Source: an uncultured Verrucomicrobiota bacterium
GTDB lineage: Bacteria; Verrucomicrobiota; Verrucomicrobiia; Limisphaerales; CAIMTB01
Direction of reading: 5' to 3'
Assembly (NCBI GenBank): GCA_942490575.1
Contig: CALNYA010000060.1
Span: forward strand, 1 to 32,000
DNA: 32,000 bases
The notes beneath the pieces are model-generated. The model searched no databases, was not told the origin of the DNA, and saw only the letters and a list, made by a program, of their open reading frames with translations. The position numbers were made by a program, and so were the translations under genes. This document shows, piece after piece, positions 1 to 32,000 of the stretch (positions within the stretch are counted from its first letter, which is position 1; every line of letters begins with the position of its first letter).

Positions 1-427
1 CAGCGTAGCCGTTCAGGTGCATGTTGCTGTGGCCATTGCCGCTGACGTTCTTATGGTTCCGGACGATGTTCTCGAGGCTTCGTTCGGCCTCGATCATGGA
101 GCCGCCGGCGAAGCGGCTGTAGAACAAGGCGGGATCGTCGATGCGCCACCCGGTGAACACCATGATCAGCAGGTTGCGCGAGTCCCGAGTGAAGGTCTCC
201 TCGAACTTGCCCTCGAACGGCTGGAGGCGGCGGTCCAGCTTGGTGACCTTCTGGACGGGCCACGGCCATTTCAGGTAGAGGCCCGGCTCGGTGATGGGCC
301 GGGTGGCCTTGCCAAACGTGGTGACGACGGCCACTTCGGTCTGGCGGACCTGGAACAGGAACAGGAGCAGCAGGAACAATCCCAGCAGCAGGGTGCCGAT
401 GACGAGATTCAGTCGACTGGTCTTCAT
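1..427 (-). CDS. hflC: HflC-like SPFH/band-7 membrane protein, 5' part only (gene continues past the left window edge)
   Basis: Absent from the ORF track because no stop lies in the window. Hand translation of the reverse complement from ATG (comp. 425-427) gives MKTSRLNLVIGTLLLGLFLLLLFLFQVRQTEVAVVTTFGKATRPITEPGLYLKWPWPVQKVTKLDRRLQPFEGKFEETFTRDSRNLLIMVFTGWRIDDPALFY..., with no stop up to position 1. This is an N-terminal TM anchor followed by the usual start of an SPFH domain. It lies 48 nt downstream of the HflK-like gene on the same strand. Confidence 0.75.
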   Translation of the reverse strand, partial: MKTSRLNLVIGTLLLGLFLLLLFLFQVRQTEVAVVTTFGKATRPITEPGLYLKWPWPVQKVTKLDRRLQPFEGKFEETFTRDSRNLLIMVFTGWRIDDPALFYSRFAGGSMIEAERSLENIVRNHKNVSGNGHSNMHLNGYA

Positions 428-475
428 GTCGTTGCGGTGCGAATGGAGTCTGGAAAATGCAAAAACGGGAGCGCC

Positions 476-2345
476 TCAGCGTCGGGGTTCGACGACGGCA
501 TCGAGGAGGTCGGGTCGCAGCTTGTCTTCGAGGTTCAGCAGCAGGGTTTGTTGGGCGTTGGTGGAGGTGAGGACGATCTTCCGCGCCTGGCGCGCTCCGA
601 GCGCGAGCGACGTCAGGTACGCCCGTTCGAAAAGACCCGTGGCGATTGCTGGTAAGCGAGGAATTGGTTGGTGAACTGGGCGGCGCGGGCGAACTGGTCC
701 GCGATCACCCGGGTCCGGTAAGCCTCCGCGGCCCGCACCCGGTTCGTCGCCTCGGCCCGGGCGAGGATGACGTTGGTCAGCGCGTAGGTGCGTGAATTCT
801 CGATGATGGCCTCCTTCTCCTGGATGGCGGCCACGACCGAATTGAAATCCTTGCCGACCTTCACGGGCGGGTGCACGTCCTGCAACCCGACGAAGAGGAT
901 GTCCGCGCCCAGGTTGCGGGCGTCGGCCTCCTTCTGGATCCGCTGCTTCAATTCAAGCGCCGCCCGTTCCCGCGCCACGGACATCATCTCGAAGAAATCA
1001 CGACGCCCACGAGATAGAGAACGACCTCCCGGCTGGCGATCTTCTCGAGGAGATTGGTCGCGTTCGCGTGGCCGGTGGCCCAGGCCCGGAGGTCCTTGAT
1101 CTGGTACTGCACCGGGATGCTCACGGTCAGCAGGTTCACCGGGGGCGCCTGCTCCTGTCCGTCCACCTTGGGGGCGCTCGCTTCCCGACTGGCGACGAGA
1201 AGATTGTATTCCTCCTCGGAGTGTTGGGCCGTCCAAAGAATCGTGCGTTCGTGCTCCTTCTCGGGATCGGGGACGATGCCGATGACAAAGCTGCGGAGCT
1301 CCAGCGTCCGCTCCCGGTGGATCGCGTCGATGGGCCACGGGGCCTTGAAATGGACGCCCGGACCGAGGACTTCGCGGCCGGCGACGGGTTTGCCGTTGCG
1401 CTCGAGCAGAGCCTCCTCGCCGGCGTCGATGAACACGAAACACGTCGAGAAAAGCAGCACCGCCAACTGCCCCAGCACCATGGCTCCGGCCGCGCGTTGG
1501 AGGAACTGGTAGAACCACGTGTCGGAGACCTTGAACCCGAACTGGTAATCGAGGGCCTGCGCCATCGTGCTGAACAGGCCCGCGGGTTGGCCGAGCAACC
1601 CCACCAACCGACTCTCGTAGATGACCCGGGTGTCGACTCTCCCCCGGACCCGGGGCCGGTAAACTTCCAGCACCAGCGTCCCCAGCGTCTCGACCGCGGC
1701 CACGCCGGCCAGGATCGCGAACGCCCGCGCCAGGTACAGGTCGACGCTTGGAAAGCCGGCCTCCACCGCGCCGATGCCCAACGCCACCAGGAACGACACC
1801 GCCGCCCCGAGGAGGACGTAGGCGGAACCGGGGCGCAGAAGTCGCTGGTTGTCCAACTGGGCCAGCTTGACCCCGTACTTGCCGATCAGCAGCAGCACCA
1901 GGGACAACATCCCGAAGAGCGCCATCAGGAGCATCGGCCGACCCAGCTTCGCCGGGAACTCCTTCTGCAGCCACATCCACAGACCGACGGAAGCGGTGAT
2001 CTGGATGAGGAAGAGAATCACCGTCGCCACCGGAACGATGAACCGCTCGAACTGTTCCCGCGCCCGCTGGGCCGGGAAGATCTCCGCGTCCCCGGTGTCG
2101 AACAGGGTCGAACCTTTCGCGGACCGCGCCAGCTCTTCGAGTTCGAGCTTTTCAAGGCGCTCCCGCTCTTCGAGCCGCATCTGGAACCAGCTCAGGATGG
2201 CCACCAAGAGGCCGGTCGCCAGGAAGACCATCCCGGCCTGGCCGGCGAACGAGCCGCCCTGGCGCGCCAGATAAAGCCCGGACGCCCCGGCGACCAGGAG
2301 CATCACCAGATTCAACAACCCGATCCGTGTGAGATTCTGCCGCAT
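476..2345 (-). pseudogene. hflK: HflK-like SPFH/band-7 protein with a large polytopic N-terminal domain; reading frame broken twice (pseudogene or sequencing indels)
   Basis: Three collinear minus-strand segments in three frames. (1) ORF 984..2345: multi-TM N-region, then the SPFH start ...HFKAPWPIDAIHRERTLELRSFVIG...LLTVSIPVQYQIKDLRAW...NLLEKIASREVVLYLVG. (2) Frame of ORF 613..1980 from about 1005 downward: RRDFFEMMSVARERAALELKQRIQKEADARNLGADILFVGLQDVHPPVKV...FLAYQQSPRVF. (3) A third frame I translated by hand: ERAYLTSLALGARQARKIVLTSTNAQQTLLLNLEDKLRPDLLDAVVEPRR-stop (stop comp. 476-478). Frame changes lie near 998-1010 and 628-635 (an A4/T4 run). High GC3 follows the switching frame. Confidence 0.7.
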
Positions 2346-2348
2346 AGA

Positions 2349-3497
2349 TCAGCTCAATTCCCTGTTCTCGAACAACAGCAAGGCCAGCGCGAGGGCCGCC
2401 GCCAGGTAACACGCCATGTAGATGAACGCCCGCCAGACGTACGCCGTCGGGATCGAATTCGTCCCCTTCAACGCGTCCGCCATCCAAAAAAGCTGCCAAT
2501 TCGGCACGACGGTGTACGCCACCCGCGCCCAAAGCGACCCCGTCAGCCCGGCGGCCTTCATCGACCGCAGATCGTCCGCCGTCAGCGACCCCGCTTCGGC
2601 CGGCTCCAGCCGTCCGGACTCGTTCGCGTCATGCCGTTTCACCACCGCCGTGAGCAGTTCACGCTGCGCGTCGGTCCATGGCGACGACTGCAAGTCCTCG
2701 GTCTTGGTCGAGTAGGTCCGCCAGGCCGGCTCCGCGTACCGGCCGAACAGGTAGTCGGACATCAGGCCGAGGAGGAAGATCGCCGAACAAACCGCCAGCG
2801 TCGGGATCAGGTCCAGGCGGGTGGCGCACGCGATCGCCAGGCCGGCCAGCATCCAGAGAGCGAACAGGATCAGGAGCACGGCGGGAATCAGCCGGGGATC
2901 CGCCCGGCTCTCGAACCCCTCGGCGAACATGAACCGCGTCTCCATGGCGTTGATCACGAAGAAGGCCACCGTCGTCGTGCCCGCCAGCGCCATCACGGCG
3001 TCCGACACGAACGGACGGTTCAGGAAGAAGTTGTTGAAGCCGCCGATCGCGAAGGCCAGCGCCATCGCGCCGTAGAAGATGGCCAGCGCCTGGAGGTTCG
3101 GTTCCCCGTACGACGTGAACGCCAGTTTGCTCGCCGTCAGCGCGGACACCAGGTTCACGTAGGTCAGCAACGTCAGGGCGGCCGCCACGCCCGCGAATTT
3201 CGCCAACAAGAACTTCGCGCGCCCCACCGGCTTCGAAAGAACGGCGAGCGCCGTGCCCGACCGGATTTCGTGGGCGACCGAAGCCGCCGCGCTCAGCACC
3301 GCGCCGAACAATCCCGCCAGGAAGATCACCGCCAGAATGCTGTCCTTCGTCATCTTCGGATCATCGCCGAGAGCGAAGTAGTAAACATTGGCGAGGAACA
3401 CGATGAACGCCGACGACACGGCCATGAGCACCAGGAACACGGTCTGGCGCACCAGTTCCATGAACGCGTTCACCGCAATGGTCGTGAATTGCCGCAT
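2349..3497 (-). CDS. ABC-2 family transporter permease (no ATPase partner in window)
   Basis: ORF 2349..3497, 382 aa, multi-TM. The segment AHEIRSGTALAVLSKPVGRAKFLLAKF matches the conserved E-x-x-x-G-T...P-x-x-R...K signature of ABC-2 permeases. It ends 3 nt before the HflK-like start, so they are probably co-transcribed. Confidence 0.7.
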   Translation of the reverse strand: MRQFTTIAVNAFMELVRQTVFLVLMAVSSAFIVFLANVYYFALGDDPKMTKDSILAVIFLAGLFGAVLSAAASVAHEIRSGTALAVLSKPVGRAKFLLAKFAGVAAALTLLTYVNLVSALTASKLAFTSYGEPNLQALAIFYGAMALAFAIGGFNNFFLNRPFVSDAVMALAGTTTVAFFVINAMETRFMFAEGFESRADPRLIPAVLLILFALWMLAGLAIACATRLDLIPTLAVCSAIFLLGLMSDYLFGRYAEPAWRTYSTKTEDLQSSPWTDAQRELLTAVVKRHDANESGRLEPAEAGSLTADDLRSMKAAGLTGSLWARVAYTVVPNWQLFWMADALKGTNSIPTAYVWRAFIYMACYLAAALALALLLFENRELS

Positions 3498-3665
3498 GCC
3501 TGCCTGATCGCCTTCCCGATCGCCGCCTATCCAATACCCCGCATCGGGCCCAAAAAATGTCGGTCACCCATCCGTTTCATAATGCGGGGTGCGGATGGTG
3601 CGGATCGATCGTCCGCAAGGAAACTGTGTTTTTTATAGCACATCAATCGTCGGGGCCCGCCCGAC

Positions 3666-3941
3666 TCAGAAGAAAACGCCCGCCAGCAGGGCCGCCAGAA
3701 GCCCTAGCGCCACCCACCCCACCCAGGCGGGTACCCCCGATCGCTTCCGCCCCACCCCGCCGAATTCACGGCGAACGAACTCATCGTGGTCAAATCCTTC
3801 GGAACCAGGAAGATCCAAACGATCCACCGAGGCCTGATCCGACCAGCCGGTCCGGTCGTCCGCGCCACAATCCGGGCACGCCCTCGCGCCGCGCGGAATG
3901 TCCGCCCCGCAGTTGGGACAGGTCTCCGGCCCACTCGTCAT
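3666..3941 (-). CDS. Small zinc-ribbon protein with a C-terminal transmembrane helix
   Basis: This is the C-terminal 91 codons of track ORF 3666..4913, starting from ATG (comp. 3939-3941): MTSGPETCPNCGADIPRGARACPDCGADDRTGW...VPAWVGWVALGLLAALLAGVFF. It has two CxxC pairs and a hydrophobic tail. The ATG overlaps the kdsB stop in an ATGA arrangement. Confidence 0.6.
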   Translation of the reverse strand: MTSGPETCPNCGADIPRGARACPDCGADDRTGWSDQASVDRLDLPGSEGFDHDEFVRREFGGVGRKRSGVPAWVGWVALGLLAALLAGVFF

Positions 3942-4717
3942 CGTCCCCCCTTCAGAATCGCCTCCACCCGCGCAGCGTCCTCCGGTGTGTCCACCCCGAT
4001 GCTTTCGTAACCGACCTGGACCACCTGGATCTCGATGCCGTTCTCCAGCGCCCGCAGTTGTTCGAGTCGTTCCGCGGCCTCCAGGGCCGACACGGGAAAT
4101 CCCACCAACCGGAGGAGGGTGTCCTTCCGGAATCCATAAATCCCCAGGTGCTTCAGGAAGGGAAAACCTCCCAACCGCTCCGCCGCCGGGGCGTCGGCGA
4201 GATCGCGCAGGTACGGAATCGTCCGCCGCGAAAAATACAGGGCGCGCCCCGTCACGCCCACCACCACCTTCACCACGTTCGGGTTCTCGAAATCCTCGAG
4301 GCCCCGCAGCGCCGTGGCCGCCGTCGACATCGGCGCCTCCGCCAGGGCGGCCGACACCGCGTCGATCACCGCAGGATCCATCAGGGGTTCGTCCCCCTGG
4401 ATGTTCACGACCGCATCGCATTCGAGCCTCGAAGAAGCCTCCGCGATCCGGTCCGTCCCGCTCGGATGCTCCGGTCGGGTCATCTCCACCCGCGCGAATC
4501 CCCGCGCCACCGACGCGATCCGATCGTCGTCCGTCGCCACGACGACTTCGGCCAGGGACCGCGCCATCCGGCACCGTTCCACGACGTGTTGGATCAGGGG
4601 TTTGCCGGCGATCAGGTGAAGTGGTTTCCCGGGAAACCGCGTGGACGCATAACGCGCCGGCACCAGGCCCACGATCCGGCGGGGCGCCACCCAGCCTTCT
4701 TCGGTGCGTTGTGACAT
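3938..4717 (-). CDS. kdsB: 3-deoxy-manno-octulosonate cytidylyltransferase (CMP-KDO synthetase)
   Basis: ORF 3938..4717, 259 aa. It carries VGLVPARYASTRFPGKPL...GKPLIQHVVER...VVATDDDRI...HPSGTDRIAEA...VVNIQGDEPL...LEQLRALENG, the typical KdsB motif order. Confidence 0.93.
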   Translation of the reverse strand: MSQRTEEGWVAPRRIVGLVPARYASTRFPGKPLHLIAGKPLIQHVVERCRMARSLAEVVVATDDDRIASVARGFARVEMTRPEHPSGTDRIAEASSRLECDAVVNIQGDEPLMDPAVIDAVSAALAEAPMSTAATALRGLEDFENPNVVKVVVGVTGRALYFSRRTIPYLRDLADAPAAERLGGFPFLKHLGIYGFRKDTLLRLVGFPVSALEAAERLEQLRALENGIEIQVVQVGYESIGVDTPEDAARVEAILKGGR

Positions 4718-4726
4718 GCGCGATTC

Positions 4727-5365
4727 CTAGGCTTCCTTGGGCTGGCCGGCAAGCGGATGCCCGCCCGCCACGGCGCGGATTCGGTCCGCCGCCGCCGCCA
4801 GATCCTCCACAACCCACGCCCTCGCCTCCAAACCCGGGTTCGCGGCTTCCGTCTCCCGTCCGTAACCGGTCCGAACCAGGACGCTCGCCCGGACCCCCGC
4901 ATTCCATCCGCACTCGAGATCGGCGAGCTTGTCCCCGATCAAAAAGCTCCGGGAGAGGTCCACTCCGTAGGCGTCCCGGGCGTCGAAAAGAAACTGGGGC
5001 GAGGGTTTCCGTCCGCGACTCGGGGCTTCCGGCGCTTCCGGCGCGAAATAGATGTGCTCGAAACGAATCCCGTCGGAAAGCACCGACGCCTCCAGACGCC
5101 TGTTCACCGCGTGCATGTCCGCTTCGGTGTAGTAGCCGCGCCCGATGCCCGACTGGTTCGTCACCACGAACAACAGGAAACCCGCGTCCCGCAACCGCTT
5201 CAACGCCTCCGGAACACCCGGCAACAACGTCAGCCGCGCCGGATCGCTCAGGTAGTTCCGTTCGACGTTCAGCGTCCCGTCGCGGTCCAGGAAAACGGCC
5301 GGACGACGCTCCAGGACCACGTCCCGCCGCCGACCCGCATCGCCCGCTGTGATGGCTGTTCCCAT
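4727..5365 (-). CDS. gmhB: D-glycero-beta-D-manno-heptose-1,7-bisphosphate 7-phosphatase (HAD-IIIA)
   Basis: ORF 4727..5365. It has HAD motif I FLDRDGTLN, motif II VVTNQSGIGRG and a C-terminal IGDKLADLECGWNAG. It is adjacent to kdsB. Confidence 0.85.
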   Translation of the reverse strand: MGTAITAGDAGRRRDVVLERRPAVFLDRDGTLNVERNYLSDPARLTLLPGVPEALKRLRDAGFLLFVVTNQSGIGRGYYTEADMHAVNRRLEASVLSDGIRFEHIYFAPEAPEAPSRGRKPSPQFLFDARDAYGVDLSRSFLIGDKLADLECGWNAGVRASVLVRTGYGRETEAANPGLEARAWVVEDLAAAADRIRAVAGGHPLAGQPKEA

Positions 5366-5563
5366 GCCCGGATTACCCTGCCCGGTCTCCGCCCCGGCCT
5401 CAAGCGGCCTCGCCGAGGACCACCCCGGAACACCGAGCGCACGGAAGCGAGGGTGGATCGGGGGGACGAAGCGATCCGTGCCAACCGGCGGTTCCCCTCC
5501 CGTTCACCGCGACACTCCACTCCGCGCTCCACATCCGGCCGGGACTCGGGTAGGCTGCCGGCC

Positions 5564-6043
5564 GTGGATCCACTCCTGAAACTGATCCGGGAAAACGCCG
5601 CCCTGAAGCCCTCCCAACTGGCCGCCCTACTCGACAGCACCGAGTCCGAGATCACCGCCAGGATACAGGCCTTCGAGCGGGACCGCGTCATCCTGGGTTA
5701 CCGGACCGTCCTGAATGAGGAAAAGCTCGGTCGCGACATCGTCCGGGCGGTGATCGAGGTCAAAACCACCCCGGAACGCGGCGGCGGCTTCGACCGGCTC
5801 GCGGATCGCATCTCGAAGTATTCCGAGGTCGAATCCTGCTACCTCATGTCCGGCGGCTACGACCTCCTCGTCATCGTGATCGGCAACAACCTTCGGGAAG
5901 TGGCCAACTTCGTCTCGGAAAAGCTCTCCACGATCCAGGGCGTGATTTCGACCTCCACGCATTTCCTCCTGAAGCCTTACAAGGAGCAGGGCGTGCTCAC
6001 CTCCGGCCCGACCACGCTGGAACGACTGCCGGTGACGCCATGA
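5564..6043 (+). CDS. Lrp/AsnC family transcriptional regulator
   Basis: This is the C-terminal part of track ORF 4757..6043. An in-frame GTG at 5564 gives (M)DPLLKLIRENAALKPSQLAALLDSTESEITARIQAFERDRVILGYRTVLN...VIEVKTTPE...VESCYLMSGGYDLLVIV. That is an HTH plus RAM/AsnC_trans_reg domain of about 159 aa. The start codon choice is uncertain. Confidence 0.85.
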   Translation: MDPLLKLIRENAALKPSQLAALLDSTESEITARIQAFERDRVILGYRTVLNEEKLGRDIVRAVIEVKTTPERGGGFDRLADRISKYSEVESCYLMSGGYDLLVIVIGNNLREVANFVSEKLSTIQGVISTSTHFLLKPYKEQGVLTSGPTTLERLPVTP

Positions 6044-6095
6044 GGGCGATATGCTCCGTTGACGCGCCCCAAGGCGGTTCCCTAGCGTGACCGCC

Positions 6096-7154
6096 ATGCG
6101 CTTTCGCTCGTGGAGCGTCCTGACGTTGGTAGCCGCGCTGTGCCTTGTGCCACAGCGGGCTCCCGCTCCCCTCATCTACCGCCCAGGCGAAGGCTGGTCC
6201 TACGAACCCGAAGGCGGCGCCCGCTGGCAGCGCAACCGCGCCAAGGACCAACTCGAAGTCGCCCAGAAGGCGTTCGATGAAGGCAAGTTCCGCCTCGCAT
6301 CCAAGGCCGCCCGCCGCGTCACCAAGGTCTGGCCCCTCTCCGATTTCACGTCCCAGGCGCAGTACCTCGTCGGCCGCTCCTACGAGGAACGCGGCCGCCC
6401 CGACCGCGGCTTCAAGGCCTACCAAACGCTCATCGAACGGTATCCGAAACTCGAAAATTACGGCGAAGTCCTCCAGCGCCAGTTCGACATCGCCACCCTC
6501 TATCTCAACGGAAAGTGGTTCTACCTCTGGGGCTTCATCCCCGCCGGACCCGACCGCGACAAGGTCGTCGAAATGTACGAGAAACTCATCCGGAACGGGC
6601 CCTACAGCGATGTCGCGCCCAAGGCCCAGATGAACATCGCCGCCGCCCGGGAGAGACAGAAGGAATGGGAACTGGCCGTCCGCGCCTACGAACGCGCCGC
6701 CGACCGCTACAACGACCAGCCGGAGATCGCTTCCGAGGCCTTCTTCCTCAGCGGCATGGCCCACCTCCAGCAGGCCAAAGAGGCCGAATACGACCAGAGC
6801 GCCGCCGGCAAGGCCATCAACTCGTTCACCGATTTCATGGCCCTGTTCCCCGACGACCCGCGCGTCGCCGAATGCAGGAGCCGGATCATCGAGTTGTACC
6901 GCGTCCAAGCCAGCGGCAGTTACAACATCGCCCGGTACTACGAGAAACGCCGCCGTTACGACGGCGCCCTCATTTACTACAACGAGGTCGTCGATCTCTA
7001 CACCCGCCTCGTCAAGGAACCCAACGCCGAGGTCGCCGAGGAGGCCCGCGTGCGCATCGCCGACCTCAGCGCCCGACGCTCCCGGCTCAACGCCCCGGAA
7101 CCCGCGCCGCCGGCCGCTTCCTCCACCAACGCCCCGACCTCCACGCCCCCATGA
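6096..7154 (+). CDS. bamD: Outer membrane protein assembly factor BamD (TPR-type)
   Basis: Track ORF 6087..7154 (GTG 6087; ATG 6096 gives MRFRSWSVLTLVAALCLV as signal peptide). TPR-like helices with ...AQYLVGRSYEERG...YQTLIERYP...AQMNIAAARERQKEWELAVRAYERAADRY...SEAFFLSGMAHLQQ...FMALFPDDPRVAECRSRI... match the YfiO/BamD pattern. Confidence 0.8.
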   Translation: MRFRSWSVLTLVAALCLVPQRAPAPLIYRPGEGWSYEPEGGARWQRNRAKDQLEVAQKAFDEGKFRLASKAARRVTKVWPLSDFTSQAQYLVGRSYEERGRPDRGFKAYQTLIERYPKLENYGEVLQRQFDIATLYLNGKWFYLWGFIPAGPDRDKVVEMYEKLIRNGPYSDVAPKAQMNIAAARERQKEWELAVRAYERAADRYNDQPEIASEAFFLSGMAHLQQAKEAEYDQSAAGKAINSFTDFMALFPDDPRVAECRSRIIELYRVQASGSYNIARYYEKRRRYDGALIYYNEVVDLYTRLVKEPNAEVAEEARVRIADLSARRSRLNAPEPAPPAASSTNAPTSTPP

Positions 7155-7759
7155 TCCCGAGATCGGCGCACGGCCCCCTTCCCGTCCCACCGGCTCCCGC
7201 CCGGCCCCGGCCCCGGCCCCACCCCCCCCGCGCGCCGATTGCCCCCACCCTTGGAAGCGCCGTGACGCTCCTCCTCGTCTCGCTGCTCGCCTGCGCTTCC
7301 GGCTGCGCCTACAAGGTCGGTCCCTCGAGCGGTGTCGCTCCCGGCAGCCGTTCCATCACCATTCGCCCCTTCTCGAACGCCACGCTCGAACCGCGCGTCA
7401 CGGAAACCGTCGCCAACGCCCTGCGATCCCAGCTTCAGCAGGAGGGCACGTTCGAACTCGCCACCCACGGCGACGGCGACGTCGTCGTCTCCGGCGTCAT
7501 CCAGGACCTCATCCGCGAGGAGCAAAGCTTCCAGGCCCGCGACACCCGGACCCTTCGCGACTACTCCTTCGAAATGGTCGCCCACGTCACCGCCATCGAG
7601 CGCGGCTCCGGCCGCACGCTTCTTGACCGCGAGGTCCGCGGCCACACGATGCTCCGGGTCGTCAGCGATCTACCCAGCGCCGAACGACAAGCCATGCCTC
7701 TCGTCGCCGCCAATCTCGCCCGCAACATCACCTCCCTGCTCGTCGACGGAGACTGGTAA
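7151..7759 (+). CDS. lptE: LptE-like LPS-assembly lipoprotein
   Basis: This is the C-terminal part of track ORF 6515..7759. ATG 7151 overlaps the bamD stop (ATGA); an alternative in-frame GTG lies at 7262. It has the lipobox-like LLACASGC followed by ITIRPFSNATLEPRVTETVANALRSQL...VVVSGVIQDL, resembling the LptE family. The assignment rests on motif resemblance plus context next to bamD. Confidence 0.55.
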   Translation: MIPRSAHGPLPVPPAPARPRPRPHPPRAPIAPTLGSAVTLLLVSLLACASGCAYKVGPSSGVAPGSRSITIRPFSNATLEPRVTETVANALRSQLQQEGTFELATHGDGDVVVSGVIQDLIREEQSFQARDTRTLRDYSFEMVAHVTAIERGSGRTLLDREVRGHTMLRVVSDLPSAERQAMPLVAANLARNITSLLVDGDW

Positions 7760-7775
7760 CTCCACCACCACCACC

Positions 7776-9107
7776 ATGGAGCACGAACCCGCCCGCCCGG
7801 TCCGCCTCGACGCCCCGGCGTCCGCGCGTTCCCTCGCAACCGCCGCCTGGCTCGCTTCCCTCACCCTGGTCTTATCCAGTCCCGTCGCCTCGGCCGGCGA
7901 CTGGCCCCAGTGGCGCGGCCCGGCGCGCGACGGGCACGCCGCCTTGGACGAGTCCTTCCCCGCCTCCCTCCCCGGAGGTCTTGAGCCGCGTTGGCGCCGT
8001 CCCGTCGGCCCCGGTTTCGCCAGCCCAGTCGTCGTCGGCAATCGCGTGTTCCATCTCGACGAGGAGAACGGCCGGGAAGTGGCCCACGCGCTGGACGCCC
8101 GGACCGGCGAACCCGTCTGGAAGGCGCCTTTCGCGCCTTCGGACGGCGATGAATGGGGCACGGGGCCCCGCTGCACCCCGGTCGCCGACGACGGCCGACT
8201 CTACGTCCAGTCCCTCCAAGGCGAGTTCGCATGCCTCGATCAGAGTGACGGCCGGCGGCTTTGGGGCTTCAGTTTCGCCCGCGACTACGCCGTCACCTAC
8301 CTCGGGGGCAAAGACCAGGCCGACGCCGCCGCCCGCCGCCGTGGCAACACGGGCGCTCCCGTCATCGTCGGCGATCGCGTCGCCGTCTCCGTCGGTTCCA
8401 CCAACGGCGCGACGATCGTGTGCTTCGACAAGCGCTCGGGCAGCGAACTCTGGCGCTCCGGAAACGACGAGGCTGCGTATGCCGCTTTGATGGGAGGCCC
8501 GCTCGCCGGGCGATCCCAAGTCGTCGCCTACACCGCGTTTTCCCTGCTCGGATTGGATGCCGACCGGGGAACGGAACTCTGGCGGATTCCCCTGAAATCC
8601 CACGCCAACCGGCACGCGGTCACTCCCGTGTTCGACGGCGACACCATCGTGGTCTCCTCCCACACGATCGGCACCCGGGCCTTCCGTGTCGCGGGTCAAT
8701 CCGGGCGCGGACAGACCGCGGTGGAGCACTGGGCGCGGCCCCAGCTCAAGACCAGCCTGGCCACCACCGTCCTCGTCGACGGCCACCTGTACGGACAGGG
8801 GCCCGACCGGGATTTCGTGTGCCTCGACGCGGCCACGGGAACGACACGGTGGTCGCGCCGGGGGTTCGGAGAAAAGCCGCTCACCGGTTATTCCGCGACG
8901 ATCGCTTCCCAGGATCGGCTCCTCGTCCTGAGTGAGATCGGCCAGCTTGTCCTCATCCAGGCGGATCCGGCCGGCTACCGGGAACTCGGCCGCGACCAGG
9001 TTTGCGGCAAGACTTGGAGCCACCCCGCCTACGCCGGGGGCACCCTGTACCTTCGCGATCAGCGCCACCTCATCGCGCTGCCGCTCTCCGCGAACCGAGC
9101 TCCGTAA
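7776..9107 (+). CDS. Secreted PQQ-like beta-propeller repeat protein (BamB-family-like)
   Basis: In-frame ATG 7776 within track ORF 7332..9107. A signal-like LASLTLVLSSPVASA is followed by DWPQWRGPARDG. Repeated blades follow, of the type G.LYV....G.L.CLD..TG...W (for example DGRLYVQSLQGEFACLDQSDGRRLW and DGHLYGQGPDRDFVCLDAATGTTRW). Confidence 0.75.
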   Translation: MEHEPARPVRLDAPASARSLATAAWLASLTLVLSSPVASAGDWPQWRGPARDGHAALDESFPASLPGGLEPRWRRPVGPGFASPVVVGNRVFHLDEENGREVAHALDARTGEPVWKAPFAPSDGDEWGTGPRCTPVADDGRLYVQSLQGEFACLDQSDGRRLWGFSFARDYAVTYLGGKDQADAAARRRGNTGAPVIVGDRVAVSVGSTNGATIVCFDKRSGSELWRSGNDEAAYAALMGGPLAGRSQVVAYTAFSLLGLDADRGTELWRIPLKSHANRHAVTPVFDGDTIVVSSHTIGTRAFRVAGQSGRGQTAVEHWARPQLKTSLATTVLVDGHLYGQGPDRDFVCLDAATGTTRWSRRGFGEKPLTGYSATIASQDRLLVLSEIGQLVLIQADPAGYRELGRDQVCGKTWSHPAYAGGTLYLRDQRHLIALPLSANRAP

Positions 9108-9129
9108 TCCGACGCCCGGCGCATGCAAC

Positions 9130-9317
9130 GCCGGCTTTCAGCCGGCTCTGGCGGCTAGTAAGCCGCCTCTCCACGTCATCCTCCGTGGTCCCCCTCGTTT
9201 CCTCGATCAATCCCCCAGGAGCGGCGGCTTACCAGCCGCCGAAAAATGGCCAAACTCCTGCGCCGGCTTTCAGCCGGCCGACCGCGATCCTTCCAACAGA
9301 GCCGACTGAAAGTCGGC
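9130..9317. repeat. Cluster of five short GC-rich stem-loop (REP-like) units in an intergenic region
   Basis: The five units are GCCGGCT-TTC-AGCCGGC at 9130-9146 and again at 9262-9278, GGCGGCT-AGTA-AGCCGCC at 9150-9167, GGCGGCT-TACC-AGCCGCC at 9223-9240, and GCCGACT-GAA-AGTCGGC at 9301-9317. The last sits directly after the PiT stop codon (9319-9321) and may also serve as a terminator stem. Confidence 0.7.
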
Positions 9318-9318
9318 G

Positions 9319-10452
9319 CTACAGGGCGAACCAATTCATCAGGCGCACCAGGACGTATCCCAAACCGGCGGTGACCGGGATGGTGAAGAACCAGGCCCAG
9401 AGCATCCTCTCGACCACGAACCATTTCACCGCCTTCACGCTCTTCGCGGCTCCCACTCCCATGATCGCCGACGAAATGACGTGGGTCGTGGAGAGGGGAA
9501 TTCCCCAGTGACTGGCGACTCCGATGATCGTCGCGGCGGTGGTTTCCGCGGCGAATCCGTGGACGGGATGCAGCTTCACCATCTTGTGTCCAAGCGTCCG
9601 GATGATCCGCCAGCCTCCGGCGTAGGTGCCCGCCGCCATGGTCAGCGCGCAAACCACCTTGATCCACACGGCCACATGGAGGACCTGCCCTTCACCCGGG
9701 GCCGGGGTTTTCAGGAAGCTCAGCATCCCCGGCAAGTGATCGAAAGCCCCGCCCGTGGTGGCCGAGACCAGGGCCAGCGCGATGATGCCCATGGTCTTCT
9801 GGGCGTCATTCATCCCGTGACTGAAACCCATCCAGGCGCTGCTCAGAAGCTGCGCCTTGCCGAACACCGAATTGACCTTGCGCGGGCGCCAATTGCGCAG
9901 GCTGACGTAGAGCAGGCCCATCACCACGAGGCCGATCAGGAGGCCCAACAAAGGCGAGGTGAACATCGGAATGATCACCTTCGGGACCAGCCCACTCTGA
10001 ACTTCCACGGTCCCCGCCACCGAAGCGCCCGTGGCGGGATCGATCGAGGTGATCTTCTTGGTGCTGGTTTCGAGGAATTTGATGACGCCCCAGTTGTTGC
10101 CCGCCGCCGCGAGCGTGGATCCCACCAGGGCGCCGATCAGCGCGTGGCTGGAACTCGACGGCAGTCCCTTCCACCAGGTCAGAAGGTTCCAGGCGATCGC
10201 GCCCGACAATCCGCAAAGGATGGTGGCCGAGGTCACGTACGTGATGTCCACCAACCCCTTTCCGATCGTGCTGGCGACGGCCGCCCCGCTCAGCGCCCCC
10301 GCGAGGTTCGTGACCGCCGCCAGGACCACCGCCTGGCGCGGCGTCAGCACTTTCGTCGCCACCACGGTCGCGATCGAATTCGCCGTGTCGTGGAAGCCGT
10401 TGATGTACTCGAACACCAGCGCCACCAGGATGACGCAGACTATGAGCGTCAT
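9319..10452 (-). CDS. pit: Inorganic phosphate transporter, PiT (PHO4) family
   Basis: Track ORF 9319..10509. The likely start is the ATG at comp. 10450-10452 (MTLIVCVILVALVFEYINGFHDTANSIATVV), 5 nt after the upstream stop. Both PiT signature repeats are present: GFHDTANSIAT and SHGMNDAQKTMGII. Confidence 0.9.
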   Translation of the reverse strand: MTLIVCVILVALVFEYINGFHDTANSIATVVATKVLTPRQAVVLAAVTNLAGALSGAAVASTIGKGLVDITYVTSATILCGLSGAIAWNLLTWWKGLPSSSSHALIGALVGSTLAAAGNNWGVIKFLETSTKKITSIDPATGASVAGTVEVQSGLVPKVIIPMFTSPLLGLLIGLVVMGLLYVSLRNWRPRKVNSVFGKAQLLSSAWMGFSHGMNDAQKTMGIIALALVSATTGGAFDHLPGMLSFLKTPAPGEGQVLHVAVWIKVVCALTMAAGTYAGGWRIIRTLGHKMVKLHPVHGFAAETTAATIIGVASHWGIPLSTTHVISSAIMGVGAAKSVKAVKWFVVERMLWAWFFTIPVTAGLGYVLVRLMNWFAL

Positions 10453-10457
10453 GGCGG

Positions 10458-11087
10458 TCAGGAGTTCTTGAGCACGATATGGGTGACGATCGCTCCGACG
10501 TCCCGACAACGGTCGACGAGCTTCTCCAGGAGGTCGTACAGGTCCTTCCGCGCCAGGAACTGGCCGGGAGGCAGATTCGCGTGGTAGAGGTCGCGCACCA
10601 ACCCGTCCACCACCTTGTCCGCGGCGTCTTCCGTCGCCTCCAACCGGTCATTCAACTCCTTCACCCGCTCCAGCGGCGGCAGCTTCCGAAGGTCACGGAT
10701 CATCTCGCCCAAAATCGACACGGCCTGCTCGATCAACGCCGACTGCGGCTTGAAATTCACGCCCTGCACCAGGTCGCTCACCAGCCGGTATCGGTCGGCG
10801 AATTTTTCCGTCGTCTTCACCAGCTTGTAGAGCGCCCGTGACAAGGCCTCGATATCCTCCCGCTCCATGCCCGTGATGAAGGTCTGGACCAACTTCTCCT
10901 CGATCTCCTTCAGGAGCTTCCGTTCCCGCCGCTCGGAGCCGAGAAAGATGTCCAGGTTCGCCAACTGCGCATCCCCGTTGAGGATCGCCGTCAGGCTTTT
11001 CACGCTGGTCTTCGCCTCGTCGGCGCAGGCTTCCAGCAGGTCCAGGAAAACATCGTCTTTGGCGAGAAACCGTTGGAGGGAGAACAT
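10458..11087 (-). CDS. DUF47 / PhoU-like phosphate transport regulator that typically partners PiT
   Basis: Track ORF 10458..11135. The probable start is the ATG at comp. 11085-11087 (MFSLQRFLAKDDVFLDLLEACADEA...). It is all-helical and carries ...IEEKLVQTFITGMEREDIEALSRALYKLVKTTEKFADRY...DLYDLLEKLVDRCRDVGAIVTHIVLKN, typical of the YkaA/TIGR00153-type family. It lies directly upstream of PiT. Confidence 0.8.
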   Translation of the reverse strand: MFSLQRFLAKDDVFLDLLEACADEAKTSVKSLTAILNGDAQLANLDIFLGSERRERKLLKEIEEKLVQTFITGMEREDIEALSRALYKLVKTTEKFADRYRLVSDLVQGVNFKPQSALIEQAVSILGEMIRDLRKLPPLERVKELNDRLEATEDAADKVVDGLVRDLYHANLPPGQFLARKDLYDLLEKLVDRCRDVGAIVTHIVLKNS

Positions 11088-11175
11088 GGTGGAAAGATTC
11101 CGTCGCAGCGTGCCCGGACTTCCGAAATTCGGCAACCACGCGACCCGCGCAGACTATCCGGTCCGCCCCGAGGAC

Positions 11176-11197
11176 GTCACGTGTCAGTCACGATACT
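11176..11197. promoter_or_regulatory. Candidate Pho-box-like direct repeat (GTCAC at 11-bp phasing)
   Basis: GTCACGTGTCA GTCACGATACT: GTCAC occurs at 11176 and 11187, and a TGTCA core is present. The site lies in the divergent intergenic region between the DUF47-PiT operon and pstS. This is resemblance to the PhoB-box logic only; the consensus for this lineage is unknown. Confidence 0.25.
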
Positions 11198-11269
11198 TTC
11201 CCAAGTCATTACCAATCATGGATTTGAAGCGGACTCGAACCCTTCGCGCGCCGGGACTTCCCGTCCTTC

Positions 11270-11291
11270 GTCACCCAATCGACACATTCAC
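11270..11291. promoter_or_regulatory. Second candidate Pho-box-like direct repeat
   Basis: GTCACCCAATC GACACATTCAC: G[TA]CAC occurs at 11270 and 11281 (11-bp phasing), about 120 nt upstream of the pstS ATG. Confidence 0.25.
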
Positions 11292-11402
11292 GCCACTCGG
11301 ACGCGACACGTCGGTCGCAAGGTCCGTTCCAGACGCGACCCTCCTCGGTCGAGCCACCCAACACTCTCCAACCCGTCGCCGCCCACCCACCCGATCGAAG
11401 CC

Positions 11403-12251
11403 ATGAATTCCACCCGTCGCATCGCCGGCGCCTTCGCAGTGCTGCTCTTCTCCACCGCCGCCTTCGCCGGCAACGTGACCATCAAGGGCTCCGACACCAT
11501 GGTCATCCTCGGCCAGAAATGGGCCGAGGTGTTCATGCGGAAGTATCCCGACACCAAGATCCAAGTCACCGGCGGCGGCTCGGGAACCGGCTTCGCCGCC
11601 CTTCAGAACCGTCAAACCGACATCGCCAGCGCGTCGCGCAAAATCCGCGCGAAGGAACGCGAACAATGCATCAAGGCGTTCGGCAGGAATCCGAAGGAGT
11701 ACGCCGTCGCCCTCGACGGGTTGTCCATCTACGTGCATGCGGACAACCCGATCGAATCCATCTGCGTCGAGGATCTCCGGGAGATCTTCACGGGGCGGAT
11801 CACACGCTGGAAAGAGGTCGGCGGACCGGACGCTCCCATCATCCTGTACAGCCGCGAAAACAGCTCCGGCACGTACGAGTTCTTCAAGGAGCATGTCCTC
11901 CTCGGCCGCGACTTCGCCGCCAAGGCTCAAACGCTCGCCGGCACCGCCCAGGTGCTCCAGCAAGTCGCCGAGGACCCGAACGGCATCGGCTATGGAGGCG
12001 CCGCCTACGGGTCCGGAGCCAAGACCCTCAAGATCGCCACAACCCGGGGAGGCGAAGCCATCGCTCCCACCGAGGAATCCGTCGTCAGCCAGCGATACCC
12101 GATCTGGCGCCACCTGTACGTCTACCTCAACCCCCAACTCGAGAAGGGCGAGATCCAACGGTTCCTGGAATGGATCCGCGGCGAGGAGGGCCAAGACGTC
12201 GTCAAGGACGTCGGCTATTACCCCCTGCCCCCGAGCCTTCGGCGTCCCTGA
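11403..12251 (+). CDS. pstS: Phosphate ABC transporter substrate-binding protein PstS
   Basis: ATG 11403 within track ORF 11073..12251. The signal peptide is MNSTRRIAGAFAVLLFSTAAFA. It is followed by ITIKGSDTMVILGQKWAEVFMRKYPDTKIQVTGGGSGTGFAAL...RENSSGTYEFF...GIGYGG. Confidence 0.92.
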   Translation: MNSTRRIAGAFAVLLFSTAAFAGNVTIKGSDTMVILGQKWAEVFMRKYPDTKIQVTGGGSGTGFAALQNRQTDIASASRKIRAKEREQCIKAFGRNPKEYAVALDGLSIYVHADNPIESICVEDLREIFTGRITRWKEVGGPDAPIILYSRENSSGTYEFFKEHVLLGRDFAAKAQTLAGTAQVLQQVAEDPNGIGYGGAAYGSGAKTLKIATTRGGEAIAPTEESVVSQRYPIWRHLYVYLNPQLEKGEIQRFLEWIRGEEGQDVVKDVGYYPLPPSLRRP

Positions 12252-12278
12252 TCGGATCCCCGCTTCCCCGATTGCCCA

Positions 12279-13505
12279 TTGGCGCGCCACCCTCCCCCGC
12301 CTAGCCTTTGGCCCGTGCCGGATCCCGCCCCGAACCCTTTCCCCCGACCCGCGTCGGGCTGGCGGGCGATCCGGCGCGGCCAGCGCCGGCGCCCCCTCGA
12401 ATTCCTCGCCGAGAAGCTCATCTTCGCGATTTCCCTCACCGCCATCGCGATGGTGTTCCTCATCTTCCTGTTCGTCGGTCGCGAGGCCTTTCCCATCCTC
12501 ACCGGCCGGATCAGCAGCGCCGCCAACCAGGAGGGTCAACCCCTCCCCGTGGAAGCCATGGATCAACTCCCCCCGGAGCGACTCCGCGAATACCTCGATT
12601 TGACGCCGGCTGAATTCGCCGACATGGACCGCGAAACCCTCCAGGCCCTCATGGAGGTCCGGATCGATGCCGCCAAGGAGATCCCCACCGATCGCGACGC
12701 CGGCGTGAACACCGTCGCATGGCGCTACCTCCTGAAGCCGTATCAGTGGACCGACTACGATCGCCCGGCCTACGTCTGGCAGCCCGTCTCCAAGATCCAC
12801 AAATACAACATCGTTCCCCTCGTGGTCGGCACCCTCAAGACCACGCTCGTCGCCATGCTCTTCGCCGTCCCCGTCTCCCTCGGCGCCGCCATCTACGTCT
12901 CCCAACTCGCCCGACCGTGGATGAAGGAGTGGATCAAGCCCGCCATCGAGATGCTGTCCGCGATCCCGTCCGTGGTGCTCGGCGCCTTCGCCGCCATCGT
13001 CCTCGCCTCCGCCCTGCAGTCCCTGCTCGGCCTCCAATTCCGGCTCAACGCCGGCCTCGCCGGCATCGCCCTCGCCCTCGCCGGCATCCCCCTCATCTTC
13101 TCCATCGCCGAGGATGCCCTGACGAGCGTGCCCCGTTCCTACTCCCAGGCCGCCCTCGCCCTCGGCGCGTCCCGATGGTCCGCCGCCTGGCGCATCGTCG
13201 TCCCCGCGGCCCTCCCCGGCCTCTTCGCCGCCGTCGTGCTCGGGTTCGGACGCTGCATCGGCGAAACCATGGTCGTCCTCATCGCCAGCGGCAACGCGGC
13301 GTCCCTCTCCGCCAACCTCTTCGAACCCACGCGCACCCTCACCGCCACCATCGCCGCCGAACTCGGCGAAACCGTCGTCGGAGGCCACCACTACCGCATG
13401 TTGTTCGTCCTGGGCGCCCTCCTCTTCATCGTCACGTTCGCCACCAACATCCTCGGCGAGGTCGTCATGCACCGCCTCCGGAAAAACCTCGAAGGCCGAT
13501 CATGA
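12279..13505 (+). CDS. pstC: Phosphate ABC transporter permease PstC (long form with a roughly 100-aa insert after TM1)
   Basis: Track ORF 12279..13505 (TTG start; an in-frame GTG at 12315 is an alternative). It has the EAA-type loop ...SIAEDALTSVPRSYSQAALALGASRWSAAWRIVVPAALPG... and a C-terminal ...GETMVVLIASGNA.... The stop overlaps the pstA ATG (ATGA). Confidence 0.88.
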   Translation: MARHPPPPSLWPVPDPAPNPFPRPASGWRAIRRGQRRRPLEFLAEKLIFAISLTAIAMVFLIFLFVGREAFPILTGRISSAANQEGQPLPVEAMDQLPPERLREYLDLTPAEFADMDRETLQALMEVRIDAAKEIPTDRDAGVNTVAWRYLLKPYQWTDYDRPAYVWQPVSKIHKYNIVPLVVGTLKTTLVAMLFAVPVSLGAAIYVSQLARPWMKEWIKPAIEMLSAIPSVVLGAFAAIVLASALQSLLGLQFRLNAGLAGIALALAGIPLIFSIAEDALTSVPRSYSQAALALGASRWSAAWRIVVPAALPGLFAAVVLGFGRCIGETMVVLIASGNAASLSANLFEPTRTLTATIAAELGETVVGGHHYRMLFVLGALLFIVTFATNILGEVVMHRLRKNLEGRS

Positions 13506-14434
13506 AGCGCCGATTCGCCCGCGCCCGAACCGACGTCGCCGCCCTCGTCTTCACCGGCCTCACCGGGCTGAGCACCGCGCTCATCCTCGCCCTCCTCGCC
13601 GTCATCCTCGCGTACCTCGCCTGGCTCGGCGGCGGACAGATCTCCTGGCGCTTCCTCTTCGGCGGAACCGACGCCGACATGTTCGACACCACCAAGGCCG
13701 GCGTCTTCCCCATGCTGGTCGGCACCGCCGCCCGCGTCGTTCTCATGACGCTCTTCGTCATCCCGGTCGGCGTCGTCACCGCCCTCTACCTCACCGAATA
13801 CGCCAACCCCGCGTCCCCGCTCACCCGCGTCATCCGCAGCGCCGTCGGCAATCTCGCGGGCGTCCCCAGCATCGTCTTCGGCCTCTTCGGCGTCGGGTTC
13901 TTCATCAGCTTCCTTGGCGGCGGCCTCGACACCCTCACCGGGGCGACCGCCCCGCGCTGGGGTCGACCCGCCCTCCTCTGGGCGTCCCTCACCCTCGCCG
14001 TCATGACGCTGCCCGTCGTCATCGTCGCCACCGAGGAGGCCCTCAAATCCATCGCCCCGGGCCTGCGCGAAGCCAGCCTGGCCCTCGGCGCCACCCGGCT
14101 CGAAACCATCGTCCGGATCGTCCTCCCCAACGCCCTGCCGGGCATCCTCACCGGCGGCATCCTCGCGGTCAGCCGCGCCGCCGGCGAAGTCGCCCCCATC
14201 CTCTTCACCGGCGCCGCGTATTACCTCAAGGACACCCCCCACTCGCTCACCGACCAGTTCATGGACCTCGCCTACCACGTCTACGTCCTGTCCACCCAGT
14301 CCCCCAACGTCGAGCAGACGCGCCCCATCCTCTTCGGCACCGTCGTCGTCCTGCTCATGCTCACGTTCCTCCTGAACATCGTCGCCGTCCTCATCCGCGC
14401 CCGCATCCGGCGGTCGATGCGCTCCGCCCACTAA
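13502..14434 (+). CDS. pstA: Phosphate ABC transporter permease PstA
   Basis: ATG 13502 within track ORF 12719..14434: MKRRFARARTDVAALVFTGLTGL...VVIVATEEALKSIAPGLREASLALGATRLETIVRIVLPNALPGILTG...RAAGEVAPILFTGAA. Confidence 0.9.
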   Translation: MKRRFARARTDVAALVFTGLTGLSTALILALLAVILAYLAWLGGGQISWRFLFGGTDADMFDTTKAGVFPMLVGTAARVVLMTLFVIPVGVVTALYLTEYANPASPLTRVIRSAVGNLAGVPSIVFGLFGVGFFISFLGGGLDTLTGATAPRWGRPALLWASLTLAVMTLPVVIVATEEALKSIAPGLREASLALGATRLETIVRIVLPNALPGILTGGILAVSRAAGEVAPILFTGAAYYLKDTPHSLTDQFMDLAYHVYVLSTQSPNVEQTRPILFGTVVVLLMLTFLLNIVAVLIRARIRRSMRSAH

Positions 14435-14452
14435 CGGACCGACCACCACCCC

Positions 14453-15295
14453 ATGCCGCCCTCCCATCCCGCCCAGGCCAACCCCATTGCCGTCGCTCCC
14501 GACGCCACGGGTCCCGGCCCGTCCACCCCCGAAGCCGCCGCCCCGCCCCTCATCGTCACCCGCGACCTGGAGCTGTTCTACGGCAAGACCCAGGCCCTCA
14601 AAGGGATCTCCCTCGCCGTCCAGGAACGACTCGTCACCGCCTTCATCGGTCCGTCCGGCTGCGGTAAATCCACCCTGCTCCGCTGCTTCAATCGCATGAA
14701 CGATCTCATCGACCACGTCCGGGTCACCGGCCGGTGCTCGATCGGCGGCGAAGACATTTACGGCCCCGACGTCGATGTCATCGAGCTCCGGAAACGCGTC
14801 GGCATGGTCTTTCAGAAGTCCAATCCGTTTCCCAAATCCATCTACGAGAACGTCGCCTACGGACTCCGCCTCCACGGCACCCGCGACCGACGCACCCTCG
14901 ACGAGGTGGTGGAACGTTCCCTCCGCGGCGCCGCCCTCTGGGACGAGGTCAAGGACCGCCTCCACCAGAGCGCCCTCGGCCTCTCCGGCGGCCAGCAACA
15001 ACGCCTTTGCATCGCGAGGGCCATCGCCATCCGCCCCGAGATCATCCTGATGGACGAACCCGCCTCCGCCCTCGACCCCCTCGCCACCACCAAGATCGAG
15101 GAACTCATCCTCGACCTCAAAAAGGAGTTCACCATCGTCATCGTCACCCACAACATGCAGCAGGCGACCCGGATCTCCGATCACACCGCGTTCTTCTACC
15201 TCGGCGAACTCATCGAGTACGACACCACCGTCAAGATCTTCTCCAACCCCGGAAGAAAACAGACCGAGGACTACGTCACCGGCCGTTTCGGCTGA
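14453..15295 (+). CDS. pstB: Phosphate ABC transporter ATP-binding protein PstB
   Basis: ORF 14453..15295. It has Walker [10 protein letters not shown], the signature [14 protein letters not shown], Walker [13 protein letters not shown] and the PstB-typical C-terminus [10 protein letters not shown]. Confidence 0.95.
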
Positions 15296-15332
15296 CCCTC
15301 CCCGCACCAGGACGGGACGCGCCCGCCATCCC

Positions 15333-16010
15333 ATGACCCACTTCGAAGCCAGCATCGACGGCCTCCGGCAACAGCTCCTCACCATGGCCAGCTACGCCGC
15401 CGAGTCGATTCGCAACGCGGTCCGCGCGGTCGTCGAACGCGACGACGAACTCGGACGGCGAGTCGAGGAGGACGACTCGCTCCTCGACGACCTCGAGATC
15501 GCCATCGACGAACTCGCCATCCAACTCCTCCTGCGCGCGCCCCTCGCCCGCGACCTCCGCCTCATCATGGTCGCCACCAAGGTCAGCCACGACCTGGAAC
15601 GTGTCGGCGACGAAGCCACCGCCATCGCCCGGCGCGCCCGGGATCTCAACCGCGAACCGCAACTCAAGGCGCCGATCGACCTTCCCCGCATGGCCGCGAT
15701 GGTCTCCGAGATGCTGGCCGAATCCCTGGACGCCTTCGTCACCGGCGATTGCACCCGCGCCCGCGCCATCGTTCCGCGCGACAAACAAGTCGACGGCCTC
15801 AACAAACAACTCCAGAGCGAGCTCACCGCGCTGATCGTCGAATCCCCTGGAAACACGACGCGCTGCCTCAACCTCATGGCGATCAGCAAACGCCTCGAAC
15901 GCATCGGCGACCACGCCAAGAACATCGCCGAGGAGGTCGTCTACCTGCACGAGGCCACCGACATCCGCCACACCCAGCGCGTGGCCCCGGACGGCCCATG
16001 CGCCTCCTAG
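15333..16010 (+). CDS. phoU: Phosphate signalling complex protein PhoU
   Basis: ORF 15333..16010. It has two PhoU repeats with ...DDLEIAIDELAIQLL...ARDLRLIMVATKVSHDLERVGDEATAIA... and ...LMAISKRLERIGDHAKNIAEEVVYL. It lies immediately after pstB. Confidence 0.92.
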   Translation: MTHFEASIDGLRQQLLTMASYAAESIRNAVRAVVERDDELGRRVEEDDSLLDDLEIAIDELAIQLLLRAPLARDLRLIMVATKVSHDLERVGDEATAIARRARDLNREPQLKAPIDLPRMAAMVSEMLAESLDAFVTGDCTRARAIVPRDKQVDGLNKQLQSELTALIVESPGNTTRCLNLMAISKRLERIGDHAKNIAEEVVYLHEATDIRHTQRVAPDGPCAS

Positions 16011-17236
16011 TCGCGACCCGCCAGCTCGGTTTCGGAGGCGGCGTCGAAACCCATCTTCAGTCCGTCCTGCCGCTCCTTCACGCCGCCGGCCATTCCCTCG
16101 CCCTTCTTCACGAACAGTCCGCCCCCGAGGGCCTCGATCTCGTCCTCGAAAGCGCCCCGCCGATCCCGCGCATCGCCACGACGGGACGCCCGATCCGCGC
16201 CGTCCTCGCCGACGTTCAGGCCTTCGCCCCGGATTGGATCTACAACCATGGCCTCGACGACCCCAACCTCGAGGACCACCTGACCCGCCGGTTTCCGGCG
16301 CTCCTCTTCGCCCACAATTACTACGGGATCTGCGTCAGCGGCACCCGCTGCCACGCCGGCCGCGAAGTCATCCCGTGCCGGCGCGCGTTCGGCGCGGCGT
16401 GTCTCGCCGTCTACCTCCCCCTGCGCTGCGGGGGCCGAAACCCCTGGACCATGATCCAGCGCTACCGGATCGAGGCCCGCCGCCACGCCATCCTCCGGCG
16501 CTACGCGGCCATCCTCGTCGCCAGCCGGCATGTGGCGTCCCAGTTCGAACGGAACGGCATCGATCCCGCCCGGATCCATCGCGTGCCCCTCTTCCCACCC
16601 GGCGTCGTTCCCGCCCCCGCCCCGCCCGCGCCGAGACCGCCCACCGGCCGGGTTCTCTTCCTCGGCCGCGTCACTCCCCAGAAAGGCCTCGACCACCTCG
16701 TCCCCGCCCTCGTCCAGGCCCAGGCCAGCCTGGGTCGCCCGCTCCAACTCGTGGTCGCCGGCGACGGACCCGAACGGGACGGCCTTCTCGCCGTCGCGGA
16801 GCGGGATGGACTCGCCACCGAAGCGCTGGGGTGGATCACGCTCGCCCAGCGGAACCAGATCCTGGCCGGCATCGATCTCCTGGCGGTTCCCAGCACGTGG
16901 CCGGAGCCGTTCGGCCTTGTCGGGCTTGAAGCGGCCTGCCTCGGGGTTCCCTCCGCGGGCTACGCGTCCGGTGGAATCCCCGAGTGGCTACTACCCGGCG
17001 TGACCGGGGAATTGGCGACCGGGATTCCCCCAAAACCTGAATCGCTCGCCCGCGCCGTCGCGCGGGCCCTCGGGGACCCCGCGCATTGGCAGGCCCTGCG
17101 TCGAGGCGCCTGGGAACACGCCCGCGCCTGGACCCCCGAAGCCCACCTCGCCCGACTCCTCGGCGTGATCGCCTCCCTCACGGGTCGGGAGGAGGGGCGG
17201 CTTACCAGCCGCCCTCGGGCATCCGGCGGCTCGTAA
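15998..17236 (+). CDS. Glycosyltransferase family 4 (GT-B fold)
   Basis: ATG 15998 within track ORF 15749..17236; it overlaps the phoU end by 13 nt. The sequence reads MRLLVATRQLGFGGGVETH...VLFLGRVTPQKGLDHLV...LVVAGDGPE...DLLAVPSTWPEPFGLVGLEAACLGVPSAGYASGGIPEW. The last ~15 codons and the stop run into the REP-like hairpins at 17196-17242. Confidence 0.8.
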   Translation: MRLLVATRQLGFGGGVETHLQSVLPLLHAAGHSLALLHEQSAPEGLDLVLESAPPIPRIATTGRPIRAVLADVQAFAPDWIYNHGLDDPNLEDHLTRRFPALLFAHNYYGICVSGTRCHAGREVIPCRRAFGAACLAVYLPLRCGGRNPWTMIQRYRIEARRHAILRRYAAILVASRHVASQFERNGIDPARIHRVPLFPPGVVPAPAPPAPRPPTGRVLFLGRVTPQKGLDHLVPALVQAQASLGRPLQLVVAGDGPERDGLLAVAERDGLATEALGWITLAQRNQILAGIDLLAVPSTWPEPFGLVGLEAACLGVPSAGYASGGIPEWLLPGVTGELATGIPPKPESLARAVARALGDPAHWQALRRGAWEHARAWTPEAHLARLLGVIASLTGREEGRLTSRPRASGGS

Positions 17237-17242
17237 GCCGCC
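17196..17242. repeat. Two REP-like stem-loops of the same family as 9130-9317
   Basis: GGCGGCT-TACC-AGCCGCC at 17196-17213 is identical as an 18-mer to 9223-9240. GGCGGCT-CGTA-AGCCGCC lies at 17225-17242. They overlap the 3' end and stop codon of the GT4 gene. Confidence 0.7.
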
Positions 17243-17289
17243 GCTCCCGAGGCTGCGATTCGCACCAAACCCCCAACCGCCTCGGCCAA

Positions 17290-17374
17290 CAAAAGACCTG
17301 TCCCTTGGTCGTGCCTCCCTTCGCGATGGCAAGTTCCAGATCATGGCCGGGTGCCTGGGGCGAGGCGGAGCGCC
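17290..17374. repeat. Dispersed repeat element, copy 1 (conserved 36-nt core at 17339-17374)
   Basis: The core GATCATGGCCGGGTGCCTGGGGCGAGGCGGAGCGCC matches 25142-25177 at 35 of 36 positions in the same orientation. The roughly 50 nt to the left show weaker similarity to 25088-25141. The core supplies the last 10 codons (ALRLAPGTRP) and the stop of the minus-strand gene 17341..18867. Confidence 0.65.
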
Positions 17375-18867
17375 ATTTCGTAACCCGCATCCGCCAGAAG
17401 CTTCGGGAACCGCCGGACATTGTCGCGGTCCCATTGTTTCACGTCGTCTCCCAGCCTGGGATCATCCCACCCGACAAGATACGGGCTGCGTCGCTGGGCG
17501 GAATCGCGCGCTTCGGCGTGGTGCCAGCCCGACTGCAACCGCTCCACGACCCAGCGGCCGTGCTCCATTTCCGCCATTCGTTCGATCACCTCGTCGGAAA
17601 AACTGGGACATCGGATCGGTCCCGAGGCGGGACGCACCTCGTATCCGACCGACCTGAGGATGCTTCGCATGGAGTCGATCTGGTCGAGATTGGACTGCCG
17701 GAGATCCGGGTCGAGGTGCTCCCAGATCCGCATCGCCCGGTCCTGGTTCTTGTGACGGTTCTCTTCCAGGAATCGGGCGTGAATGAATCGCGCGAGCCGC
17801 TCCCGATCCTCCGGCCCCAAGCCGGAGGCCGTCGCATCCGGCGCGCCGCCGTGGATGAACGCGCGGACCGACATGGCGTCGTCGGGAAGGACGATGACTC
17901 CCTGGAACTCGTGGGCCTGGATCTCCTGTTCCAGGACGTCCGCCTCGCGGCCACTGGCGCGGACGATGGCGACCCGGGCGCCCAGGGCCCAAGCAAAGCG
18001 GTATTCGAGCGCGGCGATCGAACCGCCGTTGATGCCCAGGACGCGCACATCCTCCGGCGCGATGCCGGAATCGAGAATGTCGAGCCAGTATTGGATCGGT
18101 TCCAACGCGGAAAACCGGTCCCGGTGCTTGCCGTTCCGGAGTTCGTGATACCGTTCGTCCCGGGTGGCTGTACCGTTCGCCGGCAACGATTTCGGCAGGT
18201 AACCGATCGTGTGGATCCGGTCGACGCGGGATTCCCCCAGTTCACCCACCAGTCCACAGACTCCTTCCCGCGTGCCGCCTGAAATGAGGGTCCCCTCGAA
18301 ATCCGCGAACCCGCGTCGCAGCAGGTCGCGATACCCGTCGAGATCGCCTGTGCGCGCCGGGTCGCAGCCCCCCGCCACGATGACCACGGGTCCTTGGATC
18401 GGGGGCTTGTCGGCGGTCGCTCGCCGACGCACCTCCTCGAGGGACGCGGCGTCCGGGAAGCGCGCGGCCAGGGCCGCGACGAGAAACCGCTGGACGCATT
18501 GAACGTCGTGACGATGGGGATCCGCCGACCCCAGCAAGCTGGCGGTCTTGAGCGCCGAATCCAGAAAAGACCGGACTTGGGGCCGTTGAACCGCGCGGGC
18601 CAAGGCCGCCAGGCATTCCCATTCGTGCTCAGGGCCCAACAGCAACCGGAAAGCCGCGATCCGATAGATGGCCCACGGGATATTGACCCCGACCGCGATC
18701 TGGTCCTCGCAGGTCCGAATCGCCTCTTCGAGGCTCGGCTGAAGGAGCGGGACGAATCCGGTGTCCCGGTCGACCACGATCCGCTGGCGAACGTATCCGC
18801 CCAGAGCCGCCGGGTCGGACAGCTTTGTCCGAAACGCATCCTGGGAAAAGCGAGCATCGGGATTCAT
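17341..18867 (-). CDS. SLOG (LOG/LSDAT-like) domain protein with a C-terminal tandem RyR-domain module
   Basis: ORF 17341..18867, 508 aa. It has a helical N-region, then the Rossmannoid segment GPVVIVAGGCDP...GTLISGGTREGVCGLVGELGE...IGYLP...RVLGINGGSIAALEYRFAWALGARVAIVRASGREADVL. Two RyR-type repeats follow: RLARFIHARFLEEN...IWEHLDPDLRQSNLDQIDSMRSILRSVGYEV and ERMAEMEHGRWVVERLQSGWHHAEARD...SPYLVGWDDP...DVKQWDRDNVRRFPKLLADAGYEM. Domain calls are by eye from motif patterns. Confidence 0.7.
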   Translation of the reverse strand: MNPDARFSQDAFRTKLSDPAALGGYVRQRIVVDRDTGFVPLLQPSLEEAIRTCEDQIAVGVNIPWAIYRIAAFRLLLGPEHEWECLAALARAVQRPQVRSFLDSALKTASLLGSADPHRHDVQCVQRFLVAALAARFPDAASLEEVRRRATADKPPIQGPVVIVAGGCDPARTGDLDGYRDLLRRGFADFEGTLISGGTREGVCGLVGELGESRVDRIHTIGYLPKSLPANGTATRDERYHELRNGKHRDRFSALEPIQYWLDILDSGIAPEDVRVLGINGGSIAALEYRFAWALGARVAIVRASGREADVLEQEIQAHEFQGVIVLPDDAMSVRAFIHGGAPDATASGLGPEDRERLARFIHARFLEENRHKNQDRAMRIWEHLDPDLRQSNLDQIDSMRSILRSVGYEVRPASGPIRCPSFSDEVIERMAEMEHGRWVVERLQSGWHHAEARDSAQRRSPYLVGWDDPRLGDDVKQWDRDNVRRFPKLLADAGYEMALRLAPGTRP

Positions 18868-18949
18868 GATTTACCCGGAGCTTCCGCGACCGCTCGGCGG
18901 CGTCAATGGCGCAAGGCATGACCCGGCCGTCGTCCGAGGTCGACGCCGT

Positions 18950-21727
18950 TCAGCCCTCTTCGGCTCGGACGCGAGTCGCCGGAACAATCCGAAATCCGGC
19001 GGCATCCAGGTGGCGACCGATCGCGCGGACGGCTTCCCGGTCCTTCTCGCGGGCGGCTCCAAGCTCCTCCCACGGACGCAGGCAATCATGGATCCGCCGC
19101 CGGTCGTCGCGCTTCGGGCCGTACACCCAACCTTCGCGCCGCTTCTCGGCCATCCAGCGTTCGTGTTCCCGCCGCGCCAGAGGCTCCACCTGCCGGGCCG
19201 TCAACCGGATCGCGGCGCCCCTGGCGCCGATCCGCTCCTCGAACGTGAGTCCGATCGAGAGCAACTGCGCCGGAATCTGGTTCGCCTGACCTCGGTTCGA
19301 CTCCTTCACGTCTTCCGGAAGCTTGTCCCACCGCTGGTGCGTCCGCTTCTTCGGATCATAGGTCCGGTCCCGCCGCCGCGCCTTGAGGTAGATCTCGTGG
19401 ATCGCCCGGGCCACACGATCGACGTCGTTCCCGAACGGCGACGGATGCCGCGCGAGGCCGAGGAATTCCTGGGCCGGAGCGTGCATCGTGAGTTGGTCCG
19501 GCGCCGGCAGGCAGGACGCGTCCAGAGAGGGACGTCCGCTGAAGGAACTCATCTCCAGCAGCGCCACCAGCGAACGCACGCCATGCCGCGGATGAGACAC
19601 CTGCAGGAACGCCCGCAACACTCCCGTGTCGATGGGCACCCGTCCCGCCGGGTCCATCATCGCGGCCGCCTTGGTCTTCAACTGAAATCGCAGCACGAGG
19701 GCCCGCCGCAACAAGACCGCCACCGATCCTGGCAACCGGTCGTGCGCGATGTCGGGAACATCGACGTGCCCCCGCAGCCGGCTGACAAAGTCCGGCCCCT
19801 TGCAGTCACGGAACGCATCCGCCTGGGCGTCCTCCCTCCGCGAGGCCTTGGGCGCCGGCGCCCCCGAATCCGGGGCCGATCCACGGTGCGCCGGGAGCGG
19901 GCGGATGAATTCCGCGTAGGTGCCCGCCGTTCCACCCGCGAAGATGAACACCGCCTTCCCGATGGGGTGGGCGGCGCCTCGATCGATGAATTCCCCGTCC
20001 TGCATCGGCGCCAGAAAATAGCGCAGCCATCCCAACTTCTGACCACGCAGCGCGGCATCGAATTCGTCGAAGAACACCAAGGGCACCACCCCGCGCAGTC
20101 CCTGGTCCCGAACCAGGTGGAGCGCCGCCGCCAACTCCTCCGGGTCACCGAACTGCGACACGTTGAAGGTGAGGGTCTCGATGACCGTCTTCCCTCGCAC
20201 CGATTCGGCGACTTCCGAAACCGCGAAGGACTTGCCGGAGCCGGGCGGCCCGAAGACGGCGAGGCTCAGCGGGCGCTTCGCCGCGGGTCGTTCGAGGTAT
20301 TCCCGCAGCAGGTGGCTGATCGCCCGGTAGGTTTCGATCTCCGCCCGATCGTAGGTGCGCAGGTCGTGGAAGACGCCCAAGGGCGCCGCGCCGAGCGCCG
20401 CCGCGCGACCGGTTCGAACCAGATCCATCGCCACCTCCAACGCCGAGGCTCCGGCGGGTAGGAGTGTGTCGAGGATGGCCCAAGGCACGCCCGCGTCACG
20501 GCCCCCGGTCACGGCGGGAATCCGGAGAAAGGGGAAATCCGCGCGGGTGGTCCCCGCGAAAAGATCACGTCCCGGGTACGCCGGAGCTCGAATACTCCCG
20601 AAGCCGAGCTCGAGCAACCGGCGCCCGGCTCCCAACCCGCACCGGATGCCGTCCACGATCGCCGACGGCGGCTCGGCGTCGTCCGAAGTCGCCCACCCAC
20701 CGGCCTCACGCTCCGCCGCGGCCAGCCTTCCCGCCACCGCCGCCACGAACGCGGAACCGAACCCCACCATGCCCCCGCGCCGCCGGGCCAGGTGCCCGTG
20801 CAGGAACCCGCCTTCGATGCCCATGGGGTCGTAAACCAACCAGGCCTCGGGCAAGCGACGCGAACCCGAATTCATTCGATACACGGCCCCATCCAGACCG
20901 AAGCGGACGATCAGATGCCGGCACTCGTGAAGCGAGGCGAAGGTCGCGTTCCCCGCCAATTCGCGAACGAGATCCAGCGCGGTGCTTTCCCAGGAAAGCC
21001 CCCGGCTGACGATCGCCCCGGCGAAACGCAGATCGTCGGCATCGACGATCACGATCAAACGGTCGCCGTGGCGCCGGCAAACCTCGTTCCAAAGCGGGTT
21101 CGAATCGCGGAAGGTCGGGTCGGAAACATCCGAGACCGGCAACGGCCGGTGGAGCTTGTACACCACCCAAGGCTTCGCCCCCGGCGTTGTGAGGGCCTTC
21201 GGCCAAAGATCCCGCCGATGCCGAAAGCTGTTGCCCGTGTCGTCGAGCACCACGAGCCCGGCCTCGGGAACGTCTCCGGGAAGAGCGGGAGCGAGGCGGG
21301 GATCGCCAAGGTCCGGACCGGAATAGCCGTGCGCGCGCGCAAGGCGGGCGACGTCGCCGTCGGCCACGGCTTCCAGGATCGAATGCACCAGGTCCTGGCG
21401 CTTGAGGCCGGGCAGTTCCTCATCCGACAGCGGAAGGTCCGGCGCCCGAGTCCCGGACGGATCCACCGGCCGCGGGATGACAGGGCCGACAACGGATCGC
21501 CCTTCGCAGGCTTCGGCGACCCACCGCGACAGCAGCAGGGCGCCGCCCCGCAGGTGATGGGTCCGCGTTTCGCCGGTGAGACGCCAGTTGGGGATGACGG
21601 CGTCCGGGGATGACGGCCGCGGCATGGGCACGCCAACGACATCGAGACAGATGTCGCCGGCGACCACCACGGGAGAGGGGAGGGAAGGCGACGAGAGCGA
21701 GGACCGGCGGCTAGCAGGGTTGGGCAT
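18950..21727 (-). CDS. Multidomain protein: ribokinase/PfkB-like domain, AAA+ ATPase, C-terminal tandem RyR-domain module
   Basis: Track ORF 18950..21898. The likely start is the ATG at comp. 21725-21727 (MPNPASRR..., 925 aa), because the upstream 57 codons are Arg/His-rich junk. PfkB-like features are VVVAGDICLDVVG, LRGGALLL, LVVLDDTGN, LIVIVDADDL and GGMVGFGSAFVAAVAG. AAA+ features are Walker A AVFGPPGSGKSF (comp. about 20228-20251), Walker B VVPLVFFDEFD, FIFAGGT and DFVSRLRG. RyR repeats are VDRVARAIHEIYLKA...RWDKLPEDVKESNRGQANQIPAQLLSIGL and EPLARREHERWMAEKRREGWVYGPKRDD...HDCLRPWEELGAAREKDREAVRAIGRHLDAAGFRIV. Confidence 0.75.
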   Translation of the reverse strand: MPNPASRRSSLSSPSLPSPVVVAGDICLDVVGVPMPRPSSPDAVIPNWRLTGETRTHHLRGGALLLSRWVAEACEGRSVVGPVIPRPVDPSGTRAPDLPLSDEELPGLKRQDLVHSILEAVADGDVARLARAHGYSGPDLGDPRLAPALPGDVPEAGLVVLDDTGNSFRHRRDLWPKALTTPGAKPWVVYKLHRPLPVSDVSDPTFRDSNPLWNEVCRRHGDRLIVIVDADDLRFAGAIVSRGLSWESTALDLVRELAGNATFASLHECRHLIVRFGLDGAVYRMNSGSRRLPEAWLVYDPMGIEGGFLHGHLARRRGGMVGFGSAFVAAVAGRLAAAEREAGGWATSDDAEPPSAIVDGIRCGLGAGRRLLELGFGSIRAPAYPGRDLFAGTTRADFPFLRIPAVTGGRDAGVPWAILDTLLPAGASALEVAMDLVRTGRAAALGAAPLGVFHDLRTYDRAEIETYRAISHLLREYLERPAAKRPLSLAVFGPPGSGKSFAVSEVAESVRGKTVIETLTFNVSQFGDPEELAAALHLVRDQGLRGVVPLVFFDEFDAALRGQKLGWLRYFLAPMQDGEFIDRGAAHPIGKAVFIFAGGTAGTYAEFIRPLPAHRGSAPDSGAPAPKASRREDAQADAFRDCKGPDFVSRLRGHVDVPDIAHDRLPGSVAVLLRRALVLRFQLKTKAAAMMDPAGRVPIDTGVLRAFLQVSHPRHGVRSLVALLEMSSFSGRPSLDASCLPAPDQLTMHAPAQEFLGLARHPSPFGNDVDRVARAIHEIYLKARRRDRTYDPKKRTHQRWDKLPEDVKESNRGQANQIPAQLLSIGLTFEERIGARGAAIRLTARQVEPLARREHERWMAEKRREGWVYGPKRDDRRRIHDCLRPWEELGAAREKDREAVRAIGRHLDAAGFRIVPATRVRAEEG

Positions 21728-22127
21728 GGTCGAGGCGGACCATCGGTCCCTAGCAGATCCTGATCGGTGGCGGCAAGAATGAGCTCTTGGCTGCGAGAAC
21801 CATCGACCCACGATTGGACAGGCATCGAGCCCATGTATCGGTTCGCGCGGATGGATGCGCCGCTCCATGAGGAAGGGTTCGCGAGCCCGGGGGATCACGA
21901 ATCGTCCGCTGTCCTATCACGCCCAAGTCCCCCCGGGGAAGGAACGGCCTCGCGCCTCCAGCGAGGCCGCCTCCCCAAAATTTCGGGAATGGATCCCGGT
22001 CAGAGCGCTGAGGTCTGGGTGGGAAGCCCGGGCTTGAAAAGAAGGGGGCTCGCGCCCAACGTCCCGCGAGTGGATTCCCTACCCATCGCGGGCGTCTGGA
22101 ATACTCCACCGCGACAGCTCGAACCGC

Positions 22128-23255
22128 ATGTCCATGGCTGAGCGCCGGCGAATCCTGCTCGTCGACGATGACCCCGACATCCTGGAGTTGTACCGGGAAC
22201 TCCTCGGCGGCCTGCCTGATGCTCCGGATGTCCAAACGGCGGAATCCGGAGAAAAGGCCCTGGAACTGATCTCTTGCGAGGAATTCACCGCGTTTATCGT
22301 CGACCTGAGCATGCCCAAGATGAATGGGCTACAGCTCGTCGCGAAAGTTCGTGAACTGCGGCCCAGGTTGCCGGTCGCCGTGCTCACCGCGCTGGCGGAC
22401 CCAGAGTCCGAGCGTATCGCCACAGGACTAGGCGTTGATTGCTTTCTACAAAAGCCTTCCTCCTCCATTGATGTGGGACGGCTGCTGCGGTCCATCGAGT
22501 CACTCTTGACCCGACGTCCGCCCGGGCCAATCGAGCCGAAGTCCGAAGTCGCGCCGCGGCTGCCGAACTCGGCCCCGCCAGCCCACGAAGACCTTTATCC
22601 ATTCCTCATGGGCGGCCTCCTGCACAACGCGCTGAACACCCAGATGAGCCTCAACGGTCAGCTTGAAGTCCTTCAACGTTCCAGTCCCGGCGCTCCGATC
22701 AACGCCACGGCCCGGGCGCGTCTCCAAGCGCAGGTCTCCCATCTGGGGGCCTATTTGCGGCTGATGCAGGAGATTTCACGCGACTTTTATGCGGCCGACG
22801 AGGGATCTGGTTCCACCGAACAACTCGATGTGCTTTGCGAGGAGATTTCCAACCAACTGCCTCATGTCACTTGGGCTTTTTCGATCGGATCGGTCGACGA
22901 CCGCCCCCCTCTCCCCGCGGGATTGATGGCCTTTGTGGTCAGCGAACTGCTCCACAACGCGGGTCAGGCCTGCGGCCACCTGGGCGACCCGCGCGTGTCG
23001 CTGACCGTCGCGAACGACGGGCGGCAACGACTGACTCAAATCGAGTGCTCGGACAACGGCCCAGGCCTGCCAACCGGAATCCTGTCGGACATCCAACAAC
23101 AGCGCCTGCGCGCGCCGAAAACTGCCGGGACCGGCGGATACGGCCTGTTCCTCGTGCAGGAATTGACGACTCGGCTGAACGGACGTTTTCATGCGTTCAA
23201 TCCCGAGGACGGCGGGGCTTGCCTGCGGGTGCTGCTGCCCTGGGACGTGAAGTAG
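22128..23255 (+). CDS. Cytoplasmic hybrid receiver-histidine kinase (REC-DHp-HATPase_c)
   Basis: ORF 22128..23255. REC features are ILLVDDDPD, FIVDLSMPKMNG, VAVLTA and FLQKP. The H-box-like segment is LMGGLLHNALNTQMSL, the N-box is VSELLHNAGQA, G1 is DNGPGLP and G2 is GTGGYGLFLVQ. There is no TM segment or recognisable sensor domain other than REC. Confidence 0.85.
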   Translation: MSMAERRRILLVDDDPDILELYRELLGGLPDAPDVQTAESGEKALELISCEEFTAFIVDLSMPKMNGLQLVAKVRELRPRLPVAVLTALADPESERIATGLGVDCFLQKPSSSIDVGRLLRSIESLLTRRPPGPIEPKSEVAPRLPNSAPPAHEDLYPFLMGGLLHNALNTQMSLNGQLEVLQRSSPGAPINATARARLQAQVSHLGAYLRLMQEISRDFYAADEGSGSTEQLDVLCEEISNQLPHVTWAFSIGSVDDRPPLPAGLMAFVVSELLHNAGQACGHLGDPRVSLTVANDGRQRLTQIECSDNGPGLPTGILSDIQQQRLRAPKTAGTGGYGLFLVQELTTRLNGRFHAFNPEDGGACLRVLLPWDVK

Positions 23256-23263
23256 GAGCCATC

Positions 23264-24058
23264 ATGGATCGGACTGAAAAGCTGACGTTGCTGGTCGTGG
23301 ACGATCAGAGCGAGGTCTTGGACGTGTACCGCGACGTCCTGCAGGAAGGACTGAAGCACGAAGTGGAGTGCGTCTGCATGCCGGCGGAAGCGCTTCATCT
23401 GGCCCAGCACCGTCTCTTCGACATGGCGATAATCGACGCCAAGATCCCGTACCGGCAGGCCCCGCTCGGGGGACTCCTGCTGGCCGAGGACATCGGCCGG
23501 ATCCTGGGTTCCCATTCGGTCCTCCTGATGTCCCAATATGACCTCCGCGGTCAGGTGTCCCAGTTCAACTCCAACTTCCGCTTCCTAGCCAAGCCTCGGC
23601 CGGAGCAGTCCATCGTTTTATGGGCGGAGAAGGTGCTGCTCGAAAAAGTGAAATCCATGGTGAGAAGCCAGTACGGCTTCGTAGTCATGCCTTACGGACG
23701 GACGGAGTGTGACCGATGGTACCAGGACACACTGTCGCCATGGATGCATGAGGCCGGATATGCTCTCAGACGAATGGATGAAATTGCGACCGTCAAAGCC
23801 ATCAACGTCGAACTCCTCAACCGGATCCGCGACGCTCACTTCGTCGCGGTCTACATCCCGTTCGAGAATCCCAACGTGTACTTCGAAGCCGGTTTCGCGA
23901 TGGCCTTGGAGAAGTTCCTACTGCTCTTCTCCCCCAATCGGGAAAGCCTCCCCTTCGACATCCGCGCGAATCGCGTCTTCCACACCTCCGACGGCGGAAC
24001 CCAATCCGCGAGGGCGGAGCTGGTCAATTTCATGCGCGCCCTTCGGGGAATTCACTGA
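23264..24058 (+). CDS. Response regulator with a C-terminal nucleoside 2-deoxyribosyltransferase / DNPH1 (Rcl)-like domain
   Basis: ATG 23264 within track ORF 22835..24058, preceded by AGGAG at 23254-23258, and 8 nt after the kinase stop. REC features are LLVVDDQSE, MAIIDAKIP, VLLMSQ and FLAKP. The C-domain (about 23669-24049) reads YGFVVMPYG...WYQDTLSPWMHEAGYAL...INVELLNRIRDAHFVAVYIPFENPNVYFEAGFAMALEKFLLLFSP...LPFDI. It has the beta-alpha pattern and the conserved Glu of the N-(deoxy)ribosyltransferase-like fold. Confidence 0.7.
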   Translation: MDRTEKLTLLVVDDQSEVLDVYRDVLQEGLKHEVECVCMPAEALHLAQHRLFDMAIIDAKIPYRQAPLGGLLLAEDIGRILGSHSVLLMSQYDLRGQVSQFNSNFRFLAKPRPEQSIVLWAEKVLLEKVKSMVRSQYGFVVMPYGRTECDRWYQDTLSPWMHEAGYALRRMDEIATVKAINVELLNRIRDAHFVAVYIPFENPNVYFEAGFAMALEKFLLLFSPNRESLPFDIRANRVFHTSDGGTQSARAELVNFMRALRGIH

Positions 24059-24139
24059 TCGGGCGGCGGGAGCCCCCGGATCGAAACGCGCGAAGGGATT
24101 TCTTCCACAGTCGGTGACTCAAGGGACGAAGCGCGGAGT

Positions 24140-24394
24140 TCAATTCTTTGTGATACCCATCAGCTTCTCCCATTCCCCGCTAAAGAGCCTGATGTTGTCC
24201 GAGATCTTTGGAGGCTGCTCCAGCACCTTGCCCATCAGCCGATCCGCCATCTCGGGATTCATGCGGGTCAGTTCCGCCGCCGCGACCACGAGAGCCAGGC
24301 AATTGTTGATGTCGTGCCTCACCGTGGAGAGGTGGCGGTTGAGCATGTCGATCTGCTCAACGCTCAGGGTGACCGGACTGGTCGGCAGCTGCAT
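24140..24394 (-). CDS. Small stand-alone DHp (HisKA-like) protein, possible phosphotransfer or kinase-modulating protein
   Basis: This is the C-terminal 84 codons of track ORF 24140..24604, starting from ATG (comp. 24392-24394): MQLPTSPVTLSVEQIDMLNRHLSTVRHDINNCLALVVAAAELTRMNPEMADRLMGKVLEQPPKISDNIRLFSGEWEKLMGITKN. It has an H-box of the RHDINN type followed by a second helix, and no ATPase domain. The upstream part of the ORF is Gly/Arg-rich and unconvincing. Confidence 0.5.
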   Translation of the reverse strand: MQLPTSPVTLSVEQIDMLNRHLSTVRHDINNCLALVVAAAELTRMNPEMADRLMGKVLEQPPKISDNIRLFSGEWEKLMGITKN

Positions 24395-24619
24395 GCCGGG
24401 ACCATTCACTCCACGGCCGGCCCCCGCAAGGGGAGGGTAGCCCAGTTCAAGCCTGATCGAATGACCCCCGGGTGTCCCGCTGGACAAAAGCTGGAACGAC
24501 GCCAAATCCGCCGAGAAGGTTGCTCGCTGACGGTGGTGAATTGGTCCGTGGGTGATTGCCGCGACGCCCCCTCGGCCACCTTGGCTTGTGCAAATCGACG
24601 ACAAGCGGAGGCGATCTCT

Positions 24620-25057
24620 TCAAACACCTTGCCGTCGCAACACGAACTCGCGAACGGTGGGGGCGAGATCGAGCACTTCGAACTCCGCCCGCGCGACCCA
24701 TCGGAACTCACTGTGCTCCGCGGAAAGCTGAAGCTCACCCGCGACTCGTTCGACGACGTGATGGAGGCTCACGATCTTCACCCGATCCAATTCGAGTTCC
24801 GTGGCACCCAATAGGGCGCCGACCACGACCTCGAAGCCGACCTCTTCCCGCACCTCGCGGCGCAGCGCGTCCTCGATCGTTTCGCCGGCGTTCAGTTTGC
24901 CCCCGGGCAGTTCCCATTGACCCCCGAATCGTTTCGAATCAATTGCCCGACGGAGGAACAGGACCTTTCCATCGCCGTCGCGAAGCACCGCGCGCACGGA
25001 GATTCCCCGAGCTTTGCCAGCGGGAATGCCCGACGGCGGCGACGGAGCGGCGAACAT
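24620..25057 (-). CDS. NUDIX hydrolase (MutT-like)
   Basis: Track ORF 24620..25147. The likely start is the ATG at comp. 25055-25057 (MFAAPSPP...), because the first 30 codons fall inside repeat copy 2. The Nudix box is GGQWELPGGKLNAGETIEDALRREVREEVGF. Confidence 0.85.
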   Translation of the reverse strand: MFAAPSPPSGIPAGKARGISVRAVLRDGDGKVLFLRRAIDSKRFGGQWELPGGKLNAGETIEDALRREVREEVGFEVVVGALLGATELELDRVKIVSLHHVVERVAGELQLSAEHSEFRWVARAEFEVLDLAPTVREFVLRRQGV

Positions 25058-25087
25058 TTCCGAGGGTTTGACGCGCGGGTGGTTTTC

Positions 25088-25177
25088 GCAAGAGGTCTTG
25101 CCTTTGGCTCCGAGCGGACCGCCCTCCTGCTCGCAATTCCCGATCATGGCCGGGTGCCTGGCGCGAGGCGGAGCGCC
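25088..25177. repeat. Dispersed repeat element, copy 2 (conserved 36-nt core at 25142-25177)
   Basis: The core GATCATGGCCGGGTGCCTGGCGCGAGGCGGAGCGCC differs by one base from 17339-17374 and has the same orientation. It supplies the C-terminal ALRLAPGTRP and stop of gene 25144..25827, and a spurious N-terminal extension to the NUDIX ORF. Confidence 0.65.
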
Positions 25178-25827
25178 GCTTCCGCGACGCGTTTGCCGAC
25201 CTGCGCGGCCGTTCCCAAGCCGAGTTCGTCCCGCGCGATGCTGTCACCCGCCGAGAGTAGCGTGGCGCCCTGGAAGGCCGGGGCATGCCCCCCCACCGGG
25301 ATCATCCCGAAGCAAAGGAGAATGGTCTGGATCTCCTGAATGGTCAGTTCCTGTCCGCCGTTGCGGAAGGCGCCCACCGTCACGACGCCAAACGGCTTGT
25401 CGGCGAGGACCATCACGGGTTCGCGCAGCGGCGCGAGCCGTTCCAGGAAACACTTGGCCAACCCGGACAAGGACCGGAAATAGCACGGGGACCCGATGAC
25501 CAGGCCACCAAGCGCCGGGTCGCGGAACTTCGGCAGCAGGCCCGCCATGTCGTCCGCCGGCGGTTGCGGCGACCAAGGCGCGATCGAGAGTCCGCCGAGA
25601 TCGATCAGCTCCGTCTGAAGACGCGGCGATACCGCCTTCGCGGCATCCAGGGCGGCTTGGACGGCTTGGGCCGTCGTCATGCCCTTGCGCGGGCTGCAGG
25701 AGACGCCGATCAGCTTCATGGGCGATCCGCCAGGGGCTTCCGCTCCAAGAACGGACGTCGCGGTTGTCGCCAGCGCGACGGCGCCGGCGGAGGTAAGGAA
25801 CTCTCGACGCGGGACAGGATTGTTCAT
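25144..25827 (-). CDS. Tat-signal flavodoxin-like NAD(P)H-dependent FMN reductase family protein
   Basis: Track ORF 25144..25869. The likely start is the ATG at comp. 25825-25827: MNNPVPRREFLTSAGAVALATTATSVLGAEA, a twin-arginine motif RREFL followed by a hydrophobic region. Next come MKLIGVSCSPRKGMTT...LVIGSPCYFRSLSGLAKCFLERL..., typical of FMN_red / iron-sulfur-flavoprotein-like proteins. Confidence 0.75.
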   Translation of the reverse strand: MNNPVPRREFLTSAGAVALATTATSVLGAEAPGGSPMKLIGVSCSPRKGMTTAQAVQAALDAAKAVSPRLQTELIDLGGLSIAPWSPQPPADDMAGLLPKFRDPALGGLVIGSPCYFRSLSGLAKCFLERLAPLREPVMVLADKPFGVVTVGAFRNGGQELTIQEIQTILLCFGMIPVGGHAPAFQGATLLSAGDSIARDELGLGTAAQVGKRVAEAALRLAPGTRP

Positions 25828-25865
25828 GGACTGAGTTCGGGTTGGTTGTTGGACCGAGTAGGGAA

Positions 25866-26564
25866 TCAAGGAGAGGTGTGGATGAGCCAGACGCCGCCGA
25901 GGAGGACCAGGATGCCGCAGACGGTCTTGAGGACGGCCAGGCCCTTGGATTGATCATTCCAGTTGAGGAAACGCTGGACCCGCTCCGTGGACGCGCCCGC
26001 GGCGACGATCACGGCGCAATGGCCGACGCCATAGGCCACGAGCAACAGGACGCCGAAGATCAGGTCCGAGGCCGCGAGCCGGAAGGTGACCCCGAGCATG
26101 GGCGCCATGTACGCGAAGGTGCAGGGACCGAGGGCGACACCGAAGACCAGCCCCAGGATGAAGGCGGCGAGGAGTCCTTTGCGCTTCATGCCGACCTGGC
26201 CGGGACCAGTCCACGGCATCGGAATCACCCCCAGGAGGTGCAGACCCACGACGAAGAAGATGAGGGCGACGAGGTAGTTCCCGTAGCGTCCGAGGTCCCC
26301 CATCATCCGACCCGCGGCGGCCGTGACGACGCCGATGGCGGCGATGGTGATGAGGATGCCGACGGCGAACAGCGTGGCGGTCCAGAAGGCGCGGCGCGTG
26401 GTGACGCGCCCTTGGTCGCTGATGAAGCCGACGATCAGCGGGATGCTCGCCAGATGACAGGGGCTGAGCAGGATGCTCAGGACGCCCCAGACGAACGCGG
26501 CTCCGAGCGCCACCATGGGAGCCCCTTCGACGGCCCGGCTCAATTGGGTGAACAGTTGTTCCAT
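25866..26564 (-). CDS. ccdA: CcdA/DsbD-type transmembrane thiol:disulfide electron transporter
   Basis: Track ORF 25866..26588. The probable start is the ATG at comp. 26562-26564 (MEQLFTQL...). It is multi-TM and has the two conserved Cys contexts LLSPCHLASIPL and ALGPCTFAYMAP. Confidence 0.85.
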   Translation of the reverse strand: MEQLFTQLSRAVEGAPMVALGAAFVWGVLSILLSPCHLASIPLIVGFISDQGRVTTRRAFWTATLFAVGILITIAAIGVVTAAAGRMMGDLGRYGNYLVALIFFVVGLHLLGVIPMPWTGPGQVGMKRKGLLAAFILGLVFGVALGPCTFAYMAPMLGVTFRLAASDLIFGVLLLVAYGVGHCAVIVAAGASTERVQRFLNWNDQSKGLAVLKTVCGILVLLGGVWLIHTSP

Positions 26565-26637
26565 ACCAGCGCGAGCCACAGCGGCCATTTCCAGGAGCGA
26601 CGGAGTGCCTTCATAGCGATGGGCCGAGTGGGTGGAG

Positions 26638-27307
26638 TCACTTGCATTCGCCCAGCTTGCACGCCTTCGCGATCTGCCCGGGGCTGAGCTTCATTTTGTC
26701 GCCGAGGGCCTGGGCGATGGTGATCTGCCGTCCGGTCATGGACGGACGTTGGTCCAGCCAGGCTTTGAGGTTCGTCTGGTTGACGACGAAGCCCTGCTGG
26801 AAGCAGCCCGCCGAGGGGCCGGGTGTCGGCCTGGACGGGTTCCTCACGGACGATTCCGGACCCGGCCGCGCCCGTGTCGACACCCAGCTCGTTCCACTTG
26901 GCCAGGATGTCCTCCTTCCCGAGGAAACCCGTGTGCCGGTACAGCTCCTTCCCGGCGGCATCGTAGAAGATTTGCGTGGGGATCATCTCGACGCCGTGCT
27001 CCTTGCCCACGTCGGGATTCTCCCAGACATCGATGAATTGGACTTCGAAATGGCTGGCGAAGTCCTTCTTCAGATCGTCGAGGATGGGCGCCATGAGTTT
27101 GCAAGGAATGCACTTGCCCGCGCCGAGGTCGACAAGGCGGGGCATCGGGGCCTTCGACGGAGGTTGCGCGGTGGCCGTTTCCGCCGGGAAACCGGGCGTC
27201 GGGACAGGTGGCGGGACAGCCGCGCGGTCGAAGCGTTTGAGGGCGAAGACGCCGGCGACCGCGGCGGCGAGGACGCCCACGATGAGGAAACGAGCCCAGG
27301 TGTTCAT
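26638..27307 (-). pseudogene. Membrane-anchored thioredoxin-like protein continuing into a Cys-containing C-terminal segment in another frame (frameshift or sequencing indel)
   Basis: The frame of ORF 26540..27307 gives MNTWARFLIVGVLAAAVAGVFAL (anchor), then ...LVDLGAGKCIPCKLMAPILDDL...IPTQIFYDAAGKELYRHTGF...GIVREEPVQADT, then low-GC3 junk. From about 26810-26825 (a G4CCG3 run) the high-GC3 frame is that of ORF 26638..26961: GPSAGCFQQGFVVNQTNLKAWLDQRPSMTGRQITIAQALGDKMKLSPGQIAKACKLGECK-stop at 26638. That end also removes the overlap with ccdA. Confidence 0.6.
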
Positions 27308-27313
27308 GGTGGG

Positions 27314-27571
27314 TCAGGCGGCGGAGGGTTGGGGACGCGCGGCGCCGAGGATTCGCTTCAGTTCCTCGACGGTAGGAACACGGCCGGTGACTTCGACCGC
27401 GTCGTCCACCACCAGAGCCGGCGTCATCATCACGCGATAGGCCAGGATCTGGTTGAGGTCCGTGACCTTGCTCAGTTGGTATTCCAGGCCCAGTTCGCGG
27501 GCCGCCTGATCCGCGGCTTCGGCCAGTTTCTTGCACTTCGCGCAGCCGGGACCGAGAACGAGCAATTGCAT
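27314..27571 (-). CDS. Small thioredoxin-fold redox-active disulfide protein (TM0996/MTH895-like)
   Basis: ORF 27314..27571, 85 aa: MQLLVLGPGCAKCKKL...MMTPALVVDDAVEVTGRVPTVEEL. It has a CxxC motif and the family-typical layout. Confidence 0.8.
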   Translation of the reverse strand: MQLLVLGPGCAKCKKLAEAADQAARELGLEYQLSKVTDLNQILAYRVMMTPALVVDDAVEVTGRVPTVEELKRILGAARPQPSAA

Positions 27572-27598
27572 AGGGGTGTTCCTTTCTTGGTTTGGGTT

Positions 27599-28939
27599 TC
27601 AGACAAAGGCGCCAAAGGCCCAACCGGTGAGGGTGGCCATGACGACGACCAGGCCGGTGAAGGCGAGGGTCTTCCTCCAACCCATCACCGACTTGAGAAC
27701 GAGAATGCTGGGGAGCGACAGCGCCGGGCCCGCCAGGAGGAGCGTCAACATGGGACCCTGATGCATCCCGAGCTTGCCCAGGGCCTCGCAGATGGGGACT
27801 TCCGTGAGGGTGGCGAAGTACCAGAACGAGCCGATGACGCTGGCCACGAGGTTGGCCGAAAACGAGTTGTCCCCGACCAGTCGAGCCACGGCGGCCTCCG
27901 GGATCAGGGCTCCGACAAATCCGACCACGAACACCCCGCCGAACAGAAGGGGCACGATCTGTTTGGAGAAATCCCAGGTGTTGCCCATCCAGTCGCCGAC
28001 ATCCCGACGGTCCAGCCAGCGCCAGGTCATCAGCAGCACGGCGAGGCCCACCGCGCCCGCGAACCACCACTTGCGGTGGTGAACCCAGATCACCCAGGTA
28101 TCCGCCTCACGGATCGACGTGATCCCGGACTTCGCGAGGGTGACCTTGGCGCCGGCCGGCTGGTCCTTCCAAGGGGCCTCCAATTGATACAGGTATTCGT
28201 CGCGAGTCTCCTGGAGTGTCACCGCTTGGATGGAATCCCCGGAGGTCGTCGTCACGACCACGTTCCCCGGGTTGTACCAGTCGCTGAGGACTAGGAACGC
28301 GACCAGGCCGGCCAGGAAGATCGAAGTCTTCCAAAGCGGGCGACGCGGCGCCTCGGGTTCGGGCAGGTGCGCGGACTCCCGCACCCGAGCCTCTTCCTCC
28401 CGGCGGAAGAACCAGGCCATGAGGCAGCCGATGACCACCGAAAAGACGATGGCCCCCACGGCGCGGCCGAGGCCGATGGGAAGGCCCAGGACCCGAGCCG
28501 AGAGGAAGATCGCCAGGACGTTGATGGCCGGGCCGGAGTACAGAAACGCGGTGGCGGGTCCAAGACCCGCTCCAAGGCGATGAATACCCGCGAAGACGGG
28601 GAGGACGCTGCAGGAGCAGACGGCCAGGATGATGCCGGAAACCGAAGCGACGCCATACGCGAGCGGTTTCGGCGAGGTCGGTCCCAGGTACCGCAGCACC
28701 GCCTGCTGGGAGAGGAAGGTGGCGATGGCTCCGGCGATGAACATGGCGGGGACCACGCAGGCGAGCGTGTGGTTGCGGACGTACCACTGGAGAAGCTTGA
28801 AGCCCTCTTGAATGGCGGTCTGGACGGCGGTGTTGGAAAGGGGCAGGTGATAGGCCGCAAGGAAGACACCCGCCATCCAGCCGAGAATTCGGAGTTCCTT
28901 GCGCCAGGGCGCTGGGAGGGCGGAGGAGGTGGCGTTCAC
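27599..28939 (-). CDS. ArsP/DUF318-type permease
   Basis: ORF 27599..28939 (GTG start). It is multi-TM, with the Cys motif ILAVCSCSVLPVF and ...FLYSGPAINVLAI... in the first half and ...ATLTEVPICEALGKLGM...LLAGPALSLPS... in the second. It has a soluble insert of about 90 aa in the middle. It sits in the common arsR / permease / small-Trx arrangement. Confidence 0.75.
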   Translation of the reverse strand: MNATSSALPAPWRKELRILGWMAGVFLAAYHLPLSNTAVQTAIQEGFKLLQWYVRNHTLACVVPAMFIAGAIATFLSQQAVLRYLGPTSPKPLAYGVASVSGIILAVCSCSVLPVFAGIHRLGAGLGPATAFLYSGPAINVLAIFLSARVLGLPIGLGRAVGAIVFSVVIGCLMAWFFRREEEARVRESAHLPEPEAPRRPLWKTSIFLAGLVAFLVLSDWYNPGNVVVTTTSGDSIQAVTLQETRDEYLYQLEAPWKDQPAGAKVTLAKSGITSIREADTWVIWVHHRKWWFAGAVGLAVLLMTWRWLDRRDVGDWMGNTWDFSKQIVPLLFGGVFVVGFVGALIPEAAVARLVGDNSFSANLVASVIGSFWYFATLTEVPICEALGKLGMHQGPMLTLLLAGPALSLPSILVLKSVMGWRKTLAFTGLVVVMATLTGWAFGAFV

Positions 28940-28958
28940 AATTAGAAGCAGAAAAGCT

Positions 28959-28978
28959 ATTTAGCGCATGCGCGAAAT
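28959..28978. promoter_or_regulatory. Imperfect 20-bp palindrome, candidate ArsR-type operator upstream of the permease gene
   Basis: ATTTAGCGCATGCGCGAAAT is symmetric at 18 of 20 positions with a perfect GCGCATGCGC core. It lies between the arsR stop (28996) and the permease start (28939). It shares the 11-mer GCTATTTAGCG (28956-28966) with the site at 29330-29340. Confidence 0.4.
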
Positions 28979-28995
28979 TCTGGGCGAAAAAAGGG

Positions 28996-29304
28996 TCATC
29001 GGCCGCCCCCGTTGGATTTCACGTCGCAGACGCACTGGAAGAAGTTCATCACGCACGGGGTCATGAGACGGTAGAAAACCTGGGTGCCCCGCTTGTCGTC
29101 ATCAACGATGCCGGCGTTCTTCAGGATGGAGAGGTGGCGCGACACGGTCGGCATCTCCGAGCCGACCATGTCGGCGAGGTCGCGGACGCACCGTTCGCCG
29201 CGGGAAAGTTCGTCGACGATCAGGAGGCGACCCGGATGACCGAGGGCCTTGAAGACCTGGGACTGGGACTTGAAGTCGGCGGGCTTGAGCGGGTGCTTGG
29301 GCAT
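28996..29304 (-). CDS. arsR: ArsR/SmtB family metalloregulatory repressor
   Basis: ORF 28996..29304, 102 aa: ...VFKALGHPGRLLIVDELSRGERCVRDLADMVGSEMPTVSRHLSILKNAGIVDDDKRGTQVFYRL. This is a winged HTH with Cys residues in both the helix-3 region and the C-terminal tail. Confidence 0.85.
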   Translation of the reverse strand: MPKHPLKPADFKSQSQVFKALGHPGRLLIVDELSRGERCVRDLADMVGSEMPTVSRHLSILKNAGIVDDDKRGTQVFYRLMTPCVMNFFQCVCDVKSNGGGR

Positions 29305-29326
29305 GGCGGCCTTACGTCGAAGCTTA

Positions 29327-29342
29327 TTCGCTATTTAGCGAA
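29327..29342. promoter_or_regulatory. Perfect 7-2-7 inverted repeat, candidate ArsR operator upstream of arsR
   Basis: TTCGCTA-TT-TAGCGAA lies 23 nt upstream of the arsR ATG (29304) in the 265-nt gap after acr3. It contains the same GCTATTTAGCG 11-mer as 28956-28966. Confidence 0.45.
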
Positions 29343-29569
29343 GTCTGTCAACTGGTGGGTGGTCGAACTCAGCTTCTCGGAAAGTTCCCAGATCGGTCCC
29401 ACATCGCGACAGCCCAAGTCCAGTCGGGTGTTCGCGGCCCGCCGGCCGGGTCTTGGGGCCGCGGCCCCCCACCGGACGCTGATCACACGCCGGGTCCCTC
29501 GGCGCACGCGGCGACCGAGCGGCAAAGCCAACGGACGGACCGCCACCGACATGGACGCGTTCGAGGCAT

Positions 29570-30667
29570 TCAGGCGCGCACGGCTCGGTTGTACCACCGG
29601 CGCGAGGCGTTGCACACGCGGCACACCGACAACATGACGGGCACTTCCACCAACACGCCGACGACGGTCGCCAGGGCGGCCGGGGAACCGGGGCCGAAGA
29701 GCGTGATGGCCACGGCCACGGCGAGTTCGAAGAAATTGCTGGCCCCGATCAAGGCGCCGGGAGACGCCACGTTGTGCGGCACCCGGAACCATCGCATGAG
29801 CAGGTAGGTCAGCCCGGAATTGAAGTACACCTGAAGCAGGATCGGAACGGCGAGGAGGAGCACGGCGAACCATTGGGTGGTCAGGTTCTCCGCCTGGAAG
29901 GCGAAGATGAGCACCAGAGTGGCCAGAAGGGCGATGATGGTCACCGGCTGAAAGCGAGGAAGAAGGGTCCCCTCGAACCAATCCGACCCGCGCGACCTCA
30001 AAAGCGTGGCGCGGGTGATCCAGCCGGCCGCCAACGGGATGACGATGAAGACCATGACCGAGGTGATGAGCACCTTCGCCGGCACGACGACCTGGGCGAC
30101 GCCGCAGAGGAACATCACGATCGGGGCGAAGGCCACGAGCATGACCAGGTCGTTCACAGCCACCTGGACCAACGTGTAGGCGGGGTCGCCATCCGTGAGG
30201 TAGCTCCACACGAAGACCATCGCCGTGCAGGGCGCCGCCGCGAGGATGATCAAGCCGGCGGTGTAGTTGCGCGCTGTCTCGGCGTCGATCCACCGGGAGA
30301 ACAGGGTCTGGATGAACAGCCACGCCAAGACGGCCATGCTGAATGGCTTGATCAGCCAGTTCACGAACAGGGTGACCAGAAGCCCCTTCGGCCGTCGGGC
30401 GATGCCTCCGATGGAGCCGAAATCCACCTTGAGCATCATCGGGTAGATCATGAGCCAGATCAGGACGGCGATGGGGACGTTGACCTGCGAGCCCCGACCG
30501 AACTCCATGCCGCTGAGGCTGGTCGTCAATCCAGGGGCCAGCTTGCCGATCAGAACCCCGACGACCATGCAGAGGAACACCCACAAGGTCAGGTAGCGCT
30601 CGAAGAACGCGAGTCGTTTGCGGGGCGTCGTCGTCGTCCCGGCGGTGGGGGATGTCGTGGTGCTCAT
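29570..30667 (-). CDS. acr3: ACR3 family arsenite efflux transporter
   Basis: ORF 29570..30667, 365 aa: ...FFERYLTLWVFLCMVVGVLIG...LMIYPMMLKVDF...LFVNWLIKPFSM...ILAAAPCTAMVFVWS...ASNFFELAVAVAI...VGVLVEVPVML. This is characteristic of Acr3/ArsB (BART superfamily). Confidence 0.92.
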   Translation of the reverse strand: MSTTTSPTAGTTTTPRKRLAFFERYLTLWVFLCMVVGVLIGKLAPGLTTSLSGMEFGRGSQVNVPIAVLIWLMIYPMMLKVDFGSIGGIARRPKGLLVTLFVNWLIKPFSMAVLAWLFIQTLFSRWIDAETARNYTAGLIILAAAPCTAMVFVWSYLTDGDPAYTLVQVAVNDLVMLVAFAPIVMFLCGVAQVVVPAKVLITSVMVFIVIPLAAGWITRATLLRSRGSDWFEGTLLPRFQPVTIIALLATLVLIFAFQAENLTTQWFAVLLLAVPILLQVYFNSGLTYLLMRWFRVPHNVASPGALIGASNFFELAVAVAITLFGPGSPAALATVVGVLVEVPVMLSVCRVCNASRRWYNRAVRA

Positions 30668-30716
30668 GGTGCCTTGTCGGAAATCCTCGAAGGAATCGTT
30701 TCGTGGACGTAGGTGG

Positions 30717-32000
30717 TCATGGATCGCGGGAGGTGGATGGGGCCTGGGAACCGAAGAACTGGCGAAGCCCCGCGGGTCCGACGGGTTCGTCGGCCACCCA
30801 GGGAACGACGGCGGTTCGGCTGGACCGGCGTTCGGAGACTTCGCGCAGGAATGGATTCTCCCCCGCCGCGCGCGCCGCCAGCACCGGGTCGCGCGTGCCG
30901 GAAGCGGCGAGGCTCTGGTTCACGACCCACGCGAAGGGTTCGATGCCGGCGCGGCGGAGATCCGCTTGAAGGTCGGCGGCTTCATGAACGGGCGTGGGCT
31001 CCGGGACCGTCACAATCAGCACCCGCGACCACTCCGGATCACGGAGCCGCGGCAGGAGTTCTCGAACCTCGTCCGGAAGGTCGCTCGCCTTGCGCGCGAT
31101 CTCCCGATGATAGGCCTCCGTGGCATCCAGAAGCAGGAGCGTGTGGCCGGTCGGAGCGGTGTCCAGGACGACGAATCGATCGGCGCCCAGCGCGACCGTT
31201 CGGGCGAAGGCGCGAAACACCGCGATCTCCTCCGTGCACGGCGAGCGCAGGTCCTCCTCCAGCAGAGCCAGGGACTCCGGATCCAACCCCCGGCCATGGG
31301 TCGCGAGAACCTGATCGACATACGCCTGGGTCTCCGCCCGGGGATCGATTCGACTGACCGCCAAGCCCTCGATGTTCCCCGCGGCGTGCGCCACGTGCGC
31401 CGCGGGGTCCGTGGTGCTCAGGTGGACTTGGAACCCCAATTCGGCGAGGCGGGCCGCGATGGCGGCGGCGATCGTGGTTTTCCCAACGCCCCCTTTGCCC
31501 ATCGTCAGAATCACCCCGCGGCCAGCCCGCGCGAGCAGGCCGACAAGGCATTCAAGGGACTCCGTCACGCCGGAGTCCGCGTGGGGAGTTGGGGGTATGC
31601 TCGGTGACACCGGCGGAGCGTCGCGCCTGAGCAAGGACCGGAGAGCCGTGATTCCGACCAGATTGTGGTGTCGCAGAGGAACCCGGATGACCTCCATGCC
31701 CTCAAGGAACTCGGCGTGCTGCCGGAGAGCGTTCTCGCCGCGGTGCTGGATCGCGAGAGCGATCGGGTCTCCGTTCCCGGCTTCGAAGACACCGTTGAGG
31801 ATCAGTCGCTGACGCCGAACCTCCAGGGCCGCCAGTTCCCGACTCGCGCGGCTGGCCTCCAGGAGCGAAGCCGGCTGGGGGCGGCTCACGAGGATCACGG
31901 TGCTTCGCGAGCCTTCCCGCAGCGCCGCCAAAGCGCCCTCGTACACCGCCCGTTGCTTTTCCAACCCCGCCAGCGGCCCCAGACAGGAGGTTCCGGAGCG
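30717..32000 (-). CDS. arsA: Arsenite-transporting ATPase ArsA, 3' portion (gene continues past the right window edge)
   Basis: The track ORF 30717..31964 stays open in frame to position 32000. It shows the end of the first half (...VILVSRPQPASLLEA...) and the second-half P-loop ILTMGKGGVGKTTIAAAIA. It also has the DTAPTGHTLLLLD signature and VTVPEPTPVHEAADLQADLRRAGIEPFAWVVNQSL. Confidence 0.9.
   Translation of the reverse strand, partial: RSGTSCLGPLAGLEKQRAVYEGALAALREGSRSTVILVSRPQPASLLEASRASRELAALEVRRQRLILNGVFEAGNGDPIALAIQHRGENALRQHAEFLEGMEVIRVPLRHHNLVGITALRSLLRRDAPPVSPSIPPTPHADSGVTESLECLVGLLARAGRGVILTMGKGGVGKTTIAAAIAARLAELGFQVHLSTTDPAAHVAHAAGNIEGLAVSRIDPRAETQAYVDQVLATHGRGLDPESLALLEEDLRSPCTEEIAVFRAFARTVALGADRFVVLDTAPTGHTLLLLDATEAYHREIARKASDLPDEVRELLPRLRDPEWSRVLIVTVPEPTPVHEAADLQADLRRAGIEPFAWVVNQSLAASGTRDPVLAARAAGENPFLREVSERRSSRTAVVPWVADEPVGPAGLRQFFGSQAPSTSRDP

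Follow-up and report, generated by a model that had tools for sequence, protein, structure and literature searches.

Two adjacent RyR-module proteins from a Verrucomicrobiota bacterium that look like part of a nucleotide-signalling network

Genes A and B of an uncultured Verrucomicrobiota bacterium look as if they belong to a nucleotide-signalling network that is undescribed and probably anti-phage, and in which this exact pairing is rare. Both lie in a 32,000-nucleotide stretch of DNA (contig CALNYA010000060.1, positions 1 to 32,000; the window). Gene A (18950..21727, minus strand) encodes a 925-residue protein that combines a PfkB-like fold with an AAA+ core and, C-terminally, a tandem RyR (R12) module, while gene B (17341..18867, minus strand) encodes 508 residues with TPR-like helices, an LSDAT-type SLOG domain and a tandem R12 module. 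A sequence-only reading had described these as co-directional minus-strand ORFs 82 nt apart, which was confirmed, and its domain calls (PfkB-like, AAA+ and SLOG, plus two kinds of RyR repeat ordered alike in both proteins) were all recovered: RyR and AAA passed in profile searches, PfkB was negative and SLOG sub-threshold, and the latter two were rescued by structure.

Gene pair and domain architecture

The ORF of gene A spans 18950..21898 (minus strand), with an internal ATG at 21727 giving the 925-residue product. This start is supported by homologues, which begin 11–20 residues ahead of a conserved VAGDxCLD motif (alignment A1). Terminator-like and sigma-70-like sites were looked for in the A-B spacer (18868..18949, 82 nt) and none were found; A and B are presumably co-transcribed. 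The motifs GPPGSGKS, LVFFDEFD, ISGGTREGVCGLVGE and INGGSIAALE were all found in translations of the two ORFs. Searches returned 510 homologues of A at E ≤ 1e-3, the best 120 of which are near full-length (39–48% identity, query coverage mostly 97–99%), and 183 homologues of B, numbers that argue for real genes rather than GC-rich chance ORFs. The GC3 of A and B is 0.79–0.80, compared to 0.85–0.90 for flanking housekeeping genes. Neither gene was recognised by PADLOC or NCBIfam, and literature searches matched the pair to no named system, as the sequence-only reading had anticipated. The A family, comprising ~740–1,280 clusters, appears undescribed.

Residues 1–462 of A (20342..21727, minus strand) are predicted to adopt a ribokinase/PfkB fold whose active site is atypical. 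The AF2 model (pLDDT 84, pTM 0.88) retrieved only ribokinase-family structures among its top 50 Foldseek matches (E 5e-9 to 1e-6, target-normalised TM 0.44–0.59). PfkB was detected neither by Pfam nor when a family profile was run against PDB sequences, and the modelled fold is visible by structure alone. The domain shares with ribokinase/PfkB kinases the overall fold and retains the N-terminal G-D-x-x-x-D and GG motifs (alignment A1). In contrast, GAGD appears to be represented by G-F/Y-G-S, in which G324/S325 are conserved in at least 90% of sequences (alignment A1), placing a serine at the presumed position of the catalytic Asp; under a looser motif reading, DDLR occupies the expected NxxE site. 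The model also has a ~20-residue insertion ahead of the anion-hole helix. Binding, rather than kinase activity, is the probable function of this domain. Residues 463–760 (19448..20341, minus strand) comprise the AAA+ P-loop core and a helical region. Pfam AAA passes marginally (23.2–25.5 bits against a gathering score of 21.2), AAA_16 matches at E=6e-7, and there are weak matches to Rpt2, p97 and spastin; the Walker A (GPPGSGKS) and Walker B (LVFFDEFD) residues are invariant in alignment A1.

Protein B was modelled with high confidence over its whole length (pLDDT 92, pTM 0.91). Residues 1–150 (18418..18867, minus strand) form a TPR-like region of eight helices, corresponding to the distal half of the family TPR segment (50% identity to that of homologue P0122). 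Residues 151–345 (17833..18417, minus strand) form a SLOG Rossmannoid domain of the LSDAT/TRPM N-terminal type. While Pfam LSDAT_prok is below cut-off here (E 2.5e-4, 20.8 bits against 25.4), the SLOG assignment is supported by precomputed LSDAT_prok matches in many homologues and by Foldseek matches to N-terminal region chains of TRPM2/3/4/5/8 (E 5e-5 to 1e-3), the matched MHR1/2 region being, we assume, the one with the LSDAT SLOG domain. Its invariant residues are G197, G198, G202, G281, G282 and E288.

Most B homologues are ~830 residues long and carry an N-terminal RelA/SpoT-type alarmone synthetase (PF04607), which resembles RelQ/RelP-type small alarmone synthetase structures (E 1e-17 to 1e-19). 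These RelA/SpoT(SAS)-TPR-LSDAT SLOG-RyR proteins, annotated merely as 'RyR domain-containing protein' or 'ppGpp synthetase', are homologous to B at E=1.5e-143 (51% identity across 97% of B). Protein B aligns to their C-terminal ~510 residues and lacks both PF04607, a head of ~300 residues, and roughly half the TPR segment. Hence, B is an RSH-less, N-terminally shortened member of this family. The helical N-region, SLOG and RyR parts proposed for B from sequence stand; the enzymatic head of its relatives had been outside that view.

The tandem R12 modules and their predicted ligand pocket

The Pfam RyR family (PF02026) scores above its gathering threshold of 27.4 in both A and B (50.2 and 40.4 bits), through the second repeat of each protein: residues ~843–922 of A (18962..19201, minus strand; 3e-13), a canonical RyR, and ~421–503 of B (17359..17607, minus strand; 3.7e-10), which also matches RyR3 Repeat12 in Foldseek. 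The first repeats, missed by Pfam, are identified as true RyR repeats by profile-profile comparison (hhalign): residues ~768–842 of A (19202..19426, minus strand; divergent, with H777, Y/F780, W800 and N811 by conservation counts) and ~352–420 of B (17608..17814, minus strand; H363, W382, S392 and N393 conserved). First repeats match each other at P=99.7%, E=1e-26 and second repeats at P=99.8%, E=2e-30, while first against second gives P 95–97% (P=95%, E=4e-8 for A). The A repeat 2 profile matches RyR1-3 and a B. thetaiotaomicron RyR domain, and the B model superposes on RyR3/RyR1 Repeat12 across ~200 columns.

In A repeat 2, residues H855, W858, H880 and D896 are present in 46 of 46 sequences at an overall identity of ~45%. 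The same family, PF02026, is found in the phage RyDEP glycosidase and RyR Tad sponge (PMC13232231; 10.64898/2026.06.04.730250), and their pattern of H, +3 W, +25 H and +41/42 D is fully conserved in A repeat 2, with D at +41. The pocket is H75/W78/H100/D117 in RyDEP (PMC13232231) and H129/W132/H154/D171 in RyR Tad, and 2026 preprints show that phage R12 domains use it to bind 2'/3'cADPR or to cleave it; RyDEP R12 cleaves, and the phage ligands are 2'/3'cADPR or ADPR (PMC13232231; 10.64898/2026.06.04.730250). The A quartet thus appears to correspond to the phage pocket, as mapped by motif and spacing rather than superposition. B repeat 2 conserves H436, W439 and D480, with S461 replacing the second, phosphate-binding His, and both first repeats have Asn at the catalytic Asp position.

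Structural matches to phage RyR-domain models are weak (prob at least 0.96, E 0.03–0.1). The phage anti-Thoeris R12 proteins are single-repeat homodimers of ~110–280 residues acting in counter-defence, whereas A and B are cellular, with two fused and differentiated repeats per chain attached to AAA+/PfkB-like or SLOG domains. The tandem architecture is instead that of eukaryotic RyR Repeat12 (target-normalised TM 0.5–0.6 for B), from which A and B differ by having no channel context and a shortened first repeat, where W is replaced by Y/F and D by N. Eukaryotic R12 binds adenine nucleotides (PMC12627627), with ADP and AMP-PCP bound by RyR3 R12 (PMC12627627; PDB titles 6uhh, 9l9b).

Genomic neighbourhoods

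A and B do not form a conserved system, and the lack of adjacency elsewhere that the sequence-only reading had named as counting against its view was largely borne out: of the 87 A-family loci, only 3 (L025, L073 and the window) have an LSDAT-SLOG-R12 gene within 6 kb. Far more frequent are SLATT 2TM proteins (26/87 loci, mostly abutting), which are ~550–600 residues long and whose N-terminal domain received no assignment in domain searches. A cluster of STAND/repeat proteins (DUF4062/TIR-NACHT NLR-like giants) occurs at up to 29/87 loci, although TPR/WD40 repeats clustering together inflate this count; among the 40 cluster members with at least 300 residues, 18 contain DUF4062 and 20 NACHT. 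Hence, the sequence-only remark that no pore-forming or toxin domain is visible is correct for the window and fails family-wide. Other R12 proteins neighbour A at 14/87 loci, TrkA_N-R12 being the commonest type. No recurrent partner was found at 15 of the 45 loci with at least 6 kb of total flank, and A is evidently able to work alone.

TIR-like (DUF4062, TIR_2) proteins are frequent close to A-family genes. Together with the SLATT neighbours, this resembles type VII Thoeris, in which the SLATT effector ThsH has been shown experimentally to answer TIR-made cADPR (10.64898/2025.12.03.692087). In contrast, the window has no SLATT gene, the SLATT partners of A have the length and the unassigned N-terminal domain given above, and the PfkB-like, AAA+ and R12 architecture of A has no counterpart among described Thoeris types.

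In the B family, a NUDIX gene directly adjoins B in 3/3 full-length loci examined (L025, where the full-length B homologue is near A, L050 and L051), and NUDIX genes also flank B-family genes in L049. The window NUDIX gene (24620..25147, minus strand; Pfam NUDIX 6.5e-23, PADLOC candidate PDC-S07 1e-24) is 37–43% identical to those in L049, L050 and L051, but lies 5.7 kb from the B start codon; tentatively, it is a possible signal-degrading partner of A/B. Divergent from A, a cassette begins with a REC-HATPase_c hybrid kinase-like gene (22128..23255, plus strand; Pfam Response_reg 9.5e-21, HATPase_c 1.7e-11) and continues with a 264-residue REC and TIR-like/deoxyribosyltransferase-like protein (23264..24058, plus strand; PADLOC 'Effector TIR' 7.7e-7, Pfam Nuc_deoxyrib_tr 0.0019, below cut-off). 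The latter is a possible signal generator, though from an independent conserved cassette, which L136, L138 and L139 also keep although they have neither A nor B. The wider surroundings are phosphate, arsenic and redox housekeeping genes.

Proposed signalling role and alternatives

We tentatively propose, as a reading with a substantial though not an even chance, that both A and B serve as receptors or regulators for a single small-molecule nucleotide signal within a small signalling/conflict-type gene island. We read them as sensing or regulatory proteins of a probably conflict-related ADPR/adenine-nucleotide signalling network, and the 'nucleotide-centred' view of the sequence-only reading is supported. 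The signal would be NAD-derived or an adenine nucleotide (a cADPR isomer, ADPR, or ATP/ADP), produced by a TIR-type enzyme or shifting in level under stress, and would bind the R12 pockets of both proteins. The ligand of the SLOG fold is ADPR in TRPM2 and 3'cADPR in ThsA; the SLOG domain of B, predicted to be a sensor of this type, and the PfkB-like domain of A may bind the nucleotide as well. TRPM2 also pairs SLOG with NUDT9-H, which the B-family SLOG and adjacent Nudix hydrolase gene echo, whereas B has no channel or SIR2 output and a sub-threshold LSDAT_prok score. Binding to A might gate AAA+ assembly or ATPase activity, with the AAA+ module then acting on a partner: in most relatives the adjacent SLATT membrane effector or NLR-like DUF4062/TIR-NACHT protein, and in the window B. 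Having lost its alarmone-synthetase head, B would be a non-enzymatic co-sensor, buffer or scaffold, and the nearby NUDIX could clear ADPR-type products. Alternatively, since A keeps an intact H/D dyad, its R12 module could hydrolyse the signal as an off-switch.

In weighing this signalling reading, the tandem R12 modules, the pocket residues of A with their phage-like spacing, nucleotide binding by RyR3 R12, the TRPM-like SLOG of B, the ribokinase fold of A, the conflict-type A neighbourhoods, the type VII Thoeris precedent for SLATT effectors, the lower GC3, the TIR-like REC and NUDIX genes of the window and the NUDIX genes flanking B-family genes were counted for it; the pocket mapping by motif and spacing, the Ser-for-His replacement in B, the Asn in both first repeats, rare adjacency, A loci with no recurrent partner, housekeeping surroundings with no mobile-element marker, separate TIR cassette, PADLOC silence, the unassigned domain of the SLATT partners and the inflated NLR-like count were counted against.

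It is also conceivable, if rather unlikely, that A and B are housekeeping proteins that sense metabolic or energy state (levels of adenylate, NAD(H)/ADPR or alarmones) and are linked to stress responses, the RelA/SpoT heads, NAD-binding TrkA_N partners and NUDIX neighbours then making up a stringent-response-like network. RyR3 R12 binds ATP/ADP and is a proposed metabolic sensor (PMC12627627; 10.64898/2026.06.04.730250). The synthetase heads of the B family and TrkA_N-R12 as the commonest R12 partner of A also speak for this view. Furthermore, A stands alone amid sugar-metabolism genes in L044 and L048, and in the window it lies beside pst/phoU and two-component genes, with no mobile-element markers found there. 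However, abutting SLATT proteins and DUF4062/TIR-NACHT giants characterise conflict systems rather than metabolism, the B-family RSH head and NUDIX match the PADLOC defence candidates PDC-S33 and PDC-S07, neighbours of A vary patchily, some A genes are plasmid-borne beside a giant SIR2 protein, and GC3 is below that of the flanks.

The sequence-only reading had offered hetero-association or a common ligand as roles for the shared module. Docking of A and B through EAD-like R12 adaptors, with the AAA+ motor remodelling or activating B, is improbable. The two-repeat module that ends the products of both neighbouring, co-directional genes would suit it, as would the homodimerisation of single-repeat phage/bacterial R12 via helices alpha1/alpha4 (PMC13232231; 10.64898/2026.06.04.730250) and the R12 neighbours of A, which resemble the EAD coupling principle (PMC7159879). 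Yet each chain already has two repeats, which in the B model superpose on the RyR Repeat12 pseudo-dimer, so that the usual dimer interface would be used within one chain; the invariant residues lie in the pocket rather than in surface patches; and the majority of A genes lack an R12 partner. Unlike EADs, the modules of adjacent genes are not nearest to each other: their normalised score is 0.268, that of non-partners is 0.251, and the window pair ranks 11/12. Given this lack of pair-specific similarity and the conserved H/W/H/D pocket, the shared module is, from its sequence, best read as a common ligand pocket.

That B is a non-functional remnant, its 5' half deleted and its place beside A accidental, is very unlikely: the missing head, with no RSH remnant found throughout the window, the rare adjacency and the short homologues P0125 and P0186, which are assembly or frameshift splits, would fit decay, but the 508-codon ORF is intact from its own ATG 82 nt past the A stop, is confidently modelled, retains all family-invariant SLOG and R12 residues and has a gene-like GC3 (0.79), while L073 independently pairs an RSH-less SLOG-R12 gene, though split by a stop codon, with an A homologue, and the 691-residue homologue P0212 likewise has neither an RSH match nor an upstream RelA_SpoT ORF. 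Altogether, the interpretation of the pair was corrected in three ways: the head of the B family, the rare adjacency and the predicted cADPR-type pocket in A repeat 2.

The two genes and their shared Repeat12 module

The two co-directional minus-strand open reading frames proposed by the sequence-only reading were confirmed, with the domains assigned to them: gene B (17341-18867, 508 aa) and gene A (18950-21727, 925 aa). Both are real genes; 510 database relatives were found for A at E ≤ 1e-3, the best 120 of which are near full-length with 39-48% identity, and 183 for B. Beyond its ATG the A frame stays open as far as 21898, where a GTG lies. When 45 homologues are aligned, the start falls 11-20 residues ahead of a conserved VAGDxCLD motif, and the product is hence likely to be the 925-aa form. 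The 82-nt A-B spacer contains no match resembling a terminator or a sigma-70 site, and co-transcription of the two genes appears plausible from the sequence. Long antisense frames opposite A and B (18761-20461 and 20792-21613, both on the plus strand, and others; up to 566 aa) are regarded as shadow ORFs typical of GC-rich DNA, not as genes.

Both proteins exceed the 27.4-bit cut-off of the RyR profile (PF02026), with 50.2 bits for A and 40.4 bits for B, and the family profiles recover RyR structures, those of RyR1-3 and of B. thetaiotaomicron, with E-values from 1e-27 to 1e-30. Pfam delineates one repeat in A (residues 846-914, 3e-13). Profile-profile comparison with hhalign bore out the description of A and B as having two matching types of repeat, arranged alike: the first repeats of A and B match each other at P=99.7% (E=1e-26), the second repeats at P=99.8% (E=2e-30). 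Comparison of repeat 1 with repeat 2 gave 95-97%, repeat 1 being a diverged copy of repeat 2. The unit shared by A and B is a Repeat12-like tandem (R12).

Phage RyDEP is an R12-fold glycosidase cleaving 2'/3'cADPR (pocket H75, W78, H100, D117), while other phage homologues act as sponges with nanomolar affinity (PMC13232231). RyR Tad binds its ligand 1''-3' gcADPR (Kd 43 nM) via H129/W132, K147/H154 and K170/D171 (10.64898/2026.06.04.730250). In human RyR3, R12 accommodates ADP/AMP-PCP in that pocket too (PMC12627627). Repeat 2 of A contains H855, W858, H880 and D896, invariant in 46 of 46 sequences that share ~45% identity overall, and the pocket spacing (+3, +25, +41) corresponds, by motif rather than superposition, to that of RyDEP and RyR Tad. 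In repeat 2 of the B family, H436 is present in 42/42, W439 in 39/42 and D480 in 41/42 sequences, with a Ser replacing the second His. In repeat 1 of both A and B, an Asn replaces the pocket Asp. Pocket conservation in the A and B repeats favours a putative ligand pocket common to the two proteins. A viral fold library search matched phage RyR proteins weakly, none at E ≤ 1e-3.

Architectures of A and B

The N-terminal region of A (residues 1-462) matched nothing in Pfam, with PfkB (PF00294) not recovered even at E ≤ 1, and a search of PDB sequences with an N-terminal family profile (16 sequences) recovered no ribokinase even at E ≤ 10; sequence profiles thus do not place the domain in the PfkB family. 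The proposed PfkB-like domain was borne out at the level of fold. An AlphaFold2 model of residues 1-462 based on 16 family members (pLDDT 84, pTM 0.88) was compared to the PDB using Foldseek, and the best 50 matches all belong to the ribokinase/PfkB family (E 5e-9 to 1e-6), including HldA, pseudouridine kinase, ribokinase, LacC and ketohexokinase. PfkB kinases carry a GAGD motif with the catalytic Asp, as well as an NxxE motif. A has a conserved G-F/Y-G-S at the N-terminus of helix 323-342, with G324 and S325 at least 90% conserved. Judged by motif and secondary structure, this sequence would occupy the GAGD position, so that the catalytic Asp appears to be absent. On a looser motif reading, DDLR would take the position expected for NxxE, which likewise appears to be missing. 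Given that A seems to lack both, the domain is treated as a ribose-/nucleoside-type binding domain rather than a proven kinase.

The AAA+ core of A was upheld by its Walker motifs and by PF00004, which it passes marginally (23.2-25.5 bits, cut-off 21.2). Walker A (GPPGSGKS) and Walker B (VFFDEFD, hhhhDE) are invariant in the family alignment, and the nearest solved structures are classical AAA proteins with weak similarity. A search with the PfkB-like domain recovered 1,284 clusters (50% identity) at a threshold of E ≤ 1e-3; tightening it to E ≤ 1e-10 left 742. The matches listed are mostly 820-1,000 aa long, the shorter ones mostly covering part of the domain, and these lengths argue for PfkB-like-AAA+-R12 as the architecture of a sizeable, coherent family. 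Its members are named in source records only as 'AAA family ATPase', 'RyR domain-containing protein' or 'hypothetical'. A single-sequence scan of representative genomes gave mostly R12-only matches, with three matches reaching beyond the R12 module; no full-length homologue of A was found in the phages searched, and two were found in the plasmids searched. One locus encodes two A-family paralogues in tandem (L116, 1178-3913 and 4509-6746), and at another the A homologue ends with two serial R12 modules, i.e. four repeats (L072, 12158-13069).

The AF2 model of the whole B protein (pLDDT 92, pTM 0.91) was found by Foldseek to match the Repeat12 domains of RyR3/RyR1 over ~200 columns, covering both repeats in the manner of the Repeat12 pseudo-dimer, and, in TRPM2/3/4/5/8 chains, the N-terminal region (prob 1.00, E from 5e-5 to 1e-3). 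We take the latter to be the MHR1/2 region that holds the LSDAT SLOG fold. The Rossmannoid SLOG (LOG/LSDAT-like) domain claimed for B was therefore recovered through these TRPM matches. Against PF18171 (LSDAT_prok) B scores 20.8 bits, with a cut-off of 25.4; many B homologues have precomputed PF18171 matches.

Most B homologues are ~830 aa long and begin with a RelA_SpoT domain (PF04607), the RelA/SpoT-type alarmone synthetase head (RSH), followed by TPR repeats. The B-family profile matches the small alarmone synthetases RelQ/RelP and YjbM/YwaC at 1e-17 to 1e-19. B itself aligns with the TPR-SLOG-R12 body of one such homologue, P0122 (E=1.5e-143, 51% identity, 97% coverage). Its start lies inside the TPR segment, with the A stop codon 82 nt upstream, and neither a PF04607 domain in B nor an RSH tblastn match anywhere in the 32-kb window was found. 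B is thus an RSH-less variant rather than the typical form. A distinct A-linked subfamily of RSH-less B homologues was considered and rejected: P0125 and P0186 are split full-length genes, and RSH-less P0212 has no A nearby. Among the RSH-less homologues checked, only L073 resembles the window. In this independent metagenomic locus an RSH-less SLOG-R12 gene, split by a stop codon, lies 1.6 kb upstream of an A homologue.

Partners of A and the role of the module

We searched the flanks of 87 A-family loci (80 metagenomic, six from genomes or assemblies, and the window). Only three of them, the window, L073 and L025, have an LSDAT-SLOG-R12 gene no more than 6 kb from A; in L025 it is the full RSH form. 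A conserved two-gene A-B system is thus not supported. SLATT_1/SLATT_3 2TM proteins of ~550-600 aa were found at 26/87 loci, mostly abutting A. Large NLR-like (STAND/repeat) proteins were counted at 29/87, a number inflated by repeat-driven clustering; of the 40 proteins of at least 300 aa in this cluster, 18 contain DUF4062 and 20 NACHT, accompanied by arrays of TPR or WD40 repeats. DUF4062/TIR proteins often occur in the vicinity of A homologues, and a second R12 protein, most often TrkA_N-R12, is encoded at 14/87 loci. For 45 loci the flanks add up to 6 kb or more; 30 of these have at least one SLATT, NLR-like or R12 neighbour and 15 have none. The A homologue on Clostridium estertheticum plasmid pCF009-b stands alone, and that on Methylobacterium sp. 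FF17 plasmid pA adjoins a SIR2 protein of >2,000 aa. As the recurrent neighbours differ from B, A is a hub with variable conflict-type partners, the A-B pair being one rare combination. This pair is uncommon and head-less; the A family and the R12-linked network are large and uncharacterised.

NUDIX genes flank the full-length B-family members of L025, L050 and L051 as well as the frameshift-split gene of L049, and ClpB-like, YbjN, TIR-STAND and TrkA_N genes also lie in these surroundings. ClpB-like double-AAA and YbjN-family proteins adjoin full-length RelA/SpoT-TPR-SLOG-RyR genes at L050 (498-3483) and L051 (3942-6764). The SLATT partners of A share a conserved N-terminal domain of ~230 aa with the motifs RIGVTGHR, PLAEGADR and GGTAEIV (L054, 5811-7397; L072, 7798-9621; L110, 3261-4973; L112, 12215-13861). 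Pfam at E ≤ 5 and hhalign against the B SLOG domain were both negative for a SLOG assignment, and that the domain may be SLOG-like is a guess from its motifs. At L046 (13469-15493), 2.6 kb downstream of an A homologue, a TIR_2 domain is fused to a phosphofructokinase (PFK) domain, which is another pairing of a TIR with a sugar-kinase fold.

The explanation we consider most likely, albeit tentatively, is that A and B share one ligand, an ADPR-type or adenine nucleotide that binds in the R12 pocket, and serve as its receptors or regulators. Through A, binding would lead to AAA+ action on a partner, with the RSH-less B as a co-sensor or buffer; alternatively, A might hydrolyse the signal by means of its intact H/D dyad. 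The earlier interpretation of the locus as a nucleotide-centred sensor/effector pair stands in part: its domain calls and nucleotide-centred logic are retained, while the conserved two-gene system and the adaptor idea are not.

A physiological, non-immune role in which A and B sense energy or alarmones seems unlikely. The typical B homologue carries an alarmone synthetase head; the recurrent partners of A are of conflict type. Hetero-association of A and B through their R12 modules is less probable still. Such a docking adaptor, of the effector-associated domain (EAD) type (PMC7159879), had been suggested by the matched modules, and we asked whether adjacent R12 modules are mutual closest relatives in 12 A/partner module pairs. 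It was found that they are not: the scores are 0.268 for adjacent modules and 0.251 for non-partners, and the ranks are mixed, the window pair coming 11th among the 12. The adaptor role is thus not supported, and EAD-style co-evolution of adjacent R12 modules was not found in these pairs. That B, whose frame opens within the TPR segment, is a decaying remnant is very improbable.

Neither A nor B matches any system model in PADLOC v2.0 or NCBIfam, in keeping with the earlier failure to recognise a named defence or signalling system; the best system-model matches, IetA (E=0.074) and QatA (0.22), are both P-loop-only. The domains of A and B are all of known kinds, and the locus is classed as a variant of nucleotide-signal conflict systems. 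Among characterised proteins, the shared module is closest to the phage anti-Thoeris R12 proteins and the animal RyR Repeat12, and the B core to the TRPM/ThsA-type SLOG sensors. For the commonest A-family context, the closest system-level analogue is the TIR + SLATT arrangement of type VII Thoeris (10.64898/2025.12.03.692087). Our literature search found no description of the PfkB-like-AAA+-R12 architecture, of which an earlier in-silico mention is possible, and no paper joining RyR with SLATT, PfkB or RelA; RyR is not mentioned by Kaur et al. 2020 (PMC7159879). No system described so far is known to include a PfkB-like-AAA+-R12 protein.

Binding or cleavage of Thoeris cADPR signals by the RyR Repeat12 fold was demonstrated in 2026, in phage counter-defence proteins only (PMC13232231; 10.64898/2026.06.04.730250). 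At the A locus and its relatives the same pocket is strictly conserved and sits in one polypeptide with an AAA+ motor, a SLOG sensor, an NAD-binding TrkA_N domain or an alarmone synthetase, and the pocket-bearing proteins are encoded next to SLATT pores and NLR-like TIR/NACHT proteins. It is possible, if doubtful, that host R12 modules form a previously unrecognised class of receptor domain for TIR-made cADPR-type immune signals. The PfkB-like-AAA+-R12 family, with its roughly 740-1,280 clusters (50% identity), would in that case provide an AAA+ component of a new, signal-gated kind. An R12-linked immune network would then join it with SLATT pores, NLR-like DUF4062/TIR-NACHT proteins, TrkA_N-R12 proteins and RelA/SpoT-SLOG-R12 synthetases, with phage RyDEP and RyR Tad as pirated copies of a host receptor domain. 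With a host-side receptor, nucleotide-based immunity would also gain a new class of effector or regulator, (p)ppGpp-type signalling would be linked with ADPR-type signalling, and the R12 nucleotide pocket of animal RyR channels would be given evolutionary context. The cultured carriers of A (Clostridium estertheticum pCF009-b and Methylobacterium sp. FF17 pA), whose A proteins are WP_216126931.1 and WP_264051538.1, allow direct tests.

Gene neighbourhood in the window

Beyond A, and transcribed divergently from it, lie a REC-HATPase_c gene (22128-23255, +) and a gene with REC and TIR-like/deoxyribosyltransferase-like domains (23264-24058, +; PADLOC 'Effector TIR' 7.7e-7, Pfam Nuc_deoxyrib_tr weak), the latter 1.5 kb from A. 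These are followed by a 154-aa ORF (24140-24604, -) with no Pfam or PADLOC match and by a NUDIX hydrolase (24620-25147, -; PADLOC defence candidate PDC-S07, 1e-24). The 154-aa ORF contains an H-box-like 'VRHDINNCLALV' motif and may encode a free-standing histidine-kinase DHp domain. The NUDIX protein is 37-43% identical to those flanking RelA/SpoT-TPR-SLOG-RyR genes elsewhere, and the REC-TIR-like and NUDIX genes resemble a pair for making and clearing a signal. The REC-HATPase_c/REC-TIR-like cassette also occurs in L136, L138 and L139 without A or B, in the same order, abutting and 44-76% identical, so a functional link to A/B is tentative. The REC-TIR-like gene is a doubtful candidate for the cognate signal generator, its homologues forming their own cassette from which A and B are absent. 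The pair is apparently an uncharacterised two-component module with TIR-like output. At L136, a YbjN gene (10078-10590) lies beside a REC/REC-TIR-like cassette.

GC3 is 0.79-0.80 for A and B, compared to 0.85-0.90 in the nearby pst, phoU and kdsB genes, and is 0.72-0.80 for genes across 17.3-25.1 kb. Just past A (22000-25000), GC content falls to 0.60-0.62, compared to 0.65-0.72 elsewhere. The lowered values around A and B weakly suggest a horizontally acquired island; no integrase or repeat boundary was seen in the window. A group-1 glycosyltransferase gene (15749-17236, +) is convergent with B, and its product also passes PF20706, 'GT4 in conflict systems' (37.6 versus 26 bits).

The remaining genes are housekeeping in nature (kdsB, bamB/D, PHO4, pstCAB-phoU, arsenic and redox genes). 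ARAGORN places a tRNA-Ser (anticodon AGA; 9109-9181, -) between the BamB-like gene and the PHO4 phosphate transporter. A phosphate-uptake cluster (PHO4, PhoU_div, pstCAB, phoU) makes up the left half of the window, and its right end is an arsenic/redox cluster (ArsP permease, SBF/ACR3-like, ArsA, FMN reductase, DsbD, thioredoxin).

Follow-up and report, generated by a model that had tools for sequence, protein, structure and literature searches.

A conserved gene pair encoding a sensor-less histidine kinase and a response regulator with a predicted TIR/NDT-class N-glycosidase output in an uncultured Verrucomicrobiota bacterium

Two adjacent plus-strand genes at positions 22128-24058 of a 32,000-nt stretch of DNA from an uncultured Verrucomicrobiota bacterium (the window, by which we mean the whole stretch that was analysed) encode a histidine kinase and a response regulator with an enzyme-like output domain. 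An earlier sequence-only reading had compared this pair with Detocs, in which DtcA, DtcB and DtcC form a system whose two-component phosphotransfer controls a receiver-fused nucleotide N-glycosidase (bioRxiv 10.1101/2023.01.24.525353). We asked whether the two genes form a unit, to which class the output domain belongs, and whether the unit has a role in defence. The domain assignments and structural models described below make it likely that the pair is a two-gene phosphotransfer module with an enzyme as its output.

The kinase gene (22128-23255, plus strand) is an ORF of 375 aa coding for a sensor-less REC-DHp-CA histidine kinase. Its receiver occupies residues 1-125 (Pfam Response_reg at 9-113, E 9.5e-21; family profile against Spo0F-type receivers, E 1e-28) and carries D13-15, the phospho-acceptor D59 (codon 22302-22304), T87 and K109. 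A variable linker (residues 126-152) separates it from the DHp domain, which was without match to Pfam HisKA and whose H166 (codon 22623-22625), located within LYPFLMGGLLHNALNT, is invariant in eight kinase orthologues. The CA domain (approximately residues 255-375; Pfam HATPase_c at 269-372, E 1.7e-11) contains a DxGxG motif, the G1 box (309-313), and the N box (N277) and G2 box (336-341, GYGL), the last two being invariant in the same eight orthologues; the protein thus has the features of a two-component kinase, a phospho-acceptor His in DHp and N, G1 and G2 boxes in CA. No transmembrane segment and no sensory input domain were found in the Pfam scan and the orthologue alignment, and the architecture previously proposed for the kinase, a receiver fused to DHp and HATPase_c with neither of these, was borne out by the Pfam matches and the invariant residues. 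Since the kinase lacks a sensory domain, signals must reach it through its receiver, from a partner protein or from another kinase. The orthologues are of 243-455 aa and consist of REC-DHp-CA or of DHp-CA alone.

Direct reading of the sequence placed an AGGAG ribosome-binding site at 23254-23258, overlapping the kinase stop codon TAG (23253-23255) and followed by a 5-nt spacer (site and spacer, 23254-23263, plus strand), with the regulator ATG at 23264. The two-gene layout, the 8-nt intergenic gap and the AGGAG noted earlier were all confirmed, and co-transcription of the two genes is supported; a promoter and terminator scan revealed no consensus sites marking the ends of the operon. The orthologous gene pairs have either an overlap of 1-14 nt or a gap of up to 14 nt, which is consistent with translational coupling.

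The regulator ORF (23264-24058, plus strand) codes for 264 aa. Homologue alignment, a PDB profile and AlphaFold indicated a receiver domain at residues 1-122 (23264-23629, plus strand), in which D13, D14, the phospho-acceptor D58 (codon 23435-23437), S90 and K110 are invariant in 39 homologues. This receiver had been described as canonical, which holds for the acidic pair, D58 and K110 but not for the T position, where Ser (S90) and not Thr is found. The receiver alone scored 27.4 bits, below the Pfam threshold of 30.2, and the regulator family profile matched solved receivers in the PDB at E 2.9e-9. The AlphaFold model of the full-length regulator (pLDDT 91.4) showed a receiver-type order of strands and helices, and its fold search returned solved receivers at target-normalised TM of 0.74-0.77. 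The full-length matches were receiver-driven only (e.g. PleD and CheY-like proteins), and the C-terminal domain was therefore modelled and searched separately.

The output domain (residues 136-264; 23669-24058, plus strand) has QYGFVVMPY as beta-1 and R170, D172, N202-P203-N204, E208, K217 and PFDIR (230-234) as conserved residues. E208, the catalytic-type Glu of the FEAG motif (codon 23885-23887), is invariant in 39 family members together with N202, N204, D172 and K217; among 26 wider relatives the Glu, R..D and N204 are invariant and N202 and the Gly nearly so. The match to Pfam Nuc_deoxyrib_tr (PF05014) was weak (E 1.2e-3, 19.4 bits, threshold 28.8). The same model was matched at E<=1e-3 by 50 of the 70 relatives sampled, only the relative P0045 (30.3 bits) being shown above the cut-off, and other sampled relatives were fusions to TIR_2, SIR2, Mrr, EAD or REC; a receiver was also present in 11 of the 70 in the one sample scanned. 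The single-domain search returned 4911 representative clusters (50% identity) at E<=1e-3, and the wider domain family comprises at least 6977 clusters at 90% identity.

Comparison of the family profile with the PDB gave DNPH1/Rcl (E 1.7e-4), NDT (3e-3), MilB (9e-3), Cap12 (0.2) and RUN1 (0.9). In the profile alignment with DNPH1, which spans the central part only, the YELG of the family falls on the catalytic YELG of DNPH1/Rcl, and N202 on the Rcl position six residues N-terminal of the catalytic Glu, which we take to be the phosphate-binding Ser87; for the strand-1 loop Tyr and the two Asp of the NDT/DNPH1 active site, MPY or MPF after strand 1 and the invariant D172 are at most possible counterparts in the family. 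The AlphaFold model of the output domain alone (pLDDT 92.9) has a flavodoxin-like three-layer alpha/beta fold with a parallel five-stranded sheet. Foldseek matched it to NDT (8qc0, E 2.4e-5) and DNPH1 (8rpt, TM 0.68), as well as to the TIR domains of SPARTA (TM 0.69-0.72), SARM1 (0.53-0.64), AbTir (0.64) and SfSTING-TIR (0.60-0.61), the TIR fold being common to NDT/DNPH1 so that a fold match does not separate the two families; the scaffolding TIRs MyD88, TLR10 and Hydra TRR-2 were also returned. PADLOC gave its Effector TIR model as best match (E 3.2e-7), and no match to Pfam TIR or TIR_2 was obtained. The HMM and structure searches that the sequence-only reading had proposed for the C-terminus hence matched the NDT/DNPH1/TIR-class fold and not PNP_UDP, and the suggested likeness to NDT/DNPH1 with a conserved catalytic-type Glu stands, E208 falling on the Glu of DNPH1. 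HMM, profile-to-PDB and AlphaFold/Foldseek comparisons agree in assigning the predicted domain to the TIR/NDT/DNPH1 (DrHyd) N-glycosidase class, with a fold that stands between NDT/DNPH1 and TIR and NAD+ or a nucleotide as the predicted substrate.

A short sensor-less kinase gene was located directly 5' of the regulator gene in each of the 22 distinct loci whose upstream sequence could be read, and the pair was retained down to 25% regulator identity. These loci belong to Nitrospira, Verrucomicrobia, Lentisphaeria, Kiritimatiellae, Myxococcales, Planctomycetes and Acidobacteria; the two genes touch or overlap at their ends and what lies on either side of the pair is unrelated between loci, two Nitrospira genomes having only the 2-kb module in common in unrelated contexts. 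The pairing is not due to chance, both genes being found end to end or overlapping in each of the related loci examined, and the conserved unit is the kinase-regulator pair. In the Verrucomicrobia loci L012 and L015 the kinase REC is a separate gene that comes after the regulator gene, giving an HK / REC-effector / lone-REC layout.

Among the 135 neighbour proteins of the 22 loci the only recurrent domains were receiver and kinase. The neighbours were mainly housekeeping or other two-component genes, and defence-like neighbours were present in only 3-4 of the 22 loci; locus L003 adjoins genes for a TIR_2 protein, a DUF4062-TPR protein and an integrase. In L024 and L102 GAF, PAS or FIST sensor kinases adjoin the module, the gene order in L102 being sensor HK, REC-HK, REC-sigma54 and REC-DrHyd, and more distant REC-DrHyd regulators were found in ordinary sensory phosphorelay operons with GAF/PAS/FIST kinases and a sigma-54 regulator. 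No sensor kinase gene lies beside the module in the window. The DNA search against plasmids gave no match, and the full-length family was not found in 2.9 million viral contigs, nor in plasmids; protein searches of plasmids, phages and viral contigs returned distant domain-only relatives alone, among them copies in temperate Streptococcus and Staphylococcus phages and one plasmid copy beside a zeta toxin. The GC content of the module is 0.59-0.62 and that of the window 0.66, a difference set aside as weak evidence of horizontal transfer since GC3 was not clearly lower. The regulator gene of L016 is split by an element for which a group II intron was considered but is not supported, the called ORF being without Pfam match.

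Convergent with the regulator gene is a gene for a stand-alone DHp-like protein of 84 aa (24140-24394, minus strand), recognised by weak Pfam HisKA and SPOB_a matches, which lacks an ATPase domain and contains a VRHDINNCL motif resembling an H box. Only L012, L013 and L015, all of them loci of Verrucomicrobia, have an orthologue (44-46% identity) in this position, and in L012 and L015 the gene lies just 3' of a PAS-HisKA-CA-REC hybrid kinase gene; it is possible that the protein is a histidine phosphotransfer or phosphatase partner limited to one lineage. Three further minus-strand genes of the window code for a SLOG (LSDAT_prok)-RyR protein of 508 aa (17341-18867; RyR E 3.7e-10, LSDAT_prok E 2.5e-4), an AAA ATPase-RyR protein of 982 aa (18950-21898; RyR E 3.6e-13, AAA_16 and AAA), divergent from the kinase gene, and a MutT-like NUDIX hydrolase of 175 aa (24620-25147; Pfam NUDIX E 6.5e-23), whose best NCBIfam matches were MutT/Nudix models, every one below cut-off. 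NCBIfam held no family model for the RyR proteins, the 84-aa protein or the regulator output. Homologues of the SLOG-RyR protein (31% identity) and of the NUDIX protein were found near the module in L015 only, and no full-length homologue of the AAA-RyR protein was found in the other loci. All three genes are outside the conserved core, and the link to SLOG-RyR is limited to one lineage. Housekeeping genes (pst, Bam and ars) flank the window itself, whose synteny, judged by the nearest loci, is Verrucomicrobia subdivision 3-like.

The architecture and the residues at its key positions lead naturally to the phosphorylation-controlled N-glycosidic enzyme envisaged in the sequence-only reading, and we consider a phosphorylation-gated N-glycosidase output quite likely. 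The kinase, having no sensor of its own, would autophosphorylate at H166, and D59 of its receiver could serve as the input for an upstream sensor kinase encoded elsewhere or as a phosphate sink. The phosphoryl group would pass to D58 of the regulator, and the phosphorylated receiver would dimerise or oligomerise, completing the active site of the TIR/NDT/DNPH1-class domain. The output domain would then cut the N-glycosidic bond of NAD+ or a (deoxy)nucleotide by means of E208, and the signal thus probably switches on NAD+ or nucleotide cleavage. The outcome may be depletion of the metabolite and growth arrest, or a base or ADP-ribose-type product acting as a signal. Given such an N-glycosidase, a physiological role in stress or signalling has not quite an even chance, and a role in phage defence or other conflict is doubtful. 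If the mechanism holds, two-component signalling would gain a TIR/NDT-class N-glycosidase as a new kind of enzymatic output. The domain family at large has a very great number of members, nearly all of them without annotation, and the pair would offer a clean, genetically tractable switch for the study of its activation and of what its members cleave, with D58, E208 and H166 as key sites. It would also test whether the 'phosphorylate to deplete a nucleotide' logic of Detocs reaches beyond PNP effectors, and whether nucleotide depletion serves ordinary stress signalling and not immunity alone.

Other readings of the same genes differ in what the output domain does and for what purpose. The domain might be non-catalytic, the regulator acting as a ligand sensor or scaffold through nucleotide binding or a TIR-like assembly: non-catalytic nucleotide-sensor versions exist among DrHyd/TIR/SLOG-class domains (PMC9503650), and the fold matches include the scaffolding TIRs. 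However, the NPN..E.G motif with its catalytic-type Glu is invariant in the family, its Glu and second Asn are kept by the 26 distant relatives and its first Asn and Gly nearly so, and the Glu aligns on the DNPH1 nucleophile, which makes this reading very unlikely. Were the domain catalytic, its product might be a messenger, as in the earlier suggestion of a signal for the neighbouring SLOG protein. The regulator would make an ADP-ribose-type or base-derived messenger, sensed by the SLOG-RyR and AAA-RyR proteins and degraded by the NUDIX hydrolase. Such a circuit is suggested by the position of these three genes around the module in the window, by a RelA_SpoT-SLOG-RyR protein and a NUDIX gene less than 5 kb away, in rearranged order, in L015, by a lone RyR protein 5 kb away in L007, and by the description of TIR, DrHyd and SLOG domains as makers or sensors of ADPr-derived signals (PMC9503650). 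It is nevertheless improbable: SLOG-RyR, AAA-RyR and NUDIX are missing from the other approximately 19 loci, including all of Nitrospira, and a SLOG protein accompanies the module only in the window and L015, apparently from related Verrucomicrobia, so that shared descent can explain the co-location. Furthermore, the SLOG-RyR genes are on the opposite strand and the NUDIX protein is nearer to MutT-type enzymes than to ADP-ribose pyrophosphatases. A more specific version, with the regulator as a phosphorelay-gated NAD+ glycohydrolase or cyclase whose ADP-ribose-type product would be read by SLOG-RyR/AAA-RyR and cleared by NUDIX, is slightly less probable again; if true, it would place a bacterial second-messenger circuit on a two-component system, with domain types as in eukaryotic TRPM2/ryanodine-receptor ADPR/cADPR signalling.

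A Detocs-like abortive infection, in which infection activates the kinase and the phosphorylated regulator depletes NAD+ or nucleotides until the cell stops, is by analogy more plausible than the messenger circuit but still rather unlikely; no more likely is the accompanying proposal that leaky phosphorylation is buffered, in the way of DtcB, by the receiver of the kinase or, where this is split off, by the lone REC. The module shares the logic of Detocs (bioRxiv 10.1101/2023.01.24.525353), in which a kinase is combined with a nucleotide N-glycosidase effector fused to REC and with a further receiver, and the three-gene layout of L012 and L015 resembles DtcA/C/B. The TIR effector model of PADLOC, the fusions of domain relatives to TIR_2, SIR2, Mrr, EAD1/7 and DUF4062, their occurrence in temperate phages and beside the zeta toxin, the patchy phyletic spread with unrelated contexts in the two Nitrospira genomes, the surroundings of L003 and the module GC below that of the window all point in the same direction. 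Against them, no infection-sensor domain was found, relatives are connected, in the manner of physiological signalling, with a sigma-54 activator and GAF/PAS/FIST sensor kinases, the genes that recur beside the module code for REC and kinase proteins with defence-like neighbours in so few loci, the window is bordered by housekeeping genes, and viral contigs and plasmids lack the full-length family. Contextual support for the abortive-infection effector proposed earlier was therefore not found; an anti-phage role is possible and the evidence does not support it. Homologous pairs in housekeeping contexts had been named beforehand as a finding that would speak against the proposal, and the contexts observed do so largely for defence, leaving the enzymology unaffected.

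Comparison of the phosphorylation-gated N-glycosidase module with known systems places it outside Detocs. Both have a phosphotransfer-controlled, receiver-fused enzyme of N-glycosidic nucleotide cleavage (predicted here), and both have an extra receiver, kinase-fused here and a separate gene in L012 and L015, which could buffer phosphate like DtcB. DtcA, however, has an N-terminal TPR sensor region whereas the present kinases are only REC-DHp-CA or DHp-CA; DtcC joins a receiver to a Cap17-type PNP whereas the output here is of the PF05014/TIR class and not PNP_UDP, nor is it among the alternative effectors listed (REase, TOPRIM, TM hydrolase); and DtcB is a stand-alone receiver whereas the window has no lone REC gene. 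No defence-island enrichment was seen among the 22 loci, and it is with GAF, PAS or FIST sensor kinases that relatives are linked. PADLOC returned no Dtc match at E<=0.1, in a library version that may lack Detocs models, and the literature yielded no Detocs variant with a receiver-NDT/TIR regulator. The earlier statement that the architecture is unlike canonical Detocs was upheld by the lack of a TPR sensor, lone REC or PNP effector in the window, and membership was rejected as there is neither a TPR sensor nor a PNP, REase, TOPRIM or TM effector.

DNPH1/Rcl and NDT (PF05014, DrHyd) share with the output domain the three-layer alpha/beta fold (Foldseek E 2.4e-5 to 1e-4, TM 0.6-0.68) and the catalytic Glu at the same position in an aromatic-E-(L/A)-G motif, where the helix behind strand 4 begins, and with MilB they are the best solved relatives by family profile; identity is nevertheless only about 15-18%, the regulator family has its own signature (MPF/Y, R.D, NPNV.(Y/F)E.G, PFD.R), and the window protein is below the Pfam threshold and receiver-fused. 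The fold similarity to TIR NADases (CBASS Cap12/STING-TIR, Pycsar TIR, SPARTA TIR-APAZ, ThsB, SARM1) is as good or better, and these become active when made to oligomerise, an effect that a phosphorylated receiver could also have; sequence profiles, however, favour DNPH1/NDT (Cap12 E 0.2, RUN1 E 0.9), and phosphorylation would here replace the cyclic nucleotide or guide RNA-target duplex as the trigger. Retron-Eco1 (Ec86) provides a precedent from phage defence, its toxic effector being a regulated NDT-like N-glycosidase, but one under reverse transcriptase-msDNA control and not phosphotransfer; the PDB profile search with the regulator family gave no detectable sequence match to it. The literature searched yielded no response regulator with a TIR/NDT-class N-glycosidic output, although earlier DrHyd surveys may list REC-DrHyd fusions. 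In PleD (GGDEF), RpfG (HD-GYP), CheB and PorX a receiver likewise gates an enzyme domain, often via phosphorylation-driven dimerisation, and PleD and PorX were among the full-length regulator fold matches via the receiver domain; the module differs from all four in its output chemistry, which is predicted to be TIR/NDT-class N-glycosidic cleavage.

Analysis of the window sequence confirmed two plus-strand ORFs, a kinase of 375 aa (22128-23255) and a regulator of 264 aa (ATG at 23264, end at 24058), separated by 8 nt, with an AGGAG before the regulator (23254-23258) that overlaps the TAG stop of the kinase (23253-23255). A Pfam scan of the kinase revealed a strongly matching receiver (residues 9-113, E 9.5e-21) and a HATPase_c domain (residues 269-372, E 1.7e-11) and no further domain; the two are separated by a variable linker of 27 residues and by a DHp, which was not detected by Pfam HisKA. 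Alignment of eight orthologous kinases showed H166, which lies in LYPF(I/L)MGGLLHNALNT, to be invariant, as were N277 of the N box and GYGL of the G2 box, and D13-15, D59, T87 and K109 were all found in the receiver. Domains, alignment and receiver residues agree that the kinase is a sensor-less REC-DHp-CA protein, as the sequence-only reading had described it.

The close regulator family is small, with 36 full-length homologues (42-76% identity) among 5.8 billion proteins, and among GTDB species representatives it was found in Nitrospira, Lentisphaeria, Verrucomicrobia subdivision 3, Kiritimatiellae, Myxococcales, a deltaproteobacterium, Planctomycetaceae and Acidobacteriota. In Nitrospira sp. 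WA-bin32 (locus L016) the regulator gene is in two pieces (8001-8501 and 9847-10092) with some 1.3 kb inserted between them, and the long ORF called inside the insertion had no Pfam match. A short sensor-less kinase was found directly upstream, on the same strand, in 22/22 distinct loci with upstream sequence, the ends of the two genes overlapping by 1-14 nt or lying at most 14 nt apart, and the pairing persisted to 25% regulator identity. Besides the pair, no conserved gene was found around the module in these 22 loci: the 135 neighbour proteins matched 140 different Pfam families, and recurrence was limited to Response_reg, in 7 proteins, and HATPase_c, in 5. Two Nitrospira genomes had only the 2-kb module in common, with unrelated flanks. 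The kinase-regulator pair thus forms the functional unit, which is mobile between genomic contexts.

The N-terminal half of the regulator is a receiver, in which D13, D14, D58, S90 and K110 were invariant among 39 homologues; the family profile matched solved receivers (E 2.9e-9), and the AlphaFold model of the regulator was confident (pLDDT 91.4, pTM 0.88). The C-terminal half alone gave a sub-threshold match to Pfam Nuc_deoxyrib_tr (E 1.2e-3) and matched the PADLOC 'Effector TIR' profile at E 3.2e-7. Residues 125-264, used as query in a full HMMER scan against 1.84 billion cluster representatives, yielded 4911 relatives at E<=1e-3; among 70 sampled, 50 matched Nuc_deoxyrib_tr, 11 also had a receiver, and others carried TIR_2, SIR2, Mrr, HSP70, EAD1/7, DUF4062 or CAP12-type TIR domains. 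Distant relatives were also observed in Streptococcus phage Javan246 (3983-4642), oppositely oriented among early genes, and on a Brachybacterium plasmid (about 5001-5747), where the match adjoins a zeta-toxin gene and crosses annotated gene boundaries.

When a profile of the window domain and 25 relatives was run against solved structures, the best relative was DNPH1/Rcl (E 1.7e-4), followed by nucleoside 2-deoxyribosyltransferase (NDT, 3e-3), the CMP N-glycosidase MilB (9e-3), Cap12 (0.2) and a plant TIR (0.9). In this alignment the family YELG fell onto the YELG of Rcl/DNPH1, which contains the catalytic Glu of that enzyme, and the first Asn of the family NPN lies six residues ahead of the aligned Glu, the position of the phosphate-binding Ser87 in Rcl. 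The output domain (residues 136-264) modelled alone (pLDDT 92.9) matched the folds of NDT (E 2.4e-5), SARM1 TIR and STING-TIR, as well as SPARTA TIR-APAZ (TM up to 0.72) and DNPH1 (TM up to 0.68). These relatives, profile matches and fold matches place the output domain among the Rossmannoid N-glycosidases, in the class named TIR/DrHyd in PMC9503650 and between the NDT/DNPH1 and TIR branches; the NDT/DNPH1-like domain proposed earlier was backed by HMM and structure searches. E208 (the Glu of the FEAG in the sequence-only reading), N202, N204, D172, K217 and F231 were invariant in the regulator family (39 homologues), and a wider set of 26 kept the E, the R..D and the second NPN Asn without exception. 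This conservation argues for an active enzyme, for which NAD+ or (d)NMP/(d)NTP are possible substrates.

We regard a phosphorylation-gated mechanism with an enzymatic output as probable. The kinase would autophosphorylate at H166 under the control of its receiver (D59) and pass the phosphate to D58 of the regulator, whose receiver would then presumably dimerise and switch on the output domain. The activated domain would cleave an N-glycosidic bond via E208, leading either to depletion of NAD+ or nucleotides or to release of a base or ADP-ribose-type product. In NDT and DNPH1 residues of the neighbouring subunit complete the active site, and in TIR NADases the active site is assembled through induced oligomerisation, which would make receiver dimerisation a natural on-switch.

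In two Verrucomicrobia loci, L012 and L015, the module kinase is a DHp-CA protein of 250 aa without a receiver (L012 7252-8004; L015 7159-7911), and the regulator is followed by a lone receiver gene (134 aa; L012 8831-9235; L015 8738-9142) whose product shares 33% identity with the window kinase's receiver. The layout reflects fission or fusion at the REC of the kinase; this receiver is therefore a separable module that serves the pair either in cis or in trans. Common to the window (24140-24394), L012 (9258-9512), L013 (about 3040-3330) and L015 (about 9175-9426), on the minus strand and convergent to the regulator, is a stand-alone DHp-like protein of 84 aa, conserved only in Verrucomicrobia-type loci; it has an H-box-like VRHDINN motif without an ATPase domain and may be a minimal histidine phosphotransfer protein. 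Since its gene directly follows a PAS-HisKA-CA-REC hybrid kinase in L012 and L015, the arrangement suggests that a His-Asp-His-Asp relay feeds the module there.

Elsewhere, a TM-GAF-PAS kinase abuts the short kinase (L024), or a second, sigma-54-domain-bearing kinase lies between short kinase and regulator (L006). The L006 kinases (4469-8004) are two paralogous module-type kinases in tandem ahead of the regulator, the second (736 aa) having a sigma-54 activator AAA+ and HTH_8 between receiver and DHp-CA. More distant REC-DrHyd regulators sit within ordinary sensory operons that contain several regulators and sensor kinases of very large size: L102 (1-6813) encodes in order a FIST-GAF kinase (1359 aa), REC-(DHp)-CA (393 aa), a REC-sigma54 activator and REC-DrHyd, and L101 (4232-11110) a REC protein and a Y_Y_Y-GAFx3 kinase (2028 aa) convergent to the regulator. 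The kinase receiver could possibly be a DtcB-like phosphate sink; the variants taken together, including the 84-aa protein, lead us to favour a two-tier cascade in which this receiver takes input from an upstream sensor kinase and the DrHyd regulator is the terminal enzymatic output.

Upstream of the module the window carries, on the opposite strand, a SLOG(LSDAT_prok)-RyR gene (17341-18867) and an AAA ATPase-RyR gene (18950-21898), and downstream a MutT-like NUDIX gene (24620-25147). The suggestion that the regulator makes a signal for the SLOG protein finds a coherent theme in the window and in L015, where RelA_SpoT-SLOG-RyR (2684-5224, plus strand, 846 aa) and NUDIX genes are kept within 5 kb of the module in changed order; a lone RyR protein (2390-2716, minus strand, 108 aa) lies near the module in L007, but SLOG-RyR, RyR and NUDIX neighbours were absent at the other loci. 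A circuit of TIR/DrHyd generator, SLOG sensor and NUDIX degrader is most improbable, and shared ancestry is the simpler explanation because only two, apparently related, genomes show the co-location. The RyR proteins of the window, L015 and L007, three of them unusual fusions and one lone, had no NCBIfam annotation and together may be a nucleotide-sensing system of their own. The GT4 glycosyltransferase directly upstream of the SLOG-RyR gene (15749-17233, plus strand) also exceeded the Pfam 'GT4-conflict' threshold (37.6 bits vs 26).

An immune or conflict role, also proposed earlier, has indirect evidence in the relatives of the output domain: some are joined to domains known from effectors and adaptors, some are moron-like genes of temperate phages of streptococci and staphylococci, and one adjoins a zeta toxin on a plasmid, whereas the full-length family was not found in viral contig, phage and plasmid collections. 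Module contexts are variable, and the neighbours at L003 are a TIR_2 protein, a DUF4062-TPR protein and an integrase, but the neighbour survey spoke against defence, any defence-like neighbour being present in only about 3-4 of the 22 loci. The flanks of the window module are housekeeping, with pst-type phosphate ABC transporter and PHO4 transporter genes (9322-15292), Bam-like, KdsB and redox genes, and an ars cluster (ArsP permease, ArsR, Acr3-type SBF transporter, ArsA) accompanied by thioredoxin and DsbD genes (27599-32000, minus strand); the sensor kinases associated at other loci have GAF, PAS or FIST domains of the kind usual in physiological sensing. On this evidence the sequence-only interpretation is partly supported: its phosphorylation-controlled N-glycosidic enzyme is likely, and an immune role a minority possibility.

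Neither a receiver-fused TIR/NDT-class regulator nor this kinase pair was found described in the searchable literature, a scope outside which lie two comparative-genomics papers possibly mentioning such fusions; the regulator also has no NCBIfam model, and source annotations go no further than 'response regulator' or 'CheY-like' for its family. The module is real and conserved, and it is uncharacterised. In Detocs, the kinase bears TPRs, a lone receiver buffers phosphate and the effector is a receiver-PNP, replaced in rarer cases by an REase, TOPRIM or TM hydrolase effector (bioRxiv 10.1101/2023.01.24.525353). The three-gene layout of L012 and L015 mirrors DtcA/DtcC/DtcB; the module differs in its sensor-less kinase and TIR/DrHyd effector, and PADLOC, with a library not confirmed to hold Detocs models, detected no Detocs protein among the window proteins. 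Membership in Detocs was rejected, while the likeness in outline of working was retained. The pair is best filed as a two-component system with enzymatic output, parallel in logic to Detocs.
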